Part shown: in pieces, positions 1 to 64,000 of the stretch | How positions within the stretch are numbered: position 1 is the stretch's first letter | Layout: every line of letters begins with the position of its first letter | DNA from: an uncultured Actinomycetota bacterium | Lineage (GTDB): Bacteria; Actinomycetota; Actinomycetes; JAHEKZ01 | Direction of reading: 5' to 3' | DNA: 64,000 nt | Assembly: GCA_963706045.1 (NCBI GenBank) | Contig: CAVPLY010000008.1 | Coordinates: forward strand, 13,966 to 77,965 | Position numbers and translations under genes: made by a program | Notes under the pieces: generated by a model | What the model was told of the DNA's origin: nothing | The model's database searches: none | The model's input: only the letters and a program-made list of their open reading frames with translations

Positions 1-1314
1 AGTTCCTCGGCTGGGGTCGCTCGGTGCTCGGCCGCACTCCGGTGGTTGGCCAGCCGCTCTTCGACACCTTGCACGGCATGAAGAAGGGGCTCAAGGACAT
101 GGTGGCCCCGCAGGGCCTCTTCGAAGACCTCGGGCTGAAGTACGTCGGGCCGGTCGACGGGCACAACGTCGAAGAGCTCGAACACGCACTGCGCAGGGCC
201 AAGGCGTTCCGTGGGCCGGTGATCGTGCACGCCTTGACACGCAAGGGCCTGGGCTACGCGCCGGCCGAGAACGACGACGCCGATCGCTTCCACGGTGTCG
301 GCGTGATCGATCCCGAGACCGGGCGCTCTGTCGCCGACGCGGTGCCGACCTGGACGGGCGTCTTCGCCGACGCCATCGTCGAGGCCGGCCATCAGCGAGA
401 CGACATCGTGGCCATCACGGCGGCAATGCTGCAGCCCGTGGGGTTGCGGGCCTTCGCCGAGGAGTTCCCCGAGCGTGTCTACGACGTGGGTATCGCCGAG
501 CAACATGCGGTCACCTCAGCGGCTGGCCTCGCCTTCGGCGGCATGCATCCGGTGGTTGCGGTGTATGCCACCTTCATGAACCGCGCGTACGACCAGGTGC
601 TGCTCGATGTCGCGCTGCACAAGGCTCCGGTCACGTTCGTTCTCGACCGGGCCGGGGTGACCGGCGACGACGGGGCGTCGCACAACGGCATGTGGGACCT
701 CTCGATCTTTCAGACGGTTCCCGGACTGCAGATTGCCGCCCCGCGCGACGGCCAACGACTGCGCGAGCTCTTTGCCGAGGCGATCGCCGTCGATGACGGC
801 CCAACGCTCGTGCGTTATCCGAAGGGTGCGCTGCCAGACGAGGTCGAGGCCCTGGAGCAGGTCGGGCGTACCGATGTCCTGCACCGGTCCGGCGACAACG
901 ACGTGCTCATCGTTGCGGTCGGCGCCATGGTGGCCTGCGCCCTCGAAGTCGCAGAGCGGCTCGGCGATCAGGGCATCGGTGTCACGGTGGTCGACCCACG
1001 GTGGGTGCGTCCGGTCTCGCCAGACCTGGTGTCACTCGCGTCCGACTTCCGGTTGGTTGTCACGATCGAGGACAACCTGCGGGTGGGTGGCGTCGGGCGC
1101 TTCGTTCGCCGAAGAGCTGCAGGACGCCGAGATCGTGACGCCGGTGCACATCGTCGGCCTCCCGCGCCAGTTCCTCGAACACGCCAAGCGTGCAGAGGTC
1201 ATGTCGGCCGAGGGAATGACTGCGCAGCAGGTTGCCCGTGACGTCGTCGAGCGGGTGAGCGGGCTCTCACCCCTGGCGATGCCCGATCAGGCAACGCTCG
1301 ACGACCGCTCGTAG
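1..1314 (+). pseudogene. dxs: 1-deoxy-D-xylulose-5-phosphate synthase, 5' end cut by window edge; reading frame breaks near 1094-1097 (possible assembly indel)
   Basis: ORF 24..1241 carries Dxs-type sequence ([48 protein letters not shown]). After VGGVG the authentic C-terminus ([33 protein letters not shown]) continues in the next frame (ORF 733..1314). Removing one base in cgggcgc gives one ORF. Confidence 0.85.
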
Positions 1315-1316
1315 CG

Positions 1317-2174
1317 CTAGCGGCCCCGCAGCCAGGGGTCGACGCCGGCTGGAGGGTCCTCCAGGGCGTGGCGGGCAGATCGACCCAGCGAGCTCACCAT
1401 CACGACCTCCTCGGGTGTGACGAAGACCGCGCGCTCGAAGCCACGTTCGGCCGGCTCGGTCGCCAGCGCTGCGGCAGCGGCGAACGCTGGGTCGATGCGG
1501 CCCAGATCGAGCCACCCGCGCGTTCGCATCGGCACCGCGGCTGTGCGCCACCCGACGGGGTCTGCCTCACAGAGCTCACTGCGATAGGCCGTCGACCCGA
1601 GCAGAGTGAGGACGTCGAGGTCACCGAACGGGCGCAGTGGCGCCGTTCCGTCGCGGAGCAGGCGCTGAGCGGCCAGGCGTCCGGTGCGCTCGAGCTCGCG
1701 GGCCTGACGCGGCCACCAGTCCGTCGTGTCGCAGCGCGCAGCCATGAGCAAGGACGGGGGAGCCACGACGACCTCGTCAGGGTCATCCAGCAGCCCGAGG
1801 ATCCCCAGGCCCAGGTCGAGCGCCTCGCCCGGCACGCTCGCCTGCACCCATGACCGACCAGGGTGCAGGGGGTGCCCAGGGGGGAGGCCCACTGGGCGGG
1901 CGAACTCAACGGGCTCTGAAATCAGCGACAGACCGGTGCGCAGACGCACCCACATCCGTAGTCTGCGGCGCGCGGTCTCCGAGTCCGGATCGCTGTCGCC
2001 GACGACGCGAGCGATCTCGTCCCAGCTGAGCACCAGGTCTGGGTGGCTGCCCTGCACGGTGACGTGGTGATCACCGGGAAGCACGTCGATGCTGTCAAGC
2101 ACCGACACCGCCAGCACCGTCCGCCGCAGGGCGGTAGGCGGCGTGCGCGCAGGATCAGGGTGCGGGGTGTCCAC
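1317..2174 (-). CDS. conserved hypothetical protein; start uncertain (GTG at 2174 chosen; ORF extends to 2354)
   Basis: Long ORF with high third-position GC. The N-terminal extension of the ORF is Pro/Arg-rich and looks non-coding. No family recognised. Confidence 0.5.
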   Translation of the reverse strand: MDTPHPDPARTPPTALRRTVLAVSVLDSIDVLPGDHHVTVQGSHPDLVLSWDEIARVVGDSDPDSETARRRLRMWVRLRTGLSLISEPVEFARPVGLPPGHPLHPGRSWVQASVPGEALDLGLGILGLLDDPDEVVVAPPSLLMAARCDTTDWWPRQARELERTGRLAAQRLLRDGTAPLRPFGDLDVLTLLGSTAYRSELCEADPVGWRTAAVPMRTRGWLDLGRIDPAFAAAAALATEPAERGFERAVFVTPEEVVMVSSLGRSARHALEDPPAGVDPWLRGR

Positions 2175-2298
2175 CTTCCGACGGTAGACCGTGGGGCGGC
2201 GCCGCGCTGACGCTCTGCTCAAGGGCCACCCATCTGCGCAGCCCGTCACGCGTGGTGGCCGCGCCACTACTTGATCTGGTTGCGGCGGCGGCGGCGGG

Positions 2299-3444
2299 GT
2301 GGCGGCGGCGAAGAAGAGGGGACAAGTCCCAGCAGTTGCCGCCGAGGCGTCCACCCCTCAGGGTGGGGCCGTGACATTGACCGAGCTCGACGTCCTCGAC
2401 GTCGGCCCGCCACGCCAGCCGCGGCGGACTTGGGTGATCCCGAAGCCGGTTCAGGTCACCGTGCTGGTGGTGCTGCTGCTGGGGCTCGCCGGGTGGGCCC
2501 TGGCTGTCACACAGCCGTGGAACTCCGCAGGCCCGACACCGACCGGGCTCCGGTTGCTCACGGACGGGCCGGAGGGCCTCACCTGGGTGGACGTCGACAC
2601 GGGGACGCGAGCAGGCGTCAGTGATGCCACCGGCGGTAGTGAGCTCGGTGGTGGCTTAGAGGCAACGGTGGTCGGCTCCGGTGTGCTGGTGCAGTACCCC
2701 TCCAATGATCAAGTATTCGCCGATTCAGTCGTGAGCTACGACGAGGACGGGACGCCCGGGCCGGTGGGGGAAGCCGACCTCGTGATCCCGTCGTCGCCCT
2801 CGTCGGTCTGGCTCGTCGTCGACGCCGAACCGCCCACTGCTGGTGGAGCGGCTCTGGCCAGCGCCTACGGCTCGTGGCGCTCGAAGGTCTTCAGCGTGCC
2901 CCCTGGGCTCGAGGTCAAGGGGGCGACGACCGACGGTCTGGTCGCCCTTCGTGGGGTCTTTCGTGGGCAGAACCTGCTGCTGTGGGATCCCCAGTTGCAG
3001 CAGAGGGTCCGCAGCCTTGGCCGAGTGATCGGGGTCCGCGAGGTCAGTGACCGTTTTGCCCTCGTCAGTACTGGATGCCTGACCACAGGGTGCTCCACGG
3101 CGATGATCGACGTCTCGACGGGCAAGCGCACCGACGTGGTCACGCCGTCGGGCTGGTTCGACGTCAGCACGCCGCGCCTGCTGCCCTCGATGGCCGGCAT
3201 CGCCGTCGTGGTGAAGAACGAGGCCGGCGAGACAGCCCTCGCTGTGGGGAGGCCTGACGACCTGAGCATCGTGGACGACCTTCAGCCGGTGCTGGGCTCA
3301 CAGCCCTTGGCGGGCCCCGACGGCTGGCTGATCGTGCCGCTGGAGGGTGGCGACGTCGTGGCCTGGCGCGATGGTGTCGACGTCGAAGACATGACGCGGG
3401 TACAGCTTGCTCCTGACGAGCGAGCGGTCGGCGTCAGCGGCTAG
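2299..3444 (+). CDS. hypothetical membrane-anchored protein (single N-terminal TM helix)
   Basis: 381-aa ORF with a hydrophobic segment VQVTVLVVLLLGLAGWALAV followed by a large soluble domain. Divergent from the upstream gene. Confidence 0.55.
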   Translation: MAAAKKRGQVPAVAAEASTPQGGAVTLTELDVLDVGPPRQPRRTWVIPKPVQVTVLVVLLLGLAGWALAVTQPWNSAGPTPTGLRLLTDGPEGLTWVDVDTGTRAGVSDATGGSELGGGLEATVVGSGVLVQYPSNDQVFADSVVSYDEDGTPGPVGEADLVIPSSPSSVWLVVDAEPPTAGGAALASAYGSWRSKVFSVPPGLEVKGATTDGLVALRGVFRGQNLLLWDPQLQQRVRSLGRVIGVREVSDRFALVSTGCLTTGCSTAMIDVSTGKRTDVVTPSGWFDVSTPRLLPSMAGIAVVVKNEAGETALAVGRPDDLSIVDDLQPVLGSQPLAGPDGWLIVPLEGGDVVAWRDGVDVEDMTRVQLAPDERAVGVSG

Positions 3445-5524
3445 CGTCTGGCGCGCCCTCGTGGAAGGTGCGCCCGCGAACGTCGGCCGCGACGCCGGAC
3501 CGGTCGAGGTACGGCGTGATGCCGCCGAGCCAGAACGGCCAACCAGCGCCGAGCACCATGCAGAGATCGATGTCGGCAGCCGAGCTGACGACGCCCTCAT
3601 CGAGCATCAGCCCGATCTCTTCGGTGAGCGCGCGCAGGACGCGCTGACGAACGTCGTCGGCGTTGGGCGGGTTGTCGCCCGGCGGAACCAGAGCGGCCAC
3701 AGTCGGATCGATCGCGGGTGCGCCACCTGCGGTGTCGTAGACGCTTCGGTGACCGCCTGCCGCGAGGGCGTCCAAGGTCGGTGAGGCGGCAAACCGGTCG
3801 GGGAATGCCTGATGCATCGCACCAACGACGTGTGCTGCGACGCCGGTGCCGACCAGCTCGAGAAGCGCGAACGGCGACATCGGCATGCCGAGCGGGTCGA
3901 GGCTGCTGTCGACGGTGGCGAAATCGGTGCCGTCGTCAACAGATCGCATGATTTCGGCGAGCAGCCGGATCAGCACCCGGTTGACGACGAATCCAGGGGA
4001 GTCGACGACCAGAACCGCTGACTTCTTCAGCTGCTTGGTGACGGCGAAGGCTGTTGCGATCGACCGGTCGTCTGACTGCTGCGCCCGCACGACCTCGACC
4101 AGCTGCATGACAGCAACGGGGTTGAAGAAGTGCAGCCCGACGACGCGCTCGGGGTGACGCAGGCCCTTGGCCATCAGTGAGACGGGCAATGACGAGGTGT
4201 TGGTGGCGATCACGCAGTCGTCGCGCACGACGTCCTCGAGGTCGGAAAACACCTGACGCTTGACGCCGAGGTCTTCCACGACGGCCTCGATCACAAGATC
4301 GGCGTCTGCCAGAGCTGACCGGTCGGTGCCCATGGTGATCTGCCCCTGCAGGCGGCCGGCGAGTCCGGGACGCAGCCTGCCTTTGGCCGCACGCGCCTCC
4401 AGGTCAGCGGTGAGTGCAGCCCGGGCCTTGGTGACGGCTTCGTCGTTGATATCGACCAGATGCACAGGGACGTTGAGGCGCTCGGCGATCAGCACGGCCA
4501 GCTGCCGAGCCATCAGACCGGCACCGACCAGGCCGACGAACGACACGGCTGCCGGTTCGACGTCGGGGACACCGACGGGTCGCTTGGCGCGCTTCTGCAC
4601 CAGGTCGAACGCGTAGAGCGAAGCCGCGAGCTCGGGGCTGAGCGTGAGATCGGCCAGCGCCTGGTCCTCAGCGGCGAACCCGTCGGCAATTGATGCCGTG
4701 CGGGCATTGGCCAGAAGCTCAAGTGCGCGTTGCGGCGCCGGTGGTACGTCCTTGGTGCGCGCGGAGACGACGGTGCGAGCCCGGGCAAGCGCGGCGTCCC
4801 ACTCCTTGTCGGTCGGGTCGGGGCGCCCTACCGACACCTCGCCGGACACGACCGAAGCGGCCCATGCCAGCGACTGCTCGACGAAGTCGGCGCCATCGAG
4901 CAAGGCGTCGGCCACACCGAGCGCAGCTGCCTGTTTGGGCTTCAGCATGGTGTTGAACGTCAGCGGGTTCTGCACGATGACGGTGACGGCGTTGTCGGGG
5001 CCGACGATCCGCGGAAGCAGCGTTGCTCCACCCCAGCCGGGGATCAGACCGAGGAACACCTCGGGCAGCGCCAGCGCGGGGGCTGCCGCCGAGACTGTGC
5101 GATACGTGCAGTGCAGTGCGACTTCGAGTCCGCCACCCATCGAGGCGCCATTGATGAAGGCGAACGATGGCACCGGCAGCGTGGCGAGCTTGCCGAACAC
5201 CCGGTGCCCGAGGCGTCCGATCTCAAGCACCTGGTCGTGACTGGTCAGCTGCCGAAAGACGCTGAGGTCGGCGCCAACGCTGAAGATGAACGGCTTTCCG
5301 GTGAGACAGACCGCCGCAAGGTCGTCACGTGCGGCGACCTCGTCGAGGGCTGCCTCCAAGGACGCCAGCGAGGCCGGCCCGAAGGTGTTGGGACGCTTGT
5401 GGTCGCGTCCGTTGTCGAGGGTCAGCAGGGCGGCCATGCCGGCGCCGCCTGGCAGCTCGACGTAGTGGATCTTGGTCTCGGTGACGACCTCGTCGGGGAA
5501 AGCCGGCAGCAGGCTGGTGCTCAT
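3434..5524 (-). CDS. fadB: bifunctional enoyl-CoA hydratase / 3-hydroxyacyl-CoA dehydrogenase
   Basis: N-terminal crotonase fold (LTGKPFIFSVGADL) and C-terminal NAD-binding 3-HCDH domain (VGLVGAGLMARQLA). ATG at 5524 (MSTSLLPAF) overlaps the fadA stop as ATGA. Confidence 0.9.
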   Translation of the reverse strand: MSTSLLPAFPDEVVTETKIHYVELPGGAGMAALLTLDNGRDHKRPNTFGPASLASLEAALDEVAARDDLAAVCLTGKPFIFSVGADLSVFRQLTSHDQVLEIGRLGHRVFGKLATLPVPSFAFINGASMGGGLEVALHCTYRTVSAAAPALALPEVFLGLIPGWGGATLLPRIVGPDNAVTVIVQNPLTFNTMLKPKQAAALGVADALLDGADFVEQSLAWAASVVSGEVSVGRPDPTDKEWDAALARARTVVSARTKDVPPAPQRALELLANARTASIADGFAAEDQALADLTLSPELAASLYAFDLVQKRAKRPVGVPDVEPAAVSFVGLVGAGLMARQLAVLIAERLNVPVHLVDINDEAVTKARAALTADLEARAAKGRLRPGLAGRLQGQITMGTDRSALADADLVIEAVVEDLGVKRQVFSDLEDVVRDDCVIATNTSSLPVSLMAKGLRHPERVVGLHFFNPVAVMQLVEVVRAQQSDDRSIATAFAVTKQLKKSAVLVVDSPGFVVNRVLIRLLAEIMRSVDDGTDFATVDSSLDPLGMPMSPFALLELVGTGVAAHVVGAMHQAFPDRFAASPTLDALAAGGHRSVYDTAGGAPAIDPTVAALVPPGDNPPNADDVRQRVLRALTEEIGLMLDEGVVSSAADIDLCMVLGAGWPFWLGGITPYLDRSGVAADVRGRTFHEGAPDASR

Positions 5525-6738
5525 GCGGCGCTCCCTTCGCCGGTGTAGCCAGGGTTCTGCCAGATCACGGTGCCGCCCTGACCGAGCCCCACACACATCG
5601 TCGTGATGCCGTACTGCACCTCTGGATGCTCGACGAACTGGCGCGCGAGCTGGATCATCAGGCGGATGCCGGACGACGCGAGTGGGTGCCCGAAAGCGAT
5701 CGCGCCGCCGTAGGGGTTCACCGTGGGGTCGTCGTCATCGATGCCGAAGTGGTCGAGGAACGCCAGCACCTGCACAGCGAATGCCTCGTTGATCTCGATC
5801 AGGCCGATGTCGTCGATGGACAGACCGGCGCGGCTCAGTGCGCGCTCGGTGGACGGAATCGGGCCGACGCCCATGAGCGCCGGGTCGACGCCTGCGAAGG
5901 CGTAGCCGACCATGGTCATCTTGGGTGCGAGCCCGTACTCGTCGGCGATGGCGGTGGAGGTGACGAGGGCACCGGTCGCGCCGTCGTTGAGCCCCGCGGC
6001 GTTGCCTGCCGTCACATGTCCGCGCGGCCGGAACGGCGTTCGCAGCTCGGCCAGGGTGTCGGTGGTGGTGCCAGGTCGTGGGGGCTCGTCGGCTGTCGAG
6101 AGGTCCCAACCGCCGCCCTCGGCCCAGACCGCGACCGGTACGAGGTCTGGCTGGATGGTGCCCGCGGTGTACGCGTCGGCGACCTTCTTCTGACTCGCGG
6201 CGGCAAATGCGTCCGCTCGTTCGCGGGTGAGGTGTGGGAACCGGTCGTGCAGGTTCTCGGCGGTCTTGCCCATGACCAAGGCGTCCGGGTTCACCAGCCG
6301 CTCGGCAACAAAGCGTGGGTTGGGATCGATTCCCTCACCCATCGGGTGCCTGCCCATGTGCTCGACGCCGCCGGCGAGGCCGACGTCGATGGCGCCGGCC
6401 GCGATGCCGGCTCCGAGCGAGGTGACAGCCGTCATGGCGCCCGCGCACATGCGGTCGATCGAGTAGCCGGGTACCGACTGGGGGAGCCCGGCCAATATTC
6501 CGGCACTGCGTCCGAGGGTGAGACCCTGGTCGCCGATCTGGGTGGTCGCGGCGATGGCGACTTCGTCGATCCGCTCTGGGGGCAGCGACGGGTTGCGGCG
6601 CAGCAGCTCGCGAATCACCTTGACGATCAGGTCATCGGCTCGGGTGTTGGCGTAGCGGCTTCCCGCCTTGCCGAACGGGGTGCGGACGCCGTCGACGAAG
6701 ACGACCTCGCGGGGGCTGCCGACGGCAGTGCGGACCAC
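5521..6738 (-). CDS. fadA: acetyl-CoA C-acyltransferase (thiolase)
   Basis: Thiolase signatures (IDRMCAGAMTA, NEAFAVQVLA, GGAIAFGHPLASSG, CVGLGQG). GGGAGG RBS upstream of the GTG start. Confidence 0.9.
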   Translation of the reverse strand: MVRTAVGSPREVVFVDGVRTPFGKAGSRYANTRADDLIVKVIRELLRRNPSLPPERIDEVAIAATTQIGDQGLTLGRSAGILAGLPQSVPGYSIDRMCAGAMTAVTSLGAGIAAGAIDVGLAGGVEHMGRHPMGEGIDPNPRFVAERLVNPDALVMGKTAENLHDRFPHLTRERADAFAAASQKKVADAYTAGTIQPDLVPVAVWAEGGGWDLSTADEPPRPGTTTDTLAELRTPFRPRGHVTAGNAAGLNDGATGALVTSTAIADEYGLAPKMTMVGYAFAGVDPALMGVGPIPSTERALSRAGLSIDDIGLIEINEAFAVQVLAFLDHFGIDDDDPTVNPYGGAIAFGHPLASSGIRLMIQLARQFVEHPEVQYGITTMCVGLGQGGTVIWQNPGYTGEGSAA

Positions 6739-6771
6739 AGAACCTCCCAGGAACGGATCAGTGGGTCGATG

Positions 6772-7503
6772 CTACTCGCCAGTAGCCTCGGCGCCTGCGA
6801 GGTGCTTGGTCGCCTCGCGGATCGACAGCGGGCTGAGCTCAGAACGATGCTCCTCGACGAAGGCGCGCACCCAGTCGGGGTCGGTCCTCGCGTAGTCGCG
6901 CAGGGCCCACCCGATGCCCTTGCGCACGAAGAAGTCGCGGCTGAGCGACTCCGGCGGGGTCATCGCTGAGATGATGACATCTCGGAGCAGGCCCGGGTCG
7001 GTGTCGCCCCTGGCCCCGACCTGGCAGACCAGGGCCGCGCGCCGGCGCCACAGGTCGTCGTCCCGCGCCCAGGAGCGGATAACAGGGGCCACCTCGGTCG
7101 GGTGAGCGACCAGCAGCTCGCGCACGGCGTGCGCCGAGAGGTCGTCGACGACGTCCCACCACCGTCCGGAAACGATCAGGTGCTCGTAGAGCGGCAGCAG
7201 GGCGACGTCGCGCCAACGACGGTGTCGTGGCACCTGCAGCACTGTGAGCCCGGCGTACCACTCCTCTCGGTATCCCGCGTCGTCCCAGAGTGCCGACACG
7301 GCGGCGACCAGCTCGGACTGATCGGCCACCGGCTGATCGCGCAGGGCAGCCTTTGTAAGCGTTCGCACCTGGGGCAGCGTCACACCGTGGTACGGCATCG
7401 ACGACTTCATGTAGGCCTGCTGTTGCGTTGCACGCTCGGGGTCAGCGTTGTCGGCCAGATCGCGCCGAATCCGACCCACGAGCCCATCCACCGCGCCGTT
7501 CAC
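6772..7503 (-). CDS. DNA alkylation repair protein (HEAT-repeat, AlkD-like family)
   Basis: 243-aa ORF with the pattern typical of the DNA alkylation repair enzyme family (QQQAYMKSSMPYHGVTLPQVR ... WARDDDLWRRRAALV ... FVRKGIGWALR). Confidence 0.75.
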   Translation of the reverse strand: MNGAVDGLVGRIRRDLADNADPERATQQQAYMKSSMPYHGVTLPQVRTLTKAALRDQPVADQSELVAAVSALWDDAGYREEWYAGLTVLQVPRHRRWRDVALLPLYEHLIVSGRWWDVVDDLSAHAVRELLVAHPTEVAPVIRSWARDDDLWRRRAALVCQVGARGDTDPGLLRDVIISAMTPPESLSRDFFVRKGIGWALRDYARTDPDWVRAFVEEHRSELSPLSIREATKHLAGAEATGE

Positions 7504-7571
7504 TCCACCACCCTCCCAGACCAGGCGTGCCGAGTGCCCCGTTCTCGGGTCGGAACGGGGATCATGGGCGG

Positions 7572-7862
7572 ATGGATCTGACGTTCACCGGTGAGGTCTG
7601 GCACTGGCGCGGCCCTTCGCCCTACTACTTCGTCACCGTGCCGGAGGACGAGAGCGGCTTGATCGAGTCGGTCAGCGCGGCAGTCAGCTACGGGTGGGGC
7701 GTCATCCCGGTGCAGGCGACGATTGGCGCCACAGAGTGGCGGACGTCGCTCTTCCCGAGAGAGGGGTTGTACGCCCTCCCGCTCAAGGACGCCGTGCGTC
7801 GGGCAGAGGAAATCGCCGAGGGCGGCACGGTCGCGGTTCGCCTCCACGTACAGCTGCCATGA
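7572..7862 (+). CDS. DUF1905 domain protein
   Basis: ATG at 7572. The sequence MDLTFTGEVWHWRGPSPYYFVTVPEDES...GWGVIPVQATIG resembles DUF1905 proteins. Confidence 0.7.
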   Translation: MDLTFTGEVWHWRGPSPYYFVTVPEDESGLIESVSAAVSYGWGVIPVQATIGATEWRTSLFPREGLYALPLKDAVRRAEEIAEGGTVAVRLHVQLP

Positions 7863-7922
7863 GTGGGAAGTGCTTCGGTAACTCGCTGGGCAGGTGACCT
7901 CCAACGCCCTAGTGTCACCGGC

Positions 7923-8456
7923 ATGACTGTCGACGAGCAGGGACGCCCCGAACCCCCGATCGCGGCCGACGAGGCCGCCACGCTGCTCGGGTTTCTCGAC
8001 TACCAACGCGCCACCCTCGAGTGGAAGTGCGCGGGGTTGGACGCCGGCGGTCTCAACACCGCCGTTGCGGCGTCGACCATGACCTTGGGCGGCATGCTCA
8101 AGCACATGGCGCTCGTCGAGGACCAATGGTTCTCCTGGGTGCTGCACGCCGACAAGCCCTGGCCGCCCTGGGACACCGTGGACTGGAAGGCCGACCGAGA
8201 CTGGGACTGGCACTCGGCGGCCGGCGACACCCCAGACCAGCTGCGCACGATGTGGCGCGAGGCGGTCGAGCGAGCACGGGGTCGCGTTACCGAGGCGCTC
8301 GCAGACGGTGGCCTGGGCCGGCTTGCCGACGACGGCATCGACGGACCACCACCTAGTCTGCGCTGGATCGTGTGCCACATGATCGAGGAGTACGCCCGGC
8401 ACAACGGTCATGCCGACTTGATTCGGGAGTCCATCGACGGCGAGACCGGGGAGTAA
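7923..8456 (+). CDS. DinB/DUF664 family (mycothiol-transferase-like) protein
   Basis: ATG at 7923. Motifs LLGFLDYQRATLEWKCAGL and IEEYARHNGHADLIRE are typical of DinB_2/DUF664 proteins. Confidence 0.75.
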   Translation: MTVDEQGRPEPPIAADEAATLLGFLDYQRATLEWKCAGLDAGGLNTAVAASTMTLGGMLKHMALVEDQWFSWVLHADKPWPPWDTVDWKADRDWDWHSAAGDTPDQLRTMWREAVERARGRVTEALADGGLGRLADDGIDGPPPSLRWIVCHMIEEYARHNGHADLIRESIDGETGE

Positions 8457-8462
8457 CCGCCC

Positions 8463-8612
8463 ATGACCGGTGTTTGTGTTGCTGGGGCTACGGGCTGGAC
8501 CGGGCGGACTATCGCTGAGGCGCTGTTGGCCGGTCAGGCGCTGGCCGTGCGCGCGGTGCCGAGCCTGGTCGGCGTGGTGCGCGGTCTCGACACCTTGCTG
8601 CTCGAGCACTGA
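8463..8612 (+). pseudogene. possible remnant of an NAD(P)-binding (DapB-like) protein N-terminus, 49 codons
   Basis: Reading this short ORF by eye gives MTGVCVAGATGWTGRTIAEALLAG, a Rossmann-type N-terminus, then an early stop. It is too short to be the full enzyme. Confidence 0.3.
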
Positions 8613-8640
8613 CCGTTCCGGACGAGGGGGTAACTCGCTG

Positions 8641-8981
8641 ATGGCCGATGCCGAGGATGTCCGGCGTCTGGCGTTGGCTTTGCCCGACGTCGTCGAGATG
8701 GACTCCGATGGTTTCGACTTCCGGGTGACGAACAGGGGGTTCATCTGGTCGTACCCGGAGCGGCGCCCGGTGAGCGTCGTCGGATCCGCACCGATGTTGC
8801 GGTGCTCTACGTCGGCGACGAGGCCGAGAGACAGGCGCTGCTGCTTGGCGAGCCAGACGTGTTCTTCACCGCTCCGGGCTACGAAGGACAGGCGCTCGTT
8901 CTTCTGCGGCTGCCGGCCGTTGACGTCGACCGGCTGGAGGAACTCGTCACGGACGCCTGGCGGATGCGCGGCGAGTTCTAG
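8641..8981 (+). pseudogene. MmcQ/YjbR-family DNA-binding protein, frame break near 8770 (possible assembly indel)
   Basis: MADAEDVRRLALALPDVVEMDSDGFDFRVTNRGFIWSYPERRP continues in another frame as ERRRIRTDVAVLYVGDEAERQALLLGEPDVFFTAPGYEGQALVLLRLPAVDVDRLEELVTDAWRMRGEF. One missing G in cccggtgag explains the break. Confidence 0.7.
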
Positions 8982-10231
8982 GGGGTTGCGGTACGGGCGA
9001 CGCGGTCGAGCGCCTTCGCCATGGGACGCGCTGTCACCTCGATCTGCCAGGGGCGGGCGCCGTGTGACCGCAGCCGCTCGGCGATCCCGGTCTCGGAGCA
9101 GTCATCGGGTGGTTCCCAGGCGATCCGCCGCACGGTGTCGGGGGTGAGCAGGTTCTCGGTGGGCAGGTGGTGCTCGTCAGCGAGCGCGGCGACCGCAGGA
9201 CGCAGAGCCGCGAGCCTGGCGGCGGCCTCGGGGTTCTTGTCGGGCCACGAACGCGCAGGAGGGGGAGCATCTGTCGCCAACGACGTCGACGGCAGCTCGG
9301 TATCGGGGCAGGTGCGTGCTCGCTCGATGGCCGTCAGCCAGCGGTCAGCCTGCCTGCGGTTGGCCTTGCCGCCAAAGACGGGGAGCGCGATGAGTGCCTC
9401 GCGGGTAGCGGGCTGCTCGACAGCTGCCGCCACGATGGCGCTGTCGGGGAGGATGCGCCCAGGCGCGATGTCACGGTTCTGTGCAAGCTGGTCGCGGGCG
9501 AGCCAGAGCTCACGGATGACAGCGAGTTGACGCGGTTTGCGCACCTTGTGCATGCCGCTCGTACGGCGCCAGGGGTCAACCCGGGGCGGGGCTGACGGGG
9601 CGGCCAGGATCGCCGCGAACTCTTGACGCGCCCATTCGGACTTGCCCGCATCTTCCAGCTCAGCGGCCAAGGCGTCACGCAGCTCGACCAGCACCTCGAC
9701 GTCGAGCGCTGCATAGCGGAGCCAGTTGTCAGGCAGGGGGCGGGTCGACCAGTCGGCCGCGGCGTGGCCCTTCTCGAGGCCGATGCCCAGCACTGACTCG
9801 GTGATGGCAGCCAGTCCCACCCGCGGGTGGCCGAGCAGTCGGCCGGCGAGCTCGGTGTCGAAGAGCTCGCGCGGGTGAAGGCCGATATCGGACAAGCAGG
9901 GCAGGTCCTGGGTGGCGGCGTGCAGCACCCACTCGGCGTCGTTGATCGCCTCGGCGAGCGGGGTCAGGTCGTCGAAGGCGATGGGGTCGACCAGGAAAGA
10001 TCCCGCTCCGGCCCGGCGGATCTGCACGAGGTAGGCACGCTGTCCGTAGCGATAGCCGCTGGCGCGTTCGGCATCGACGGCGATCGGGCCAGATCCAGCG
10101 GCCAGGGCGTCGGACGCCTCGCCCAGCGCTGCCGGCGTGGTGATGACCGGAGGAAGCCCGTCCCTGGGCTCGAGCAGCATGGTGACCGGAGGGGTGTCGT
10201 CCTCGACGGTCTGGTGGTCGGTATCGCTCAC
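8978..10231 (-). CDS. rnd: ribonuclease D (3'-5' exonuclease plus HRDC domain)
   Basis: DEDDy exonuclease motifs (IAVDAERASGYRYGQRAYLVQI, HAATQDLPCL, YAALDVEVL). Start set at GTG 10231 so that it follows the upstream LuxR stop. Confidence 0.85.
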   Translation of the reverse strand: MSDTDHQTVEDDTPPVTMLLEPRDGLPPVITTPAALGEASDALAAGSGPIAVDAERASGYRYGQRAYLVQIRRAGAGSFLVDPIAFDDLTPLAEAINDAEWVLHAATQDLPCLSDIGLHPRELFDTELAGRLLGHPRVGLAAITESVLGIGLEKGHAAADWSTRPLPDNWLRYAALDVEVLVELRDALAAELEDAGKSEWARQEFAAILAAPSAPPRVDPWRRTSGMHKVRKPRQLAVIRELWLARDQLAQNRDIAPGRILPDSAIVAAAVEQPATREALIALPVFGGKANRRQADRWLTAIERARTCPDTELPSTSLATDAPPPARSWPDKNPEAAARLAALRPAVAALADEHHLPTENLLTPDTVRRIAWEPPDDCSETGIAERLRSHGARPWQIEVTARPMAKALDRVARTATP

Positions 10232-10256
10232 GGCGACACCGTACGCGGCGCCAGCG

Positions 10257-10874
10257 TCAGCTGATGACCCCGGCACGCAGCGCCACAGCGACCATTTCCG
10301 CGCGGTCGCCCGTTCCAAGCTTTCGCGCGATCCTGGCCAGGTGGCTCTTCACAGTGAGCGCGGACAGGCTCAGCTCGCCGCCGATGTCGCGGTTGGAGTG
10401 TCCACCGGCCACCAGCTGCAGGACCTCGATCTCGCGGGCGGAGAGGCCTTCAGGCCCACCGGTTCCACGAGTTCGGGTGCCGGGAGTCGTGCGGGCGGGG
10501 TCTGGTGAACCGCCGGTGACGACAAAGCCCTTGACGCCGGCAGCGATCGCTGCACGCACGGAGTACGGGTCGTCGCCGGGTGAAAGGGCGACGCAGCGCC
10601 CCCATCCGGCCTGACGCAGCTCACCGAGCAAGGCCAGCCCAGATCCGTCGGGCAGTGCGAGGTCCATGACGCAGAGGTCTCGGGGACCGTCGGCGATGGC
10701 GCGGGCCCTGGCCTCGGCCACAGACGCGGCCTCTGCCACTGACGCGGCCCCGAGAATGTGCAGACGCCGGACAACGGCCTCCCGGACGCTCGGGTTCGCG
10801 ACGACCGCGAGCGCGGTGAAGCGGGCTGTGCGGAACGCGTGCGGATGTCCGCCACGTTCGACGAGTGTGGTCAC
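10257..10874 (-). CDS. LuxR-family response regulator with a degenerate receiver domain
   Basis: C-terminal HTH (LSAREIEVLQLVAGGHSNRDIGGELSLSALTVKSHLARIARKLG). The receiver-like N-terminus keeps the MDLALPDGSG acceptor region but has AN in place of the acidic DD pair. GGAGGGAGGG lies upstream of GTG 10874. Confidence 0.8.
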   Translation of the reverse strand: MTTLVERGGHPHAFRTARFTALAVVANPSVREAVVRRLHILGAASVAEAASVAEARARAIADGPRDLCVMDLALPDGSGLALLGELRQAGWGRCVALSPGDDPYSVRAAIAAGVKGFVVTGGSPDPARTTPGTRTRGTGGPEGLSAREIEVLQLVAGGHSNRDIGGELSLSALTVKSHLARIARKLGTGDRAEMVAVALRAGVIS

Positions 10875-11072
10875 TCGTCCCTCCCTCCGGTCGGGCGTGG
10901 TGACGCCGCGACTGTGCCGATCGAACAGGCAGGACCGGACTAGCCCGGAAAGCCCACCTGATTCCTCATCGGACGCACCCGGTGGAGGCTGTAGGCCAAA
11001 TGGCCTAGTAGATGGAGCAGGGCCGCGGACGCCGGCGGACCAGTGGCGGCTCAACGGCCTGTCCGCGGTGAC

Positions 11073-11693
11073 TCAGCGTCGGCCGAGGGGGACGACACCT
11101 GCGGGCAGTGGCGGCAGTCCAGCGGCGGTGCACAGCAGGTCGCCCCACGCCAGCAAGTGGTCGCCGAGGGAGTCATCGGTGGGCGTCCAGGAGGCCCGGA
11201 TCTCGATCTCAGCTGACGCCGGACGGTCAGACATCGACCCGAAGCTCTCAGAGGCCACCCTGGTCACGGTGCCGCTCGCGGCGCCGACATCGAGTTGGTG
11301 GGCGGCGAGGCACTCCATCAACCAGGACCACCCGACGCCGGTGACCATCGGGTCGGTCGCCATCTCGACGTCCAGACCTGCTCGCGCAAAGGTGACGACG
11401 CGGAAAGTGCCTTCCCAGGAGTCATGGCCCTCCGGGTTGTGCAGCACCACAAAACGCCCAGATCCCACCTCGTCGTCACCGACCATGACGTCGGCGGTCA
11501 GAGCCACGGAGAAAGGCGCCAGCCGCTGCGGCGCGGGGGCTTCGTCGCAGTTGATCTCTGGGCGCAGCCGCACAGAGCGCAGCGACTCAAGGGCGCGGGA
11601 GAAGGTCTCCGGTGGGGAATCCGGCACGGTCACGGGCTCAGCGTACGTCGCGCCACGGGCCCCTCCCGACCGCGACGCGCGCACGGACAGCAC
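11073..11693 (-). CDS. DUF3000 domain protein
   Basis: FSRALESLRSVRLRPEI...APQRLAPFSVALTADV...GRFVVLHNPEGHDSWEGTFRVVTFARA matches the conserved actinobacterial DUF3000 pattern. Confidence 0.7.
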   Translation of the reverse strand: MLSVRASRSGGARGATYAEPVTVPDSPPETFSRALESLRSVRLRPEINCDEAPAPQRLAPFSVALTADVMVGDDEVGSGRFVVLHNPEGHDSWEGTFRVVTFARAGLDVEMATDPMVTGVGWSWLMECLAAHQLDVGAASGTVTRVASESFGSMSDRPASAEIEIRASWTPTDDSLGDHLLAWGDLLCTAAGLPPLPAGVVPLGRR

Positions 11694-11703
11694 CTAACCT
11701 GCC

Positions 11704-12549
11704 GTGATGGCCGTCGCCCTCGCACTCCTCTCGAGCCTGCTGTGGGGAACGGCCGACTTCTTCGGCGGGCTCTTCACCAAGCGGATGGCCGCGGTCGTCG
11801 TCGTCCTGGTGTCGCAGGCGATCGCACTGGCGATGATTCTTCCGACCGTCTGGTTGTTGGGCGGGTTCGACGATCCCAGCGGCTACTTCTGGTGGGGTGT
11901 CGGTGCCGGCATCGTTGGCCCGGTCGGTCTGGTCTCGTTCTACTGGGCCCTCTCGATCGGCACGATGGGTGTGGTTTCACCGATCGCAGCCACCGGCATC
12001 GTGGTTCCAGTCGCGTGGGGCCTCATCGACGGTGAGCAGCCCACCTCGTGGCAGTACCTGGGCATCGTCATCGGGTTCATCGGCGTGATCTTGGCCAGCG
12101 GTCCGGATGCGCCGCGCGAAGGTGCCGAACGGCAGGCGCACACCAAGTCGATCGTCCTCGCGCTCATCGCCGCTCTCGGTTTCGGCGGTTCCTTCGTCTG
12201 CCTCGACGGAGGTGGCGAGTTCAGCATCGGCATGACGCTGGTCGTCCAGCGTTCGACGAGCGTGCTGCTGATGGTCGTGCCTGTTGTGGTGTTCACGCGG
12301 TTGGCCGGTCTGCGCTGGCGTGACCTGCCTGGCTTGGCCGGTGTGGGGGCCGGCGACGCCGCCGCGAACGGTGCCTTCGCCTGGTCGTCGACCCTCGGTC
12401 TGCTGAGTGTGACGTCGGTGCTCGGGTCTCTCTATCCGGTGGCGACACTGCTGCTCGCCCGCATCGTGCTGAAGGAGCGGCTCACCCGGCTGCAGTTCTT
12501 CGGCGTCGGTGGCGCGCTCTGCGGAATCGTGCTCCTGGCGGCCGGATGA
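11704..12549 (+). CDS. EamA/DMT-family transporter
   Basis: 281 aa, about 10 hydrophobic helices, two EamA-like halves (LLWGTADFFGG). Confidence 0.8.
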   Translation: MMAVALALLSSLLWGTADFFGGLFTKRMAAVVVVLVSQAIALAMILPTVWLLGGFDDPSGYFWWGVGAGIVGPVGLVSFYWALSIGTMGVVSPIAATGIVVPVAWGLIDGEQPTSWQYLGIVIGFIGVILASGPDAPREGAERQAHTKSIVLALIAALGFGGSFVCLDGGGEFSIGMTLVVQRSTSVLLMVVPVVVFTRLAGLRWRDLPGLAGVGAGDAAANGAFAWSSTLGLLSVTSVLGSLYPVATLLLARIVLKERLTRLQFFGVGGALCGIVLLAAG

Positions 12550-12584
12550 GCCAACTCGGGTCTTCCGTGACACGATGACTCACC

Positions 12585-13625
12585 GTGTCTGACGCATCCC
12601 TCGCCCAATCGCCGTTCCTGCGCGCATGTCGGCGTCAACCGGTGCCGCATACGCCTGTGTGGTTCATGCGCCAAGCCGGTCGGTCGTTGCCTGAGTACCG
12701 CAAGGTGCGCGAGGGCACCACCATGCTCGAGGCGTGCACGAGACCCGACCTGGTCACCGAGATCACCCTTCAGCCGGTCCGACGCTACGGCGTCGATGCT
12801 GCCATCTTCTTCAGTGACATCGTGCTGCCGCTGAAGGCCATCGGCGTCGATCTCGACATCGTTCCCGGCGTCGGACCCGTTGTGGCCGACCCGATCAGGC
12901 GCCGCGAACAGGTGGACGCCATCGGTGTGTTGACGCCTGACGACGTCCCCTACATCACCGAGGCCATCGGCATGCTGGCCGACGAGCTCGGCGGAACGCC
13001 GCTCATCGGCTTTGCGGGCGCGCCTTTCACACTCGCGTCGTACCTCGTCGAGGGCGGCCCGTCGAAGAACCACGAGCACACCAAAGCACTGATGTACAGC
13101 AACGAAGCTGTGTGGCACGCGCTCATGGGTGTGCTTGCCGATATCTCTGCGGCGTACCTGCACGTGCAGGTTGCTGCCGGCGCATCCGCTATCCAGCTCT
13201 TCGACTCATGGGTGGGGGCGCTGTCTCCGGCTGACTACCAGCGCTACGTCATGCCGCACTCTCAGCGAATCCTGACCTCGCTGGGTGAGACAGGGGTGCC
13301 GCGCATCCACTTCGGCGTCAACACTGGCGAGCTGTTGCCGCTGATGCGCGACGCCGGCGCCGACGTCGTTGGTGTCGACTACCGGCTCTCACTGGCTGAC
13401 GCAGCAAGCCGTGTCGGTGGTGGTGTGGCGTTGCAGGGCAATCTCGACCCCGCCGTCATCTTCTCGTCGCCCGACGCCGTGCGAACCCGGGTCGACGCGG
13501 TACTCGACTCTGCGAAGGCGCTACCCGGGCACGTTTTCAACCTCGGGCACGGCGTCCTGCCCACGAGTGACCCGGAAGTCCTCGCCGCCGTCGTACGTCA
13601 GGTACACGAGCGCACGCAGCACTAG
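12585..13625 (+). CDS. hemE: uroporphyrinogen decarboxylase
   Basis: [28 protein letters not shown] and NLGHGVLP motifs. Confidence 0.92.
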
Positions 13626-13664
13626 CTGAGTGACGGGCCTACCCACCCCACAGAGCTTGCTGCC

Positions 13665-14642
13665 CTAGCCGACCGGCTCGGGCTCGCGTTCCTGCGGGGC
13701 AGCCTCGGTCTCGGCGGTGGCTGGAGCGGCGCTGGCGTGACGTCGACGCCACGCCGCTGCGACCGGTCCGAGGATGAGAGCGGCAACGACGAGGAACGGC
13801 AGCAGCACGCCGATCGTGGTGAGTGCAACAACGATGACACCGACGAGTGCGTCCCATCCACGCTGAAGGCCAGGGAGGAACCCAGTCGTGTCCTCGGGTG
13901 GAGGCTCAACAGCGTTCGGAGCCAGCACAGTGACCGACAGGGTCGCCAACGCGGTCTGGTTGGCGAGCGACCTCTGCTGGGCGAGCAACGACTCGAGGTC
14001 GGCTTCCCGCCGCGACAGCTCGCTCTCGATGCGAACCACTTCACCGATGGTCGTCGCCTCGCTGAGCAGTGCGCGGATGCGCTCGACGCTGGCGCGTGCA
14101 CTGTCGACACGGCTGTCGACGTCGACAACCGTCTCGGTGACGTCCTGCTCGTCGGCAGTGATGCGGACGACCTCTCCCTCTTCCTGGGCGCGGTCGATGA
14201 CGCTGTCGAGCTTGCCGGTTGGGACGCGCAGGACGATGACGGCGCGCGTGCCCTTGGGGTCGTCGGGGTTGCTGCTCACATCCCGGCCCGACACGAATCC
14301 GCCAACAGATGACGCGATCAGTTCGATGGCGTCGACCGTGGTGGTGACGTCTTGTGAGCGCAGGGTCATCTCTGCGGTGGCGATGACGGCTCGATCTGTC
14401 TGCACCCCGGAGAGCAATCCGTTTCCAGATGCCTTTGTGCCCGTGACCCCAGATGCACCCGCCGCGTCCTCAGCAACCGAAAGATCAGCGGTCCCGCCCG
14501 GCTCAACGGCGCCCACCTGGTCGCGGACCGCGTCGGCTGAGGAGGCGGACATTGAGTCGTCGCCCCCCGAGCAGCCAGCGAGCATCACGGTTGCTCCCGT
14601 CAGGGTGATGATGGACAGTGCCGCCGTTCGCGAACCCCTCAT
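13665..14642 (-). CDS. DUF4349 domain lipoprotein
   Basis: Signal/lipobox (VMLAGCSGG), central coiled region and a C-terminal TM segment, the typical DUF4349 architecture. Confidence 0.7.
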   Translation of the reverse strand: MRGSRTAALSIITLTGATVMLAGCSGGDDSMSASSADAVRDQVGAVEPGGTADLSVAEDAAGASGVTGTKASGNGLLSGVQTDRAVIATAEMTLRSQDVTTTVDAIELIASSVGGFVSGRDVSSNPDDPKGTRAVIVLRVPTGKLDSVIDRAQEEGEVVRITADEQDVTETVVDVDSRVDSARASVERIRALLSEATTIGEVVRIESELSRREADLESLLAQQRSLANQTALATLSVTVLAPNAVEPPPEDTTGFLPGLQRGWDALVGVIVVALTTIGVLLPFLVVAALILGPVAAAWRRRHASAAPATAETEAAPQEREPEPVG

Positions 14643-14801
14643 GGCCCCTCCCGGGCTAGATCACCTCGGTGACACGTTTGCGCGCGTGCTGTCGCGTGCT
14701 GTCGCGCTGTGTCGGGGCGTAGGACGCTCGTTGGGGCGCGCTGGTTCCGGTCGGCCCGGCCTGTCACCCGTTCGTGACCGAGTTCTGAGAGGCTGACGGG
14801 C

Positions 14802-16169
14802 GTGTCAGTCGCGCGAACAGTCGTCATCGGGGGTGGGATCGCCGGCCTTGCTGCTGCCTACCGATGCGCACAACGAGGCGACGACGTGACCGTTGTCGAG
14901 AGCGCGTCCACTCCTGGTGGCAAGCTGGCCAGTCACATCGTCGATGGGTTGACTCTCGATGCTGGAGCCGAGTCGTTGCTCGCACGTCGCCCCGAGGGAC
15001 TGGACGTCATCGCCGCGTCCGGACGAGCCGCCGACCTCGTGCATCCGGCAACATCCGGTGCCGGACTGTGGTTGGACGAGATCGTCGCACTACCGCGGCA
15101 CCAGCTGTTGGGGATTCCGAGTGACGCCGGCGATCCTGACCTCGTAGCTGCCCTTGGGGATGACGCCCTTGCCCGGCTCACGGAAGAGCCGCCTATGGGC
15201 GCCACGATGCCGAGCGACATGACAGTTGCTGAGCTGGTGGGTGGCCAGCTGGGTGATGCGGTCGTTGACCGACTCGTCGAACCGCTCCTGGGTGGCGTCT
15301 ACGCCGGACGCGCCGACCAGATCTCGGTCGATGCCGCCCTGCCCGGCTTGCTCGACCACGTCGCCCGCGCGGGGTCGCTAGTGGGAGGCGCCGCGGCCAT
15401 GCGGGCGAGGTCGGTCGGTGAGGGGCCGGTGTTCGCGTCGGTGGTGGGCGGACTCGGTTCGCTCCCGCTCTCGTTGGTGAACGCGAGCGGGGTCGACGTC
15501 ATGACCAGCACGGTGGCAGGCGACTTACGCGGTGCCAGCGGCGACTGGTCGATCGAGCTCGAAGGCGGACAGACGATGGCGGCAGAACGGGTGGTGATCG
15601 CCGTCCCTGGATTCGCCGCTGCGCCGCTGCTCGCATCAATCGCGGGGGAGGCGTCGACGACGGCGTCCGATCTCGACTACGCCACGGTGGCCCTGATCAC
15701 AGGGGTATTCGACACTGGATCTGTGTCCGCCGACCTCAAGGGCACCGGCTTCTTGGTGCCGCCAGCCACCGGCCGGCTGACGAAGGCGGCAACCTTCGTC
15801 AGCCGCAAGTGGCAATGGGTGGCCGACGCGGCCCCCGGGCGCGAGGTGCTGCGCTTCTCGGTCGGTCGTCATGGCGACCAGCGGGGCATCGACCTCTCCG
15901 ACGCCGACCTCGCAGAGGCTGTGCTTAGCGAGGTAACCGGTGTGCTTGGTCTGACGGGCGGGCCTCGGGCCACCGCTGTGACGCGATGGGAACGGTCCTT
16001 GCCCCAGTACCGAGTAGGGCATCGGGCGCGGGTCACGCAGGCCCGGGCCTCGCTGCCGCCAGGGATCGCGATTGCCGGTGCCGCGTGGGACGGGGTCGGG
16101 ATCCCGGCCTGCATTGCGTCCGGCTGGGCAGCGGCAGACCGAGTGGCTGGCGTCGAGCCACCCAGGTGA
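14802..16169 (+). CDS. hemY: protoporphyrinogen/coproporphyrinogen III oxidase (HemY/CgoX type)
   Basis: N-terminal FAD fold ([14 protein letters not shown]) at full HemY length, located between hemE and hemQ. Confidence 0.88.
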
Positions 16170-16179
16170 CAATGGGGGA

Positions 16180-16956
16180 GTGAGCGACACCCAGAACCCC
16201 AGCAGCAGCCAGCCCAGCAACCAGGCCAGCAGCCAGTCCAGTGCTCCCGGCCCCGCCGGCCGCACGATCAGCGGCAAGCAGGCCCGCGACCTCAACGACG
16301 TCATCCGCTACACCGCGTGGTCGGTGTTCCGCGCGTCCTCGCAGCAGCCCGACGACCGCACTGGCGTCGCAGCAGAGGTCGACACCCTGTTCGACCAGCT
16401 GAACGACAAGGGCGTCGTGGTGCGGGGCGTCTATGACCTGCAGGGCTTGCGCGCCGACGCCGACTTCATGATCTGGTGGCACGCCGAGAACAGCGACGAC
16501 CTGCAGGACGCCTACTCGGCGTTCCGGCAGACCGCACTTGGGGCGTCCTGTGAGCCTGTGTGGTCGCAGATGGCGTTGCACCGCCCGGCCGAGTTCAACA
16601 AGAGCCACGTTCCGGCCTTCCTCGCCGACGAAGACCCCAAGCGCTACGTGTGCGTCTACCCGTTCGTCCGGTCGCTCGAGTGGTACGTGCTGCCCGATGA
16701 GGAGCGCCGGGCAATGCTCGCCGAGCACGGGCAGATGGCGCGTGGCTACGCCGACGTGCGGGCCAACACGGTGGCGTCCTTTGCCCTTGGCGACTACGAA
16801 TGGCTCTTGGCGTTCGAGGCCGACGAGCTGCATCGGATCGTCGACCTGATGCGGCACCTGCGGGCGTCAAAGGCTCGACTGCACGTGCGCGAAGAGATCC
16901 CCTTCTACACCGGACGTCGCCGCGCGATGGCTGAGATCGTGGCGTCACTGCCCTGA
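16180..16956 (+). CDS. hemQ: coproheme decarboxylase / chlorite-dismutase-like heme synthase (HemQ/ChdC)
   Basis: [38 protein letters not shown] and [18 protein letters not shown] at 16180 follows the hemY stop. Confidence 0.88.
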
Positions 16957-17021
16957 TCGGCACTAACCTGCAGGTGAACGCACCCACAGTGGTTCGTCAC
17001 GCTTCGCCGTAGGAGGCTGTC

Positions 17022-17552
17022 ATGGCTCACCCGGTCATCGTCGTCGGTACGTACGACAACCGTCATCGCGCCGAGCTCGACTACGAGCACATCGCCAAGA
17101 ACCGTGAAGAGCTCTGGAGCGAACGCATCTACGCGCTCGCGCTGGTCGAGCGGTCGTCCACCGGAAAGGCCAAGGTCGTCAACCACCTCGAGCCGGACGC
17201 CGACAAGGGCGGGATCGCCGGCACTGTGGTCGGCGGGCTGTTGGGCCTGCTCTACCCGCCCATCATCTTGGTGACGGCGGCTGCGGGGGGCGGCGCGGCG
17301 CGGGCCGCAGCGCATCTGTGGCATGGAGTCTCGCGCAAAGACATCGCCGAGCTGGGCACCGCACTCGACGCAGGAGAGGGCGCGGTGATGGTGATCGCCG
17401 CCAAGCTGCCAGATGACATCGACTCGGTGCTTCCGAACGCGACGCACGTGGCTCACCGGACGATGTCACACAAGCATGAAGACATCGAGGCACTGATCGC
17501 TGAGCTGCGCGAGACCGAGTCGACGGGTGCGGCGTCGGTCGAGCAAGCCTGA
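17022..17552 (+). CDS. DUF1269-like membrane protein with a glycine-zipper segment
   Basis: 176-aa ORF with an AGGAGG RBS. Central GIAGTVVGGLLGLLYPPIILV segment. Confidence 0.55.
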   Translation: MAHPVIVVGTYDNRHRAELDYEHIAKNREELWSERIYALALVERSSTGKAKVVNHLEPDADKGGIAGTVVGGLLGLLYPPIILVTAAAGGGAARAAAHLWHGVSRKDIAELGTALDAGEGAVMVIAAKLPDDIDSVLPNATHVAHRTMSHKHEDIEALIAELRETESTGAASVEQA

Positions 17553-17564
17553 CGCCAAGGGCTC

Positions 17565-17969
17565 CTACTCGGTCGGCTCCAGCGTGAGGCTGATCGAGTT
17601 GATGCACCACCGCTGGTCGGTGGGCACGTCGTAGCCCTCACCCTCGAAGACGTGGCCGAGGTGCGACCCGCAGTTGGCGCAGCGGGCTTCAGTGCGGGCC
17701 ATCCCGTGGCTGCGGTCCTCGATCAGCTCGACGGCATCGTCCTCAGTGGGTGCGTAGAACGACGGCCACCCGCAGTGGCTGGCGAACTTGGCGTCCGAGC
17801 GGAACAGCTCTTGGCTACATGCTCGGCAGCGATAGATGCCCGTCGTGGCGGTGTCGGTGTACTCGCCGCTGAACGCGGGCTCGGTGCCCGCTTGTCGCAG
17901 CACGGCGTACTCCTGCGGAGAGAGCTGGGCGCGCCACTCGGCGTCGGTCTTCTGAAGGCGATTGGTCAT
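17565..17969 (-). CDS. msrB: peptide-methionine (R)-S-oxide reductase
   Basis: Two CxxC pairs (YRCRACSQELF and ARCANCGSHLGHVF) and the catalytic RWCINS region. Confidence 0.92.
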   Translation of the reverse strand: MTNRLQKTDAEWRAQLSPQEYAVLRQAGTEPAFSGEYTDTATTGIYRCRACSQELFRSDAKFASHCGWPSFYAPTEDDAVELIEDRSHGMARTEARCANCGSHLGHVFEGEGYDVPTDQRWCINSISLTLEPTE

Positions 17970-18047
17970 GCGTCTACGGTAGGTCGCGATCGGGCGGTCG
18001 GCCAGTGCCGGCCCCTTACCGACCAGTGACGAAGTACGGTCGCTCCT

Positions 18048-19076
18048 GTGGCCACTGAACGCATCGACGTCGCTGCTGGCGATCGCACGGTCTCCATCTC
18101 TAACCCTGGCAAGGTCTACTTCCCTGATCTGGGCGAGAGCGGTCGCAAGATCGACCTGGTCACCTACTACGCCACGGTCGGCGAGATAGCCCTGACGTCA
18201 GTGGCCGGACGACCCACCTACCTGCAGCGCTACCCCGACGGCATCGAAGGCGAAGAGGTCTACCAGAAGCGCCTGCCGCCCAGGTCTCCCGACTGGCTGG
18301 GCCGCGTCACGGTGACGTTCCCCGGTGGACGCAAGGCCGAGGTGCTGCGTCCCCAGCACCCGGCCGACCTGGTGTGGGCGGCGCAGTACGGCACCATCAC
18401 CTTGCACCCGTGGCCGGCGATGGCCGCTGACCTGGCGCACCCCGACCTGATGCGGATCGATCTCGATCCGCAGCCGGGCACCGACTTCTCGGACGCCGTG
18501 TGGGCGAGCCTGGAACTGTTGCGTCCCATCCTCGACGAGCTGGGCGTCGTCGGCTTCCCGAAGACGTCCGGTGGCCGGGGAATCCACGTGGACGTTCCGC
18601 TCACCCCCGGCTGGACGTTTGCGCAGGTGCGTCGGTCAGTGTTGGCGATCGCTCGCGAAATGGAGCGACGCGCTCCCGACCGCGTGACGTCGGCCTGGTG
18701 GAAGGAGGAGCGCGGTCAGCGCCTCTTCATCGACTTCAACCAGATGCTGCCCGACAAGACGATCGCGGCCGCCTACACGGTGCGAGCACGTCCAGGTGCC
18801 CCCGTATCGACACCGGTGACCTGGGACGAGCTGCCATCGGTCAGCACCATGGACTTCACGATCCATACGGTGCCGCAGCGTCTGCAGGAGGTCGGCGACC
18901 TTCAGGCATCGATGCACGAGGCGGCCGCGGGACTGGAGCGTGCCTTGGAGTGGGTCGAGCGCGATGAGGCGAACGGCCAGGGTGAGACGAACTACCCTCC
19001 CAACTTCCCCAAGATGCCGGGGGAGCCGCCCAGGGTGCAGCCGAGCAAGAAGGTGGCTGACCACTGGACCGACTGA
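18048..19076 (+). CDS. stand-alone LigD-type polymerase/primase domain protein (NHEJ PolDom / Prim-Pol)
   Basis: ISNPGKVYFP, YLQRYPDGI, DLDP, KTSGGRGIHVDVPL and IDFNQM motifs of the archaeo-eukaryotic primase-like LigD Pol domain. Confidence 0.85.
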   Translation: MATERIDVAAGDRTVSISNPGKVYFPDLGESGRKIDLVTYYATVGEIALTSVAGRPTYLQRYPDGIEGEEVYQKRLPPRSPDWLGRVTVTFPGGRKAEVLRPQHPADLVWAAQYGTITLHPWPAMAADLAHPDLMRIDLDPQPGTDFSDAVWASLELLRPILDELGVVGFPKTSGGRGIHVDVPLTPGWTFAQVRRSVLAIAREMERRAPDRVTSAWWKEERGQRLFIDFNQMLPDKTIAAAYTVRARPGAPVSTPVTWDELPSVSTMDFTIHTVPQRLQEVGDLQASMHEAAAGLERALEWVERDEANGQGETNYPPNFPKMPGEPPRVQPSKKVADHWTD

Positions 19077-19165
19077 CCAACATCTCGTCGATAGCACGCT
19101 GGGAATGCCGCAGGAGTGCCCGACCTGAGAACGGCACCGATCTAAGAACTACACCGACCGAACGA

Positions 19166-19564
19166 CTACACCGTGGTCGTGAAGCTCTGGCCGCTCACGG
19201 TGCAGGAGGTCCTGTCGCAGGCCACCAAGCCGATGTCGAAAGAGACCGATCCGGGACGGAAGAAGCCGTTGGCGGGATCGAGCACGATCTTCGAACGCCG
19301 CCGCTGGCCGTCGCACGTGATCTCGGCGGTACCGCGAGCGCGGACGTCCTGCAGGGCGCGCGCAGACCAGGCTGCCGTGCCGCTGCCGTCACATCGCACG
19401 CGCGCCTTGACCGTGATCGTGCCGGTGTAGTTATCCAACGACACTGAGCGCAGTTTCCAAAGGAGCTCTGGGACATCGGCCTTCGACGCGGACGCGGGGG
19501 CTGCCGGCAGCAGAACGAGCCCGGCAAGGGCAACCAGGACGCCGACCCGACGCACGCGGCTCAT
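19166..19564 (-). CDS. small secreted Cys-containing protein (paralog A)
   Basis: Signal peptide (VLVALAGLVLLPAAPASA). Shares the pattern VKARVxCxGxG...CDG...LDPxNGxFxPG with the adjacent gene. Confidence 0.6.
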   Translation of the reverse strand: MSRVRRVGVLVALAGLVLLPAAPASASKADVPELLWKLRSVSLDNYTGTITVKARVRCDGSGTAAWSARALQDVRARGTAEITCDGQRRRSKIVLDPANGFFRPGSVSFDIGLVACDRTSCTVSGQSFTTTV

Positions 19565-19983
19565 CGTGCGCCACGTCCGGGCGGGCTGATCCGGATGCGT
19601 TCGAGGGTGGCACTCCCGATGCCGAAGTCCTTGCCGATGATGATCTGCTCGATGGTGAGGTCAGCCGCCCCGGGGTGGAATCGCCCATTGCGGGGGTCGA
19701 GCTCCAACGTCGAGCGGTAGCCGTCGCCATCGCACGGCACCTTGGACACCGCCCGCGCACGAACGCGCTGCTCGATGGCAGCGCCCCACTGGAACGATCC
19801 CTTGCCCGTGCACTTCACACGTGCGGTTACCTCGACGTTGCCCGTTCGCGGCTGCCAGTCGATGGCCTTGACTTTGAGCACCGTCTCGGGAAGGGGAGCG
19901 GCGGCAGCTGAGGCCGGAAGGGCGGGAAGGAGGACTGCGGTGGCGATTGCAGCCAGTAGCGCTGCGCGCTGACTCACCCGCAT
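19561..19983 (-). CDS. small secreted Cys-containing protein (paralog B)
   Basis: Signal peptide (LLAAIATAVLLPALPASAAAA). The two tandem genes overlap by 4 nt (19561-19564, stop codon overlapping the downstream start). Confidence 0.6.
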   Translation of the reverse strand: MRVSQRAALLAAIATAVLLPALPASAAAAPLPETVLKVKAIDWQPRTGNVEVTARVKCTGKGSFQWGAAIEQRVRARAVSKVPCDGDGYRSTLELDPRNGRFHPGAADLTIEQIIIGKDFGIGSATLERIRISPPGRGAR

Positions 19984-20124
19984 GGCCCCTCCCCTCTGAC
20001 GCGGTGCTTCCGCGTACGGACTCCGTCAGAGTACCTGCGGTCGTCACCGTGGGTAGTCACCCACCTGAGTTTGGGCCGAATGGGGGATGTCCCGGGAAAG
20101 CCCCAGGTCAGCGCCCTGCTCTGG

Positions 20125-23032
20125 TCACCAACCCCGGCGCAGTGTGATCTCGAGCGCGTCGACGAAGACGTCAGCGGCTTCGAGGTCGATGCAGAGCGGT
20201 GGCTTGATCTTGAGCACGTTCATGTAGTCGCTGGTGGGCTGCACGATGACCCCCAGCTCGCGCATACGTTCGCAGATCGCCAAGGCCTCCTCGGTGGCCG
20301 GCTCCAGGGATTCCCGGTCGCGCACGAGCTCGATCCCGCGGTAGAGCCCGAGCCCGTGCACGGTGCCGATGATCGGGTACTCGGCAGCCATGGCGTTGAC
20401 GCGGTCAGCGATGTGCTGGCCGATCGCTGCCGCGTTCGCCTGTAGACCCTCGCTCTCCAGGACGTCGAGGGTTGCCAGCGCAGCCGCGCACCCCACCGGC
20501 GAGCCCCCCATCGAGCTGAAGAACGATCCTTCTTGTCTGCGTAAGGTCTCAGCGATCTCGCGGGTGGTCACGACTGCGCCCACCGGGATGCCGTTGGCTG
20601 TGCACTTGGCCATCGTCACGATGTCGGGCACGACGTCCTGCTGCTCGAAGCCCCAGAAGTAGTCGCCGAGGCGGCCGTAGCCCACCTGCACCTCATCGGC
20701 GATGCAGATGCCACCGGCAGCCCGCACCGACGCGTACGCCGCCTTCAGATATCCGTCGGGCAGCAGGACGCCACCAGCGTTCCCGTAGACCGGCTCGGCG
20801 ATGAAGCCACTCACCTGGCCCCCTGCGGCGGCGATCTCGGCCAGGGCACGGTCGACGTCGGCTGCGTACCGAGCGCCGGCGTCCGGACCTTTGAAGCGCC
20901 CGCGGTAGGGGTTCGGCGACTCGACGACGTGCACCCACGGGGGGCGGGTCTCGACGGCGCGTGGGTTGTCGTTGATGGCTGTGGTGACGTCGTCGGTACC
21001 GGTCGTCCAGCCGTGGTAGGCGCTGCGCACGGCGAGGATGTCGCGGCTGCCGGTTGCCGCGCGCATCAGGCGCAGGGCTACCTCGTTGGCCTCGCTGCCC
21101 GTACTGACGAGAAAGACGGTGTCGAGCGGCTCAGGGAGCATCGCAGAGAGGCGCTCGGAGAACTCGACCATGGATGCATAGTGGAATCGTGAGTTGGTGT
21201 TGACCAGGCGCAGCTGTCGACTGACCGCCTCTTCGACGGCCGGGTGACTGTGTCCGAGGAGCGTCACGTTGTTCACCATGTCGACGTAGCGACGGCCGTT
21301 CGTGTCGAACATGTGGTGGCGGCGGCCCCGTTCGATGCGCGGCGGGTCGTCGTAGTAGACCTCCTGAGCAGGGGCCACGACGGCGTCGCGCCGGGCGAGC
21401 AGCGTCTGATGCGTCGTCGGGGGAACGGGGGTCGATCCCCGGTGTCGCGTCGGTCGCCCACCACTGCTGCGGGTCTGCGGTGGCATGACGCCAGCCCTGC
21501 GCCGGCGGCGCCAGCATCGGCGGCCGGTGGTCAGGATCGGCGACCAGCTGCACGGTGAGCGCAGGAGCGGCGTCGTGCGCGTCCGCGACGGTTCCGAGCA
21601 CGTCGCCGGGCTCCACCTGGGCACCGAGGGAGTCGGACGGGTTGATGCCGCTGAGGTACAGCCGCCAGGTGTCGTCGACGTCGAGGCAGAGCGAGCTCTC
21701 GTCGTGGGTGATGCTGCCGGCATGAGGAGCGAGCACGTGGGTGCCGGCCGGTGCGAAGATCTCCAGGCCGGTGCTGACACCGCCGTCGCCGATGAGTCCG
21801 AGTCGGCCCTCGTTGTACTGCCCGATGCCCCACCCGTCGACCAGCTGACGGCGGACGCCGTCAGCGAGGTTCCAGGCCTCGGGCTCGAAGGTGTCGGCGG
21901 TGACGGACTGGTCCACCGACGGCGTGTCAGCGGGGACATCGATCAGGGCGGCGACGGGCGCCGGCGGTTGCGGCTGCGGCGGACTCGGCATCGCGACGGC
22001 CCTGGCAAGCTCGCCATGCGCTGCGCGCCACGGAACAGATCGCACGGCGTTCCAGATACGCCAGTCGTCCGAAACCGACCCCTGCACGTACTCGTCGTCG
22101 GGTTCGAGCCGTGCCTGGTGTTCGCTGCTCGCCACGTTGGACGCGGCACGAGCGATCACCAGCGGCCACAGAGCCGCCACCTCGTCGGCGTTCAGCGGGA
22201 ACGCCGAGTGATACCCGCGCAGCACATTGACGATGACGCCGAGCGCATCGTCGGTGTCGTGCCCGATCAACGAGCCACCGGCCACCGCCACGTCGCCCGC
22301 GAGCCAGGTGCGCAGGATGTCACCGAAGTCGATGAGCCCGTCCGGCCAGGGCTGGCCAGCGGCGTTGACGCTGGCCACGACGTTGACATCGGTGACGTCG
22401 GCATGGCAGACCGCCACGCGAAGCCGAGGTGCAAGCGCGTCGATAGCCCGCTGCGCGCGCGCCATCTGCTGCTCGATGTCAGCGCGTCCATCGGCGTCGG
22501 GGATCGATGGGCCAAACGCGGCCACGACATCGCTGGCGTGCCGCACATCCCACTGCAGCGTGCGATCCAGGCCTGGGTGGTCGAAGTCGGCGAGAGCGAC
22601 AGCGGCCGCCCCAGCCAGCCAACCCTGGCGGCGCTGCACGACAGGAGCGAGGTAGTCGAAGTCGGCCAGGGGCCGACCGTCGAGGAAGGTGACCAGCCGG
22701 ACGTCGTAGGTGGCATCGCCCTCGGTGACCTGTCCGATCAGCGCCCCATCTGCATCGGGCAGCGGAACGGGTGCGCGGAACGGCAGATCGAGCTCGGCCA
22801 GGTGCAGCATCGCGGCGTTCTGCGCCAGCAGCCCTTCGTGGCTGAAGCCGGGGTTGGAGATCTTCAGGATGAACTGGCCGCCCGCGTCATCGACCATCAC
22901 GTTCTGGTCCTGATGGCTGCCCAGACTGCGTAGCGGTCCGGAACGCCCGTACCGCTCGGCAAGGATGGTGGCCGCCCGCTCAAGGGTCAGAGCTGGGCTC
23001 GGGATCTCCATCCCGGCGAACGGGTTCGTCAA
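20125..23032 (-). pseudogene. tri-domain fusion: aminoglycoside-phosphotransferase-like kinase, M23-like domain and class III (PLP) aminotransferase; frame break at G5 run 21427-21431 (possible assembly indel)
   Basis: ORF 21131..23032 has a kinase-like N-terminus (GSHQDQNVMVDDAGGQFILKISNP, CHADVTDVNV) and an M23-like block (GLEIFAPAGTHVLAPHAG). ORF 20125..21939 has a full class III aminotransferase (STGSEANEVALRL, DEVQVGYGRLG, TMAKCTANG). The frames join at ...ATPGIDP / VPPTTHQTLLARRD. Confidence 0.8.
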
Positions 23033-23506
23033 TTGATGACCTCGTCTGTGCCGCCGATCACGTGGAGCACAGGGACCGAGAGCTGGTGGCGTAGCTTGCT
23101 CGCCCAGTCGCGGCGCAACAGGTCAGTGACCAGGTGCGGCTCGGTGATGACCCAGAGCTCGTCGGCGTCCTCGGAGGTGACACATGAGGAAGTGGCTGCG
23201 ATCGGATCCTTCGGTGTCAGGGCGCCAGTGACGGACACGCCTTTCGCGTCGAGCAGCTCGAAGGGACTCACTGAGCGCGCGCTTGGCGGCCAGCCCTTTG
23301 TCGTCCTCGTCTGTTCCGGCGAGATCGCGCTTGAGCTCGTCCATGTCGACGCGCGCGACGTCGTCCACCACCTGGTCGAAAGCCGACTGGTCAGACGTCT
23401 CGGGGACCAGCACGTGCACCTTCAGGTCGGTGTCGTGCCACTCGACGATGCGAGTGACGTCGTGCTCGGTCAGGGCATTCTCGGTCAACACGATCAGATG
23501 GCTCAT
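23029..23506 (-). pseudogene. conserved hypothetical acidic protein, apparently split by a frame break near 23263-23270
   Basis: The N-terminal part MSHLIVLTENALTEHDVTRIVEWHDTDLKVHVLVPETSDQ...AKRALSE turns into Arg-rich nonsense. A well-behaved ORF (SPFELLDAKGVSVTGALTPKDPIAAT...VLHVIGGTDEVIN) starts at the same point in another frame. Confidence 0.5.
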
Positions 23507-23520
23507 AGACACATCTTGGC

Positions 23521-24663
23521 CTACTCCGGTCGCCCTCGGCGCAGGACCTCGGCGACGTCGAACGACACCGGGCGTTCCAGCTGGTCGAAGCCGCACGATT
23601 CGGCCGTCCGGTCCGGACGCCAGCGGGCGAATCGGGGGTTGTGCCGGAACCTGTCACCCTGCAGCTGGTCGTACGCAGCCTCGACGACCAGTTCAGGGCG
23701 GAGCGGCACGAAGGTCATGTTCTTCTTGGCGTTCCAGCGGTTGACGACCCCTGGACGCCTGATCCCGGCGTCGTCTGCGGTCTCGGGGTTCCACGGGTGG
23801 CTCTCGAGGTCGGTCACGTACGGGGCGAGCTCGTCGACCAGCTCAACGCGCCTAGCAGCGGTGAACGACGAGCAAACACCGACGTGCTGCAGGCGTCCTT
23901 GGTCGTCGTGCAGACCGAGCAGCAGAGACCCGACCACCGGACCAGAGGTGTGCCACCGGTAGCCGGCCACCACGCAGTCGGCGGTGCGCTGGTGCTTGAC
24001 CTTGGTGAGGGTGCGCTTGCCGGGCGCATAGGGGTCGGCGAGTGGCTTGGCCATGACGCCGTCCATCCCGGCACCTTCGAACGTGTCGAACCAGCGACGC
24101 GCCTCGTCGGCGTCCGTCGTAGCCGGCGTGAGGAAGAACGGTTGGCTCCACCCCGCGGCTGCCCGTTCCAGTCGCGCTCGGCGTTCTTCGAACGGTGCCT
24201 GCAGGTGGTCACCGTCTGCGTCCTCGAGCAGGTCGAAGGCGACGAACCAGGCGGGTGTCTGCTCGGCGAGCAGTGTGACGCGCGAGTCGGCGGGATGGAT
24301 CCGCGCTGTCAGGCTGTCGAAACTCAGGGCGCTCGTTCCTTCGTCACCCTGTCCTGGTGCGCCCTGTCCCGGCGTGTTCTGTGCCGGTGTGCTCTGTGCC
24401 ACGACCAGCTCTCCGTCGAGCACGAGCGGCCCGGTGAGCTTCTCGGTGGCTGCCGCGACGATCTCGGGGAAGTAGCGGGTCAGTGACTCAGACCGACCGG
24501 CTACCTCGACAGTTCCGTCGCTGCCCACGAAGAGGATGCACCTGAAGCCGTCCCACTTGGGCTCGTACAGGTAGCCGGGCTCGCCGTCCCTGGCCACCGG
24601 AAACCCTTTCGACGCCTTGGCCAGCATCGGCGCCACGGGGGGAGTGAGACGGGTGCCGGTCAT
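23521..24663 (-). CDS. ligC: ATP-dependent DNA ligase (LigC-like)
   Basis: Adenylation motif I YEPKWDGFR, plus LDGELVV and an OB-fold C-terminus. First gene of a minus-strand run. Confidence 0.88.
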   Translation of the reverse strand: MTGTRLTPPVAPMLAKASKGFPVARDGEPGYLYEPKWDGFRCILFVGSDGTVEVAGRSESLTRYFPEIVAAATEKLTGPLVLDGELVVAQSTPAQNTPGQGAPGQGDEGTSALSFDSLTARIHPADSRVTLLAEQTPAWFVAFDLLEDADGDHLQAPFEERRARLERAAAGWSQPFFLTPATTDADEARRWFDTFEGAGMDGVMAKPLADPYAPGKRTLTKVKHQRTADCVVAGYRWHTSGPVVGSLLLGLHDDQGRLQHVGVCSSFTAARRVELVDELAPYVTDLESHPWNPETADDAGIRRPGVVNRWNAKKNMTFVPLRPELVVEAAYDQLQGDRFRHNPRFARWRPDRTAESCGFDQLERPVSFDVAEVLRRGRPE

Positions 24664-25412
24664 GAGGTGTCCCCTCGAGAGCGGCGGTAGTGGGTGAAGA
24701 GGGTGCTGTCGTCCTCGAGCAGTCCGACGAGCTCCAGGTTGCGAGCTGCTCCGGGGGCCCCGGTCAGCATGCGGCCGCTGTCACCACCGACCAGAATCGG
24801 CGACATCGTCGCGACTACCTCGTCGATGAGATCGTCAGTTGCCAGCGCGCCGAGCAGGCTGGGCCCGCCTTCGGTCAGGACGCGGGTCAGCCCTCGTTTA
24901 CGCAGCACCTCGAGCGCTGCCTCGAGGTCGACAGACGCATCGCCGACCACCACGACGTCCGCTACCTCGCGCAGCGGATCGATGCGCGACTCGTCTGCAC
25001 TTGCGGAGGTGATGACGATGGCGCGGGTCGAACCGCCGAAGAAGGCTGCGGCCGGGTCGAGCTTGCCGCTGGCGGTGACCAGGGCCAGCGTCGGCGCGCT
25101 GGCTTGTGACGTGACGCTCCGCAGGTGCGCAAACTCAGGCCGTGCCCGACCCGGCCCGTAGCCCTCGCTGCGAGCGGTGCCGGCGCCCACCACAATCACG
25201 TCAGCCAGTGCCCTTTGCAGGCCAAACAGAAACCAGTCGGCCTTGCCCGAGATCGGTTGGGATCGGCCGTCGAGACTGATCGCGCCATCGACCGACCCGA
25301 CCATGTTGGCGCGCACCGCGCCCGCGGCTGGGTAGGCGTAGTGCGCGGCCAGCTGGTCGACATCGGCGGGCAGGGAGATCTCGTTCACGGGGGCTGGCAG
25401 AAGACGGCGCAC
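24660..25412 (-). CDS. RibD C-terminal domain (pyrimidine reductase / DHFR-like) protein
   Basis: DGRSQPISGKADWFLF, VIVVGAGTARSEGY and RVLTEGGPSLLG motifs. ATGA overlap with ligC. Confidence 0.8.
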   Translation of the reverse strand: MRRLLPAPVNEISLPADVDQLAAHYAYPAAGAVRANMVGSVDGAISLDGRSQPISGKADWFLFGLQRALADVIVVGAGTARSEGYGPGRARPEFAHLRSVTSQASAPTLALVTASGKLDPAAAFFGGSTRAIVITSASADESRIDPLREVADVVVVGDASVDLEAALEVLRKRGLTRVLTEGGPSLLGALATDDLIDEVVATMSPILVGGDSGRMLTGAPGAARNLELVGLLEDDSTLFTHYRRSRGDTS

Positions 25413-25460
25413 CCCCTGATCGTTGCAGAGGACTGCGGCGGTGTGCTCTGCCCACGCCCG

Positions 25461-26522
25461 ATGCGCCCACGGGACGCGCCTATCCTCGCCCCTGTGCCTG
25501 CGCAGCCTCCGTCGACCGCCCAGCCTGTGCTGCGGCTCGTGGACCGAACGCCGCAGGTGAGTGCTGACGACTTGGTGGCCACGCTGGTGCCGCCGCCGCT
25601 CTTTGCCGGCGAGTCATTCGCCACCTACCAGCCGGACGCCGAGCAGCCCACCCAGGCCGCGGCTGTCGCAGCCCTTGAGGTTTTCACCGCGCGGATCGCT
25701 GCACCCGCACCCGAACGATCGTGGTGGCGGCGCGCCCCAGCGCCGCCGGAAGGCCGCGCGGGGATCTACCTCGACGGGGGGTTCGGGGTGGGCAAGACAC
25801 ATTTGTTGGCGTCGCTGTGGCATGCGGCACCGGGTCCGAAGCTCTTTGGAACCTTCGTCGAGCTGACGAACCTGGTGGGGGCCCTGGGTTTCGCTGACGC
25901 CGTTGAACGTTTGGCCAGTCACCGACTTGTCTGCATCGACGAGTTCGAGCTTGACGACCCCGGTGACACCGTCTTGATGTCGACGCTGCTGCAACGACTC
26001 ACCGAGGCGGGCGTCATGTTGGCCGCCACCTCCAACACGCTTCCCGACCGCCTGGGCGAGGAGCGCTTCGCTGCCGCCGACTTTCTCCGGGAAATCCAAG
26101 GGCTCTCGGCGCATTTCGACGTCGTCCGGGTCGAGGGTCCTGATTTTCGGCATCGCGGGGCGACTGTGGCACCCGGCCCTGCCGCTGAATGGCAGCTCGT
26201 CGAGGCCGAACGCTCGGGAGCCTCCGTCGCCAGTGATGACTTCGACGCTCTCCTTGCCCATCTGGCAACGCTGCATCCGAGCCGGTACAGCGCGCTCGTG
26301 GCGGGTATCGAGCTGGCCATCTGGAGAGGCGTGCATGCCATCAGCGACCAGGCGGTGGCGCTGCGGTTCGTGGTGCTCGTCGATCGGCTGTACGACCGCA
26401 ACGTGCGCGTCGTGGCGGGGGGAGCGTCGCTGGGTGACGTATTCACCCCTGAGATGCTGCAAGGCGGCTACCGCAAGAAGTACTACCGAGCCCTCTCCCG
26501 TCTGGTCGCTCTCGCTCGCTAG
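25461..26522 (+). CDS. zapE: cell division protein ZapE (AFG1-like ATPase)
   Basis: Walker A GIYLDGGFGVGKTHLL and Walker B LVCIDEFELDD. Start at ATG 25461 or GTG 25494. Confidence 0.85.
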   Translation: MRPRDAPILAPVPAQPPSTAQPVLRLVDRTPQVSADDLVATLVPPPLFAGESFATYQPDAEQPTQAAAVAALEVFTARIAAPAPERSWWRRAPAPPEGRAGIYLDGGFGVGKTHLLASLWHAAPGPKLFGTFVELTNLVGALGFADAVERLASHRLVCIDEFELDDPGDTVLMSTLLQRLTEAGVMLAATSNTLPDRLGEERFAAADFLREIQGLSAHFDVVRVEGPDFRHRGATVAPGPAAEWQLVEAERSGASVASDDFDALLAHLATLHPSRYSALVAGIELAIWRGVHAISDQAVALRFVVLVDRLYDRNVRVVAGGASLGDVFTPEMLQGGYRKKYYRALSRLVALAR

Positions 26523-26884
26523 ATCAGTGTGCAGACCGGCCAGCACGTCCGGTGAAGTCTTGAGCGGCAGGACGTCGGCTGGCTGAGCGCCAACACCGGC
26601 CCTTGAGGTCGTGGGGCCGGCAGTCAGGGCGAGCGTCAGATAGCCCCGGCCGGGGGGTCGTGGCAGCGGATATTTCGGACAGTCCACCAGGCATGTCTCA
26701 CGATGGGGCGTTCGACTCAATTTTGGGAACAACGACCATGTAGACCTCGAGCCATCAGACCTCGGTCGAGCCCTTGGCCGAAAATGAGCCGGAACGGGCG
26801 ATGCCATGGCGGTCATCCTGTCGACATCATGGGTACCCGGCGGTGTTGCTCGCAAGGATCGACGTCAGCCGTATCGCGAAGACT

Positions 26885-28246
26885 ATGGGAGGGCTGATGG
26901 CCAAGTTCGTGACCACTGACGAATGGGTCGAGAAGAGCAAGGCGGCTCGAGCTCGCGTGCCGCGCAAGTCGCTGGCTGAGCACGTCGTCGCCGATGACCG
27001 GCCCGATCCCGTCGAGTTGCTGTACGCGTCCGACGCGGGCCGCGATGAAGATCTGCTCCCCCTCAAGTACGAGCGGATGGGCGTCTCGGCATTCACGTTC
27101 TATCGAGGGTTCGCGGCGATGCATGCCTACGACCTCGGCCAGGGTCAGCGCACCGACCTCGACGTCCAGCTCTGCGGAGACATGCATCTGTCGAACTTCG
27201 GCGTCTACGCATCGCCTGAGCGGAACCTCGTCTTCGACGTCAACGATTTCGACGAGACGCTGCCTGGCCCCTTCGAGTGGGACCTCAAGCGGCTCGTCAC
27301 CTCGTTCGAGATCATGGGGCGCACGAGGGGATTCTCGTCGTCGGTGACGGCCGCTGCGGTCAGACAAGTCACCGAGTCGTATCGCGTCCGCATGGGCCAG
27401 CTGGTAGCGATGAACGAGGTATCGGTCTGGTACGACCGCATGGACCAGTCTGTCCTGGAGTCGATGGCCGCCACCTTCGGTGCCAAGCGGGGGCGCAAAC
27501 AGATGGATGCACGCCTGGCCAAGGCCAAGGGCAAGACTCACGCCCGTGCGGCAGCGAAGCTGACGGACGTTGTTGACGGCCGGCGTCGGTTCCGCTCCGA
27601 ACCGCCGCTGCTGCAACCGCTGGACTACTCCGCCGACGAGACGGTGCTGCTGACTGCGGTGTTCGACCAGTACCGGTCAACGCTGTCGGCCGACCGCGAT
27701 CACCTGCTCAACCGGTATCGGATCATCGACGTCGCGCGCAAAGTGGTGGGTGTCGGCAGCGTCGGTACTCGGTGCTGGGTGCTGCTCCTCGAGGGACGAA
27801 CAACCGAAGACCTCTTGTTGCTCCAGGCCAAAGAGACTGGCCGGTCGGTGCTCGAGCCGTACGCGCGAAAGAGCGCCTTCCGGCATCAAGGCCGGCGGGT
27901 GGTTGAAGGCCAACGGCTCACCCAAGCAGCGAGTGACATCTTTCTCGGGTGGGCGAACGGCGTTGACACGAGTCGGCAGTACTACGTCCGACAGCTGCAC
28001 GACATGAAGGGCGGTGTCGAGCCTGATCGAATGCCGGCAACGAGCCTGCGACCGTACGCTGAGATCTGCGGCACCGGTCTGGCCCGAGCCCACGCGCGGG
28101 CGGGTGGGGCAACGATGATCTCGACCTACCTGGGCAGCAGCGACCGCGTGGACCGAGCTTTGGCCGAGTACGCCAAGGCGTACGCCGACCAGAATGAGCG
28201 CGATTTTGCCGCCTTTTCAGCGGCCCGGGCAGGAGCGCCTTCGTAA
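26885..28246 (+). CDS. DUF2252 domain protein
   Basis: LLPLKYERMGVSAFTFYRG, GDMHLSNFG and NDFDET motifs typical of DUF2252. Confidence 0.8.
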   Translation: MGGLMAKFVTTDEWVEKSKAARARVPRKSLAEHVVADDRPDPVELLYASDAGRDEDLLPLKYERMGVSAFTFYRGFAAMHAYDLGQGQRTDLDVQLCGDMHLSNFGVYASPERNLVFDVNDFDETLPGPFEWDLKRLVTSFEIMGRTRGFSSSVTAAAVRQVTESYRVRMGQLVAMNEVSVWYDRMDQSVLESMAATFGAKRGRKQMDARLAKAKGKTHARAAAKLTDVVDGRRRFRSEPPLLQPLDYSADETVLLTAVFDQYRSTLSADRDHLLNRYRIIDVARKVVGVGSVGTRCWVLLLEGRTTEDLLLLQAKETGRSVLEPYARKSAFRHQGRRVVEGQRLTQAASDIFLGWANGVDTSRQYYVRQLHDMKGGVEPDRMPATSLRPYAEICGTGLARAHARAGGATMISTYLGSSDRVDRALAEYAKAYADQNERDFAAFSAARAGAPS

Positions 28247-28256
28247 GACGGCCTCC

Positions 28257-28724
28257 CTACAAGCCGAGGTAGGACAAGTTCGGGTGGTCATCGGGCCGAC
28301 GACCAAGCGGCCAGTGGAACAGCCGTTCGTCCCCGGTGATCGACAGGTCATTGATGCTGGCGAACCGTCGCTGCATCAGGCCGTCCGCGTTGAACTCCCA
28401 GTTCTCGTTGCCGTAGCTGCGGAACCAGTCGCCCGATTCGTTGTGCCACTCGTAGGCGAAGCGCACCGCGATGCGGTTGTCGGTGAAGGCCCACAGCTCT
28501 TTGATGAGGCGGTAGTCGAGCTCGGTGGCCCACTTACGGGTGAGAAATGCGTGCACTTGGTCACGGCCCTCGGGGAACTCCGCCCGGTTTCGCCAGGTGG
28601 TGTCGGGCGTGTAGACCTGGACAACGCGGTCGGGGTCGCGGGAGTTCCAGGCATCTTCGGCCATGCGCACCTTCTGCGCGGCGGTCGCAGCGGTGAATGG
28701 CGGGAGCGGCGGCTTGGTGTCCAT
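28257..28724 (-). CDS. DUF1348 / NTF2-like (SnoaL superfamily) protein
   Basis: [20 protein letters not shown]...[24 protein letters not shown] matches the DUF1348 pattern. Confidence 0.8.
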
Positions 28725-28869
28725 CGTGGCTCCTCTGGGATGACCTGAACCTGGCCGCGGTGTCGACCGGATGCCGTCGATTCTGCCTCTCGCCGCTACC
28801 CCGATGCCAGAGGTGCGACGATGGCGCCGGCGGGCACTCCGGCTCGCTCCTCACGTCAGGAGCTTGCTC

Positions 28870-29223
28870 ATGAGCCAGGACCCAGTCGCAACCAACCCCG
28901 ACAACTACAAGGTCATCTTTGAAAACGATCGCGTCAGGGTGCTGGAGTACCGCGATACTCCCGGGCACCGGACCACGCCTCATGACCATCCGGACAGCGT
29001 CATGTACACCCTGAGCACGTTCCGGCGCCGTCTCTACGCCGAGGATGGTCAGACCCGCGATGTCGACATCGAGTCGGGCACGACCGGTTGGCTGCCGGCT
29101 CAGCGCCATGCTGGTCACAACATCGGTGACAGTGAGACGCACGTCATCTTCGTTGAGCTGAAGGACACCCTGGGCGCTGCCGAGGACGACGCTGGGCAGG
29201 TGGGCCCGACGCTTGGTGGCTGA
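28870..29223 (+). CDS. cupin-domain protein
   Basis: ATG at 28870. NYKVIFENDRVRVLEYRDTPGHRTTPHDHPDSVMY...HAGHNIGDSETHVIFVELK is a cupin metal-site pattern. Confidence 0.7.
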   Translation: MSQDPVATNPDNYKVIFENDRVRVLEYRDTPGHRTTPHDHPDSVMYTLSTFRRRLYAEDGQTRDVDIESGTTGWLPAQRHAGHNIGDSETHVIFVELKDTLGAAEDDAGQVGPTLGG

Positions 29224-29226
29224 AGC

Positions 29227-29392
29227 GGACCACCGCTGTCGCCCAGATTCCCGGTGAGCTCTAGTCATTCTGGGTCGGTGCGAACGGAGGAATACTCCAC
29301 GGCACGTCACCCATTCGGCAGCGGAACGTTCACTCTCTGAGACCGATACCTCTGATGCGAGGCTGTTGGAGCGTCGCCCTGGGAGGTGGAAG
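29227..29392 (+). promoter_or_regulatory. conserved upstream region / putative 5' leader of peptide cassette 1
   Basis: About 165 nt that aligns block by block with 29797..29961 (ggaccac, gatt(t)ccc, ctagtcatt, gtcgg, aacgga, cgtcaccc.ttcg.cagcgga, gggaggtg-RBS). Confidence 0.55.
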
Positions 29393-29503
29393 ATGAAGAA
29401 CGTCAAGGCACAGGTAGTCGTCTCGGTGCTCGGGAGTACCGCCACGATCCTCACGCTGGTGTCGGTCGTTGGTGCCGGTACCAAGTGGCAGCTCGGTCTG
29501 TAA
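29393..29503 (+). CDS. small hydrophobic cationic peptide, type A (36 aa): MKNVKAQVVVSVLGSTATILTLVSVVGAGTKWQLGL
   Basis: GGGAGG RBS 7 nt upstream of the ATG. Four paralogs nearby differ mainly at synonymous sites. Confidence 0.7.
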   Translation: MKNVKAQVVVSVLGSTATILTLVSVVGAGTKWQLGL

Positions 29504-29514
29504 GGGGAGGCGAC

Positions 29515-29619
29515 GTGAAGAACATCAAGGCTCAGGTGGTCGTCTCGGTGCTCGGGAGTACCGCCACGATCCTCACGCTGGTGTCGGTCGTTGGTGCCGG
29601 TACCAAGTGGCAGCAGTAG
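29515..29619 (+). CDS. small hydrophobic cationic peptide, type A (34 aa): MKNIKAQVVVSVLGSTATILTLVSVVGAGTKWQQ
   Basis: GTG start with an AGGGGAGG RBS, 11 nt after the previous stop. Near-identical to peptide 1. Confidence 0.7.
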   Translation: MKNIKAQVVVSVLGSTATILTLVSVVGAGTKWQQ

Positions 29620-29627
29620 GAGGCGAC

Positions 29628-29732
29628 ATGGAAAACGTCAAGGCTCAGGTGATCGTCTCGGTGCTCGGCAGCGCCGCCACGATCCTCACGCTGGCATCGG
29701 TGATCGGTGCCGGCAAGAAGTGGGCTCACTAA
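29628..29732 (+). CDS. small hydrophobic cationic peptide, type B (34 aa): MENVKAQVIVSVLGSAATILTLASVIGAGKKWAH
   Basis: ATG with a GGAGG RBS, 8 nt after the previous stop. Its C-terminus GAGKKWAH is shared with the peptide at 30074. Confidence 0.7.
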   Translation: MENVKAQVIVSVLGSAATILTLASVIGAGKKWAH

Positions 29733-29751
29733 GTCACAACTGTTGTGGTGA

Positions 29752-29787
29752 TTCGCGCCAGTCCCCGCCCAACGGGGCTGGCGCGAA
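29752..29787 (+). terminator. strong GC hairpin closing cassette 1
   Basis: ttcgcgccag-t-ccccg / cccaa loop / cgggg-ctggcgcgaa: a 15-bp stem with one bulge, 20 nt after the stop. Confidence 0.65.
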
Positions 29788-29796
29788 CGCATGTTC

Positions 29797-29961
29797 GGAC
29801 CACTGAGACCACCCGATTTCCCAGGGCGTCCTAGTCATTTCGAGTCGGCACCAACGGAGTGAACCCGCCACTGAGCGTCACCCGTTCGCCAGCGGAGTGT
29901 TCGCGAATCGTGGCCGAGACTGAGGGAGGAAATGTCGACGTCCCACCTCGGGAGGTGAGTT
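29797..29961 (+). promoter_or_regulatory. conserved upstream region / putative 5' leader of peptide cassette 2
   Basis: Duplicate of 29227..29392 with the same ordered conserved blocks, ending in a GGGAGGTGAG RBS. Confidence 0.55.
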
Positions 29962-30066
29962 ATGAAGAACGTCAAGGCCCACGTGGTCGTCTCGGTTCTC
30001 GGAAGCGCCGCGAGCGTTGCCGCGCTGGTGTCGGTGGTCGGTGCTGGTACTAAGTGGATGAGGTAG
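29962..30066 (+). CDS. small hydrophobic cationic peptide, type A (34 aa): MKNVKAHVVVSVLGSAASVAALVSVVGAGTKWMR
   Basis: Diverged from peptide 1 by many synonymous changes (gca/gcc, gta/gtg, ggg/gga, agt/agc, acc/act) and conservative replacements. Confidence 0.7.
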   Translation: MKNVKAHVVVSVLGSAASVAALVSVVGAGTKWMR

Positions 30067-30073
30067 GGGAGAC

Positions 30074-30181
30074 ATGGAGATCATCGAGGCACAGGTTGTG
30101 ATCTCAGCGCTCGGTAGCTCCGTCACGATCTTGTCCCTGGCATCAGTCATGATTGCCGGCAAGAAGTGGGCTCACCTTTAG
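30074..30181 (+). CDS. small hydrophobic cationic peptide, type B (35 aa): MEIIEAQVVISALGSSVTILSLASVMIAGKKWAHL
   Basis: ATG 7 nt after the previous stop, with a GGGGAG RBS. Type B C-terminus. Confidence 0.7.
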   Translation: MEIIEAQVVISALGSSVTILSLASVMIAGKKWAHL

Positions 30182-30215
30182 ATCGCGACAACTAGGTCAC
30201 AACAACAATCACCGC

Positions 30216-30249
30216 TCGCGCCGGTCCCGACACATCGGGGTCGGCGCGA
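30216..30249 (+). terminator. GC hairpin closing cassette 2
   Basis: tcgcgccg-gtcccg / acacat / cggggt-cggcgcga, homologous to the cassette 1 hairpin. Confidence 0.6.
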
Positions 30250-30272
30250 ACGTGTGTAACGGAAGACTCGAT

Positions 30273-30298
30273 GTGGTGGGCGATACTGGAAGAAAACC
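30273..30298 (-). repeat. displaced 3'-end fragment of tRNA-Val(GAC); distal att-like direct repeat of the island
   Basis: gtggtgggcgatacTgga is 17/18 identical to 41565..41582 (gtggtgggcgatacAgga). Similarity extends to aacc, giving 21/26. Confidence 0.75.
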
Positions 30299-30355
30299 GG
30301 GGACGAAGCTGACTCATCCCGCCCGGCGCTGGAGCCCGAATCGGCTGCTGACCCG

Positions 30356-30789
30356 ATGCATGACAAGGAATGCCGCACACTGTTCCGCAGACTGGCACGA
30401 CTTTGGCACCCCGACTTCGCCACCGATGAAGATGACAAGACGCTTCGTCACGCGATGATGGCTCGGATCAACGACCTCTACAAGACCCGGGACCAGAAGG
30501 TCTGCGGCGCCTCTGGGATCAGGGTGCCTCGGCGCTGACTGACGCCGGCCTTCCTGAACTTGAGGCGCTCCGGGAGCGAATCATCAAAGTGAGTGCGGAC
30601 CTTGAGGAAGTCCGGAGTCACATCGAAGAGCTTCTCGAATCACCACTGGAGCAACTCAGGGTGGATCTTGACGAGGCCCGAATGCAGGGAAGGGACCTCT
30701 TCGCCGAGCAGGCCGCGGAGGCTGACGCTGAGATCGACCAACTTCTCGAGGCACTTCACGATCTTGCTGACTCCGTCCAACACGAGTAG
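30356..30789 (+). pseudogene. J-domain (DnaJ-like) protein with frame break near 30488-30493
   Basis: FRRLARLWHPDFATDEDDKTLRHAMMARINDLYKTRD carries the HPD motif. Continues in another frame as EGLRRLWDQGASALTDAGLPELEALRERIIKVSADLEEVRSHIEELLE... (ORF 30589..30789). Confidence 0.6.
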
Positions 30790-30929
30790 TCCTCACAAAG
30801 ACCACCACGCGCGCAGGGCTCTATGAACTGAACATGGCTGGTCAAACGTCAGATGCCCAACCTGTTCAGCAGCCGGTCAACCTCGCTGTCCTGGCCACTC
30901 CACCGTCGGAGTTCGGCCTTCAGAGCTGA

Positions 30930-31637
30930 GATTGTCTCCCTGGCGTTGGCCAATTCCCGCAGGATCGATTGGGTGTGGGCAGCGACGGCTGCGACACCCG
31001 CGCCGAAGTCCTCATCGCCGAGTCCCTGAAACGGGTACGGACAACCTCCGGCTGCTACGTCCGCACCGGGAAGTGGTTCTCCAAGTACGACGGCCTCACC
31101 TTCAAACGGGCCACCAACCTCGACATCGACCACATGGTGCCCCTCGCCGAGGCGTGGGGGTCCGGGGCGAAGAAGTGGAACTCCAGCACCCGGGGCCGGT
31201 TCTCCAACGACCTGGCCTACCGGTACTCACTGATCGCGGTCAGCGCCTCCAGCAACCGGTCCAAGAGCGACAGTGACCCGTCTGAGTGGATGCCACCGCG
31301 CAGGAAGTTCCACTGCGACTACGCCAAGCAGTACACCGCCGTGAAGTAGCGGTGGAACCTGAAGGTGAACAAGGCCGAGCGCACCAAGCTTCGCCGCACC
31401 ATCAAGTCCTGCAGCGACAAGCGCATCCTCAAACCCCACCGAGCCGACATCAACACCGGCAGCTCAGGCGGTGGCGGTGGTGGTGGTCGGTGTGACCCGA
31501 ACTACGCCGGCGCGTGCATCCCCATCGTCAACTACGACCTCGACTGCTCCGACATCCCTGACCGCAACTTCCGCGTCGTCGGCAGAGACATCCACGGCTT
31601 CGACGGCGACGGCGACGGGATCGCCTGCGAGACGTAG
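30930..31637 (+). pseudogene. DUF1524/HNH-type nuclease fused to an Excalibur Ca-binding domain; N-terminus missing and in-frame TAG at 31347-31349
   Basis: GSDGCDTRAEVLIAES...LDIDHMVPLAEAWGSGA...SNRSKSDSDPSEW...YTAVK-stop-RWNLKVNKAERTKL...DGDGDGIACE. Both halves are in the same frame. No signal peptide or start codon lies upstream (stop at 30927). Confidence 0.7.
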
Positions 31638-31687
31638 AGCCTTGCACGAATACCTTCCTGAGAACATTGATCCTGCGTCCGCTGCTT

Positions 31688-32101
31688 CTAGTTGACCCTC
31701 CAGGCGGTGCGGTCAATGGTGATCGTCGAGGGGTCGCCGCTTCCCCAGTACCACCATTGAGGCACCTGTAAGAAGGGGGCGACATAGTCGTCTAGTGCTG
31801 CAGGATTGAGTGTCACATTGAAACCTTTGTGCAAGATGATTCGCTGATTGTCCATGTTCCCGAAGTAGTAGTCGCGCAGCCCGGGTTCCCTTTGCCCAAC
31901 CGTCGGATCCACCGGAATCCATCCCACTCCCTGAAGGTAGAACTCCGCCCACACGTGAGTCTGCTCGACCCCTGAGATCGCCCAGTGGCCGACAACGGGG
32001 CGTGCGGGGATCCCCGATGCGCGGGCAACGGCAACAAATAGTGCCGCGTAGGCTCCGCACTCTCCTCGGCCCGTGGCCAGCAGGCTTCTTGCGCCGTCCA
32101 C
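31688..32101 (-). CDS. transglutaminase-like cysteine protease core, short (137 aa, possibly N-terminally truncated)
   Basis: GECGAYAALFVAVARASGIPARPVVGH...HVWAEFY...GWIPVDPT is a Cys-His-Asp transglutaminase-core pattern. Only 46 nt separate it from the upstream gene. Confidence 0.6.
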   Translation of the reverse strand: MDGARSLLATGRGECGAYAALFVAVARASGIPARPVVGHWAISGVEQTHVWAEFYLQGVGWIPVDPTVGQREPGLRDYYFGNMDNQRIILHKGFNVTLNPAALDDYVAPFLQVPQWWYWGSGDPSTITIDRTAWRVN

Positions 32102-32147
32102 ACTCCGGCATCAACTCTGAGAGGGAAGTCTCCCGGTCCCTTCGGTC

Positions 32148-32843
32148 TCAGCCGTTGACCTGGGCGAGGTAGGCCTCGGTGAAGTCGCGCACCGCAGACT
32201 TGTCGGGCCCCATGGAAATGCCAACAGTGCCGTCGTGGTGCCAGGCGTAGGCGGCGACATCGCCGTCGTCCTCGACCGTCACGACTTGTTCGCCACCGAT
32301 GGTCTCGGTCGTGACAGTTCCGCCAGCGGATGCCACTCCTCCGGCGAAGCCCATGAGTATCTGCTCGGGTTCGTAGCCGGGTGTGTTCTCGACTGCAGGG
32401 TTCACCGTGGCCAAGAAGAGCAGGGCGTCAGGTTGGTCCGCACCTGACATCACCTGGTGACCGGAGGTTGCCAGGTAGAAGTCACCACTACCGTCGGGCA
32501 TTACCGCGGCTGCCTGGTCGTTGCCCTCGCTGAACCCCCGCTGAAATTCCTGGCTCAGGGCAGAGAATTCGCCGGTCGGGTTCTCGTAGGCGTAACCCGG
32601 AACCGATGTCAGCGCCGGTTCATCAGCTTCGGCGGTGTGCGCGTTGGTCAGAGACGGTTCGCTGCCGCCCAGCAGGAGGAGGTAGGCGCCGGCTGCCAGG
32701 ACACCGGCGAAGGCCAGCCCCGCCAGCCCCAGAATCGTCCACAATCGAATGCTCTTCTGTAGTGCACTCCGGGGCGGGATGTGTTGCTCTGCGGACGGGA
32801 TGCCGTCGGGGGTGAGGGGAGGATTCGGGGTCAAGGTTGACAT
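32148..32843 (-). CDS. membrane-anchored hypothetical protein, paralog of 37123..37815
   Basis: MSTLTPNPP..., one TM helix, then NAHTAEADEPALTSVPGYAYENP ... WHHDGTVGISMGPDKSAVRDFTEAYLAQV. The same blocks occur in the 37123 gene. Confidence 0.6.
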   Translation of the reverse strand: MSTLTPNPPLTPDGIPSAEQHIPPRSALQKSIRLWTILGLAGLAFAGVLAAGAYLLLLGGSEPSLTNAHTAEADEPALTSVPGYAYENPTGEFSALSQEFQRGFSEGNDQAAAVMPDGSGDFYLATSGHQVMSGADQPDALLFLATVNPAVENTPGYEPEQILMGFAGGVASAGGTVTTETIGGEQVVTVEDDGDVAAYAWHHDGTVGISMGPDKSAVRDFTEAYLAQVNG

Positions 32844-33155
32844 GTCACACCCACCTTCACGAAGGGGCATATCGATCCAGGCTCAGTGTCATCTCCGGTG
32901 CGGCGTTCCCGGTAGGGGCCATGGTCCCGGTGGTGCGGACTCGACCACTCCTGCTGATCACACGGCATCTAGAACCGTTCAGCGCACCGGAAGCGCCGGC
33001 TTCGTGCCATAGAAGGTGGGTCCTTCGTCGGGAGGTACTCGGCCATCGCTGAGGGGGAGTCAGCCTTGATGGAGATCGGTGGTCTGACGTGTCGGCGAAG
33101 GGGCCCGGCGGTGCTTCCACGCCGTCGAACTCCGCAGGTCTCGGGTGCCCGCGGG

Positions 33156-34298
33156 CTAGGTCGATACGGAGATCAAAGAGGCGAACTGCCGGAACATCTT
33201 CTCGCTTGCCTCGGGATCCGCTGTGTCGCCCCAGGAGTACACCACGACACCCCGCCCACCGATAACCGCCGCTCCCGCTGTCAGGGACAAGAGGCTGCCT
33301 TCGCTGCTGTGGTCGACCATCGATGCAACCTGCCAAGTCACGCCACCGATGTTTCGCGCACGGTGCTGGGCTGAGGTCCCACCACGTTCGTCCACGGAGT
33401 CCATCAGGCCGAGGATCACGGACTCGGGGGAGAGCGGGGACGACGACGACACGAGGACGAGCGACGCGGGGGGCACGCCGTCGAACCAATCACAGTCAAG
33501 GTCACAAGTGCCGCGCGCGCGCTCCCAGCTCGTGGGGAGAGCCGATTGGAGGCCGTTGTGAAGTCTCACGGACCTCCATGGATCGGTAGGTGCCACCAAG
33601 GGTGCAGGAGACGCCATTGGGTCGAAGTCCAAGATGGTGTGGACCGTCATCCGGTGGCCCAACGTCGTCATCGTCACTCCACCGACGAGTCGTACAGGAG
33701 TTCCGTCTCCGAGGACCATGACTCGCTGGTTCAGCGTGACGTCGTTGGCCGTTCCCTTCAGGTGGAGTGCCCGGATGGCGGAGGGTCCGGACAGGGTCCT
33801 TGTCAACACCTGCACCTGCTGGTCCTGCCAGGTCATGCTCTTGCCCAAGCGCAGGGGAGCGGCGGAGTCGACTGCTGCCATGGTCAGGGCAAGGCTGCTC
33901 CCTTGACCTTCTCGCTGCTGCCGAATCCAGGGGCCGCCAGCAGTCTTCTGGTAGGTGACGCCTCCGACGATCACGATGGATTGGCGCCCGATCTCGGAGG
34001 CTGTCATGTCCATCTCCATGTCACGACCGGTCATGTGCCCACTTCCCCGGGCTGTCATGTCTTCGCCCAGGAAAGTCATAGTCATCGACAGATCGAAGTC
34101 GGCATCGAAGCCGTCCCGCAGCAGCTCCGAAGCGGTGGCTGCTACGTCAACGGTCGCAGATGGAGATGGTGACGGTGCATCCGCAGCACCCGGTCCGGGG
34201 GACCCGTTGGAGCAGGCCCCTGTGCCGAGGGCAAAGGCAAACAGCACGGCTGCGGAGGTCGAGGGGGAGTGGGTGAGCCGTTCAGCGAAGCGCAGCAT
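33156..34298 (-). CDS. hypothetical lipoprotein
   Basis: Lipobox FALGTGAC followed by a Pro/Ser linker and a 330-aa domain. No family recognised. Confidence 0.55.
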   Translation of the reverse strand: MLRFAERLTHSPSTSAAVLFAFALGTGACSNGSPGPGAADAPSPSPSATVDVAATASELLRDGFDADFDLSMTMTFLGEDMTARGSGHMTGRDMEMDMTASEIGRQSIVIVGGVTYQKTAGGPWIRQQREGQGSSLALTMAAVDSAAPLRLGKSMTWQDQQVQVLTRTLSGPSAIRALHLKGTANDVTLNQRVMVLGDGTPVRLVGGVTMTTLGHRMTVHTILDFDPMASPAPLVAPTDPWRSVRLHNGLQSALPTSWERARGTCDLDCDWFDGVPPASLVLVSSSSPLSPESVILGLMDSVDERGGTSAQHRARNIGGVTWQVASMVDHSSEGSLLSLTAGAAVIGGRGVVVYSWGDTADPEASEKMFRQFASLISVST

Positions 34299-34392
34299 GG
34301 CGGGCCTCCTTCACGCGCATTCACTTCATCAGTGGGCGGCGCTCGTGGCCAGAGGACTTGGTCCCCCGGCGTGCTGCTGAGCCCGAGCCGCG

Positions 34393-34488
34393 TCAGTCCG
34401 TCAGCGCCTGGCGCAGGCTGATCTCGCCCTTGGGGTCGAGCTCTCGCGTGAGGATGAACCCGAGTCGGGCGTACAGGCCAGGGTTCCA
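34393..34488 (-). pseudogene. C-terminal remnant of a GNAT acetyltransferase (~32 codons)
   Basis: The minus strand reads WNPGLYARLGFILTRELDPKGEISLRQALTD-stop, a typical GNAT beta-strand/tail, with no intact upstream ORF. Confidence 0.4.
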
Positions 34489-34543
34489 CCTTCGCCCAGC
34501 ATGTGGCTGGTGAGCAGCTCGGTCCCTTATCCCTGCTCGCCCG

Positions 34544-36277
34544 TCAGCGGTTGTCCTGGCAGGTCACCTGTTGGGCAGGGAGGGTGTCGTGCAGAAGATA
34601 ATCGACGAAAAGGTCGTTGAGGCACTCATGTCGGAACCTCGCCAGGGGAGCGTGCTCGTTCCCCAACCAGGTAATCAACGGGGAGTCGAGCTGCTCGGCT
34701 GACGTCACGGCCACCTGGTACGGAGTCGTGGACTCGTCCTTGGATCCGATAATCATCACTGGGGTTCCGCTCTCGTTTGTCCAGGTTGGTCGGTGCGGAG
34801 GCGGATCCGGGATCAGTGGACTGTCGAACGCGGCCCACGACCAGTCGTTCCCGGGGTGCTCGGGGTAGTAGCGAAACTCCGGGTCTCCGGTCTGGAGACG
34901 CCATAGGAACGGAGCCGCGTGCTGGAAGCGGTGGTCGAGCGCGTCGATCTCGGCGTGGCTGTCCAGCTCGCGTAGGTCTACGTCCAGCCCGTTAACCATC
35001 GCCCTGATCTCGAGGCTATTGTCGCGAGCAAATGCCTGCGGGTCGTAGGGTTCGCCGTTCTTGAGATTGCGGAGCATCTGCTGGACGTCGTAACCGTCGC
35101 GGTCGAAGGAGAGGTACTCGAAAAGGCCGTTCCACCGATGCTTGATGAGTGCGTCCAGGCCCTGGTTGAACGTCTTCTGAACCCGGTCGGTGTCTCTGTA
35201 TGTGAGGGCAAGCAGACCGTGCACGAAGGCATACTCGGAGCTGAGCCGGAGCCGTGGGTCTCCAGGGAACGGCTCGAGCCCGACGAAGCCAGCGAGTTGG
35301 TCGTTCTCACCCCACTGCCGGATTTGCAGTAGCTTGCCCCGGACCTCTGTGGGCGTGAGCCCTTTGGCCTCTGCATAACCGTCAACGAGCCGGAGGACCT
35401 GCTCCTCGGTCGCGCGCACCTCCACCAACTGTTGCGCATCGGTCTCCCAGCTATCCCCTGTTGGTGAATCGAGCACCAGATGTCCGACGTGGTGCGGGTA
35501 GGTGCGCAGGTACTCTGCACCGATCGTCGTCCCATAGGAAGAGCCCAGGAAGTTCAGGTCAGACCGGTTGGTGACTGCCCGACGCATCTCCTCAAGGTCG
35601 TGGACGACACTCGAGGTTCCCAACGTCCACCAGGCTGGATTCCGCCCCTCGCAATCCCGCTGGAAGTCATCGAACGACTCCTGCAACTCCTCGGCCTCCT
35701 GCAGGTTCGCTGGAGTGAGCTCCCACTCCCAGTAGGAGGCGAAGTCCAGTTCGTCGGAGCAGCGAATGGGATCTCCGGATATCGGCTGCGAATGCAGCAC
35801 CCCCCGCGGATCAAAACCGACTATGTCGTAGGCGCTGCGAACCCTAGCGGGGAAGGGCTGCTGTTGAACCGTTTCGATGCCAGACGCGCCAGGGCCGCCA
35901 GGGTTTGTGAAGAGGGTTCCCTTGCTGCCCCGCTTCCCGGTGGCGGGCAGCCGCATCATGGCGATTGCGAAGTCTGGCAGGTCTGACTCGGATCCGTAGA
36001 CCGCCGGGACTAGCAGCATTGAGCAGTCCACTTCATCAGGTTCGAAAGATCCTGCGGGGTGCTTGACGAAGTAGTCGTCGGGGCACGGGCCCCACTCCAA
36101 CTGGGTAGTGGTGAGGGTGGAGAGGTTAGTTGGAGTCGGAACGCCCACTTCTGCTTCTTTGCCACCCGGCGCGCAAGCTGTGAGCATCGACCCGGCCAGG
36201 AGCAGGCCCAAGCAGGCGGGTTGGAGGGCCTTGGCCGACCACCCACGCCAAGCCAGGAGTGACCGATCGGGCGCCAT
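34544..36277 (-). CDS. secreted alpha/beta hydrolase of the tripeptidyl-aminopeptidase (TAP) family, lipoprotein-type signal
   Basis: FTNPGGPGASG, VGFDPRGV and the nucleophile elbow GSSYGT. N-terminal LLLAGSMLTAC lipobox. Confidence 0.8.
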   Translation of the reverse strand: MAPDRSLLAWRGWSAKALQPACLGLLLAGSMLTACAPGGKEAEVGVPTPTNLSTLTTTQLEWGPCPDDYFVKHPAGSFEPDEVDCSMLLVPAVYGSESDLPDFAIAMMRLPATGKRGSKGTLFTNPGGPGASGIETVQQQPFPARVRSAYDIVGFDPRGVLHSQPISGDPIRCSDELDFASYWEWELTPANLQEAEELQESFDDFQRDCEGRNPAWWTLGTSSVVHDLEEMRRAVTNRSDLNFLGSSYGTTIGAEYLRTYPHHVGHLVLDSPTGDSWETDAQQLVEVRATEEQVLRLVDGYAEAKGLTPTEVRGKLLQIRQWGENDQLAGFVGLEPFPGDPRLRLSSEYAFVHGLLALTYRDTDRVQKTFNQGLDALIKHRWNGLFEYLSFDRDGYDVQQMLRNLKNGEPYDPQAFARDNSLEIRAMVNGLDVDLRELDSHAEIDALDHRFQHAAPFLWRLQTGDPEFRYYPEHPGNDWSWAAFDSPLIPDPPPHRPTWTNESGTPVMIIGSKDESTTPYQVAVTSAEQLDSPLITWLGNEHAPLARFRHECLNDLFVDYLLHDTLPAQQVTCQDNR

Positions 36278-36283
36278 GGTGAC

Positions 36284-36925
36284 CTACACCCCCTCCGGCA
36301 TGTGGTCCCACATCCACTTTGAGACTCGCTGCGTTTCCGTCCACTCGGATGGATCGATCTGCCCTGTCCGTTCCGCTCCGACCCCCCAGAAGACGAATGG
36401 GGCCAAGAAAAGTGCGGCGACCAGCCAGAAGGCGTCGCCGACAGCGACGGTCGCACTGGACAGGAGGAGGCAGGCCCAGAAGCTGATACAGATGCGTCGC
36501 CAACGCCGTTGCGGGATGCGACCCAGTGTGCCGCGCACTTCAGGTGTTGTTGCCTGGGTTGGGTCGGCGGGAGTGTGCAAGGTGGGGTCAGTTGGTTCCG
36601 ACGTCGACGTTGCCGTGTCGACCTGGGCTAGTTGCTCGTCGAGGAAACGATCGACCTCGTCCTCGTCGTAACCGCGATTCCGGCGCCCTTGGGTTGTGAA
36701 GACGACGTTGCGGATCTCGTCCGCCGTTCGCTCGCCAATAGTGTCAATGAAGGCGTCAACCTCGGCGATGTTGTAGCCCATCCCCTTCTTGCGTGCGACG
36801 GTGAATCTTTGGTCGAGATGTTGGTCTGGGACCGGACCGCCGGTTGGGACTGCGTCGCGTAGGCGTGCGAGTGTCTGCTCGGGTGTCTCGGTGGTCGGCT
36901 GGCGATGTCTGTGAATGAGGCTCAT
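36284..36925 (-). CDS. DivIVA-domain protein with two DivIVA N-terminal repeats and a C-terminal membrane segment
   Basis: GYNIAEVDAFIDTI and GYDEDEVDRFLDEQL repeats, then hydrophobic ICISFWACLLLSSATVAVGDAFWLVAALFLAPFVFW. GGGGAGGG RBS before ATG 36925. Confidence 0.7.
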   Translation of the reverse strand: MSLIHRHRQPTTETPEQTLARLRDAVPTGGPVPDQHLDQRFTVARKKGMGYNIAEVDAFIDTIGERTADEIRNVVFTTQGRRNRGYDEDEVDRFLDEQLAQVDTATSTSEPTDPTLHTPADPTQATTPEVRGTLGRIPQRRWRRICISFWACLLLSSATVAVGDAFWLVAALFLAPFVFWGVGAERTGQIDPSEWTETQRVSKWMWDHMPEGV

Positions 36926-37122
36926 GGCACGGCCCTCCCCACAATCATGAGCAGCCGGCTTGTCCCTCGCTAGGGCCCTTCGCCCCGACCACGCACCTGA
37001 CTGACGCGCCCTGTCCGAAGTGTCTGTCGTGGTTGTCGGGACCAACGCCTCTGTCGATGCGCCCTGCCAGGTCATAGGACTGCGACTGGAGGCGTCTGCC
37101 CCCTGAGCAGTGGAGGTGGGTC

Positions 37123-37815
37123 ATGAGCACCGCAACTCCAATCCCCCCGCCAGTTGCATCCGATGATCCGCAGTTGGCTGCGACACCCGCGGAGCCCCCC
37201 AGGAGGAGCCAGGGCCGGCTCTGGCTGATCCTCGGGGGCCTCACGGTGCTGTTCCTTGCGGCTGTTGGCATCACCATTGTGTTCCTCTCCGGCGCGGACG
37301 ACACCGCCGTTGTCAACGAGCACACCGCAGAGGCGACCGAACCCTCCTTCATCGAGGTGCCGGGCTACGTGTACACGGATCCGCAAGCTGGGGATGTAGC
37401 CGACTGGGACGCCACGATGACGCAGACGAACGAGAAGATGGCCGACCTGCTGGGCTCTGACTTCGCAGACACCCCGTGGGTGACCTCCTGGTCGCTGCAC
37501 GATGTCGACCGTGCGACGGAGGGGAGAGACTTCCTCTGGCTGGGGCTGATCGAGATCAACCCGCAGTTCGCGAACGTGCCCTCCTGGGACACGGAGTTCT
37601 TCATCACCTCGGTGGCGGGTGACATGACCACCGGCGCGACCACCCTGTGGATGGACACCATCAACGATGAACCTGTCGCCGTCGGCTGGGAGGCCACGGA
37701 GGGCTGGACGATGTTCGCGTGGCTCCACGAGGGCACCGTGAGCGTGGCGGCCGGACCCGACGAGAGTGCCGTCCGCTCCTTCGTCGAGGCCTACATCATC
37801 GAGCAAAACAGCTGA
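37123..37815 (+). CDS. membrane-anchored hypothetical protein, paralog of 32148..32843
   Basis: MSTATPIPPP..., one TM helix, NEHTAEATEPSFIEVPGYVYTDP ... WLHEGTVSVAAGPDESAVRSFVEAYIIEQ. Confidence 0.6.
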   Translation: MSTATPIPPPVASDDPQLAATPAEPPRRSQGRLWLILGGLTVLFLAAVGITIVFLSGADDTAVVNEHTAEATEPSFIEVPGYVYTDPQAGDVADWDATMTQTNEKMADLLGSDFADTPWVTSWSLHDVDRATEGRDFLWLGLIEINPQFANVPSWDTEFFITSVAGDMTTGATTLWMDTINDEPVAVGWEATEGWTMFAWLHEGTVSVAAGPDESAVRSFVEAYIIEQNS

Positions 37816-38068
37816 GTGAACACGGCGTTCGCTGGTCGGCGCGACAGACGACAGCCCCGGCCGCGACGGGCCCCGGCCCCTTCGGGCGTGACACCTGTCC
37901 AGGCCGCCGTGTCCGAGGAAATCGGCGCATATCCTGGCGCACCACCGCATCACATGAGGGCGCGAGGTTCGCCGCACTCCCCTGACCTGCACCTACACTG
38001 TCGGGACGACAGTGTGGTGTTTCACGACTTAGTTAACCCCTGTCCCGCGACATCGTTAACCCTGCGGG

Positions 38069-38278
38069 ATGTCGAAGAACCGGGTCATCGTTGAAGCCGT
38101 GCTTGCGGGTCAGTCTCATGGGGCGGTCGCCCGCCAGTACGGGATCTCCACCGTCTGGGTGGGCAAGCTCGTGGCCCGTTGGCGGGTCGGTGGTTGGGAC
38201 GCGGTGGCTGTGCGCGCGGCTGACGGCCGGGCCGATGGGGTTAGGTCTGGAGCCTGTAGCGAGGTCGGAGTCCTCTGA
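38069..38278 (+). pseudogene. N-terminal HTH fragment of an IS481/IS3-like transposase
   Basis: MSKNRVIVEAVLAGQSHGAVARQYGISTVWVGKLVARWRVGGWDAV resembles transposase HTH N-termini. No catalytic domain follows. Confidence 0.5.
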
Positions 38279-38454
38279 GAGGTGGCCGAGTGAGCCTTCT
38301 ACAACCTCCCCCCGCGCGTAGTCCGGTCCCTCTGAAATAACTCTCAGGAGGACGAAGATCCCGGCAACTCTGCCGCATGAGGTCTTAGCCTGCCCGGATG
38401 CCCGAGGCCGCCAACCCGCCGGGCATGGCCGTCCGGACGCCGACAGAGATTCCG

Positions 38455-38706
38455 CTAGTGGTCCGAAACTCGGAACGCCACATACCGCATGACCACAGCC
38501 GCAAAAGTGAGGAAGGCCCACAGCCCAAGAGTCGATGCTGCCGTCACGATCATCATCCCTACGCCAAAGACGAGGCCGCGATCCACCACGACCGCCACTT
38601 CACCGAAGATGGAAAGGGAACCCACCACCAGGACTGCCCAAGAGAACATCCGGAAGACGTCAGCGGAGTTCAGAGCTTGCGAGCGTAGGTTCATGGTCTC
38701 CCTCAT
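38455..38706 (-). CDS. small hypothetical membrane protein (2-3 TM)
   Basis: 83-aa ORF with hydrophobic stretches FSWAVLVVGSLSIFG, GVGMMIVTAASTLGLWAFLTFAAVV. Confidence 0.4.
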   Translation of the reverse strand: MRETMNLRSQALNSADVFRMFSWAVLVVGSLSIFGEVAVVVDRGLVFGVGMMIVTAASTLGLWAFLTFAAVVMRYVAFRVSDH

Positions 38707-38900
38707 AGCGTTGGTGTCGCCGGTGGAGAATCAAGGTAGTCGACTGGAGGTGTGGTGCCTCGGCGGCTGAGTCCGCTGGTCCTGGATCTGCATACTCGTC
38801 CTTCCACCCGGGAAGCCGGCCGGTTCGCATAGTGAAGCGCCACCGATAACTCTGCACGAGATGCAGGATCGGGGCGGCGCTTCGGTGCCATGCTGGCGGC

Positions 38901-39101
38901 ATGGATATCTATCTAGCGATGGCTCTAAGCCTGCTCATCTCCTACTTCGTTATCCGCTTGGCCGTAGCCCATGCAATCGGGGACGCCCTGAGGAAGGCGC
39001 AGATCGCGCACCACGTTGCAGACATTCGAACCGTCGTCACCGAGGTTCTCCGGCAGAACGCCAGGACGACTCCCAGGGAGACCGAGCCGGACGTCGGTTA
39101 G
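38901..39101 (+). CDS. small hypothetical membrane protein (1 TM)
   Basis: ATG start, IYLAMALSLLISYFVIRLAVA helix, third-position GC higher than in the overlapping 368-aa frame. Confidence 0.4.
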   Translation: MDIYLAMALSLLISYFVIRLAVAHAIGDALRKAQIAHHVADIRTVVTEVLRQNARTTPRETEPDVG

Positions 39102-39193
39102 CCCTCCTTCATTGCCAGATACCGCAGGCACGCCCCGAGCCGGTCGTCACCGAGGTTCTGACGTTCCTCGGTGACCCACAAAGCCGAGTGCAT
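39098..39193 (-). pseudogene. short paralog/remnant of the 39992..40222 small protein
   Basis: The minus strand reads MHSALWVTEERQNLGDDRLGACLRYLAMKEG. This shares VTEERQNL.D..LG.C.RYL with the 76-aa ORF. Confidence 0.4.
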
Positions 39194-39512
39194 CCGGCGG
39201 CCACCTCGGGGGGCTGTACGCGCTCAAGTTCGTTCACCTATAGCCGAAAGATCGAACAACGGCTGAATCCGCGAGGCAACACGGTGAAGCATCTTGCGAA
39301 GGCTCAAAGCCTCCATGATGCGCGCACCAAGACACACAAGAGCCCCGCTTCAGAGCCGCGGCTCATTCAGGCTCAGGGGGGCCACACACTCCCGACGGTG
39401 AATGGCTACATCCTCAAGGCCGGGGAATGGGTTCCAGCGCCTGGCCACACCAAGGGTGAAGACGTACGCGCAGCGCTCAAGACCCGGTTTGGCGTCTACT
39501 GGGATCTGGGCA

Positions 39513-39967
39513 TGGAGTCTTTGATTCGGGCCATCGTGGTCGGGCTTGTCGCTTCAGCTGCCCTACTCATCGTGGGTCTGCTGATGCAGGCCGGAGGTGA
39601 TGTTATGTCTGGATATTGCGAGGTCGGCGCTGATGGTCAGTGCGTTGGTCCCACCTACGAGAAGGACGGGAATGGCGATTTCCAGCAGCGGGAGTATGCG
39701 GATCCCGCTGCTCTTTTCATCGGAATGTTTGTAGTCATCGGTGGACTCACCTTGGCTATCTCTATGTACCGAGCCCTTGGCGAGAGCCGCGAACAGCGGA
39801 CCATTGGGAATCGTCTTCTGTCCGGGGTCTGCTACCGATGCGGGACAGAGGTGAGCAACGGGGTTTGCCTCTATCGAACATGCACCCAGCCACCTCTCGG
39901 CGTGTCGGACGTCGCTTTGAAGGCGGAGCCGGTGCCGCAAGGAAGGCACCGGAGCCAATCCAGCTGA
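39513..39967 (+). CDS. hypothetical 2-TM protein with a C-terminal CxxC...C zinc-ribbon-like tail; start uncertain
   Basis: Downstream part of ORF 38861..39967: MESLIRAIVVGLVASAALLIVGLLM ... ALFIGMFVVIGGLTLAISMY ... CYRCGTEVSNGVCLYRTC. Confidence 0.4.
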
Positions 39968-39991
39968 TGTAACGAATCGAGGTTCGCGACG

Positions 39992-40222
39992 TCATCCTCG
40001 AGGTCGAGCGACTGATGCGGGAAGCCGTCTGAGCACCACCAGGTACCGAATGCACACGCCAAGCTCGTTATCGACGAGGTTTTGCCGCTCCTCGGTGACC
40101 GTGTACCCGGCCGCAGTCACGGCCACTGACAGGACGGACCAAGGCACCTCGTGGGGGCGGAGGTACACCCAGGCGAGGGTGCCGCCGCTCATGGGGTCGA
40201 TGCGCCACGGCTGCTCGGTCAT
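39992..40222 (-). CDS. small hypothetical protein (76 aa)
   Basis: ATG-initiated ORF convergent with the 39513 gene. A degenerate paralog lies at 39098..39193 in the same relative arrangement. Confidence 0.4.
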   Translation of the reverse strand: MTEQPWRIDPMSGGTLAWVYLRPHEVPWSVLSVAVTAAGYTVTEERQNLVDNELGVCIRYLVVLRRLPASVARPRG

Positions 40223-40344
40223 GGGTGGACCGTAGGTGCGGCCCGTGACATGGAGCAGCCCCCGGTCGCTACGGGGGATATGCGACCAGGGGGCTGCGTC
40301 AGTTAGGAATGCTAACGACGCCCGCTCACGTGCGTGGTCGTTTC

Positions 40345-40454
40345 GGCATCATTGGCAGCACAGAGCCCCGGCCACTAACCCTGGTCGGGGCTCTGCTTGC
40401 TGTTCTAGACGTGGATGCTGTCGAGCTTTGCCAATTTGACTGTGCCGTCGTCGA
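40345..40454. repeat. 110-bp direct repeat, copy 1 (105/110 identical to 41271..41380)
   Basis: Aligned by eye. Covers the 3' end of a small ORF (...DDGTVK.AKLDSIHV-stop) plus a 14-bp-stem hairpin (40361..40395). Confidence 0.8.
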
Positions 40455-40545
40455 AGCGGATAAGGCCGGGGGACCCGTCGAACTCCTCCAGGGTTCCGAA
40501 CCTGCAGTCAACGTAGACGCCGAGACCAGAGTCCGCTAGAGGCCG
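40405..40545 (-). pseudogene. small ORF copy 1 (...GVYVDCRFGTLEEFDGSPGLIRFDDGTVKLAKLDSIHV), no in-frame start
   Basis: Homologous to 41331..41494. The only nearby ATG (40548-40550) is in another frame and hits a stop after 4 codons. Confidence 0.35.
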
Positions 40546-40554
40546 TTCATGGAG

Positions 40555-40583
40555 GTGCCCGCCCGAGCTTGTCGGGCGGGCAC
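40555..40583 (-). terminator. perfect 12-bp GC hairpin after the 40599..41124 gene
   Basis: gtgcccgcccga / gcttg / tcgggcgggcac, 16 nt downstream of the stop codon. Confidence 0.6.
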
Positions 40584-40598
40584 CAGGGGGTGGACCTC

Positions 40599-41124
40599 CT
40601 AGTTGAGGGGGCAACCCAGGTTGTTGTCGGTGTCGAGCTGCTTGGCGAGTTGGATCATGGCGTCCCGGTCCGTTCCGGACAGAGCGTCGACCACAGCGGG
40701 CACCAACGACGGGCGGCCGTCCAAGCTCTCGCCCCATCGGCGCCAGGGGAACTGCAGGTATTCACCTTCGTCGTAAGCCGCGTTGAGCCACGCTGCGGCA
40801 GCCGCCCGGGCGAGGATCTGTCGCGCGCCATCGAGATCGCTACCTCCTCGAGCCTTCAGCGCGTTCGAGCATGGTCAGATCCTCGGAGATGAAGCCAACG
40901 GGGGTCATCGGCGCGGATGCCTTGTCGGACTCGGCACGAAACGCTTCGATGAAGGGCGTGCTCGGCTTCGCTTCCTGCCACGAATCCGTGTGATTCTTCC
41001 AGTAGCCCGGGGTGCAACCTTCCGTGCTCCCGATGTTGACGGCGTTCGCAGCTGGGGCCATCGCAACCGCCACTGTGAGAGTCATCAAAGTTGCCACAGC
41101 CGCGGCAATAAGTCTCTTCATCAT
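40599..41124 (-). pseudogene. secreted protein with CTPGYWKNH motif and C-terminal NNLGCPLN; frame break near 40858-40864
   Basis: Signal peptide MMKRLIAAAVATLMTLTVAVAMAPAANA, then GCTPGYWKNHTDSW. After ...DLTMLERA the sequence continues in another frame as LKARGGSDLDGARQILARAAAAAWLNAAYDE...QLAKQLDTDNNLGCPLN. Confidence 0.55.
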
Positions 41125-41270
41125 TCTCCCCTTCGTTGGAATCAGCCCTGACCTTTCCCCGAGAGATGCATACCTATTGGAGCACTCCCTGAACTCGGCC
41201 GTCCTGCGTTTCAGATATTTCGCGGCGAACGACAGAACCTTGCGGGTCGGGTTATGGCGAGACCGTCGTC

Positions 41271-41380
41271 GGCATCATTGACAGCACAGAGCCCCGGCTA
41301 CTAACCCTGGTCGGGGCTCTGCTTGCTGTTCTAGACGTGGATGCTGTCGAGCTTCGCCGTTTTGACTGTGCCGTCGTCGA
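41271..41380. repeat. 110-bp direct repeat, copy 2
   Basis: See copy 1. Five mismatches and the same hairpin. Confidence 0.8.
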
Positions 41381-41494
41381 GCGAATGGCAGCCAGGTCAC
41401 CGTCGACTGTCTCGAGTTGCCCGTAGTCGTCGCCGACCTGGGCGAGGGCACCGAACCACCAGGGGGACAACTCAGGGCGCATGCGTATGGTCAT
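41331..41494 (-). pseudogene. small ORF copy 2 (MTIRMRPELSPWWFGALAQVGDDYGQLETVDGDLAAIR / DDGTVKTAKLDSIHV) with a 1-nt deletion relative to copy 1
   Basis: Copy 1 reads cgc ttc gac gac and copy 2 reads cgc tcg acg acg. The missing T shifts the conserved C-terminus out of frame. Confidence 0.4.
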
Positions 41495-41565
41495 TGTCGG
41501 ATTCCCTTCCCGTCTGGCACGTGGCTGGCACGGACTTTGCGGGATACCCTCTGACCTGCGAAAAC

Positions 41566-41643
41566 GTGGTGGGCGATACAGGACTTGAACCAGTGACCTC
41601 TTCCGTGTCAGGGAAGCGCGCTAGCCAGACTGCGCCAATCGCC
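41566..41643 (-). tRNA. tRNA-Val (anticodon GAC), CCA encoded
   Basis: Cloverleaf read by eye: acceptor gggcgat/atcgccc, anticodon arm cttcc-ctGACac-ggaag, T-loop ttcaagt. The T-stem has one U-U mismatch. Confidence 0.9.
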
Positions 41644-41704
41644 CGCGGTGGTGCTGCGGTCCTGCTGTCGTTCCACTCTTCGTGCGGTCGTGCCCTCGTG
41701 CTGC

Positions 41705-41775
41705 GAGGTGGAGACGGGATTTGAACCCGTGTAGACGGCTTTGCAGGCCGTTGCCTCGCCTCTCGGCCACTCCAC
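41705..41775 (-). tRNA. tRNA-Cys (anticodon GCA)
   Basis: Acceptor ggtggag/ctccacc, anticodon arm acggc-ctGCAaa-gccgt, T-arm acggg-ttcaaat-cccgt. Confidence 0.9.
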
Positions 41776-41814
41776 CAGAGCAGGCCTCCCAGGTGTGACT
41801 GGGTGAGACCCTCC

Positions 41815-41887
41815 GAGCGGACGACGGGATTCGAACCCGCGACCCTCACCTTGGCAAGGTGATGCGCTACCAGCTGCGCTACGTCCG
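41815..41887 (-). tRNA. tRNA-Gly (anticodon GCC)
   Basis: Acceptor gcggacg/cgtccgc, anticodon arm tcacc-ttGCCaa-ggtga, T-arm gcggg-ttcgaat-cccgt. Confidence 0.9.
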
Positions 41888-42032
41888 CGAATCCAGCCCC
41901 TCGTGAGGGCTGGCGAACGGCAACGATAGCCGATCGGCGCAGGTCAACCCAAAGCGGGCAGGCCGAGAGGGGCTACCTTGGCCGGGTGCCCCAGGACGCC
42001 GTGACCCCACTCGCCCAGTAGCCCGCCCATCG

Positions 42033-43594
42033 ATGCACCCGAGCTGGTCGTCACAGGCGACCCGCTGAGCATCGACGAGGTCGTCGACGTGGCCAGGGGG
42101 CGTCGCGGCGCCGCACTGGACGCCGGCGTCGCCGCCCGTATGGCGCCGACCCGCGAGGTCGTCGAACGGGCAGTCGCCGAGAACCGGGTCATGTACGGCA
42201 TCACCACCGGCTTCGGGGCGTTGGCGAACACTCGCATCGCGCCAGGTGACCTTGCCGCGATGCAGCTGGCCCTGATCCGCTCACACGCCGCGGGCGTGGG
42301 TGATCCCCTGAGCGACGACGTGGTGCGCGCGCTGTTGCTCTTGCGCGCGCGCACGCTGTCGGTCGGGATCAGCGGCGTCCGGGTAGAGCTGCCAGAACGC
42401 CTGCTGCTCCTGCTCGAACGTGGGCTGATTCCGGTCATCCCTGGCCAGGGCAGCGTGGGCGCATCCGGTGACCTCGCACAGCTTGCGCACCTCGCTCTGC
42501 CGCTCGTCGGTGAGGGGCGGCTTCGTCGCGCCGGCGACCGTGACCTCGGTGGGCGCCCCGCCTCTGAGCTCCTGACGGCCGAAGGCATCGAGCCGCTCGT
42601 GCTGCAGCCCAAAGAAGGGCTGAGCCTGATCAACGGCACTGAGCCCATGCAGGCCCGTCTGGCGCTGTCGGTTGATCAGTCGCGACTGCTGGTGAAGGTC
42701 GCCGACCTCGCCTGTGCCATGTCGCTCGATGGGCTGCTCGGCACCGATCGCGCCTACGACGCGCGGGTCATCGACATCCGTCCGCACGTCGGCCAACTGA
42801 AAGTGGCCGACAACCTGCGCCGGTTGCTGACGGGCTCGGGGCTGCTGGCGAGCCACCGCCACGACCTTGAGCACGCCGTGCAGGACTCTTACTCGCTGCG
42901 ATGTGCGCCACAGGTGCATGGTTCGGTGCGTGACGTTCTGAGCCATGTGGCATCGGTTCTGACCGTCGAGCTCGGGGCGGTCGTCGACAACCCAGTCATC
43001 GTTCCCACGCCCGATGGCGCCGACTTCGAGGTCATGTCGACGGGTAACTTCCACGGTGAGCCGCTCGCTTTCGGCGGTGACATGCTGGCTATCGCGATCT
43101 CCGAGCTTGCGTCGATCAGCGAACGCCGCACCGACCGCATGCTCGACCCGGCCTTCTCTCGCGGGCTGCCGCCGTTCTTGGCTCCTGCGGCCGGCACCAA
43201 CAGCGGCTACATGCTGGCCCAGTACACCGCGGCTTCCCTCGTCAGCGAGAACAAGGTGCTCGCCCACCCGAGCAGTGTCGACACGATTCCGACCTCAGGA
43301 AACCAGGAGGATCACGTGTCGATGGGCTGGACGTCGATGCGCAAACTGAGCGACGTCGTGCGCAACGTCCGCAGTGTGCTCGCGGTCGAGATGGTGTGCG
43401 CAGCGCAGGCCATCGACCTCCGTGCTGACACGGCTCCGCCGAGCCCAGCGGTCGCGGCTGCTCATGCGGTGTTGCGTGCGCATGTGCCAGCCATGAACGT
43501 CGATCGTGAAGTGACCCCGCAGCTCCAGGCAGTAGACGCTTTGCTGCCCGACCTTGTCGCGGCGGCTGAGGACGTCGCTGGTCCGCTCGGCTGA
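42033..43594 (+). CDS. hutH: histidine ammonia-lyase; N-terminal 19 codons only reachable from ATG 42033 through a 1-nt frame correction in a CCC run (42038-42040)
   Basis: VYGITTGFGALA, the ASGDL MIO-forming triad region (GSVGASGDLAQLAH), and SNQEDHVSMG. Homology (ELVVTGDPLSIDEVVDVARG) extends upstream of the first in-frame start at 42089. Confidence 0.88.
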
Positions 43595-43608
43595 CCTAGC
43601 TTCTGCAG

Positions 43609-44625
43609 ATGCAACCCTTCGCCCGCTTCGGAGACGTGGTCGCCACCGACCTGCAAGAGGTCAGCGACGACCCGGCGGTCCTCGACCACGGCGGATGGTG
43701 GGCGGTGGTGCATACGTACGAGGGTCACCTGACCGCGGCTCGCTTCGGGAGCATCGAGCGCAGTCCTGCGCCGTTGCCGTCTGAGGATGCGCCGGCGTGG
43801 AGCCCGTTACCGCGCGAAGCGTGGACGTCGTCGATGACGCGTGCCCAGTACATGAACGCCGTCGAGCAGATCAGGGCGGCCATCGCGGCAGGCACCGTCT
43901 ACCAGGCCAACATCTGCCGGGTGCTGGCTGCGCCGAGGGAGGGCCGCGACCTGCGCGGCCTGGCCCTGCTGCTGGCCGATCGGCACCCGGCGCCGCACTC
44001 TGGGGTGGTCATGCTCCCCGATCACGGGGTCGAGGTCGTGAGCGCGTCACCTGAGCTGTTCCTGCAGCGCGACGGGGAGCTTCTGACGTCGTCACCGATC
44101 AAGGGAACCGGGCGAACGGCGTCCGACTTGCTCGACAAGGACACCGCCGAAAACATCATGATCGTCGATCTCGTGCGCAACGACCTCGGTCGCGTCGCGA
44201 GCACCGGCAGCGTGCGGGTGTCGTCGCTGCTGCGCCATGAGGAACACCCGGGTCTGGTGCACCTGGTGTCGAGCATCGAGGCCACGCTCCGCTCGGACGC
44301 GGGCTGGGCTGACATCGTCGAGGCCACATTCCCGCCCGGATCGATCACTGGTGCGCCGAAGTCGTCGGCGTTGCGGCTCATTGACGAGATAGAGATGGCT
44401 CCGCGCGGTCCCTACTGCGGGGCGATCGGTTGGGTGGACGCCGATGCCCGCCAAGCGTCCCTCGCTGTCGGCATCCGCACGTTCTGGGCGGACGCGCAGC
44501 GTGTGTACTTCGGAACGGGTGCAGGGATTACCTGGGGCTCAGACCCCGCCAGGGAGTGGGACGAGACCGAGCTCAAGGCGAACCGTCTGCTCGACGTCGC
44601 CGCTCACCGCACACCTTTGGGGTAA
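43609..44625 (+). CDS. pabB: chorismate-binding enzyme, short aminodeoxychorismate synthase component I-like
   Basis: VYQANICR, SASPELFL, SSPIKGT, ENIMIVDLVRND, PPGSITGAPK and GPYCGAIGW motifs. Confidence 0.8.
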   Translation: MQPFARFGDVVATDLQEVSDDPAVLDHGGWWAVVHTYEGHLTAARFGSIERSPAPLPSEDAPAWSPLPREAWTSSMTRAQYMNAVEQIRAAIAAGTVYQANICRVLAAPREGRDLRGLALLLADRHPAPHSGVVMLPDHGVEVVSASPELFLQRDGELLTSSPIKGTGRTASDLLDKDTAENIMIVDLVRNDLGRVASTGSVRVSSLLRHEEHPGLVHLVSSIEATLRSDAGWADIVEATFPPGSITGAPKSSALRLIDEIEMAPRGPYCGAIGWVDADARQASLAVGIRTFWADAQRVYFGTGAGITWGSDPAREWDETELKANRLLDVAAHRTPLG

Positions 44626-44664
44626 CTTGCGGTAGTCATAGCGACGCAAGGTTTCCCCAAAGGT

Positions 44665-45498
44665 GTGGATATGAAGGTCTGGGTCAACGGTCGGCTCTCT
44701 GAACCGGACGCCGCTCGCATCTCTCCGTTCGACCACGGCTTCACCGTCGGAGACGGGGTTTTCGAGACCTGCAAGGTGACTGACGGTGAAGCGTTCGCGC
44801 TGACTCGCCACCTCCGGCGTCTGGACCGCTCCGCTGCGGGCCTGGGCCTGCCCACGCCCGACCACGAGATGGTCCGCACCGGCATCAAGGAGCTGTTGGA
44901 CGCCGAGCCGGACGCTGGACGACTGCGCATCACCGTGACGGGCGGGCCGGGCCCCCTCGGATCCGATCGCGGCGACGAGGGCACCACGTTGACCTTGGCG
45001 GTCTCAGCCGAGAGCGCATGGGAAGCGGCAACCTCGGTGGCCGTCGTCCCGTGGGTGCGCAATGAACGGTCAGCGGTGGCTGGCCTCAAGACGACCTCGT
45101 ACGCCGAGAACGTGGTCGCGCTCGACCGGGCGCACCGGCATCAGTCGAGCGAGGCAATCCTCGCCAATACCGTCGGCGATCTCTGCGAAGGGACGGGAAG
45201 CAACATCTTCGTGGTGGTCGACGGCGAGATCGTGACTCCTTCCCTGGCGGGTGGCTGCCTGGCCGGCATCACTCGCGAGCTCGTTCTTGAGTGGTGCGGC
45301 GCCCGGCAGGTTGATCTGCCCTTGGCGGCGCTGCGCGACGTGCAGGAGGCGTTCCTGACGTCGTCGACGCGCGACGTCCAGCCGATCCGGCAGGTTGTGT
45401 GGCCGGAGGGGGAGACGCAAGCCCTGCCCGTTGGCCCGGTCACCGCCCGCGCCCGCGCCAAATTTGCCGAGCGCGCCGCGTCCACCCCCGACCCCTGA
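44665..45498 (+). CDS. pabC: class IV aminotransferase / aminodeoxychorismate lyase-like
   Basis: FDHGFTVGDGVFET, KTTSYAENV and GCLAGITR motifs. Immediately follows the pabB-like gene. Confidence 0.75.
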   Translation: MDMKVWVNGRLSEPDAARISPFDHGFTVGDGVFETCKVTDGEAFALTRHLRRLDRSAAGLGLPTPDHEMVRTGIKELLDAEPDAGRLRITVTGGPGPLGSDRGDEGTTLTLAVSAESAWEAATSVAVVPWVRNERSAVAGLKTTSYAENVVALDRAHRHQSSEAILANTVGDLCEGTGSNIFVVVDGEIVTPSLAGGCLAGITRELVLEWCGARQVDLPLAALRDVQEAFLTSSTRDVQPIRQVVWPEGETQALPVGPVTARARAKFAERAASTPDP

Positions 45499-45598
45499 CC
45501 ACAACGCGGATGTTCAGTGTGCCCCAGACCCCGGTGATCTTCGGCAATCCGGCGGGCACCGGCGCCGCGCCAGGGCGGCATCGTCACTCTCCACACGC

Positions 45599-45637
45599 TC
45601 TCACCACCGGTTCTCACCACCGGTAGTCACCACGGAG
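45599..45637. repeat. 13-bp direct repeat tctcaccaccggt, two perfect copies plus one degenerate copy, ending at the RBS of the VOC gene
   Basis: Read directly: 45599-45611 and 45612-45624 are identical, 45625-45637 matches 8/13. Confidence 0.7.
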
Positions 45638-45643
45638 GTTCAG

Positions 45644-46033
45644 ATGGCAAAGATCACCGGACTCGGCGGAGTCTTCTATGTCTCACCTGATCCAGAGGCT
45701 GCCCGCGCGTGGTACCGGGAAGTGCTTGGCGTCGACGGGCCCTATGGTCCCCAGTTTCTCTGGGCCGATGACCCAGGTGAGCAGCCTTACAGCCTGATGA
45801 GCGCCTTCCCCGATGGCGAGTACCTGAAGCCATCGACACACAGCTTCATGGTCAACTTCCGGGTTGACGACCTCGACGCGTTCGTCGCCGGCCTGGAGGC
45901 CAAGGGGATCGAGATCCTGGGGACCTCGGACGAGGGCTATGGGAAGTTCGCGTGGGTGCTCGACTGCGACGGGCTCAAAATCGAGCTTTGGCAGCAAATG
46001 GCGCCGCCGCCTCCGATCTCGGATCCCACCTGA
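45644..46033 (+). CDS. VOC (glyoxalase/bleomycin-resistance) family protein
   Basis: GGAGG RBS, ATG 45644. GLGGVFYVSPDPEAARAWYREVLG ... GKFAWVLDCDGLKIELWQ. Confidence 0.75.
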   Translation: MAKITGLGGVFYVSPDPEAARAWYREVLGVDGPYGPQFLWADDPGEQPYSLMSAFPDGEYLKPSTHSFMVNFRVDDLDAFVAGLEAKGIEILGTSDEGYGKFAWVLDCDGLKIELWQQMAPPPPISDPT

Positions 46034-46051
46034 CCACTGCGTCCACTCCGG

Positions 46052-46705
46052 TCAGGAGTCGTCGGCGAGCAGCAGTTCGACCTGGGCGTCGATGTCGTCG
46101 GGCATCTCGTCAGCGCGAAAAACCGTGCCTCCGGCCATGACGCTTGGCGCCGCGGCGATGCTGAGGGCCTTGGCGGCGGCTCGATCTTTGTCGACGGCCG
46201 CGTGGACCTCAGGCGCGTCGAAGTACTCAGACACCCAGTTGCCGAGCCAGTCTCCGTCGCGTCCGGCCGTGGCCACCAAGTGCGGCAGGCCCAGTTCGCG
46301 CAACGAGAGCAGGTCGCGCTGCAGGTTGAAGAGGTAGCCCCAAGGAACGTCGTAGTCCATCGGCACGAGTTCGTCACCCGCGCCACGAAGAACCGACCAG
46401 GCCCGCACCGCCATGATGCAGCGAGCGACAAGGTGGCCGAAGTCGTCGCCCACCTCGGGCAGTAGTCGGAGCTCGACCTCGTGGTGACCGCGAAAGCGCC
46501 ATGGGCGTCCACCGTTGGCGTGTCCATCAATGTCGAGGTACGGCAGGAAGATCCCGGTCGCTGGCGAGACGGGGTCGACCCACACGCTGATGTCCGACGG
46601 GCGCCGGTAGTTGAGAAGTGCGGTGAGGTTGGGGTGCTCACCGAAGACCCCGCCACCGTCGCCGGCTGCGTGCCCGGATTCGGGGCTCCCTGGTACCTCC
46701 GTCAT
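46052..46705 (-). CDS. conserved hypothetical protein
   Basis: 217-aa ORF with good codon bias. No family recognised. Confidence 0.5.
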
Positions 46706-46799
46706 GGGTCTAGTGTGCCTGGGAAAGGCCGATCAACCCACCCTTTGTGGCCGTGTGAGTCGGTTTCCGCCCGAAGGGCCTAGTGCAGGAGGTTGCGAC

Positions 46800-48482
46800 A
46801 TGGAAGGCGCCAGAACGGTCCGCGCCCCGCACGGCACCGAGCTCACCTGTTCGTCGTGGGGTGCTGAGGCTGCCTTGCGGATGCTGCACAACAACCTCGA
46901 CCCCGAGGTGGCCGAGCGGCCTGACGATCTGGTGGTGTACGGCGGCAACGGCAAGGCAGCGCGCAGCTGGCCGGCCTTCGACGCCATTGTGCGCTCGCTG
47001 CGCGAGATGGCGCCCGATGACACTCTGCTCGTCCAGAGCGGCAAGCCTGTCGGCGTGATGCGCACCCACGAGCGCGCGCCCCGCGTGTTGATCGCCAACT
47101 CACTGCTCGTGCCGAAATGGGCGACGCCCGAGTACTTCCGCGAGCTCGAGGACCTCGGCCTGATCATGTACGGCCAGATGACAGCAGGATCGTGGATCTA
47201 CATCGGCACCCAGGGCATCCTGCAAGGCACTTTCGCCACGTTCGCCGAGGTGGCCAACCAGCACTTCGACGGGACGCTGGCTGGCACGATCACTTTGACC
47301 GGCGGGCTCGGCGGTATGGGTGGTGCTCAACCGCTCGCAGTTACTGGCAACGGAGGTGTCGCCCTGTGCGTCGAGATCGACCCGTGGCGTCTGCAGCGTC
47401 GAATCGAGCACCGGTACCTGGACGAGCAGGCTGACGATCTCGACGACGCAATTGCCCGGTGCGAGGCGGCCAAGCGTGAGCGTCGCGCCCTGTCGGTGGG
47501 CCTAGTTGGCAACTGCGCTGACGTGCTTCCTGAGCTCGTCCGGCGCGGCTGGATTCCCGACATCGTCACCGACCAGACGTCGGCCCATGACGCCCTGCAC
47601 GGCTACGTGCCCCACGGCATCAGCCTCGACGAAGCCCTCGAGCTTCGTGAGGTGAAGCCGCAGGAGTACATCGAGCGGTCGTCGGCGTCGATGGCGGTGC
47701 ACTGCCAGTCGATGCTCGACTTCAAGGAGGCAGGGGCCGTGGTCTTCGACTACGGCAACGGTTTGCGCGGTCAGGCGCAGGATGCCGGCGTCACCAACGC
47801 GTTTGACTACCCAGGCTTCGTCGTCGCCTATATCCGTCCGCTTTTCGCCCGCGGTGCTGGGCCGTTCCGTTGGGCGTGCCTCTCTGGCAGCGACGCCGAC
47901 CTCGCGGCCACCGATGCCGCGGTCGCGAAGGCGTTCCCGGACGATGACGGCCTGCAGCGCTGGCTGCAGTTCGCGCACGACCGCGTGCACTACCAGGGGC
48001 TGCCATCGCGGATCTGCTGGCTCGGCTACGGCGAGCGCCACGAGGCAGGGCTCGCGTTCAACGACCTCGTCGCCAGCGGGGCGGTCACGGCCCCGATCGC
48101 CATCGGACGCGATCACCTGGATGCCGGAAGCGTCGCCTCGCCCGAGCGTGAGACCGAAGGCATGCGGGACGGCTCCGACGCCATCGCCGACTGGCCGATC
48201 CTGAACGCGCTGCTGAACACCGCATCTGGCGCGTCATGGGTGTCGGTGCACCACGGCGGGGGAGTCGGGATCGGCAAGTCGATCCACGCCGGCGTGGTCG
48301 TGGTGGCGGACGGCACCGCTGATGGGCAGTGGCGACTCGAGCGGGTGCTCACCAACGACCCCGGGATGGGCGTCATCCGGCACGCCGACGCCGGCTACGA
48401 GATCGGCTTGGCCACCGCGCGCGACGTCGGCGTCCGGATGCCGATGGAGGAAGGCACGCGGGCACCCGACTGGCAGCGCTAA
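46800..48482 (+). CDS. hutU: urocanate hydratase
   Basis: [46 protein letters not shown] and [12 protein letters not shown] motifs. ATG 46800 with a GGAGG RBS. Confidence 0.92.
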
Positions 48483-48538
48483 CCCACCACAACGTGTAAC
48501 TCTTCTGGGGCCATACCCACACGACTTGCACGGTGTGG

Positions 48539-49636
48539 TCAGTGGGGCCAGATGAGGTCAGGGGTCAGGTCGGAGACGGTGGGTGCCCCGAGCAGGCCCA
48601 TTGCCATGGCGAGCTCGGTCCAGAGGGTCTCGACAACCCACTGGACGCCGTCCCCGCCGGCGACGGTCAGCCCCCAGATCGCTGGCCGCCCCACCAACAC
48701 GGCGTCGGCGCCGAGGATGAGCGCCTTGGCGACATCGGTGCCCCGACGAATCCCACCGTCAACGAGTACTGGAACCACGCCGTCGACAGCGTGCACGACG
48801 CCGGGCAGCGCCTGCGCCGTCGGAACCACGGTGTCGAGGTTGCGCGCGCCATGGTTGCTGACGATGACGCCGCCAGCACCGGAGTCCACGCACCGCTGTG
48901 CGTCGTCGGGCCGCACGACGCCTTTGGGTAGCACCGGAATGGGGGAGAGGTCGACCAGCCACTCCAGGGTTTCCCAGGTGAGGCTTGGATCGAGATGTGG
49001 GTTGTAGGCACGCTGGTGCGGACGCGGGTCGGCAGGCATCACGACCGACGGCGGCGCGCCCACCAGGGCAGGCGGCTGCATTCCGTCGACAGTGTGTCCG
49101 CCACTGCGACGGTCACGGTCACGCGCACCAAGCAGCGGTGTGTCGACGGTCAAGACCAGGGCCTCAGCGCCCGCAACTACCACCGACTCGACGAGCGATG
49201 CCGTGAAGTCACGGTCAGCCTGCACGTAGAGCTGGTACCACCAAGGCGCGTCCGCGGCCGTACCCAACTCGGCCACAGCCGTCGAGCCCAAGGTGCTCAT
49301 GACCGCCAGTGCGTTGGCAGCCTCTGCTCCGCGACGCGTCGCCGCCTCGGCCCCTGGGTGGTACTGGCGATGGGCCGCCGTCGGCGCGACGAGGATCGGG
49401 TGCGCGAGTTCGCGTCCAAGGAGCGTTACGGACGTATTGATGTCGGAGACGTCCGCGAGGACGTGCGGGGCCAGCCGCAGATCGCGCCACGCCGCGTGGT
49501 TCCAGTCGAGGGATATCTCGTCGGCCGCTCCACCAGCAACGTAGTTCCAGGTGCGATCGCTGAGCATCGCGCGCGCAAGCGGTTCGAGGTCACCGATGCT
49601 GACCGCAGCGTCCGGAACGGAACCAGATGCGGGCAT
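48539..49636 (-). CDS. FMN-dependent alpha-hydroxy acid oxidase/dehydrogenase (LldD / glycolate oxidase family)
   Basis: WNYVAGGAADE, VLTVDTPLLGARDRD, VSNHGARNLD and VDGGIRRGTDVAKAL motifs. Start set at ATG 49636. Confidence 0.85.
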   Translation of the reverse strand: MPASGSVPDAAVSIGDLEPLARAMLSDRTWNYVAGGAADEISLDWNHAAWRDLRLAPHVLADVSDINTSVTLLGRELAHPILVAPTAAHRQYHPGAEAATRRGAEAANALAVMSTLGSTAVAELGTAADAPWWYQLYVQADRDFTASLVESVVVAGAEALVLTVDTPLLGARDRDRRSGGHTVDGMQPPALVGAPPSVVMPADPRPHQRAYNPHLDPSLTWETLEWLVDLSPIPVLPKGVVRPDDAQRCVDSGAGGVIVSNHGARNLDTVVPTAQALPGVVHAVDGVVPVLVDGGIRRGTDVAKALILGADAVLVGRPAIWGLTVAGGDGVQWVVETLWTELAMAMGLLGAPTVSDLTPDLIWPH

Positions 49637-49698
49637 CGCTGACTCACTTCCACCTCGAGGCTCCACATTTCGCAGCCTAGACGTGGCAGCATCGACGC

Positions 49699-50905
49699 GT
49701 GGACCTCCTCGTGCGCAACATCGGTCGACTGCTGCCGATGCGGGATCGGCGCCCGGTGAGGTCATCGAGAACGCCGCGCTTCGCATCGAGAGCGGCGTCG
49801 CGTCGTGGCTCGGCCCTGAGCGCGACCTAGCCCCTGGCCCGGACCTGCCCGAGCTGGACGCTCAAGGGGCGGTCGGTGTTCCCGGATTCGTCGACCCGCA
49901 CACGCATCTGGTGTGGGCCGGCGTCCGACGTGAGAGAGTTCGTGGCGCGTCTGGCCGGCGAGCACTACGACGGCGGGGGCATCAACACCACCGTTGACGC
50001 AACTCGCGCAGCCACTGCCGACGAGCTCTTCGGCCTCGCAGCAGACCGCGGTCGACGCATGATCTCCAACGGCACGACGACCGTTGAGATCAAGACCGGC
50101 TACGGCCTGACCCCGACGGACGAGCTCAAGTCACTGGACGTGATCGGCCGCCTTGCTGCCGAGCTTCCATGGAGTGTGGAGTCCACCTACCTGGGCGCCC
50201 ACGTCGTTCCGCGCGGTCGCGACCGGACCGAGTACGTCGACGAGGTCGTCGCCACCATTCCGGCAGCGGCGGCAGCTGACGCCACCTGGGTGGATGTGTT
50301 CTGCGACGAAGGAGTCTTCAGCATCGGCGAGACGCGCAAGATTCTGCAGGCTGCGAAGGATGCCGGGCTCTGGAACTCGGCTGCACGCCGAGGAGATCGC
50401 CCATACCGGAGCGGCCGAGCTCGCTGCCGAGATGGGCTGCGCCAGCGCCGATCACCTTGAGCACGTCACTGCCGAGGGCGCGCGGGCGATGGCTTCCGCT
50501 GGCGTCGTCGGAGTTCTGCTGCCCACGGTCACCCTCTCGCTGCGCACCTTCGCCTTCGGCCAGTACCAAGTGCTGCGGGACGCCGGCGTGCCGCTGGCGC
50601 TGTCGACCGACTGCAATCCCGGAACCTCGTGGTGTGAGTCGATGCCGTACGTCGTGCAGCTGGCCTGTCTCGTGTACGGCATGCCGGTCCACGAAGCTCT
50701 GTGGTCGGCCACCAGGGGTGGAGCCGCGGCACTCCGCCGCGACGACGTCGGCCACCTCTCGGTCGGCGCGTGTGGCGATCTTGCCGTCCTTGACGCCGGG
50801 CACGAGGCGGACGTCGTGGCACGACTCGGGGCGCCGGGGTGCACGGCCACCGTGGTGGGCGGTCAGGTATGGCAGAACCCCGCCAGCCCTAGTGTGAGTG
50901 CATGA
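49699..50905 (+). pseudogene. hutI: imidazolonepropionase with three single-base frame breaks (about 49734/49735, 49923, 50371)
   Basis: HutI sequence is spread over four frames: VDLLVRNIGRLL / DAGSAPGEVIENAALRIESG...GFVDPHTHLVWAG / SDVREFVARLAGEHYDGGGINTTV...TTTVEIKTGYGL...ILQAAKDAGL / GTRLHAEEIAHTGAAELAAEMGCASADHLEH...STDCNPGTS. The corrected length is about 402 aa. Confidence 0.8.
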
Positions 50906-51342
50906 GCGAGCCCGTTCCGTCGACCGAAGACGAGGAACCGTCCGACCCGCCCGGGCCTGATTGGCTCTACCGGCTCCGCAGGCGCTTCACCGGCGACAGC
51001 GCCTTCCGCCGCCTCGTGTGGCGGGTCATTGCCACGACGCTTGGCGTTGCGATCGTTCTTGCGGGCGTGGCCATGCTGGTGTTTCCCGGTCCGGGCTGGG
51101 CGGCCATCTTCCTCGGGCTCGCCGTCCTGGCTACCGAGTACGCGTGGGCGCACCGGTTGCTTGTGGCTACCAAGGACAAGGCCCAGGGAGCCGCGTCCTC
51201 GGTGTTTTCTGCGGAGAATCGCAAGCGCACGATCGTGCTGACCTCGATCGTGGTCCTGCTCGTCGCCGCGATCGTGTCCTGGTACGTCTATCGCTACGGC
51301 TGGACGACGAGCGGCGCCCTCGGCTGGTTCGGACTCGGCTGA
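50902..51342 (+). CDS. PGPGW-motif transmembrane protein
   Basis: LVFPGPGWAAIFLGLAVLATEYAWA is the signature of the PGPGW family. ATGA overlap with the hutI stop. Confidence 0.75.
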   Translation: MSEPVPSTEDEEPSDPPGPDWLYRLRRRFTGDSAFRRLVWRVIATTLGVAIVLAGVAMLVFPGPGWAAIFLGLAVLATEYAWAHRLLVATKDKAQGAASSVFSAENRKRTIVLTSIVVLLVAAIVSWYVYRYGWTTSGALGWFGLG

Positions 51343-51371
51343 CCTGCTGCGATACTCTGGCGGCTCACTTG

Positions 51372-51445
51372 GGGCGGTTAGCTCAGTTGGTTAGAGCGCT
51401 TCGTTCACACCGAAGAGGTCGGCGGTTCGAGTCCGCCATCGCCCA
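51372..51445 (+). tRNA. tRNA-Val (anticodon CAC)
   Basis: Acceptor gggcggt/atcgccc, D-arm gctc-agttggtta-gagc, anticodon arm cttcg-ttCACac-cgaag, T-arm ggcgg-ttcgagt-ccgcc. Confidence 0.9.
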
Positions 51446-51506
51446 CTCGCGCGACATCACCCCGATGGTGGTTGCCATCCAGCAGTGATCACCACACGAT
51501 GAGCAG

Positions 51507-52799
51507 GTGACCTTCACAAAGCGACTGAGCCCGACACGAACTGTCCTCGTGGGCGCGAGCACTCTGCTCATGGTGCTGGGGCTCATGGTGATGGGAACTG
51601 CTGTGGCGCCACCACCCTCTGGCGCGAGTGCGAGTACTGCTGGTGCCCCTGGTCGCTCCACGACGCCGGCGCTCGACCTGCCGGTCACCCAGCGCGCCGC
51701 CGCCAGGCCGCCTTTGCGGCGCCTCGCGGTCAAGTGGCGCCGGGTCGCGGGAGGCTTCGCCCAGCCCACAGAGGTCACCTCCGCACCCGATGGCCGAAAG
51801 CGCCTCTTCGTCGTTCAGAAGACCGGCACCGTGCGGATCGTCCGTGGCGGGCGAGTCGCCGGCACCCCGTACCTGTCGATCGGGCGCCGCATCGATCCGA
51901 GCGGTGAGGGCGGACTTCTCTCAATGGCGTTCAGCCCCACCTTCCGCAGGGACGGTCTGCTCTGGGTCACCTATACGGCGCGAGGTGACGGCGACCTTGT
52001 CGTGGCGCGATTGAAGGCGCGTAACGCCGGTGCCAGTCGAGTGCGAAGCAAGACGCTCCGCACGGTGCTCCGAGTCAACCACCCGACCTACGACAACCAC
52101 TACGGCGGACAACTGGCGTTCGGTCCCGAAAGGCGGCTCTACATCGGAGTGGGCGACGGCGGGGGTGGTGGCGACCCATTCAACGCCGCAGGTGACAAGA
52201 CGGATCTGCGCGGCAAGATCTTGCGCATCAACCCCTACGGCTCGTGCCACAAACGGCGCTACTGCAGCCCCGACGGCAACCCATTCGTCGGTAAGCGCGG
52301 CCGCGACGAGATCTGGCTGATGGGTCTGCGCAACCCGTGGCGGTTCAGCTTTGACCCCCGCACCGACAACCTGTGGATCGGCGATGTCGGTCAGGAAGAC
52401 TACGAAGAGATCGACCGGGTCGGCCCGCGTCCTCGACGGATCCATCTGGGGTGGTCCTGCAAAGAGGGTCGTAGCACCTACAACGCCAGCCGCTGCCGCA
52501 GCTCGGTCAACTACCTCGGACCGGTGACAGTCGTGGGCCACCCCATGGCCGAGTCGATCACGGGCGGATTCGTCTACCGGGGCCCCCGGTATCGCGACCA
52601 GATCGGCGGCGCCTACGTGTTCGCCGACTTCATCACCAGACGGGTCTGGCTCTACCGACCCGGCGTTGGAAAGGTGCTGCAGGCTGACCGGCTCGGCGGC
52701 GGAATCGGTGCCACGTCGTTCGGCGTGGACGATCGTGGAGAGATCTACGCGGTCACCTACGACGGCGTGCTGTGGCGAATGCGGGTGGCTCGCAGGTAA
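51507..52799 (+). CDS. PQQ-dependent sugar dehydrogenase (soluble glucose/sorbosone dehydrogenase-like beta-propeller), secreted
   Basis: Signal-like N-terminus. GEGGLLSMAFSP, HYGGQLAFGPERRLYIGVGDGG, LRGKILRINP, GLRNPWRFSFD and IGDVGQEDYEEI motifs. Confidence 0.85.
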   Translation: MTFTKRLSPTRTVLVGASTLLMVLGLMVMGTAVAPPPSGASASTAGAPGRSTTPALDLPVTQRAAARPPLRRLAVKWRRVAGGFAQPTEVTSAPDGRKRLFVVQKTGTVRIVRGGRVAGTPYLSIGRRIDPSGEGGLLSMAFSPTFRRDGLLWVTYTARGDGDLVVARLKARNAGASRVRSKTLRTVLRVNHPTYDNHYGGQLAFGPERRLYIGVGDGGGGGDPFNAAGDKTDLRGKILRINPYGSCHKRRYCSPDGNPFVGKRGRDEIWLMGLRNPWRFSFDPRTDNLWIGDVGQEDYEEIDRVGPRPRRIHLGWSCKEGRSTYNASRCRSSVNYLGPVTVVGHPMAESITGGFVYRGPRYRDQIGGAYVFADFITRRVWLYRPGVGKVLQADRLGGGIGATSFGVDDRGEIYAVTYDGVLWRMRVARR

Positions 52800-52868
52800 G
52801 TCGAGGGCGGACGAGCCACCGCGCTGGGTACGATCAGCGCGTCCCGCCGCTACCAGCAAGGAGCCACC

Positions 52869-54857
52869 GTGTCTGACCTGTCGATCACCGTTGCCGGAAG
52901 CGCGCGGCAGGTGGCATCGGGCACGACGGCCGCTGACCTGTTCGCTGACGACCGGTCGATCGTGGTGGCCCGCGTCAACAACGAGCTGCGCGACCTTGCC
53001 CAGGTGCTCGACGCCGGCGACGTCGTCGAGCCGGTCGCGATCGACTCCGACGACGGCCTCGCGGTGCTGCGTCACTCGTGCGCCCACGTTCTGGCGCAAG
53101 CCGTGCAAGACACCTTCGACGACGCCAAGCTCGGTATCGGCCCGCCCATCAAGGACGGCTTCTACTACGACTTCGACGTCGAGACACCGTTCACGCCCGA
53201 AGACCTCAAGCGCCTCGAGAAGCGCATGATCTCGATCATCAAGTCGGGGCAGCGGTTCGGACGCCGAGTGGTTGCCGAGGACGAGGCGCGCGCCGAGCTC
53301 GTCGACGAGCCGTACAAGCTCGAGCTCATCGGTCTCAAGGGTGGCGCCGTCGACGATGACGTCATGGAGGTCGGCGGAGCCGAGCTCACCATCTACGAGA
53401 ACGTCGACGCCAAGAGCGGCGAACGCAAGTGGCAAGACCTGTGCCGCGGCCCACATCTGCCGTCGACCAGGCTCATCCCGGCGTTCAAGCTCATGCGCTC
53501 GGCCGCCGCGTACTGGCGGGGCAGCGAGGCCAACCCCCAGCTGCAGCGCATCTATGGCACCGCTTGGCCCAGCAAGGACGAGCTGACCGCGTACCTGACG
53601 TTCCTCGAGGAGGCTGAGCGGCGCGATCATCGCCGTCTCGGCGCCGAGCTCGATCTGTTCTCGTTCCCTGAAGAAATCGGATCGGGGCTCGCGGTGTTCC
53701 ACCCCAAGGGCGGCACCGTGCGACGCGTCATGGAGGACTACTCGCGCACCCGCCACGAGGAGGCTGGCTACGAGTTCGTCAACTCACCGCACATCACCAA
53801 GCAGGGTCTCTTTGAGACCTCCGGGCACCTCGAGTGGTACGCCGAAGGCATGTACCCGCCCATGCACCTCGATGCGGAGTACGACGAGGACGGCAGTGTG
53901 CGGCGTCCCGGGCAGAACTACTACCTCAAGCCGATGAACTGCCCGTTCCACAACCTGATCTACAGCGCACGCGGTCGGTCGTACCGTGACCTGCCAATGC
54001 GGCTCTTTGAGTTCGGGTCGGTGTACCGCTACGAGAAGTCGGGTGTGGTGCACGGCCTCACCCGCGTCAGGGGCATGACGCAGGACGACGCGCACATCTA
54101 CTGCACCAAGGAGCAGATGCCGGCAGAGCTCGACAGCCTGCTCACCTTCGTGCTCGACCTGTTGCGCGACTACGGACTCGACGACTTCTACCTCGAGCTC
54201 TCGACGCGCAACGACGAGAAGTACGTCGGCGAGCACGCCGAGTGGGAGGAGGCCACTGAGGCCCTGCGCCAGGCAGCCGACAAGCAGAACCTCGAGCTCG
54301 TGCTGGACGAGGGTGGTGCTGCCTTCTACGGCCCGAAAATCTCGGTGCAAACCAAAGACGCCATCGGACGCACCTGGCAGATGTCGACGATCCAGGTCGA
54401 CTTCCAGCTGCCGCAGCGCTTCAACCTCGAGTACCAGGCGGCCGATGGCACCAGGCAGCAGCCGGTGATGATCCACCGCGCCCTCTTCGGGTCGATCGAG
54501 CGCTTCTTTGCGGTGTTGCTCGAGCACTACGCCGGCGCGTTCCCCGCCTGGCTCGCGCCAGTGCAGGTGGTCGGCATTCCCATTTCCGATGCACACGTCG
54601 ACTACCTGTCCGACGTGGCCGCTCAGTTGCGTAGCCGAGGCATTCGGGTCGAGGTCGATGCGTCTGACGAACGCATGCAGAAGAAGATTCGCACGGCACA
54701 GAAGCAGAAGATTCCGTTCATGCTGCTGGCCGGCGACGAGGACGTCAGCAACGGTGCCGTCTCGTTCCGATTCCGTGACGGAACTCAGGAGAACGGGATC
54801 CCGATAGCCGACGCTGTCGAACGCATCGTCACCGACGTGGCCGAACGCAGGGCATAG
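52869..54857 (+). CDS. thrS: threonine--tRNA ligase
   Basis: TGS and editing domains, class II motifs ([30 protein letters not shown]) and an anticodon-binding C-terminus. Confidence 0.95.
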
Positions 54858-54868
54858 GGGGCAACGAG

Positions 54869-55417
54869 ATGGAGTCCGATCCAGACGGCATGCAACGGCT
54901 CTGGGCTCCTGATCGACTCGCCTACATCCTGGGCGAGAACCGCCCCGACTCCACCGACGAGGGGGACGCCTGCCCGTTCTGCCGCGCCCCCGGAGAGCCG
55001 GATGACACTTCCCTCGTCGTGGCCAGGGGGCAGTACGCCTATGTGGTGCTGAACCTCTACCCCTACAACCCTGGTCATGCGCTGATCTGCACCTACCGCC
55101 ACGTCGCCGGGTTCGTCGACCTCACGTCCGACGAGGCGCATGAAGTCAGCGATCTGACGCAACAGACGATCGCCGCGATGCAACGGAGCCTCCTGCCGCA
55201 TGGTTTGAACCTCGGCATGAACCAAGGAACGGTTGGGGGTGCGGGAATCGCAGCCCACCTGCATCAGCATGTGGTGCCTCGTTGGGGAGGCGACACCAAC
55301 TTCATGCCGGTCGTGGCTGGCACCAAGGTCATGCCCCAGTCGTTGACCGACACCCGTGATGCCCTGCGCGCTGCCTGGCCCGAGGAGACTTCGCCAGCTA
55401 GCGGTTCGGACGGTTGA
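54869..55417 (+). CDS. HIT-family hydrolase
   Basis: Histidine triad AHLHQHVVPRW. Position after thrS as in other actinobacteria. Confidence 0.85.
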   Translation: MESDPDGMQRLWAPDRLAYILGENRPDSTDEGDACPFCRAPGEPDDTSLVVARGQYAYVVLNLYPYNPGHALICTYRHVAGFVDLTSDEAHEVSDLTQQTIAAMQRSLLPHGLNLGMNQGTVGGAGIAAHLHQHVVPRWGGDTNFMPVVAGTKVMPQSLTDTRDALRAAWPEETSPASGSDG

Positions 55418-56291
55418 GCACGCGCTCCAGCGGTAGGAAGGCTGCCAGGCAGACAACGTGCGGCATGAAGATGATCCGGATCATCAGGAACGTCATTACA
55501 TGGAACGACACCAAGAACGCGACGGCGTACTGCTGCACCTTCGGCCGCACGAACAGCAATACGGGAGAGACGAACTCCAAGATCACGATGAACCACTGCG
55601 ACAGCTGCAAGGTCCACGGCATCTGCAGCAGAGGATCGGCAAACATCGTTCCGCGCCGAATCACCGCACGCGCGATCGTCGTCGAGTTGACCCAGCCCCA
55701 GCCCCCGAACCGCACCTTGGCCACCGCTGCCAGGAAGTAAGTGGCCACCACCCCTACCTGCACCATGCGCAGGGCCCACCCCGCCGCCGGCGACGGCGTC
55801 ATGTCGCGCAAGGCGGCGCGTCCGGCAGTAGGCAGGACGGCCAGGGCCACCAAGAACGCGAAGCGGTCGTGGTCGACCTTGCCGTACGAGAAGCTGATGA
55901 CCATCCACTGCAGGTAGAAGAGGAAGGCGCCGGCTCCCAGCCAGGCCTGCAGCCGGTGCGCCCGGTCTCGGGCGATCAGGACCAGTAGGCCGATGGCCAT
56001 CGCCACCATGCCGTACTGAATGACGAACACCATGGTCGGCGTCGGCGTGGGGAGCGGCAGCAGACGTCCGATCAGCAGCGGCCGGTAGAGGTCGCCGTCG
56101 ACATAGCCGTGCGCGGCTCCCCAGGGCCGGAGTAGCAGGACATCGAGCGGAAGGAAGGCATAGATCAGGACGCGAAACGCTGCGATCCTGGCGCGAGGGA
56201 CCGGCGCGAACCACCAACCATTCACCGCGGCTGAGAGACGACGGCCAACGCCTGGACTTGGCGACTGCAGGGCGGCGTCAGAAGTGGTCAT
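55398..56291 (-). CDS. HTTM-domain polytopic membrane protein (SdpB-like)
   Basis: About 8 TM helices. AAFRVLIYAFLPLDVLL ... DHDRFAFLVALAVLP pattern of HTTM proteins. ATGA overlap with the upstream gene. Confidence 0.7.
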   Translation of the reverse strand: MTTSDAALQSPSPGVGRRLSAAVNGWWFAPVPRARIAAFRVLIYAFLPLDVLLLRPWGAAHGYVDGDLYRPLLIGRLLPLPTPTPTMVFVIQYGMVAMAIGLLVLIARDRAHRLQAWLGAGAFLFYLQWMVISFSYGKVDHDRFAFLVALAVLPTAGRAALRDMTPSPAAGWALRMVQVGVVATYFLAAVAKVRFGGWGWVNSTTIARAVIRRGTMFADPLLQMPWTLQLSQWFIVILEFVSPVLLFVRPKVQQYAVAFLVSFHVMTFLMIRIIFMPHVVCLAAFLPLERVLNRPNR

Positions 56292-56767
56292 GGCTGCTCC
56301 TCGTCGTCCGCGCTCCACTCGGCGAGCACGGTCTCAAGAACCTCACCCGTGGGGACCTTGTCGACGACGACAGTTGCCTGGCGCACGATGCGCAGGTCGG
56401 TCCAAGCGGGCTCGTCGGGTCGCAGGGCAGCGCGGCTTGCTGCGACGGCGCTGAGCAGGGCAGGGTCGTCCTCGAACCGCGGGAGCTGCCCCTCGAACTC
56501 GGCCACGTTCATGCCGACCGACTCCGGCGAGGGACGCACGAGCGTCCAGTCGCTGCCCTCGGTCTTCACCTGGAGGGCCACAACGGCCACCTGACCCGTC
56601 GACTGGCTGCTGGTGGCATACATGCGGAACGGCCCTAGCGGGAAGTGGTCGTCGCTGCCGAAGAACGCGCCGACGACCAAGAGGCCGAAGACGACGGCGG
56701 CCGCTGCCAGACGTGATCGGCGGCCGGCAGCACTGAGCGGCGCTACAGCTTCGGTCGTGGAAGTCAC
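56288..56767 (-). CDS. hypothetical membrane-anchored protein coupled to the HTTM gene (possible SdpA-like partner)
   Basis: 159 aa, N-terminal TM (LAAAAVVFGLLVVGAFF), translationally coupled to the HTTM gene. The SdpA assignment rests on size and position only. Confidence 0.5.
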   Translation of the reverse strand: MTSTTEAVAPLSAAGRRSRLAAAAVVFGLLVVGAFFGSDDHFPLGPFRMYATSSQSTGQVAVVALQVKTEGSDWTLVRPSPESVGMNVAEFEGQLPRFEDDPALLSAVAASRAALRPDEPAWTDLRIVRQATVVVDKVPTGEVLETVLAEWSADDEEQP

Positions 56768-56797
56768 TGCGTCACCCTAGGTCAGGCCCGCTGGGCG

Positions 56798-56850
56798 TTG
56801 GACCCACTCGTCGTGGGACCCCTATTCGTTGGACCCCTATTCGTTGGACT
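56798..56850. repeat. about 3.5 copies of a 15-16-bp tandem repeat (ttggacccctattcg) spanning the EF-G2 stop codon
   Basis: 56814-56828 and 56829-56843 are near-identical. A degenerate copy lies at 56798-56813 and a partial copy at 56844-56850. Confidence 0.7.
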
Positions 56851-59017
56851 CGGCCAGAACCCGCGCCGACACCTGCGGAGGCATGGAGTCATGTCGCGCG
56901 TACTTGCGGGTGAACGTGCCGGTGCCGTGTGACATCGACCGAAGATCGATGGCGTAGCGCACGATCTCCAGCTGTGGGACCTCAGCGCGCACCAGGGTGC
57001 GTCCGGAGCCCAGGGGTTCGGTACCCAGCACGTGCCCTCGGCGGGACGAAAGGTCGCCCATGACGGCTCCCACGAAGTCGTCGTCAACGAGTACGGCCAC
57101 CTCGTCGACGGGTTCGAGTAACAGCACCTGCGACTGTTCCGCGGCATCACGAAGGGCAAGTCCACCCGCCATCTGGAAGGCCATGTCAGAGGAGTCCACC
57201 GAGTGCGACTTGCCGTCGACGAGGGTGACCCGGATGTCCACCATCGGGTATCCGGCGCCGACGCCAGTTCCGACACCTCGCTCCATCTGCGCTCGCAAGC
57301 CCTTCTCGACGCTGGCGATGAACTGCCTCGGCACCGATCCGCCAACGACCTTGTCGACGAACTCAAAGCCAGCACCCTGCGGCAGCGGCTCGACCTCGAT
57401 GTCGCAGATGGCGAACTGCCCATGCCCCCCCGACTGCTTCACGTGCCGGCCGTGCCCCTTGGACGCACTACCGAACGTCTCGCGAAGGGCGACGCGCAAC
57501 GGAACAGTTTCGACCGAGACGCCGTACCGGGTGGAGAGTCGGTCGAGCAGCACGTCGACGTGTGCCTCACCGAGAGTCCACAGCACAACCTGACCGGTCT
57601 CCTTGCTGTGGTCGAGCCGCATCGTAGGGTCTTCGGCGACCAGCCGGGCCAGGCTCTGGGAGAGCTTGTCCTCGTCGGCCTTGCTCTTCGCGACGATGGC
57701 GACGGGCAGCAGAGCGTCTGGCATCTGCCAGGCCTCCATCAGCAGAGGCCGTTCCTTTTCCGACAGGGTGTCGCCGGTCTCGGCGTGCGCCAGCTTGGCC
57801 ACGGCACACACGTCACCGGCCACGGCCTTCGCGAGTGGGCGCTGCGTCTTGCCCAGTGGCGACGAGAGTGTGCCGACTTTTTCTTCGAGGTCATGGTCGG
57901 CATGCCCGCGATCGGCCAGACCGTGCCCTGAGACGTGCACGACCATGTCGGGCCGCAACGTGCCGGAGAAGACCCTGACCAACGACATCCGTCCGACGTA
58001 GGGGTCGCTGACGGTCTTGACCACTTCGGCGACGAGGGGTCCAGACGGGTCGGCGGTGAGTGGGCTCTGGGGCTTGCCATCGGGCGTGCTCACCGGAGGG
58101 ACGTCATGCTCGAGCGGGCTCGGGAAACCGCGGGTCATGAGGTCGAGCAGCTCGGTGAGCCCCATCCCGGTGGACGCCGCGACCGGTATCACCGGGTAGA
58201 ACGACCCGCGGGCAACGGCCTTCTCAAGGTCCTCGATGAGCGTGCTGAGCTCAACCTCCTCACCGGCGAGGTAGCGGTCCATGAGCGTCTCGTCCTCGCT
58301 CTCGGCGATGATCGCCTCCAGCAGCACGGCCCGAGCAGGTTCGATCATCTCGACGTGCTGCGGCTCCGGGTCGCGCTCGACCCTGGCGCCTGACGTGTAG
58401 TCGTCCACCCGCTGGGAGAGCAGTGAGATCAGCCCACCGACGCTCTCGTCGTCGGCCAACATCGGCAGGTAGAGGGGAAGGACGCCGTCTCCGAATGCGC
58501 TCTGCGCGGCAAAGAGAGCATCGTCGTAGTCGGCGCGTGCTGCATCGAGCTTGGTCACGACCACGGCTCGGGGCATGCCAACCGCTCCACACTCCTCCCA
58601 GAGCAACCGGGTCATGCCGTCGACGCCGTCGGTGGCCGCGATGACAAAGAGGGCCGCGTCCGCGGCTCGAAGTCCGGCCCGCAGGTCGCCAACGAAATCG
58701 GGGTAACCGGGTGTGTCAAGGAGGTTGACCTTCACCTCGCCGTAGTGCAGCGGTGCCAGGCTCAGCGAGATGCTGCGCTGCTGCCGGTGCTCGGCTTCGT
58801 CGAAGTCGGACACTGTCGTGCCGTCCTCGACGCGCCCGGGACGCGAAATGGTGCCTGTGGTGGCCAGCAACGCCTCGACCAGGGTGGTCTTGCCGGCGCC
58901 GCTGTGACCGACGAGCACCACGTTCCTGATATCGCCGGAGTTGCTGACCGCGGGGGCTGAGCCGCCGACACCACCCCCGGAATTACCGCCCCCAGAAATA
59001 CGCCCCTTCTCTGCCAT
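56837..59017 (-). CDS. elongation factor G-like GTPase (EF-G2 type)
   Basis: G1 VGHSGAGKTTL, DTPGYPDF and TKLD motifs, and EF-G domains II-V. Start at ATG 59017 (MAEKGRISGGGNSGGG). Confidence 0.88.
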   Translation of the reverse strand: MAEKGRISGGGNSGGGVGGSAPAVSNSGDIRNVVLVGHSGAGKTTLVEALLATTGTISRPGRVEDGTTVSDFDEAEHRQQRSISLSLAPLHYGEVKVNLLDTPGYPDFVGDLRAGLRAADAALFVIAATDGVDGMTRLLWEECGAVGMPRAVVVTKLDAARADYDDALFAAQSAFGDGVLPLYLPMLADDESVGGLISLLSQRVDDYTSGARVERDPEPQHVEMIEPARAVLLEAIIAESEDETLMDRYLAGEEVELSTLIEDLEKAVARGSFYPVIPVAASTGMGLTELLDLMTRGFPSPLEHDVPPVSTPDGKPQSPLTADPSGPLVAEVVKTVSDPYVGRMSLVRVFSGTLRPDMVVHVSGHGLADRGHADHDLEEKVGTLSSPLGKTQRPLAKAVAGDVCAVAKLAHAETGDTLSEKERPLLMEAWQMPDALLPVAIVAKSKADEDKLSQSLARLVAEDPTMRLDHSKETGQVVLWTLGEAHVDVLLDRLSTRYGVSVETVPLRVALRETFGSASKGHGRHVKQSGGHGQFAICDIEVEPLPQGAGFEFVDKVVGGSVPRQFIASVEKGLRAQMERGVGTGVGAGYPMVDIRVTLVDGKSHSVDSSDMAFQMAGGLALRDAAEQSQVLLLEPVDEVAVLVDDDFVGAVMGDLSSRRGHVLGTEPLGSGRTLVRAEVPQLEIVRYAIDLRSMSHGTGTFTRKYARHDSMPPQVSARVLAESNE

Positions 59018-59239
59018 CGTCGTCCCTCTTCCACGTCGACCGTTCCGATGTCGTCCCCACCCTGCTCGCACCGGTCGCCTGGGGCAAGTGACCTTGGGTC
59101 CTGGTCGGGCGTCTGCGGTGGGCGCTAGCGACACCCGCGACCGGCCGTTCCGCAGCCCTCTGGCCGATCTCGCTACTCTCACTGTGCAGCAAGTCGCGCG
59201 GCGGTGTTGTCCGCGGCACCGAAGAGGCGGGAGCAGCAG

Positions 59240-59854
59240 GTGGGCGGGTTCACCGACGCGGGCCGCGTCGTCGCTCGGCAGGTCTTCACGCCGGTTGCCC
59301 GCGTGCTCCTGAGGCTTCACGTCAGCCCAGACGCCGTGACGCTCGTGGGAACCCTCGGTACATCTGCGGCTGCGCTCTACTTCTTCCCGCGAGGAAGCTT
59401 CCTGGCGGGCACCCTCGTCATCTTCATCTTCGTCTTCTCCGACTCCCTCGACGGCACCATGGCCCGCCTCGCCGGACGGCCGTCGATGTGGGGAGCGTTC
59501 TTCGACTCCACCCTTGACCGGGTGGCTGACTCAGCCATCTTCTGTGGCATCGCGCTCTGGTTCGCCGGCGATGGCGCCGACCCCACCATGGCGGCTGTCA
59601 CGCTTGCGGCCCTGGTCGGCGGACTGATGGTGTCCTATGCCCGGGCTCGCGCCGAGGGGCTGGGGGCCGACGCCAGCACCGGGATCGCCGAGCGCACCGA
59701 GCGACTCGTCCTGACCCTGTTCACCGCTGGCCTCTCCGGGCTTCTCGATCTGCCGTGGATCTTGGACGCCGGTCTCTGGCTGGTCGCCATCTTGTCGTGG
59801 GTCACCGTTGCCCAGCGGATCTGGGCCGTGCGGCAACAGTTGCTGCCTCGGTAG
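59240..59854 (+). CDS. pgsA: CDP-alcohol phosphatidyltransferase, phosphatidylinositol phosphate synthase type
   Basis: DSLDGTMARLAGRPSMWGAFFDSTLDRVAD motif. Position before the PIM acyltransferase and pimA. Start at GTG 59240 or 59204. Confidence 0.85.
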   Translation: MGGFTDAGRVVARQVFTPVARVLLRLHVSPDAVTLVGTLGTSAAALYFFPRGSFLAGTLVIFIFVFSDSLDGTMARLAGRPSMWGAFFDSTLDRVADSAIFCGIALWFAGDGADPTMAAVTLAALVGGLMVSYARARAEGLGADASTGIAERTERLVLTLFTAGLSGLLDLPWILDAGLWLVAILSWVTVAQRIWAVRQQLLPR

Positions 59855-59859
59855 CCGAC

Positions 59860-60795
59860 GTGACATCGAACCTTCGGGCACGTCTAGGGTCGGCGCGTGA
59901 GCGCGCGGTGGCTGGAGCGACCACGGCCGGCTACGGAGCCGGCTGGCAGGTCGCCCAACGTCTGCCAGAGCACATGGTGGCACGGGGATTCGATGTCATG
60001 GCCGATCGAGCTTTCGGGCGTGAGGGGCGTGGGGTGACGCAGCTGAGGGCGAACCTCGCCAGGGCCCGCCCCGAGCTCGACGACGAGGAGCTGAGCGCCC
60101 TGACGCACGAGGCCATGAGGTCCTACCTGCGGTACTGGAAGGAAGCCTTTCGGCTTCCTCAGTGGTCGCCGACCGAGATCCGTGCGCGACTGGTCGCCCG
60201 CAACGCTGAGCGGATGTTCGACCCCCTGAAGTCCGGCCAGGGAGTGGTCGCAGTTCTAGGACACTTCGGCAACTGGGATCACGCCGGCGCGTGGGTGACT
60301 GCTCAAGGAACCCGCTTCACGACCGTTGCCGAGCGGCTGCAGCCCGAGTCGCTCTACGACCGTTTCGTGGAGTACCGGGAGTCGCTCGGCATGGAGGTCT
60401 TGCCGCTCACCGGCGGCCCCGACGTCACCCAGGTGCTGCAGGAACGACTGCGAGCTGGGGGACTCGTGGCACTGCTGGCTGACCGAGACCTCAGCGACTC
60501 GGGACTCGAGGTCAACCTGCTCGACGAACCCGCTCGTCTGCCTGCTGGTCCAGCGCTGCTGGCCCTCCGTACCAACTCGGTGCTGCTGCCGGTCGTCTCG
60601 TTCTACGACCGCGACCACACCCGGATCGAGTTCCGGCCGCCCTTGACGTCGTCGGAGCCACGGGTCCGAGATGCCGTTCGCGATCTCACCCAGCAGTGGG
60701 CCGACGTCGTCGGTGACACCGCGCGTCACCACGCCCGCGACTGGCACATGCTCCAGCCGGTCTGGTCCGCTGACCGGAATCGAGGTGGGCGATGA
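59860..60795 (+). CDS. phosphatidylinositol mannoside acyltransferase (lipid A biosynthesis acyltransferase family)
   Basis: LGHFGNWD (HX4D-type) motif at PatA-like length, located between pgsA and pimA. Confidence 0.8.
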   Translation: MTSNLRARLGSARERAVAGATTAGYGAGWQVAQRLPEHMVARGFDVMADRAFGREGRGVTQLRANLARARPELDDEELSALTHEAMRSYLRYWKEAFRLPQWSPTEIRARLVARNAERMFDPLKSGQGVVAVLGHFGNWDHAGAWVTAQGTRFTTVAERLQPESLYDRFVEYRESLGMEVLPLTGGPDVTQVLQERLRAGGLVALLADRDLSDSGLEVNLLDEPARLPAGPALLALRTNSVLLPVVSFYDRDHTRIEFRPPLTSSEPRVRDAVRDLTQQWADVVGDTARHHARDWHMLQPVWSADRNRGGR

Positions 60796-62306
60796 GGGTC
60801 GGCATCGTCTGTCCCTACGACTGGAACGTTCCCAGCGGCGTGGCGATCCACGTCCACGACCTGGCCGAGGCACTGATCAGCCTCGGCCTCGAGGTCGAAG
60901 TGCTCGCGCCGGGGGAGGAGAACGGCGACACCGCCGACTACGTGACGATCGCCGGTCGCTCCCTCGCCGTGCCGTACAACGGCTCGGTGGCCCGGGTCTC
61001 CTTCGGTCCACGGTCGGCCTCGCGCGTTCGGAAGTGGATCAGGGAGGGCGACTTCGATGTGCTGCACGTGCACTCGCCGGTGACACCAAGTCTCGGGATG
61101 ATGGCGTGCTGGTCGGCGCTTGGCCCCATCGTCGCCACCTTTCACGCAGCCATCGACGGGCATTCGCGGATGATGAGTGGCGGAGCGTGGATCCTGCAGG
61201 CAACCCTCGAGAAAGTCCGGGCCCGTATCGCGGTGAGTGAAGAGGCTCGACGAACGGTGGTCCAGCACCTGGGTGGTGACGCGGTGCTCGTGCCGAACGG
61301 CGTCGACGTCCAGCGGTTCGCGGCCGCGAGCCCGCGACCGGAGTGGACCGGCGCAGGCACCATCGCCTTCCTCGGGCGCGTCGATGAGTCGCGCAAGGGG
61401 CTGCAGGTACTGCTCGAAGCGCTACCCGCCATAGCGGTGGCTCATCCGTCTGTGCGGGTGCTGGTGGCTGGCCCAGGGGACACCGACGAGGTCGACGCGC
61501 TGCCGGAGGAGCTCCGCCGTCGCGTCGAGCTTCTCGGACACGTGAGCGAGCACGACAAGGAGGAGCTGCTGTCGTCGGTCGACCTCTACGTCGCGCCACA
61601 CATCGGCGGCGAGAGCTTCGGCATCGTCCTGCTGGAGGCAATGGCGGCCGGCAGTCCGGTGCTGGCCAGCGACCTTCCTGCTTTCCGCGATGTCCTCGAC
61701 GGGGGCCGGTGCGGAGGCCTGTTCGCCACGGGTGACCCTGAGTCCTTGGCCAAGGCGGCATCGGACCTGCTCTCGGACACGGGGAGGCGCGAGAGCTTGG
61801 TTGTCGCTGGCGCCGAGCGGGCCGCGGAGTTCGACTGGGGGCGCGTTGCCCGCCAGGTCATGGCGGTCTACGAGACGGTGGGAGCGCAGGGCGAGAAGGT
61901 CGTCGAGGACGACCGCCAGGGCCCCGGCATGTTCGCCGGTCGGTTGCGGTGGCGCCCCAGCGCTGACCCCGGCGGGCCAGCTGACCAGATGACGTCGGCC
62001 AGGTCGGCTGACGGGGCCGGCTCGGGGACGGCGCTGGCTCAGGGGACGGGGGGAGCAGCACATGAGCGGCTGGGAGTGGATCCTCCTTCTCCTTGTCCTT
62101 CCGCTGTTGTTCCTGGCGCTCTACCTGCGAGGCCTGGCTGCGCGCCTGGACCGACTCCACCTCCGTGTCGAGGCGTCAGAGGCGGTCCTCGACGCCCGCC
62201 TCGAGCGCCGAGCTGCCTTGACGAAAGAGGTGGCACTGGAAGTCGGACTCGATCCCGTGAGCGCGGTGCTCTTGCTGGACGCCGCGTCTGCGGCGCAGCA
62301 CAGTGA
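60792..62306 (+). CDS. pimA: GT4 phosphatidylinositol alpha-mannosyltransferase; the ORF tail beyond about 61900 is Pro/Arg/Gly-rich, overlaps the next gene by 245 nt and is probably not authentic
   Basis: MRVGIVCPYDWNVPSGV, ESFGIVLLEAMAAG (EX7E) and AVYETV end-of-domain motif. ATGA overlap with the upstream gene. Confidence 0.85.
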   Translation: MRVGIVCPYDWNVPSGVAIHVHDLAEALISLGLEVEVLAPGEENGDTADYVTIAGRSLAVPYNGSVARVSFGPRSASRVRKWIREGDFDVLHVHSPVTPSLGMMACWSALGPIVATFHAAIDGHSRMMSGGAWILQATLEKVRARIAVSEEARRTVVQHLGGDAVLVPNGVDVQRFAAASPRPEWTGAGTIAFLGRVDESRKGLQVLLEALPAIAVAHPSVRVLVAGPGDTDEVDALPEELRRRVELLGHVSEHDKEELLSSVDLYVAPHIGGESFGIVLLEAMAAGSPVLASDLPAFRDVLDGGRCGGLFATGDPESLAKAASDLLSDTGRRESLVVAGAERAAEFDWGRVARQVMAVYETVGAQGEKVVEDDRQGPGMFAGRLRWRPSADPGGPADQMTSARSADGAGSGTALAQGTGGAAHERLGVDPPSPCPSAVVPGALPARPGCAPGPTPPPCRGVRGGPRRPPRAPSCLDERGGTGSRTRSRERGALAGRRVCGAAQ

Positions 62307-62628
62307 TCGCTCCGGCGAGGCCAGACAGACCGCTGAGAGCGACTTGAGTGCTGCTCTTCGAGCGGTCTTCTCCGATGACGAGTCGGTGGCAGAGCTGGTT
62401 GACGACCCGGAGTCGCGGTCGGCGTTGGAAGAACTTGCCGAGGTATGCGTGGGGGTAACGCTCGCACGGCGCTTCGCGAACGACGCGGTCAGGGCGGCGG
62501 TCGCGATCCGCAAACGCGGAATCGTCCGGGTGCTACGCCTCGCCGGACATGCGGCCTGGCCCCAGAACCGCGATCTGGACGACGCCCCGCCGGACGCCTT
62601 GTCACGCTTCGCCCTGGACTCCGCTTAG
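62062..62628 (+). CDS. hypothetical N-terminally anchored protein (weak LemA-like pattern)
   Basis: GGGGGA RBS, TM helix WEWILLLLVLPLLFLALYL, then a helical domain. Confidence 0.55.
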   Translation: MSGWEWILLLLVLPLLFLALYLRGLAARLDRLHLRVEASEAVLDARLERRAALTKEVALEVGLDPVSAVLLLDAASAAQHSDRSGEARQTAESDLSAALRAVFSDDESVAELVDDPESRSALEELAEVCVGVTLARRFANDAVRAAVAIRKRGIVRVLRLAGHAAWPQNRDLDDAPPDALSRFALDSA

Positions 62629-62637
62629 CCTTGTCGC

Positions 62638-63651
62638 ATGACGTCTGTTCGGGGGAGCCTCATCGGCCTCGCCCTTTCCCTGGCTCTGTCCGCGTCCGTA
62701 CTTGCCGCGTGCAGTTCCGGCGATGATGAGGCGGCGCCGGTCGCGACACCGACGCCCACCCCTGCCGCCGAACCTGAGCCGCCGACCACGCTGCTGTCGG
62801 GACGTCGGGGCGAAGACGGGCAGGTCTTGGCCGTCAAGCTCGACAACACCGTCAACAGCCATCCGCATGCAGGGCTGATCGCGGCTGACGTCGTGTACCT
62901 GGAAGAGGTCGAGTACGGGCTCACACGCTTCATGGCGGTCTTCTCGTCGAAGTACCCCAAGGTGATCGGTCCGGTTCGCAGCGCTCGACTCAGTGACCTG
63001 GAAATCTTGCAGCAGTACGGCAGAGTGGCCTTCGCGTTCTCGGGGGCGCAGGGACCGATCCTCGACGACATCGGCGCCGCGCCGCTCTATCCCCTCAGCA
63101 ACGACGCCGGTGCCGCCGGCTACAGCCGCAGCCCCGATCGCTCCGCCCCGTGGGACCTGTTCCTCGACCCGGATGTGTTGCTGAAAGGGGCGCCGAAGGC
63201 CACTGAGGCCAAAGACGTGGGATTCACCTTTGATGAAGATGCGCCCAAGGGCGGTAAGAAGGCCCGGGAGTTCACGACGTTCTGGCCGGGGGCACAGGCA
63301 AAGTTCGTCTGGAACCCCGAGGAGGAGCGGTGGCTGCTCTCGATGGATGGCAACCCGGCGATGTCGACCGAGGGGCCGCAGCTCGGCGGCACGACGGTGA
63401 TCGTGCAGCGGGTAGACGTCTATCCCTCAGAGTTCGGTGATGCCTACGGAGGCGTCACACCGACCACCGAGACCGTGGGCAAGGGCGAGGCATGGATGTT
63501 CCGTGACGGCAAGGTGTGGCCGATCAAGTGGTCGCGCCCGAGTGCCAAAGACGGCACTACCTGGAAGTACAAGGGTTCCCAGGTGGCCTTCGATCCGGGT
63601 CAGGTGTGGATCTTGTTGCTCGACAACGATCGGCGCCCTCAGATCCGCTGA
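62638..63651 (+). CDS. DUF3048 domain lipoprotein
   Basis: Lipobox SVLAAC. VLAVKLDNTVNSHPHAGLIAADVVYLEEVEYGLTRFMAVF is typical of DUF3048. Confidence 0.8.
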   Translation: MTSVRGSLIGLALSLALSASVLAACSSGDDEAAPVATPTPTPAAEPEPPTTLLSGRRGEDGQVLAVKLDNTVNSHPHAGLIAADVVYLEEVEYGLTRFMAVFSSKYPKVIGPVRSARLSDLEILQQYGRVAFAFSGAQGPILDDIGAAPLYPLSNDAGAAGYSRSPDRSAPWDLFLDPDVLLKGAPKATEAKDVGFTFDEDAPKGGKKAREFTTFWPGAQAKFVWNPEEERWLLSMDGNPAMSTEGPQLGGTTVIVQRVDVYPSEFGDAYGGVTPTTETVGKGEAWMFRDGKVWPIKWSRPSAKDGTTWKYKGSQVAFDPGQVWILLLDNDRRPQIR

Positions 63652-63702
63652 GGCCCATATCCGCTGAGGCCCATATCCGCTGAGGCCCATATCCGCTGAG
63701 GC
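63643..63702. repeat. 16-bp tandem repeat atccgctgaggcccat, 3.75 copies, the first copy containing the stop codon of the DUF3048 gene
   Basis: Three perfect copies (63643-63690) plus a 12-nt partial copy, read directly. Confidence 0.9.
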
Positions 63703-63796
63703 AGAGCGGACGTCGGCCCCGTACGATGGGGGAGTAGCGCTGCATCAGAGCCCGTCCCTGGTTGGCGTCCCACTACCCGTCCGAGTGAGGTCCTCC

Positions 63797-64000
63797 GTGT
63801 CCGCGAATACGCCCGCACCTGTGTCATCTGACGCTGAAAGCGCTCCCGAGATCGGTACGTCCCGTGTCAAGCGCGGAATGGCCGAGATGCTCAAGGGCGG
63901 GGTGATCATGGACGTCGTCACCCCCGACCAGGCCAAGATCGCCGAGGATGCCGGCGCCGTTGCTGTCATGGCTCTCGAGCGCGTGCCCGCCGACATCCGC
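63797..64000 (+). CDS. pdxS: pyridoxal 5'-phosphate synthase lyase subunit, N-terminal part (runs off window)
   Basis: GTG 63797. ...[45 protein letters not shown] is the PdxS N-terminus. Confidence 0.88.

What the first reader, a model, noticed from the sequence alone, without database searches (positions are those of the whole stretch)
29227..30255. Tandemly duplicated operons of five 34-36 aa hydrophobic cationic peptides in two sequence types (A: ...GAGTKWxx, B: ...AGKKWAH)
Two adjacent cassettes have the same layout. Each has a conserved ~165-nt upstream region, then type A peptide gene(s), then a type B peptide gene, then a strong GC hairpin. Cassette 1 spans 29227-29796 and carries A, A, B. 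Cassette 2 spans 29797-30255 and carries A, B. Every peptide gene has its own strong Shine-Dalgarno sequence, and intercistronic gaps are only 7-11 nt. The cassette 1 and cassette 2 copies differ mostly at synonymous codon positions or by conservative V/I/L/A/S/T swaps, which argues for selection on the protein. Each peptide has Lys residues at both ends, a roughly 22-residue core rich in small residues (VLGSxATILTLVSVVGAG), and a Trp near the C-terminus. There is no signal peptide, no Cys, and no adjacent modification enzyme, transporter or immunity gene. I recognise no named family. The layout resembles leaderless multi-peptide bacteriocins (aureocin A70 and garvicin KS type, 30-34 aa tandem genes), PSM-like peptides or tandem type I toxins, but the match is only architectural. 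The A/B pairing kept in both cassettes suggests a two-component membrane-active or membrane-assembling unit.
Basis: partly seen in the sequence, partly recalled or inferred. Interest (0 to 1): 0.85.

Follow-up and report, generated by a model that had tools for sequence, protein, structure and literature searches.

The report
Paired membrane micro-protein gene cassettes
Two tandem cassettes encode five 34-36-residue membrane-helix peptides of two conserved types (A then B), an unnamed family limited to uncultured soil and sediment actinomycetes that probably forms A/B complexes in the cell's own membrane and shares a control sequence with c-di-GMP signalling genes.

Summary
Five short ORFs lie at 29393-30181 in two cassettes (A-A-B and A-B). 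Each cassette has conserved upstream boxes, a strong Shine-Dalgarno site per gene and a GC hairpin at its end. The genes are under purifying selection (dN/dS 0.10 against an ortholog; 0.11 for B across 26 loci).

About 60 related loci exist in uncultured Actinomycetes MAGs and soil or sediment metagenomes, and none in viral contigs. In nearly all complete loci an A gene is followed directly by a B gene.

No Pfam, NCBIfam, PHROG, PADLOC, PDB, Rfam or literature match exists. Databases call them "hypothetical protein".

The peptides are plain transmembrane helices, not amphipathic. A and B carry opposite flank-charge bias, which suggests antiparallel insertion.

No transporter, immunity or modification gene is conserved nearby, so bacteriocin, PSM and RiPP readings are weak. 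A type I-toxin-like role stays open.

New here:
- An invariant TCACCC box, followed by a sigma-D-like promoter candidate, precedes every cassette.
- The same box precedes GAF and EAL-GAF genes.
- In one conserved locus type the pair abuts a membrane GGDEF-EAL gene.

Best reading: a new paired membrane micro-protein module. Its function is unproven.

The parts
29261..29268 (+). Box 1 (CTAGTCAT) of cassette 1
   Evidence: Conserved 44-47 nt upstream of box 2 in 19 distinct type II-IV cassettes. No conserved RNA pairing between the two boxes (0 pairs), so it probably acts at the DNA level.
29307..29319 (+). Box 2 (TCACCCATTCGGC) of cassette 1
   Evidence: TCACCC core invariant, 81-118 nt (mostly 84-113) before the first peptide start codon, in all upstream regions that could be read. 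The full 13-mer is present in 20 of 24 genome loci. The same box precedes EAL-GAF and GAF genes in related loci.
29323..29347 (+). Candidate ECF (sigma-D-like) promoter of cassette 1: GGAACG, 15 nt, CGAT
   Evidence: Scores 9/10 against the published sigma-D consensus GTAAC(A/G)-N16-CGAT (PMC13537577, PMC6338062). Across 34 diverse box-downstream regions the score exceeds random windows (>=8/10 in 24% against 1.4%; Mann-Whitney p = 9e-11). A sequence match only, and the hypothesis was formed after seeing the data.
29393..29503 (+). A1 peptide gene (36 aa, MKNVKAQVVVSVLGSTATILTLVSVVGAGTKWQLGL)
   Evidence: ORF. Protein identical in ortholog L025 despite 7 synonymous changes. AlphaFold2 predicts a single helix over residues 2-35, pLDDT 80.
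29515..29619 (+). A2 peptide gene (34 aa, GTG start)
   Evidence: 97% nucleotide identity to A1. The ortholog uses ATG. 8 synonymous and 1 non-synonymous change against L025.
29628..29732 (+). B1 peptide gene (34 aa, ...LASVIGAGKKWAH)
   Evidence: Carries the B-type diagnostic residues: Ala at W-9, Lys at W-2, Ala at W+1. B type gives median dN/dS 0.11 over 26 loci.
29752..29787 (+). Terminator-like GC hairpin of cassette 1
   Evidence: 14-nt arms, 93% complementary, -33.4 kcal/mol. A stable hairpin (z < -2) follows the B gene in 48 of 54 distinct loci.
29831..29838 (+). Box 1 (CTAGTCAT) of cassette 2
29878..29890 (+). Box 2 (TCACCCGTTCGCC) of cassette 2
   Evidence: One mismatch to the 13-mer; 84 nt before the A3 start codon.
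29894..29918 (+). Weaker promoter-like dyad of cassette 2 (GGAGTG, 15 nt, CGAG)
   Evidence: Same position relative to box 2 as in cassette 1 (read). A poorer match to the consensus. Inference only.
29962..30066 (+). A3 peptide gene (34 aa)
   Evidence: The exact protein is found on 12 public contigs. In 5 of the 6 contexts shown it is the only A gene of a single A-B cassette behind the same unnamed 134-135-aa gene. 8 synonymous and 0 non-synonymous changes against L025.
30074..30181 (+). B2 peptide gene (35 aa, most diverged copy)
   Evidence: ORF. 6 synonymous and 8 non-synonymous changes against L025, the least constrained of the five. Net charge 0.
30216..30249 (+). Terminator-like GC hairpin of cassette 2
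   Evidence: 15-bp stem, -33 kcal/mol. Direct-repeat partner of the cassette 1 hairpin (D2).

Best explanation
The region holds two copies of a self-contained expression module: upstream boxes, a promoter, an A gene (or two), a B gene and a terminator hairpin. It encodes a lineage-restricted pair of single-pass membrane micro-proteins.

Shown:
- The ORFs are coding and under purifying selection.
- A followed by B is conserved across about 60 loci.
- Each peptide is essentially one hydrophobic 22-residue helix flanked by Lys and Trp.
- A and B share an almost invariant C-terminal module, L-x-S-V-V-G-A-G-x-K-W.
- A and B differ at fixed diagnostic positions and in which flank is more basic.

Inferred:
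- Both peptides insert into the producer's cytoplasmic membrane without a signal peptide.
- A sits N-in and B sits C-in, so the two are antiparallel.
- They pack through their Ser/Thr/Gly-rich faces into A/B hetero-oligomers.
- Whole-cassette duplication raises dosage.

Transcription appears to depend on a conserved TCACCC box with an adjoining sigma-D-like ECF promoter. In related genomes the same box also precedes GAF and EAL-GAF genes. In one conserved locus type the pair directly abuts a membrane GGDEF-EAL gene followed by DUF5317.

The most likely role is therefore a membrane or envelope component, or a modulator, co-regulated with c-di-GMP turnover. It is less likely to be an exported weapon. 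What the A/B complex actually does (channel, membrane stabiliser or partner of the GGDEF-EAL sensor) is not resolved.
For: Coding and selection:
- dN/dS is 0.10 against ortholog L025 (36 synonymous, 12 non-synonymous changes).
- B type has median dN/dS 0.11, with variability by codon position of 0.09, 0.02 and 0.36.

Pairing:
- A is directly followed by B in nearly all complete loci from 24 genome and 34 metagenome hits.
- Diagnostic residues are W-9 Val (29/35 A) against Ala (44/45 B), and W-2 Thr/Val/Ile (35/35 A) against Lys (44/45 B).

Membrane helix:
- Core mean Kyte-Doolittle hydropathy is about 2.0 and the hydrophobic moment is 0.08-0.16, against 0.44 for PSM-alpha3.
- AlphaFold2 predicts one helix over residues 2-35.

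Opposite charge bias: the N flank is more basic in 80% of A peptides and the C flank in 87% of B peptides.

Autonomous module:
- Neighbours are unrelated across locus types.
- A hairpin follows B in 48 of 54 loci.
- Whole cassettes are repeated in the window (x2), L001 (x3) and L038 (x2).

Core-like conservation: several paralogous loci occur per MAG, at conserved syntenic sites.

Regulation:
- The box is invariant.
- The box also lies upstream of EAL-GAF and GAF genes.
- The sigma-D-like dyad is enriched (consensus from PMC13537577 and PMC6338062).

Link to c-di-GMP genes: the arrangement arginase, A, B, GGDEF-EAL, DUF5317 recurs. The only canonical in-frame start for the GGDEF-EAL ORF lies inside the Lys-Trp codons of B.
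Against: - There is no expression, localisation or interaction data. The organisms are uncultured.
- Orientation is inferred only from the positive-inside rule, on peptides with Lys at both ends.
- The promoter assignment is a consensus match that fits type I, type II and B-only loci well but type III and IV loci poorly (scores 5-6 of 10).
- The link to c-di-GMP genes is seen in related loci, not in this window. Here the neighbours are an unnamed 150-aa ORF (cupin-like by eye, no Pfam hit) and gene fragments.
- Small hydrophobic peptides in tandemly duplicated, terminator-bounded modules are also the signature of type I toxins.
- The TCACCC box resembles an anti-Shine-Dalgarno sequence, and RNAalifold pairs it with the Shine-Dalgarno site in type I leaders. 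That would fit toxin-style translational repression.
Confidence: 0.45

Rival explanations
1. Type I toxin-like membrane peptides. Each cassette would be a toxin module whose translation is held off by mRNA structure (the anti-Shine-Dalgarno-like TCACCC box pairing with the Shine-Dalgarno site) and/or by an unseen antisense RNA. On release, the peptides would depolarise the producer's own membrane, giving dormancy or abortive infection.
For: - Peptides are under 40 aa, each a single hydrophobic helix with basic ends, similar to LdrD in hydropathy and hydrophobic moment.
- Whole modules are tandemly duplicated, intergenic and bounded by terminators. These are features used to find type I loci (PMC2887945).
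- RNAalifold on 23 type I leaders pairs UGUUC-CCC of the box with GGGGAGCG of the Shine-Dalgarno site, 8 base pairs that are never broken.
- Box-to-Shine-Dalgarno duplexes average -10.3 kcal/mol, against -6.8 for other Shine-Dalgarno regions.
Against: - There are two distinct ORFs, kept as an A/B pair with complementary charge bias, each with a strong exposed-looking Shine-Dalgarno site. Known type I toxins are single ORFs.
- No Pfam hit to the Ldr, Hok, Fst, TisB or Ibs families.
- None of the 8 box-to-Shine-Dalgarno pairs shows a compensatory double change. An own-against-swapped duplex test is not significant (p = 0.13).
- No 14-nt or longer complementarity between flanks and leader that would suggest a divergent antitoxin.
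- The box also precedes ordinary enzyme genes.
- In one locus type the pair runs straight into a GGDEF-EAL gene.
Confidence: 0.25
2. Exported leaderless multi-peptide bacteriocin or PSM-like surfactant. A and B would be released without processing and act on the membranes of competitors or at surfaces.
For: - Tandem genes of 34-36 aa without leaders, each with its own Shine-Dalgarno site, and with Lys and Trp residues.
- Leaderless bacteriocins have been predicted in Actinomycetota (PMC11580447).
Against: - No ABC exporter, PH-domain or immunity gene is conserved next to any locus type. Such genes accompany the leaderless clusters described in PMC11580447.
- The peptides are uniformly hydrophobic: hydrophobic moment about 0.1 and 22 uncharged residues in a row. 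They have one Trp, and B2 has no net charge.
- No sequence match to bacteriocin models.
- The loci sit at conserved syntenic positions in every related MAG and are under strong purifying selection. Strain-variable accessory weapons do not usually behave this way.
Confidence: 0.1
3. Precursors of a modified peptide (RiPP) whose tailoring enzymes are encoded elsewhere in the genome.
For: Short, Ser/Thr/Gly-rich, multi-copy precursor-like genes (sequence).
Against: - No modification enzyme, protease or transporter lies in any of about 60 contexts.
- No Cys, and no split into leader and core regions.
- In the B type the whole length is conserved. In both types the C-terminal module is nearly invariant.
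Confidence: 0.03
4. Not protein-coding: a repeated RNA or DNA element that happens to keep ORFs open.
For: None beyond the short ORF length.
Against: - Third-codon positions vary 4-15 times more than first and second positions.
- A1 and A3 proteins are identical in the ortholog despite 7-8 synonymous changes each.
- Shine-Dalgarno sites lie before every ORF.
- No Rfam hit.
Confidence: 0.01

Closest known systems
Chromosomal type I toxins (Ldr, TisB, Ibs, Zor and AapA families)
   Same: Hydrophobic single-helix peptides under 40 aa. Self-contained intergenic modules with a long leader and a terminator. Whole modules tandemly duplicated (PMC2887945).
   Different: Two different ORFs conserved as a pair. 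No detectable homology. No antitoxin RNA identified. The upstream box is shared with enzyme genes. In one locus type the pair abuts a GGDEF-EAL gene.
Leaderless multi-peptide bacteriocins (aureocin A70, garvicin KS, enterocin L50) and PSM operons
   Same: Several tandem 20-45-aa genes without leader peptides, each with its own ribosome-binding site (my own knowledge; PMC11580447 for the class).
   Different: Those peptides are amphipathic, cationic and soluble, and their genes sit with ABC exporter, immunity or PH-domain genes. These peptides are plain transmembrane helices (hydrophobic moment about 0.1) with no such neighbours, at conserved chromosomal sites.
Small membrane proteins that modulate or complete membrane complexes (MgrB-PhoQ, KdpF, CydX; actinobacterial SafA-sortase, PMC9282373)
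   Same: Single-pass micro-proteins of 30-50 aa that act inside the producer's own membrane. In type I loci the pair sits directly in front of a polytopic GGDEF-EAL gene.
   Different: Those are single genes tied to one partner operon. Here a hetero-pair occurs in 2-6 autonomous, duplicated cassettes per genome, mostly without any partner gene. No homology.
Paired opposite-topology small membrane proteins (paired SMR transporters such as EbrAB)
   Same: Two adjacent homologous genes whose products carry opposite Lys/Arg bias, implying antiparallel assembly (my own knowledge; bias measured).
   Different: SMR proteins have four helices and a known transport function. These have one helix and no known activity.
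Sigma-D (ECF40-type) envelope regulons of Corynebacterium and Mycobacterium
   Same: The promoter-like dyad G(G/T)A(A/G)CG-N15/16-CGA(T/C) after the box resembles GTAAC(A/G)-N16-CGAT (PMC13537577, PMC6338062). Sigma-D targets are envelope functions.
   Different: The match is by sequence only and is weak in some locus types. The additional invariant TCACCC box just upstream is not part of the described sigma-D motif.

Membership tests
Leaderless (class IId-type) multi-peptide bacteriocins | Sequence similarity to a described leaderless bacteriocin family | tested here: not met
   No Pfam or NCBIfam hit at E <= 10 other than chance ClpP-like matches below cut-off. No PDB hit.
Leaderless (class IId-type) multi-peptide bacteriocins | Dedicated ABC exporter, immunity or PH-domain genes in the cluster | tested here: not met
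   Neighbours in the window and in four locus types are metabolic or signalling genes. None is shared across locus types.
Leaderless (class IId-type) multi-peptide bacteriocins | Cationic amphipathic, Trp-rich soluble helices | tested here: not met
   Hydrophobic moment 0.08-0.16, an uninterrupted 22-residue apolar core, one Trp, and B2 net charge 0.
Leaderless (class IId-type) multi-peptide bacteriocins | Secretion and antimicrobial activity | not testable with these tools
   Needs synthetic peptides or a producer culture.
Type I toxin-antitoxin toxins | Small (under 60 aa) hydrophobic peptide with one predicted transmembrane helix | tested here: met
   33-36 aa, core Kyte-Doolittle hydropathy about 2.0, one helix in AlphaFold2.
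Type I toxin-antitoxin toxins | Antisense or partly complementary small-RNA antitoxin | tested here: inconclusive
   No 14-nt or longer inverted complementarity between flanks and leader and no Rfam small RNA. A cis-antisense RNA cannot be seen without strand-specific transcript data.
Type I toxin-antitoxin toxins | Homology to a known toxin family (Ldr, Hok/Gef, Fst, TisB, Ibs, TxpA and others) | tested here: not met
   No Pfam or NCBIfam hits.
Type I toxin-antitoxin toxins | Toxicity on overexpression | not testable with these tools
   Experimental.
Phenol-soluble modulins | Amphipathic alpha-helix and a Pmt-type ABC exporter | tested here: not met
   Hydrophobic moment about 0.1 against 0.44 for PSM-alpha3. 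No exporter nearby.
RiPP precursors | Co-located tailoring enzyme, protease or transporter, and a leader/core division | tested here: not met
   None in any context. In the B type conservation spans the whole peptide. In both types the C-terminal module is nearly invariant.
Known cis-regulatory RNAs (Rfam) | Match of the ~165-nt upstream region to a covariance model | tested here: not met
   0 matches at E <= 1 over 28000-32000. Only tRNAs in the whole window.
Sigma-D-type ECF promoters | GTAAC(A/G)-N16-18-(C)GAT at a fixed place upstream of the gene | tested here: inconclusive
   Cassette 1 scores 9/10. Family-wide enrichment over random windows gives p = 9e-11, but type III and IV loci score only 5-6 of 10. 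No transcription start site data.

The most novel reading that the evidence does not exclude
The A/B peptides are a previously unrecognised two-component, antiparallel membrane micro-protein system. It would belong to an envelope and c-di-GMP regulon defined by the TCACCC box. It would work physically with the polytopic GGDEF-EAL/DUF5317 proteins to which it is translationally coupled in the ancestral locus, for example as the membrane-state sensing or gating element of that enzyme. The extra stand-alone cassettes would tune its dosage.
Probability: 0.2. Interest if true: 0.75.

Novelty: new variant of a known kind. Interest (0 to 1): 0.6.

Why it matters
Bacterial micro-proteins under 50 residues are badly under-annotated, and very few have been characterised in Actinomycetota.

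This family is clean and strongly selected. It has an obligate two-gene architecture, a nearly invariant C-terminal motif (LxSVVGAGxKW), a predicted antiparallel pairing and its own regulatory box. The box also marks GAF, EAL and GGDEF genes.

If the link holds, it would be a rare case of single-helix peptides wired into c-di-GMP or envelope signalling. It would also give a defined regulon to test in a soil lineage known only from metagenomes.

If the peptides instead prove to be toxins, they would be, as far as I know, the first two-peptide type I-like module and among the first described in actinomycetes.

Tried and rejected
- The search for homologous proteins refuses queries under 40 aa. 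A concatenated A1+B1 query then found only 6 unnamed proteins.
- Rfam found nothing in the region.
- Pfam, NCBIfam, PHROGs, PADLOC and PDB gave nothing meaningful. The only hits were weak chance ClpP-like matches, which explains one public copy mislabelled 'ClpP protease subunit'.
- The viral contig scan found no relatives.
- Literature searches for DUF5317, for type I toxins in Actinobacteria, and for the peptide motifs themselves found no prior description.
- RNA structure between box 1 and box 2: RNAalifold gives 0 pairs. I rejected a structured upstream RNA.
- Box 2 as an anti-Shine-Dalgarno element: the pairing is possible, but there are no compensatory changes and the own-against-swapped duplex test gives p = 0.13. 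This is left as a minority view.
- I tried to read box 1 or box 2 as sigma-70, SigH/R, SigF/B, WhiG or sigma-54 promoter elements, and as BldD, GlnR, PhoP, MtrA or CRP sites. I did this by eye and none fitted consistently.
- The sigma-70 scan found no promoter in 29100-30400.
- Minus-strand mini-ORFs between the boxes are not conserved, so I rejected them.
- A conserved protein partner was sought by all-against-all BLAST of the neighbours. Only the type I synteny group shares neighbours.
Full report
**1. The observation**

Five short ORFs lie on the + strand:

| Gene | Coordinates | Length | Note |
|---|---|---|---|
| A1 | 29393-29503 | 36 aa | ATG start |
| A2 | 29515-29619 | 34 aa | GTG start |
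| B1 | 29628-29732 | 34 aa | |
| A3 | 29962-30066 | 34 aa | |
| B2 | 30074-30181 | 35 aa | |

- The repeat finder groups them as one 99-nt family of five copies, 70-97% identical.
- The intercistronic gaps are 11, 8 and 7 nt. Every start codon is preceded by a GGAGG- or GGGAG-type ribosome-binding site.
- Each cassette ends in a GC hairpin of about -33 kcal/mol.
- Two corrections apply. The two ~165-nt upstream regions are only 62% identical, with conservation concentrated in short boxes. B2 has no net charge.

**2. The ORFs are genes under selection**

- Within the window, paralog pairs give dN/dS 0.18-0.42.
- A metagenome contig, L025, is an ortholog of the whole five-gene locus at 89% nucleotide identity. 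Over the five genes it differs by 36 synonymous and 12 non-synonymous changes (dN/dS 0.10). A1 and A3 are identical at the protein level despite 7-8 silent changes each. B2 is the least constrained copy.
- Across 26 B-type genes from different loci the median dN/dS is 0.11. Variability at codon positions 1, 2 and 3 is 0.09, 0.02 and 0.36.
- A non-coding repeat is excluded.

**3. Distribution**

- A scan of one genome per species (185,579 species) found 24 loci in about 10 MAGs, all labelled uncultured Actinomycetes or Actinomycetota. Several loci occur per MAG.
- JGI metagenomes gave 34 more loci. Viral contigs gave none.
- A profile search of 1.84 billion representative proteins gave only 20 hits at E <= 1e-3. 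Eighteen are short proteins of 30-103 aa carrying the peptide, many with a wrongly called start or stop. The other two are long repeat proteins.
- All five window peptides are present in public gene calls, unnamed or as 'hypothetical protein'. One A3-like copy carries a spurious ClpP label.
- There is no match in Pfam, NCBIfam, PHROGs, PADLOC, PDB or Rfam.
- The motif strings occur in no paper of the searchable library.

**4. The A/B pair is the unit**

- Scanning all loci shows an A-type gene directly followed by a B-type gene in nearly every complete locus. Only a few loci carry B alone.
- The retrieval patterns needed just one peptide to match, so the adjacency is not an artefact of the search.
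- Both types share an almost invariant C-terminal module, L-x-S-V-V-G-A-G-x-K-W. They differ at fixed positions:

| Position relative to Trp | A type | B type |
|---|---|---|
| W-9 | Val (29/35) | Ala (44/45) |
| W-2 | Thr/Val/Ile (35/35) | Lys (44/45) |
| W+1 | Met/Gln | Ala/Gly |

- B is highly conserved over its whole length. The N-terminal half of A differs between locus types.
- In the window's locus type, A and B are otherwise nearly alike (76% identity) yet keep these same diagnostic differences. That argues for selection on the A/B distinction itself.

**5. What the peptides look like**

- Residues 8-29 form an uncharged stretch with mean Kyte-Doolittle hydropathy of about 2.0. The helical hydrophobic moment is 0.08-0.16. 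That is comparable with the type I toxin LdrD and far below PSM-alpha3 at 0.44.
- AlphaFold2 predicts one continuous helix over residues 2-35, mean pLDDT 80.
- Ser, Thr and Gly residues cluster on one helical face (my reading of the sequence). This is typical of helix-helix packing or pore lining.
- The flanks carry opposite charge bias:

| Type | N flank, mean charge | C flank, mean charge | More basic flank |
|---|---|---|---|
| A | +2.2 | +1.2 | N in 80% |
| B | +0.9 | +2.2 | C in 87% |

- 32 of 45 B peptides have an acidic residue at positions 2-4, against 3 of 35 A peptides.
- By the positive-inside rule this predicts A with its N-terminus inside and B with its C-terminus inside, an antiparallel pair. 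This is inference, not demonstration.

**6. The cassette is autonomous**

- Neighbouring genes differ between locus types.
- In the window and its relatives the upstream synteny is AFG1 ATPase, DUF2252, DUF1348, then an unnamed 134-150-aa gene. Downstream genes vary.
- Five of the six relatives returned for the exact A3 protein have a single cassette there, made of the A3-type gene plus a 35-aa gene. The five-gene A-A-B + A-B arrangement recurs in L064 and in ortholog L025. Cassette 1 of the window is therefore a lineage-specific duplication, and A1/A2 is a further recent one (97% identity).
- L001 has three cassettes and L038 has two.
- A stable hairpin (z < -2) follows the B gene in 48 of 54 distinct loci, with many different stem sequences.
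- No ABC transporter, immunity-like, PH-domain or modification gene recurs anywhere.

**7. Regulatory signals (new here)**

- Every readable upstream region carries TCACCC(R)TTYGGC, with the TCACCC core invariant. It lies 81-118 nt (mostly 84-113) before the first start codon.
- In locus types II-IV a second box, CTAGTCAT, lies 44-47 nt further upstream. RNAalifold finds no conserved pairing between the two boxes, which points to DNA-level function.
- Directly after box 2 comes a dyad: GGAACG-N15-CGAT in cassette 1, CTAACG-N16-CGAC in type I loci, and GTAGCG-N16-CGAT in B-only loci. It resembles the sigma-D ECF consensus GTAAC(A/G)-N16-CGAT, defined by ChIP-seq in M. abscessus (PMC13537577) and by start-site mapping in C. 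glutamicum (PMC6338062).
- Scored against that published consensus, 34 diverse box-downstream regions beat random windows:

| Score out of 10 | Box-downstream regions | Random windows |
|---|---|---|
| >= 8 | 24% | 1.4% |
| >= 9 | 12% | 0% |

  The Mann-Whitney p is 9e-11, though the sequences are not independent and I formed the hypothesis after seeing the data. Types III and IV fit poorly.
- An alternative reading is that the box acts in the mRNA as an anti-Shine-Dalgarno sequence. RNAalifold pairs it with the Shine-Dalgarno site in type I leaders. But no pair shows a compensatory double change, and an own-against-swapped duplex test is not significant (p = 0.13).

**8. Link to c-di-GMP genes (related loci only)**

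- The most widespread locus type (type I) sits in a polyamine-catabolism cluster. The gene order is arginase-family gene, A, B, a 717-aa polytopic GGDEF-EAL protein, DUF5317 and saccharopine dehydrogenase. An EAL-GAF gene follows on the opposite strand.
- The GGDEF-EAL reading frame is open from a GTG (ATG in L006) that lies inside the Lys-Trp codons of B.
- In the loci I read codon by codon (L005, L013) there is no other canonical in-frame start before the conserved PRRPxWAL membrane segment. Synonymous differences between orthologs show that segment is coding.
- B and the enzyme therefore look translationally coupled, with the post-B hairpin lying in the first ~20 codons of the enzyme. This is inferred.
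- The same box occurs about 125-150 nt upstream of the EAL-GAF gene in at least six loci. A box-like copy precedes a small GAF-domain gene in five loci.
- The expected number of chance hits for the strict 13-mer in all sequence held is well below one (my estimate from base composition).
- The peptides therefore share a cis-element with c-di-GMP and GAF signalling genes.

**9. Interpretation**

- The best-supported reading is a lineage-specific pair of single-pass membrane micro-proteins acting in the producer's own membrane. They are probably an antiparallel hetero-oligomer, produced from autonomous and sometimes amplified cassettes. They are co-regulated with envelope and c-di-GMP functions (confidence about 0.45).
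- The main rival is a type I-toxin-like module (about 0.25). The size, hydrophobicity, module duplication and anti-Shine-Dalgarno-like box all fit. The conserved hetero-pair, the strong ribosome-binding sites, the box shared with enzyme genes and the coupling to a signalling enzyme do not fit.
- An exported bacteriocin or PSM-like function (about 0.1) is disfavoured by the lack of amphipathicity, the lack of export or immunity genes, and core-like synteny.
- RiPP precursor (0.03) and non-coding (0.01) readings are essentially excluded.

**10. Novelty and limits**

- The family is undescribed and unnamed. It belongs to a known general kind (small hydrophobic bacterial membrane peptides) but shows an unusual, conserved two-gene design and its own regulatory box.
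- Everything beyond sequence statistics is inference: membrane insertion, orientation, A-B contact, promoter identity and physiological role.
- The c-di-GMP link is not visible in this window itself.

Noticed in passing
window 26000-42000; tRNAs at 41567-41888 (-): G+C drops to 0.61-0.65 here, against 0.67-0.69 elsewhere. The low-GC stretch ends at a tRNA-Val/Cys/Gly cluster. This could be a genomic island or a degraded region. The peptide cassettes lie in this low-GC stretch, about 3 kb from its left edge.
   Followed up: partly
window 30356-30538, 30969-31349, 31688-32101: Just downstream of the cassettes lie short ORFs that match only fragments of larger families: a 60-aa DnaJ-like piece, a 126-aa GmrSD_C endonuclease piece and a 137-aa transglutaminase core piece. 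They look like gene remnants.
   Followed up: no
L013 11668-11680 (-), L015 5955-5967 (-), L017 11889-11901 (-), L059 ~15757-15773 (-), L005 ~11713-11732 (-), L006 ~6951-6969 (-): The peptide-cassette box TCACCCGTTYGGC (or TCACCCGAACGGC) also lies about 125-150 nt upstream of an EAL-GAF phosphodiesterase gene that has no peptide genes.
   Followed up: yes
L008 ~4047-4061, L035 ~2059-2074, L024 ~755-769, L059 ~8030-8044, L017 ~4038-4052: A box-like TCACCC[AG]T[AG]TGGCGGT sits about 30 nt after an aldehyde-dehydrogenase stop codon and about 80 nt before a small GAF-domain gene. It is followed by GTAGGT-N17-CGAT.
   Followed up: partly
L013 6093-6180 and orthologs (L005, L008, L009, L015-L018, L034, L035): The post-B hairpin (GGGGAGC.GCCG....CGGCGGCTCCCC) keeps its stem through compensatory changes. 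It lies inside the open reading frame of the downstream GGDEF-EAL gene, whose only canonical start is the GTG or ATG within the Lys-Trp codons of B. This may be an attenuator between the peptides and the enzyme.
   Followed up: partly
public protein collection, cluster of A3 (P0030): One A3-like 34-aa peptide is annotated 'ATP-dependent protease ClpP protease subunit' in JGI/IMG. This is a mis-annotation that mirrors the sub-threshold chance Pfam hit of A3 to CLP_protease.
   Followed up: yes
L031, L033, L052, L054, L056: A minority sub-family has a B-type gene only (for example MKNVKAHLVCSVLGSAATVMTLVSVVGAGKKWGK, some with a Cys). Where upstream sequence could be read (all but L052), it has a box and a well-matching GTAGCG/GTAGCA-N16-CGAT/CGAC dyad. 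L052 has no TCACCC box before the gene.
   Followed up: partly
L012/L019/L021/L022/L046 upstream regions: In type III loci box 1 extends to a perfect 10-bp palindrome, TGACTAGTCA (read). It looks like a dimeric regulator site.
   Followed up: no
L059, L060: These long ENA contigs carry the type I locus with many split genes (Aldedh, DAO and GGDEF/EAL in pieces). They look like long-read assemblies with frameshift errors. P0002 (70 aa) and P0009 (49 aa) are mis-called fusions of the peptides.
   Followed up: partly

What the first reader, a model, noticed from the sequence alone, without database searches (positions are those of the whole stretch)
29227..29392. Conserved ~165-nt upstream region shared by both peptide cassettes: candidate promoter plus structured 5' leader
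Regions 29227-29392 and 29797-29961 align in ordered blocks: ggaccac, gatt(t)ccc, ctagtcatt, gtcgg, aacgga, cgtcaccc(a/g)ttcg(g/c)cagcgga, then ccc(t/tc)gggaggtg. The sequence between the blocks has diverged. That mix of conserved and variable segments is what a promoter plus cis-regulatory RNA would show, for example a ligand- or protein-responsive leader, or the target of an antisense RNA as in type I toxin loci. In cassette 2 the RBS sits in ccacctcgggaggtg, which can pair with itself and may occlude the SD sequence. I do not recognise the sequence as a known riboswitch class.
Basis: seen in the sequence. Interest (0 to 1): 0.6.

Follow-up and report, generated by a model that had tools for sequence, protein, structure and literature searches.

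The report
Conserved control region of small-peptide operons
The two look-alike 165-base stretches are real, selected control regions (promoter plus leader) for operons of tiny membrane peptides, built around a very old sequence box that is in no RNA database; how the box works is still open.

Summary

The similarity is not only a duplication remnant. Synonymous sites of the duplicated peptide genes are just 62-64% identical. Homologous upstream regions precede the same two-peptide operon in 19 of 20 genomes of the taxonomic family and in other families of the class.

The shared core is a bipartite motif:
- TCACCC-N4-GG(C), at 29307-29318 and 29878-29889.
- CGAY exactly 37-38 nt further on, 86-139 nt before the start codon.

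The same 41-nt motif heads a separate, highly conserved ~110-nt non-coding locus. The short box is over-represented genome-wide, mostly between genes, across the class.

Cassette 2 begins right after cassette 1's terminator. Its outermost blocks must therefore be promoter or operator DNA.

In the window-type leaders the box can pair with the Shine-Dalgarno sequence GGGAGGUG. A hairpin near that sequence shows compensatory changes. No pairing of the box is supported by covariation across types, and the window leaders fold no better than shuffles.

Verdict: a genuine cis-regulatory region with a new motif. A riboswitch is unsupported, and whether the box acts in DNA or RNA is unresolved.

The parts
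29227..29392 (+). Cassette 1 upstream regulatory region (the finding)
   Evidence: Aligns block by block with 29797-29961. Homologous copies precede peptide cassettes in G009 (4 copies) and G003.
29797..29961 (+). Cassette 2 upstream regulatory region
   Evidence: Same blocks in the same order. It begins about 12 nt after the cassette 1 terminator, so it must contain its own promoter.
29228..29270 (+). Upstream blocks GGACCAC, GATTCCC and CTAGTCATT: candidate promoter or operator DNA of cassette 1
   Evidence: Conserved in all 7 window-type copies. CTAGTCAT lies 46 nt before the box, where the third leader type has the palindrome TGACTAGTCA. No sigma-70 consensus was found.
29797..29839 (+). 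The same upstream blocks of cassette 2 (GGACCAC 29797-803, GATTTCCC 29815-22, CTAGTCATT 29831-39)
   Evidence: Their position directly after the terminator argues for a DNA-level role (inference).
29307..29318 (+). Box TCACCCATTCGG (TCACCC-N4-GG), cassette 1
   Evidence: Invariant core upstream of 36 of 48 peptide cassettes, 86-139 nt before the ATG. The 12-mer class occurs 15 times in the own genome against 0 in the reversed control.
29878..29889 (+). Box TCACCCGTTCGC, cassette 2 (second G replaced by C)
29344..29347 (+). CGAT at a fixed +38 from the box start, cassette 1; GGAAC at 29323-27 lies 16 nt upstream of it
   Evidence: CGAY sits at +38/39 in nearly all leader types and in Locus 2. 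GGAAC/CTAAC-N16/17-CGAY occurs only in the window and core types.
29915..29918 (+). CGAG at +38 from the box start, cassette 2 (degenerate CGAY)
29357..29377 (+). Hairpin P2 (GCGA...UCGC) just upstream of the Shine-Dalgarno sequence, cassette 1
   Evidence: In the RNAalifold consensus of 6 window-type leaders, 4 of the 28 predicted pairs carry changes on both sides, all in the P2 stems next to the SD. By my reading of the sequences, one is GCGA/UCGC in cassette 1 against GGGA/UCCC in cassette 2.
29381..29395 (+). Shine-Dalgarno GGGAGGTG (29381-88) and the ATG (29393-95) of the first peptide gene
   Evidence: In the consensus fold the SD pairs with the box UCACCC, but both sides are invariant.
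29950..29964 (+). Shine-Dalgarno GGGAGGTG (29950-57) and the ATG (29962-64) of cassette 2
29393..29732 (+). Cassette 1 peptide genes: A 29393-29503, A 29515-29619, B 29628-29732
   Evidence: An HMM of the peptides finds the A+B pair in 19 of 20 family genomes.
29962..30181 (+). Cassette 2 peptide genes: A 29962-30066, B 30074-30181
29755..29784 (+). Terminator hairpin of cassette 1 (GCGCCAGTCCCCG-CCCAA-CGGGGCTGGCGC)
   Evidence: Read from the sequence. Cassette 2's counterpart is at 30217-30248.
30217..30248 (+). Terminator hairpin of cassette 2
   Evidence: Read from the sequence.

Best explanation
Each ~165-nt stretch is the cassette's own cis-regulatory region. The upstream third (GGACCAC, GATTCCC, CTAGTCATT) is promoter or operator DNA. 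The rest is most likely a 5' leader of roughly 55-120 nt. The leader is built on an ancient bipartite element, TCACCC-N4-GG followed by CGAY exactly 37-38 nt later. This element has accompanied the two-peptide operon family since before the divergence of several actinobacterial families. In the window-type leaders the C-rich box (an anti-Shine-Dalgarno look-alike, UCACC) and neighbouring segments can pair with the extended Shine-Dalgarno GGGAGGUGA. A small covarying hairpin (P2) sits next to the SD. Translation of the peptides is therefore probably held off by default and released, or transcription gated, by an unknown trans-acting factor that recognises the box. Shown: the conservation, the fixed spacing, the wider occurrence of the motif, and expression of the operon in nature. 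Inferred: the transcription start, that the box lies in the RNA, SD masking, and the existence of a factor.
For: The blocks are real and exceed chance. Synonymous third positions of the duplicated peptide genes are only 62-64% identical, while the box, CTAGTCATT and the SD are 90-100% identical. The peptide pair occurs in 19 of 20 family genomes and 31 of 301 class genomes. The box lies 86-139 nt before the ATG in 36 of 48 cassettes, with CGAY at +38/39. The long-motif pattern gives 62 hits against 4 controls in 20 genomes. By my sorting of the listed places, about 26 of those hits are peptide leaders or Locus 2. Cassette 2 starts right after a terminator. The window-type consensus fold has box:SD pairing, a helix P0, and P2 stems with 4 compensatory pairs. 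The G009 copy folds at z = -3.3 with the box:SD helix. Metatranscriptome contigs cover the leader including the box. Two multi-read contigs start 14 and 8 nt upstream of the box in the core locus, in runs where the flanking genes are barely seen.
Against: No transcription start is mapped. The contigs are unstranded, of low depth, and tend to break at strain-variable sequence; one begins at +46 from the box. The window's own leaders fold no better than shuffles. Box:SD pairing is impossible in the core and distant leader types, whose SD is GGGGAG. The candidate pairing of the box's 3' half with CGA shows no covariation. The short box also occurs at many unrelated intergenic sites, several next to gene starts, which fits a DNA-binding factor at least as well.
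Confidence: 0.5

Rival explanations
1. The bipartite motif is purely a DNA-level promoter. The box is a -35-proximal or activator site. Transcription starts a few bases after a non-sigma-A -10 element, read either as TGTCACC-N15-CGT(T/C), which resembles the ECF41 signature, or as GGAAC/CTAAC-N16/17-CGAY. That leaves only a short 40-55-nt leader.
For: The spacing is strict with no indels across deep divergence, and there is no covariation. Window-type copies read (T/C)GTCACC-N15-CGTT/CGTC/TGTT. That is close to the published ECF41 signature TGTCACA-N16(+/-1)-CGTC/TGTT (PMC3426412; sequences). GGAAC-N16-CGAT is present in cassette 1 (29323-47). The box is enriched genome-wide in intergenic DNA, and one intergenic region carries two back-to-back boxes in the divergent arrangement of paired promoters. 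One RNA contig starts at +46.
Against: Neither the CGT(T/C) nor the AAC element is conserved in the distant, core or Locus 2 versions that share box and CGAY. Most RNA contigs include the box and upstream sequence. In Locus 2 and the core type, -10-like TAG hexamers lie 11-22 nt upstream of the box. No sigma-factor gene was found with a box at a convincing autoregulatory distance.
Confidence: 0.27
2. The cassettes are type I toxin-antitoxin-like loci. The conserved leader is the pairing target of a divergent or antisense small RNA and holds the toxin mRNA translationally inert until it is processed.
For: The peptides are 34-36 aa and hydrophobic. The cassettes are tandemly amplified, with 2 copies here and 3 in G009. 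The leaders are long with a maskable SD.
Against: The ancestral A+B pair is a syntenic core locus next to an agmatinase gene in nearly every genome of the family. That pattern is unlike typical type I toxins. No antisense promoter or terminator was evident. A SigF-like reading of the reverse strand fails on spacing. Strandedness could not be tested.
Confidence: 0.1
3. The leader is a ligand-binding riboswitch of a new class.
For: The motif has conserved and variable segments with fixed spacing, lies upstream of membrane-peptide genes, and is absent from Rfam.
Against: No conserved helices with covariation enclose the invariant nucleotides. Thermodynamic stability is not above shuffles. The sequence between box and CGAY is free to vary without compensating changes. 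The box occurs alone at many sites, with variable distances to genes.
Confidence: 0.05
4. The similarity is only a leftover of the tandem duplication and has no function.
For: Overall leader identity (about 60-72%) is close to the identity of synonymous sites in the duplicated genes.
Against: The identity is concentrated in blocks. The same blocks recur upstream of orthologous and paralogous cassettes in other genera and families.
Confidence: 0.03

Closest known systems
5' leaders of type I toxin mRNAs (tisB/istR-1, zorO/orzO, dinQ/agrB of E. coli)
   Same: A long leader precedes a very small hydrophobic peptide gene. The SD can be masked by an upstream C-rich segment. The loci are tandemly repeated. 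The comparison with those systems rests on my knowledge of them.
   Different: No antisense RNA was shown. The ancestral peptide pair is a syntenic core operon of two distinct peptides. The box also occurs upstream of unrelated genes. There is no sequence similarity.
ECF41-type ECF sigma promoters (TGTCACA-N16-CGTC; PMC3426412)
   Same: Window-type and third-type leaders read (T/C)GTCACC-N14/15-CGT(T/C), with the box as the would-be -35.
   Different: The invariant part here is TCACCC-N4-GG, not TGTCACA. The CGT element is missing in the core, distant and Locus 2 versions and at the generic box sites. ECF41 factors are reported to control only their neighbouring COE gene.
PafBC / RecA-NDp promoters of Actinobacteria (TGTC[AG]GTG-N8-TAnnnT)
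   Same: An asymmetric element containing GTC(A/G) is followed 8 nt later by a TA-starting hexamer at about a third of the generic box sites.
   Different: The canonical RecA-NDp motif exists separately in this genome, 7 sites against 0 control. The hexamers after the box are TAG(T/C)(C/G)N and lack the final T. The peptide leaders have no such hexamer.
Anti-SD leaders and RNA thermometers (ROSE, fourU) and other SD-sequestering 5' UTRs
   Same: A C-rich upstream segment is complementary to the SD. The box UCACC is identical to part of the 16S rRNA 3' tail.
   Different: The pairing spans about 75 nt, is not conserved in all leader types, and was not tested for temperature or any other signal.

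Membership tests
Any Rfam 15 family (riboswitches, leaders, sRNAs) | Covariance-model match at or near the gathering score | tested here: not met
   No hit in 27000-32000 at E <= 10 except chance matches elsewhere. The whole window yields only 4 tRNAs. Locus 2 and the core locus give no hit at E <= 1.
Riboswitch (new class) | Conserved helices supported by covariation around invariant ligand-contacting nucleotides | tested here: not met
   On 33 leaders, pairing of box positions 9-17 with 32-40 scores no better than shuffles, and only 3 base pairs are generally possible. Window leaders fold at z about 0.
Riboswitch (new class) | Ligand-dependent structural change | not testable with these tools
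   Needs in-line probing, SHAPE or ITC.
Type I toxin-antitoxin locus | Small (under 60 aa) hydrophobic toxin peptide | tested here: met
   Five ORFs of 34-36 aa, each a single predicted hydrophobic helix ending in GAG(T/K)KW. Toxicity was not tested.
Type I toxin-antitoxin locus | Antisense or divergent small RNA pairing with the toxin mRNA | not testable with these tools
   Only unstranded Logan contigs are available. No minus-strand promoter or terminator consensus was found.
Type I toxin-antitoxin locus | Translationally inert primary transcript (SD sequestered) | tested here: inconclusive
   The SD or AUG is paired in the predicted folds, but by different partners in each copy. The box:SD helix is invariant, so it cannot be tested by covariation.
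ECF sigma-dependent promoter (ECF41-like or GGAAC-type) | Conserved -35 (TGTCACA or GGAAC) and -10 (CGTC/CGT) separated by 16 +/- 1 nt in all members | tested here: inconclusive
   Present in the window type and partly in the third and core types. Absent in the distant and Locus 2 versions and at generic box sites.
ECF sigma-dependent promoter | The same motif upstream of the cognate sigma-factor gene (autoregulation) | tested here: not met
   Eight sigma region-2 genes were found. Only one has a box, about 330 nt upstream of the likely start.
PafBC / RecA-NDp promoter | TGTC[AG]GTG-N8-TAnnnT | tested here: not met
   Seven canonical sites lie elsewhere in the genome and none in the leaders. 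The box sequence differs and lacks TAnnnT.
LexA (SOS) operator | TCGAAC-N4-GTTCGA palindrome | tested here: not met
   Seven palindromes occur in the genome, none within 29227-29961.
Upstream ORF / leader-peptide attenuator | A conserved reading frame across the motif | tested here: not met
   The frame across the box differs between cassettes 1 and 2. A 1-nt indel lies before CGAY, and the ORFs ending at box-adjacent stops are 18-81 nt with no coding signal.

The most novel reading that the evidence does not exclude
TCACCC-N4-GG is the recognition site of an undescribed regulator, protein or RNA, shared across the class Actinomycetes. Its regulon would include a conserved two-peptide membrane operon, its amplified island-side copies in this window, and a ~110-nt highly conserved non-coding RNA (Locus 2) that carries the same 41-nt head. 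The fixed box-to-CGAY spacing would mark a new kind of promoter or leader architecture.
Probability: 0.3. Interest if true: 0.75.

Novelty: new member of a known kind. Interest (0 to 1): 0.5.

Why it matters
If the box is a true regulatory site, it links three things. The first is a pair of tiny membrane peptides kept by a whole family of uncultured freshwater and soil actinobacteria and expressed in natural communities. The second is their amplified copies beside a genomic island. The third is an unannotated non-coding locus. That would give a handle on small proteins and a regulon that current annotation misses entirely. It would also add a motif that can be looked for in cultivable Actinomycetes, where it could be tested.

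Tried and rejected
- Rfam, at gathering and permissive thresholds, on the window, the core locus and Locus 2: nothing.
- Pfam and NCBIfam for the peptides: nothing meaningful.
- Sigma-70 consensus scan: no promoter in the region.
- DNA runs holding the window: identical sequence, so no new variants for covariation.
- Coding or uORF reading of the box, and the idea that the TAG after generic boxes is a real stop codon: rejected, because frames are inconsistent and the ORFs are tiny.
- PafBC/RecA-NDp and LexA: both have their own canonical sites elsewhere.
- SigF/SigB-like, SigK-like or SigH-like promoter on the reverse strand (GGGTGA as -10): spacing to any -35 fails, by inspection.
- CRP/GlxR, GlnR/PhoP-type direct repeats, BldD, McbR, AdpA and MerR-type dyads: no fit, by inspection from memory of their consensus sequences, which is not a formal test.
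- Pairing of the box's 3' half with CGA (helix P0 or a pseudoknot) as a universal feature: no covariation.
- Full-text search for the 12-mers: no relevant paper.
- TAnnnT position histogram around 68 box sites: no clear -10 peak, only TA(G) at +15.

Full report
**1. The observation**

The sequence at 28800-30700 shows two cassettes on the + strand.
- Cassette 1 has three genes for 34-36-aa hydrophobic peptides: A at 29393-29503, A at 29515-29619 and B at 29628-29732. It ends in a 13-bp hairpin at 29755-29784.
- Cassette 2 has two genes, A at 29962-30066 and B at 30074-30181, and its own hairpin at 30217-30248.

A global alignment gives 119 identities of 166, against 100 +/- 3.2 in shuffles. 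No Rfam family matches, even at E <= 10.

**2. It is more than a duplication scar**

At codons that encode the same residue, third positions of the cassette 1 and cassette 2 genes are only 62-64% identical. Neutral sites have therefore drifted a good deal, yet the box, CTAGTCATT and the Shine-Dalgarno (SD) sequence are nearly invariant.

The decisive evidence is comparative.
- The window lies in a 2.05-Mb, 69%-complete MAG.
- All relatives found are uncultured Actinomycetes MAGs.
- An HMM of the five peptides finds an A+B pair in 19 of 20 genomes of the taxonomic family and in 31 of 301 genomes of the class.
- The MAG's own second copy lies next to an agmatinase-like gene at G000:C11:43642-43830.

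I collected 48 distinct cassettes and their upstream DNA. Three leader types emerge:
- the window type (this window, four copies in G009, one in G003);
- a syntenic core type;
- a third type.

More distant versions occur in other families.

**3. The conserved core**

In 36 of the 48 cassettes a box TCACCC-N4-GG(C) lies 86-139 nt before the start codon.

Anchored on the box, a position-by-position count shows near-invariance at box positions 1-6 and 11-13, a frequent G15 and C27, and CGAY at +38/39. There are no indels apart from one base, and the sequence in between varies freely. In the window the box is at 29307-29318 and 29878-29889, and CGAT/CGAG is at 29344-47 and 29915-18.

A pattern combining these elements gives 62 hits against 4 controls in the 20 family genomes. 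By my sorting of the listed places, about 20 of the hits are peptide leaders.

About 6 further hits of that scan mark a different place, which I call Locus 2. The own copy is at G000:C2:232189, minus strand; five copies were aligned.
- The same 41-nt head is followed by a ~70-nt stretch that is almost invariant even between genera.
- That stretch folds into a long hairpin with a G-rich loop.
- No gene lies downstream and there is no Rfam match.
- Words from this locus occur in many metatranscriptomes.
- Locus 2 and the window-type leader remain similar for about 20 nt past CGAT.

**4. The short box is a wider motif**

TCACCC[AG]T[AT][CT]GG occurs 15 times in the 2-Mb genome, against 0 in the reversed control and at most 3 for any permuted hexamer. 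At least 10 of the 15 sites lie outside any long high-GC3 reading frame, and the rest sit at frame beginnings.

Downstream genes are varied:
- an endonuclease III;
- an EEP-family nuclease;
- an acyl-CoA synthetase;
- a chemoreceptor-like protein;
- a Tat-signal cysteine-rich protein;
- three copies of a ~90-aa ORF with a 135-nt leader.

One intergenic region carries two boxes back to back, in the divergent arrangement of paired promoters.

Across the class, 118 of 121 sampled genomes have the box, with counts far above the control, for example 32 against 1, 27 against 0 and 19 against 0. In one complete 5.2-Mb genome of another family, about 12 of 19 sites lie outside or at the edges of long reading frames by a crude test.

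One caveat applies. A reversed control does not preserve codon bias, and CAC-CCG-TTC-GGC would read His-Pro-Phe-Gly in preferred codons. Part of the class-wide excess may therefore be coding.

About a third of the box sites carry TA(G) two bases after the box, but not TAnnnT. The canonical PafBC/RecA-NDp motif and LexA boxes exist separately in this genome, so the box is neither. I found no paper that mentions the 12-mer.

**5. Is the box read as DNA or as RNA?**

Arguments for DNA:
- strict spacing without covariation;
- genome-wide intergenic occurrence;
- back-to-back boxes;
- window-type copies that read (T/C)GTCACC-N15-CGT(T/C), close to the ECF41 signature TGTCACA-N16-CGTC (PMC3426412);
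- GGAAC/CTAAC-N16/17-CGAY in the window and core types.

Neither of those candidate -10 or -35 elements is kept in the distant, third-type or Locus 2 versions. No sigma gene carries the box at an autoregulatory distance.

Arguments for RNA:
- Metatranscriptome contigs cover the box in six samples. In the core locus, two multi-read contigs begin 14 and 8 nt upstream of the box, in runs where the neighbouring genes are barely detected. Others begin further upstream, and one begins at +46.
- The peptide-coding contigs have higher depth than the flanks, so the operon is expressed in nature.
- In the core type and in Locus 2, TAG-starting hexamers lie 11-22 nt upstream of the box.

These contigs are unstranded, shallow, and prone to break where strains differ. 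I treat them as moderate evidence only.

One structural argument is firm. Cassette 2's conserved region begins about 12 nt after cassette 1's terminator. Its first blocks (GGACCAC, GATTTCCC and probably CTAGTCATT) therefore cannot all be transcribed leader and must include promoter or operator DNA.

**6. RNA structure**

RNAalifold on six window-type leaders gives a consensus with three elements:
- the box UCACCC pairs with the SD GG(A)GGUGA;
- a helix P0 joins box positions 9-18 to the strand ending in CGA;
- a hairpin P2 lies next to the SD.

Four of the 28 pairs show compensatory changes, all in the P2 stems. By my reading of the sequences, one is GCGA/UCGC in cassette 1 against GGGA/UCCC in cassette 2. 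The box:SD helix is invariant on both sides, so it can be neither confirmed nor refuted.

One G009 copy folds very stably in this shape (z = -3.3). The window's two leaders do not, with z from +0.5 to -0.4. Their minimum-energy folds mask the SD (cassette 1) or the AUG (cassette 2) with different partners.

The core type instead has CUCCCC complementary to its SD GGGGAG, and a competing G-run. SD masking thus seems a recurrent theme, implemented differently in each type. It does not explain why the box itself is universal.

**7. Verdict**

The finding is a real, selected cis-regulatory region with a new, deeply conserved motif.
- My best reading (0.5) is promoter or operator blocks followed by a leader that contains the box, with translational masking of the SD and an unknown factor acting on the box.
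- The main rival (0.27) is that box and CGAY are a promoter read only as DNA.
- The type I toxin/antisense reading (0.1) and the riboswitch reading (0.05) remain possible but lack support.
- Pure duplication remnant is contradicted.

It is a new member of a known kind, a bacterial regulatory leader or promoter element, and of moderate interest. Interest would rise if the class-wide box proves to be the site of an undescribed regulator.

Noticed in passing
G000:C2:232080-232192, minus strand (locus L122, 1480-1592): 'Locus 2' is a ~110-nt non-coding element. It starts with the same box-to-CGAT head as the peptide leaders. Then comes an almost invariant long hairpin, GAACGGCG.GGCCGGUGCCAC-ACGAGGGG-GUGGCAUCGACCGCGCCGUUC. 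It is conserved between genera, has no Rfam match, and its words are found in many metatranscriptomes. It is a candidate small RNA.
   Followed up: partly
G000:C11:43400-43830 (L091, 1000-1434) and homologous loci L013-L036: A syntenic core operon of two distinct 33-35-aa peptides (A ...VVGAGTKWM., B ...VVGAGKKWA.) lies between an agmatinase-like gene and a large multi-pass membrane protein gene (not characterised here). It is present in 19 of 20 family genomes and matches no Pfam or NCBIfam family.
   Followed up: partly
Own genome, 15 sites (e.g. C18:11029, C27:15522, C19:32754, C31:9651), and 118 of 121 genomes of the class: The 12-mer TCACCC-R-T-W-Y-GG is strongly over-represented and mostly intergenic. 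It is often followed after 2 nt by TAG. No known regulator motif fits.
   Followed up: partly
G000:C2:12047-12119: Two boxes in inverted, back-to-back orientation lie 49 nt apart in one intergenic region. On one side are two genes for Tat-signal, cysteine-rich secreted proteins.
   Followed up: no
G000:C3:5005, C3:10533 and C15:5637: Three near-identical copies of a ~90-aa ORF (MAATADRIDILDEAGRSIGW...). Each has a box-bearing 135-nt leader with a GGGGAAGGGG Shine-Dalgarno region. They look like a repeated or mobile unit.
   Followed up: no
Own genome (C10:14106, C17:56704, C19:37454, C24:93060, C24:87204, C31:36904, C31:36546; LexA boxes on C1, C7, C8, C11): Seven canonical RecA-NDp/PafBC-type promoters (TGTC[AG]GTG-N8-TAnnnT) and seven LexA palindromes. 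Both DNA-damage regulons appear present in this lineage.
   Followed up: no
G000:C27:15566-16300: The endonuclease III (nth) gene downstream of a box appears split into two frames (121 and 113 aa). This may be a frameshift or an assembly error.
   Followed up: no
window 29755-29784 and 30217-30248: The two cassette terminators keep a 13-bp stem through several compensatory changes (CAGTCCCCG/CGGGGCTG against CGGTCCCGA/TCGGGGTCG). Both lack a U-tract.
   Followed up: no
G009:C70:15944-17350 (L002): The same cupin gene is followed by three window-type cassettes in G009, against two here. The copy number of the amplified cassettes therefore varies between species.
   Followed up: partly

What the first reader, a model, noticed from the sequence alone, without database searches (positions are those of the whole stretch)
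30273..41590. An ~11.3 kb integrase-less island inserted in tRNA-Val(GAC), with the displaced tRNA 3' end still identifiable
The 18 nt gtggtgggcgatacAgga at the 3' end of tRNA-Val(GAC) (41565-41582, including CCA plus 1 nt) recur in the same orientation at 30273-30290 with a single difference (T at 30287). Weaker similarity continues into the T-loop region, giving 21/26. In the resident tRNA that position creates a U-U mismatch in the T-stem (actgg / cctgt). The displaced copy reads ccagt, which would pair perfectly, as expected if it is the ancestral 3' end and the resident 3' end was supplied by the element. Between the repeats there is no integrase. The content is a J-domain gene with a frame break, a truncated nuclease with an internal stop, a short transglutaminase core, a GNAT tail, an IS-type HTH fragment, duplicated small ORFs and a lower-GC stretch. 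This looks like an old, decaying integrative element.
Basis: seen in the sequence. Interest (0 to 1): 0.6.

Follow-up and report, generated by a model that had tools for sequence, protein, structure and literature searches.

The report
Stranded genomic island in tRNA-Val gene
An 11.3-kb piece of foreign DNA inserted into the end of a valine tRNA gene of an uncultured actinobacterium and later lost its integrase and one attachment arm, so it is stuck; this is an ordinary fate for such islands, but the scar shows unusually clearly which tRNA end is the original one.

Summary
Three contigs of a close relative (95% HutH identity) join the left-flank genes to the tRNA within about 310 nt and lack the whole island. 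A sister contig, 98.8% identical in the shared flank, carries a related element at the same site.

The tRNA-proximal end belongs to a widespread family of tRNA-Val elements. It has the motif CGCAGGTCAGAG 7 nt past the tRNA, then two CGTGCCAG repeats 11 nt apart. In related contigs tyrosine integrases lie next to such arms.

The window has no integrase. Six-frame Pfam scans and tblastn with ten family integrases found nothing. At the far end only 18 nt of the core remain, fused to a 5'-truncated, frameshifted J-like gene. A deletion therefore most likely removed the far arm and the integrase. At least four genes are broken.

The resident tRNA has a U51·U63 mismatch, and the displaced copy would restore a perfect pair. 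Both pair types occur in relatives, so the displaced copy is the ancestral end.

Verdict: a real, decayed, immobilised island and a new member of a known kind. Interest is modest.

The parts
41567..41644 (-). tRNA-Val(GAC), complete, hybrid gene: the 5' part is chromosomal and the last ~15-18 nt were supplied by the element. It has a U51-U63 mismatch in the T stem.
   Evidence: ARAGORN; Rfam 62.9 bits; sequence; folds
41566..41583 (-). attL core: T-loop end, T-stem 3' strand, acceptor 3' strand, discriminator base, CCA and 1 nt
41549..41560 (-). P' arm motif CGCAGGTCAGAG (tRNA sense), 7 nt after ..CACC. It is shared with occupied sites L088, L090 and L213 and with at least 120 metagenome contigs, and is absent from empty sites.
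41514..41532 (-). Two CGTGCCAG direct repeats with an 11-nt period, read as arm-type integrase-binding sites of the P' arm by analogy. The same pair occurs in L088, L213 and L109.
30273..30290 (-). attR remnant: the displaced ancestral 3' end of tRNA-Val (tRNA positions 60-76 plus 1 nt), 17/18 identical to attL. To its left lies the native flank (terminator of the small-peptide genes).
30323..30786 (+). Pseudogene: the C-terminal ~150 residues of a 389-621-aa J-like (KRWHPD) coiled-coil protein. It has a frameshift near 30499 and lacks at least 229 N-terminal residues; the truncation lies within 30291-30322, next to attR.
30393..30409 (-). GTGCCAA-N4-GTGCCA pair on the same strand and with the same period as the P' arm pair, inside the J-like remnant. 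Either chance or a secondary integrase site; unresolved.
30834..31637 (+). Pseudogene of a GmrSD_C (DUF1524)-Excalibur nuclease, with in-frame stops at 30927-30929 and 31347-31349. A homologue is linked to other island genes in L214.
31688..32101 (-). Short transglutaminase-core ORF (profile positions 41-108 only)
32148..32870 (-). Membrane-anchored protein of unknown function, an inverted paralogue of 37123-37815
33156..34298 (-). Putative lipoprotein, 380 aa (weak match to the SCO4651 lipoprotein family)
34544..36277 (-). TAP-like alpha/beta hydrolase, intact. The nearest homologue (76%) sits in an ordinary chromosomal context in another MAG (L212).
36284..37075 (-). DivIVA-domain protein with a C-terminal membrane segment
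37123..37815 (+). Membrane-anchored protein, paralogue of 32148-32870. A homologue is present in L214.
38060..38278 (+). Fragment of an IS-type HTH (HTH_29, E 0.0057), with no transposase body
   Evidence: L215 homology
38901..39101 (+). Small membrane protein conserved in related elements L195 and L157
39992..40222 (-). 76-aa protein that marks this element group. It lies next to the P' arm in L088, L195 and L213 and has 14 homologues; a partial second copy lies at about 39107-39176. Predicted beta-beta-alpha-beta-beta fold with no known relative.
40599..41124 (-). Secreted-protein gene split over two frames (40840-41124 and 40599-40874), read as a pseudogene
41252..41494 (-). First ORF after the P' arm, frameshifted relative to its paralogue. 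The 112-nt repeat 41269-41380 matches 40343-40454 at 96%.

Best explanation
Window 30291-41566 is one genomic island. It entered the chromosome by site-specific recombination between the attachment site of a tyrosine-integrase element and the T-loop-to-3'-end segment of tRNA-Val(GAC). The element carried its own copy of the tRNA 3' end, which now completes the resident gene (attL, 41566-41583). The host's original 3' end was pushed 11,293 bp away (attR, 30273-30290).

Shown: the repeat; the empty site in close relatives; the family-typical P' arm next to the tRNA; the absence of any integrase; the broken genes.

Inferred:
- The recombinase was a tyrosine integrase of the kind that lies beside the same arm architecture in related contigs.
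- A later deletion ran from inside the attR core into the neighbouring J-like gene. It removed the P arm and the integrase, which in the complete relative L162 sits exactly there.
- As a result the island can no longer excise, and its genes are decaying.
- The donor element last lived in a host whose tRNA-Val had an A51-U63 pair. This host had U51-A63. That is why the hybrid tRNA now carries a U-U mismatch.
For: Repeat: 17/18 on the same strand, 0.04 expected.

Empty sites: L086, L087 and L089 align to the window up to 29488 and again from 41569, with 318 nt in between instead of 12.1 kb. In L083 the small-peptide genes lie about 520 nt from tRNA-Val.

Recent polymorphism: L086 (empty) and L088 (occupied) are 98.8% identical over 3.2 kb of the shared flank.

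Family membership of attL:
- The motif CGCAGGTCAGAG 7 nt after ..CACC, followed by two CGTGCCAG repeats, is shared with L088, L090, L213 and L109.
- The same architecture occurs in at least 120 metagenome contigs. Direct repeats with an 11-nt period occur in 49 of 97 distinct loci, against 5 of 97 controls.
- Tyrosine-integrase genes lie beside it in about 25 loci.
- L162 is a complete example: tRNA, P' arm, 7.5 kb, integrase, P arm, displaced core.

Island genes recur together in related contigs L195, L157, L214 and L215.

Composition: the tetranucleotide correlation with the rest of the window is 0.88-0.91, against 0.97-0.99 elsewhere.

No integrase.

Deletion at attR: the J-like gene lacks at least 229 N-terminal residues and ends at the junction. 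Identity with the tRNA starts only at position 60, whereas displaced copies elsewhere start at the T loop.

Ancestral end: the displaced A63 pairs with the resident U51, and both pair types exist in relatives. Only 3 of 39 occupied tRNA-Val genes show any T-stem mismatch.
Against: No integrase was seen in any contig of the closest (CGTGCCAG-type) group: window, L088, L109, L213, L214 and L215. Most of these are short, so the integrase position in this subgroup is inferred from more distant relatives.

L213 has the same P' arm at the same locus but no displaced core. The insertion may therefore be old and partly inherited vertically, and the 'empty' sites could be excision products rather than never-occupied sites.

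A GTGCCA pair with the P' arm's period and strand lies 107 nt from the attR core (109 nt in L162). This would fit a retained P arm, but it lies inside the J-like coding remnant.

The segment 31.7-36.9 kb is absent from the related contig L214, so cargo may have been added separately.

No circular form or excision junction was observed. Public runs hold only thin traces of this organism.
Confidence: 0.8

Rival explanations
1. The island is a non-autonomous element that keeps usable attL and attR (a cis-mobilizable element or satellite). It is moved by the integrase of a related tRNA-Val element, in trans or after tandem accretion; it is not a dead remnant.
For: The P' arm looks intact. A pair of GTGCCA sites lies at a P-arm-like distance from the attR core (107 nt, against 109 nt in L162; 0.21 expected per window). 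No member of the closest group seen so far has an integrase. Related elements differ in presence between strains 98.8% identical. Tandem accretion occurs at this kind of site (L162).
Against: The supposed P arm lies inside the coding remnant of a truncated J-like gene, and the second half-site is forced by the conserved W-H codons. The attR core is shorter than in other displaced copies and lacks the T loop. The core copies differ at one position. At least four genes are broken. The contigs of the closest group are too short to show that they lack an integrase.
Confidence: 0.12
2. The 11.3 kb is the sum of several events: two or more elements accreted in tandem, or cargo acquired later. Internal junctions were erased, so the two ends do not belong to one original element.
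For: Tandem accretion is common in this family: displaced cores are followed by another element's P' arm in L162, L128, L200, L177 and L186. L214 links the 76-aa gene, the 37-kb membrane protein and the nuclease but lacks 31.7-36.9 kb. The nearest homologue of the hydrolase is an ordinary chromosomal gene. Internal duplications lie near attL.
Against: There is no second tRNA-end fragment (up to 3 mismatches) and no second perfect copy of the motif inside the island; near-matches to the motif with 2 mismatches occur at the chance rate. Composition deviates uniformly over the whole island. Genes from both ends (nuclease at 31 kb, 76-aa gene at 40 kb) are linked in L214.
Confidence: 0.15
3. The 18-nt repeat is not an attachment-site scar. 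It is a chance match or the remains of a duplicated tRNA gene, and the intervening genes are native.
For: Part of the low-GC region (26-30 kb) is native DNA. Several island genes look like ordinary actinobacterial cell-envelope genes.
Against: 0.04 matches are expected by chance. There is no tRNA-like sequence beyond about 26 nt. Close relatives lack the whole segment. The tRNA-proximal end carries element-specific arm sequences that are absent from all six empty sites.
Confidence: 0.02

Closest known systems
tRNA-targeting genomic islands and integrative elements of tyrosine integrases, in the class that recombines in the T loop / 3' end of the tRNA (Williams 2002, Nucleic Acids Res 30:866, cited from my own knowledge)
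   Same: The insert lies directly 3' of a complete tRNA gene. The element supplies a replacement 3' end. A direct repeat of the tRNA 3' segment marks the far end. The site is empty in relatives. Repeated arm sites lie next to the core.
   Different: No integrase and no recognisable P arm remain. The replacement 3' end does not match the host's T stem, which leaves a U-U mismatch.
Cis-mobilizable elements (CIMEs) as defined in ICEberg 2.0 (PMC6323972): islands that lost their integration and transfer genes but keep attL and attR
   Same: Flanked by attL and an attR core. No integration, replication or transfer genes. Tandem accretion is seen in the same element family (L162).
   Different: attR is cut down to 18 nt and its flank is a truncated gene, so 'intact attR' is doubtful. 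Mobilisation was not tested. The host is an uncultured actinobacterium, and the related complete element is not conjugative.
Actinomycete integrative and conjugative elements (AICEs; PMC3218068, PMC3429521)
   Same: Actinobacterial host, tRNA 3'-end target, tyrosine integrase in related elements, size about 10 kb.
   Different: No Rep, FtsK/TraB-like translocase, Nudix or Kor genes were found in six-frame scans of the window, or among the L162 ORFs scanned.
Phage satellites and phage-inducible chromosomal islands that encode their own capsid (from my own knowledge)
   Same: The complete family member L162 is 7.5 kb and encodes an integrase, a ParB-like protein, an AAA_25 helicase-like protein and an HK97-type capsid protein.
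   Different: The window's island has no phage-like gene in Pfam or PHROGs. Only the attachment-arm architecture is shared.

Membership tests
tRNA-integrated island of a tyrosine-integrase element | The insert abuts the 3' end of a tRNA gene that remains complete | tested here: met
   tRNA-Val(GAC) at 41567-41644 is complete. Element-specific sequence starts at 41565.
tRNA-integrated island of a tyrosine-integrase element | Direct repeat of the tRNA 3' segment at the distal end | tested here: met
   30273-30290 matches 41566-41583 at 17/18, with 0.04 expected
tRNA-integrated island of a tyrosine-integrase element | Empty site in related genomes | tested here: met
   L086, L087 and L089; L083
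tRNA-integrated island of a tyrosine-integrase element | Integrase gene inside the element | tested here: not met
   Six-frame Pfam scans. tblastn with 10 integrases from related loci gave only E > 0.4. Integrases are present in related loci.
tRNA-integrated island of a tyrosine-integrase element | Arm sequences of the element family on both sides of the core | tested here: inconclusive
   The P' arm is clearly present (motif plus 2x CGTGCCAG). On the P side there is only a GTGCCA pair inside a coding remnant.
Cis-mobilizable element (CIME, PMC6323972) | Lacks integration and transfer genes | tested here: met
Cis-mobilizable element (CIME, PMC6323972) | Retains intact attL and attR | tested here: inconclusive
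   attL is complete. attR is reduced to 18 nt with one mismatch, it lacks the T-loop part seen in other displaced copies, and its flank is a truncated gene.
Cis-mobilizable element (CIME, PMC6323972) | Can be excised or mobilised by a related element | not testable with these tools
   No joint between 30272 and 41567 appears in four public runs, but coverage is far too thin to judge
AICE / ICE | Replication and DNA-translocation or conjugation genes | tested here: not met
   None found in six-frame Pfam scans
Prophage or phage satellite | Capsid, terminase, primase or other phage-family genes | tested here: not met
   No PHROGs hit for 10 island ORFs and no Pfam phage domain. No hit for the arm patterns in viral contigs.
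IS or composite transposon | Transposase, terminal inverted repeats, short target duplication | tested here: not met
   Only a ~50-aa HTH_29-like fragment (E 0.0057). The repeat is 18 nt of a tRNA end. No terminal inverted repeats were found.

The most novel reading that the evidence does not exclude
The CGTGCCAG-type islands at tRNA-Val would be a family of integrase-less hitchhikers. They would keep only attachment arms, including the 12-nt motif CGCAGGTCAGAG that is shared by elements with quite different integrases and arm repeats. They would be moved in and out of tRNA-Val by integrases of unrelated co-resident elements. The motif would then be a common docking site for a host or accessory factor, one that defines a whole guild of tRNA-Val elements in Actinobacteria.
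Probability: 0.1. Interest if true: 0.6.

Novelty: new member of a known kind. Interest (0 to 1): 0.3.

Why it matters
For this genome, the result marks 30291-41566 as acquired, immobilised and decaying DNA. It also flags the resident tRNA-Val(GAC) as a hybrid with a weakened T stem.

More generally, this locus is a clean natural example of three things. An integrating element can replace a tRNA's 3' end with a version that does not fit the host. The original end can be read from the scar. Compensatory variation among relatives shows which end is which.

The by-product may be of wider use. A simple sequence signature (tRNA-Val end, 7 nt, CGCAGGTCAGAG, about 25-40 nt, two repeats 11 nt apart) retrieves more than a hundred integrative elements and defence or cargo islands from actinobacterial metagenomes. 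I could not find it described in the paper library.

Tried and rejected
The conserved peptide patterns hit 600 distant loci and none was a close relative. Close relatives came instead from the search for homologous proteins plus look-up of encoding contigs.

2. An exact look-up of the window's HutH from its GTG start found nothing; the annotated start is probably different.

3. The 76-aa family-marker protein was tested as a possible excisionase. It has no Pfam, NCBIfam or PHROGs hit. The AlphaFold model has pLDDT 86, but the best Foldseek hit in the PDB has E = 0.25. Its function remains unknown.

4. The nearest homologue of the hydrolase was checked as a route to an intact element. It sits in an ordinary chromosomal context.

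5. Further contigs carrying the 76-aa gene (L213-L218) held no integrase and no distal att site.

6. Two viral-contig scans with arm patterns gave no hits.

7. A literature search for the motif string returned only unrelated eukaryotic primers.

8. Public runs X1-X4 hold exact but very thin traces of the organism. No excision joint could be seen or excluded.

9. GC content alone is not a good boundary marker. The low-GC stretch starts near 26 kb in native genes; tetranucleotide composition fits the island better.

10. I first read the GTGCCA pair at 30393-30409 as a retained P arm. I downgraded this after the region proved to be the coding remnant of a truncated gene.

Full report
**Observation.** ARAGORN finds tRNA-Val(GAC) at 41567-41644 on the minus strand, next to tRNA-Cys and tRNA-Gly. 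Rfam scores it 62.9 bits. Its 3' end faces lower coordinates. It covers one base beyond CCA, CCA itself, the discriminator base, the acceptor 3' strand, the T-stem 3' strand and the last T-loop base. It recurs on the same strand at 30273-30290 with one mismatch. No other match with up to three mismatches exists in the window, against 0.04 expected. The weaker extension to 21/26 is correct. The two copies are 11,293 bp apart.

**Source and surroundings.** The window (66.7% GC) comes from an uncultured actinobacterium. The closest HutH proteins are from metagenomes and MAGs labelled Actinomycetes, and the source contig is 86,957 nt. To the right of the tRNA cluster lies the hut operon, which is syntenic in all relatives. 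To the left of 30273 lie five tandem small-peptide genes (29394-30181), an ORF without a family match (28771-29223), a DUF1348 gene and a DUF2252 gene.

**Comparative test.** Contigs that carry a HutH 95% identical to the window's fall into two kinds.
- L086, L087 and L089 align with the window up to 29488 (the ORF at 28771-29223 plus a small-peptide gene) and again from 41569 (the tRNA). They have 318 nt in between, where the window has 12.1 kb. These are empty sites.
- L088 and L090 have the same right flank; L086 and L088 are 98.8% identical over 3.2 kb. In both, the tRNA is followed by different DNA that shares CGCAGGTCAGAG with the window, 7 nt after ..CACC. L088 also shares the pair GTGCCAG-CCAC-GTGCCAG and a homologue of window 40155-40235.
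- L083 (88% HutH) has the small-peptide genes about 520 nt from the tRNA.
- L082 and L085 have other short content and no motif.
- L213 (flanks about 80% identical) has the same P' arm as the window at the same locus, followed by the 76-aa gene. It has no displaced core, no integrase and no small-peptide genes, so it is a more eroded remnant.

The segment is therefore an insertion at a site that varies between strains.

**Which end is ancestral.** The resident T stem is ACUGG/CCUGU, with a U51-U63 mismatch. The displaced copy reads CCAGU, which would pair perfectly. L083, L085 and L086 have ACAGG/CCUGU, while L082 and L088 have ACUGG/CCAGU. Both pair types therefore exist naturally. The window combines the 5' strand of one type with the 3' strand of the other, and the matching 3' strand sits at the far end next to native flank DNA. 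This is what integration predicts. Two independent later mutations would have to hit the two partners of one pair and produce complementary bases, which I estimate at roughly 1 in 50. The cloverleaf is the minimum-energy and centroid fold only with the displaced end (-30.4 against -28.0 kcal/mol). Among 39 distinct occupied tRNA-Val genes retrieved, only three have any T-stem mismatch.

- The motif follows tRNA-Val genes with GAC, CAC or TAC anticodons and varied T arms.
- It is followed about 25-40 nt later by two direct repeats, mostly 11 nt apart. These occur in 49 of 97 distinct loci, against 5 of 97 control regions.
- The repeat sequence differs between groups: GGGGAACA, CGTGCCAG, CGTGCTAT, TGTAGCAAC, TACCCCAAC.
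- Genes similar to a tyrosine integrase (PF00589 in the L114 protein) lie beside these arms in about 25 loci.

L162 is a complete example. It runs: tRNA-Val(CAC); motif; 2x CGTGCTAT; 7.5 kb encoding a capsid protein, an AAA_25 protein and a ParB-like protein; an integrase whose start lies about 190 nt from the core; 2x CGTGCTAT; two further CGCAGGTCAG copies; the displaced core starting at the T stem. After that comes the P' arm of an older element, which shows tandem accretion. By analogy with lambda-type attachment sites, the repeats are arm-type integrase sites. That is an inference. The function of the 12-nt motif is unknown. Its presence in the P' arm is by construction of the search, but its recurrence in P arms (direct in L162, L147, L151, L200 and L209; inverted in L128, L159 and L186; background 0.3 per kb) is not.

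**What the window lacks.**
- Six-frame translations of 30150-41640 scanned against Pfam show no integrase, recombinase, excisionase, replication, transfer or phage domain.
- tblastn with ten integrases taken from the retrieved loci gives only noise, E > 0.4.
- PHROGs finds nothing.

**What the window holds.**
- A GmrSD_C-Excalibur nuclease gene with two in-frame stops.
- The C-terminal part of a transglutaminase core.
- Two paralogous membrane-anchored proteins in inverted orientation.
- A putative lipoprotein and a TAP-like hydrolase. The hydrolase's nearest homologue (76%) is an ordinary chromosomal gene in another MAG.
- A DivIVA-domain protein.
- An IS-type HTH fragment.
- Small membrane proteins.
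- The 76-aa marker gene with a partial second copy.
- A secreted-protein gene split over two frames.
- A frameshifted first ORF within a 112-nt repeat.

Genes from both ends of the island are linked in the related contigs L214 and L215. The tetranucleotide composition of the island is the most deviant in the 64 kb: r = 0.88-0.91, against 0.97-0.99 elsewhere.

**The left end.** The ORFs at 30323-30786 are the C-terminal ~150 residues of a protein family of 389-621 residues, with a DUF4236 N-terminus, a KRWHPD J-like motif and a coiled coil.
- Read across a frameshift near 30499, they align without a break to residues 230-380 of P0256 (42% identity, E 2e-33). The J-domain match itself is weak (DnaJ E 0.0037, below Pfam's threshold).
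- At least 229 N-terminal residues are missing, and the truncation falls within 30291-30322, directly beside the displaced core.
- That core matches the tRNA only from position 60, whereas displaced cores in other contigs start at the T loop or T stem.

Together with the position of the integrase in L162, this suggests one deletion that ran from inside the attR core into the J-like gene and removed the P arm and the integrase.

One observation does not fit comfortably. GTGCCAA-N4-GTGCCA at 30393-30409 has the strand and period of the P' arm pair and lies 107 nt from ATCGCCC, against 109 nt in L162 (0.21 expected per window). However, it lies inside the coding remnant, and its second half is forced by the conserved Trp-His codons. 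I treat it as probably chance, possibly a secondary site. It is unresolved.

**Mechanism and status.** Integration by a tyrosine integrase at the T-loop/3' end of tRNA-Val is well supported by anatomy and comparison. It is not shown directly. Loss of the integrase by deletion is the best reading. The alternatives are a hitchhiker that is mobilised in trans or in cis, or a composite of several events; neither is excluded, and both are scored in the rivals. Public runs contain only thin traces of this organism, including exact island pieces in X2, and give no information on excision.

**Comparison with known systems.** The island has the structure of a classical tRNA-integrated genomic island and formally resembles a CIME (PMC6323972), although its attR is damaged. 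It is not an AICE/ICE, a prophage, a satellite or a transposon by gene content. It is a new member of a known kind, and interest is modest. The tRNA-scar logic and the family-wide arm signature are the parts worth keeping.

Noticed in passing
window 29248-30260: Five tandem genes encode 33-36-aa hydrophobic peptides (e.g. MKNVKAQVVVSVLGSTATILTLVSVVGAGTKWQLGL). They form two clusters, each with a ~150-nt conserved leader and a terminator hairpin. They are conserved beside tRNA-Val in relatives (L083 7880-8098; L086 351-455 and 1208-1315). There is no Pfam match and the function is unknown.
   Followed up: partly
L092-L211; window 41549-41560: The 12-nt motif CGCAGGTCAGAG sits 7 nt after the end of tRNA-Val (GAC, CAC or TAC) in at least 120 metagenome contigs. 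It is followed by two direct repeats at an 11-nt period whose sequence differs between groups. The motif recurs in the opposite arm of complete elements, either direct or inverted. It was not found as a string in the paper library and is absent from viral contigs.
   Followed up: partly
L162 2112-9830: A complete 7.5-kb element sits in tRNA-Val(CAC). It encodes an HK97-type capsid protein, an AAA_25 protein, a ParB-like protein and an integrase, so it looks like a phage satellite. It lies in tandem in front of an older element's arm.
   Followed up: partly
L121, L176, L180, L155 (first 5 kb after the tRNA): Several islands of this family start with very large ORFs whose N-terminal sequences looked to me like restriction-modification or helicase proteins. 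These tRNA-Val sites may act as defence-island hotspots. This was judged by eye from the ORF translations only.
   Followed up: no
window 39992-40222 and homologues P0242-P0255: A conserved 76-aa protein lies next to the tRNA-proximal arm in L088, L195 and L213. It has a confident predicted beta-beta-alpha-beta-beta fold (pLDDT 86) with no structural relative in the PDB. It occurs in two copies in L214 and partly duplicated in the window.
   Followed up: yes
window 40343-40454 / 41269-41380 and 39115-39176 / 40039-40100: Repeats spaced about 925 bp apart near the tRNA end of the island (96% and 76% identical) indicate a local tandem duplication. Compared with L195, the duplication moved the 76-aa gene about 0.8 kb (roughly 790 nt) further from the arm.
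   Followed up: partly
L081, L084, L090 (contig ends): Contigs of close relatives, from a MAG (L081) and from metagenome assemblies (L084, L090), break at or inside this tRNA cluster. This is expected where strains differ in what follows the tRNA, and it means such islands are under-sampled in MAGs.
   Followed up: no
L086 1613-1700 versus window 41566-41583: tRNA-Val(GAC) of the empty-site relatives does not encode CCA (tail CTG). The window encodes CCA in both copies. Elements of the L088, L213 and L195 type supply CCG. The encoded 3' tail of this tRNA thus varies with the occupancy history of the site.
   Followed up: no
window 26000-30270: Native genes left of the island (DUF2252, DUF1348, the ORF at 28771-29223 and the peptide genes) also have lower GC (0.64) and intermediate tetranucleotide deviation. 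The whole stretch between DUF2252 and tRNA-Val differs in content between L082, L083, L213 and the window, so it is a long-standing variable region.
   Followed up: partly
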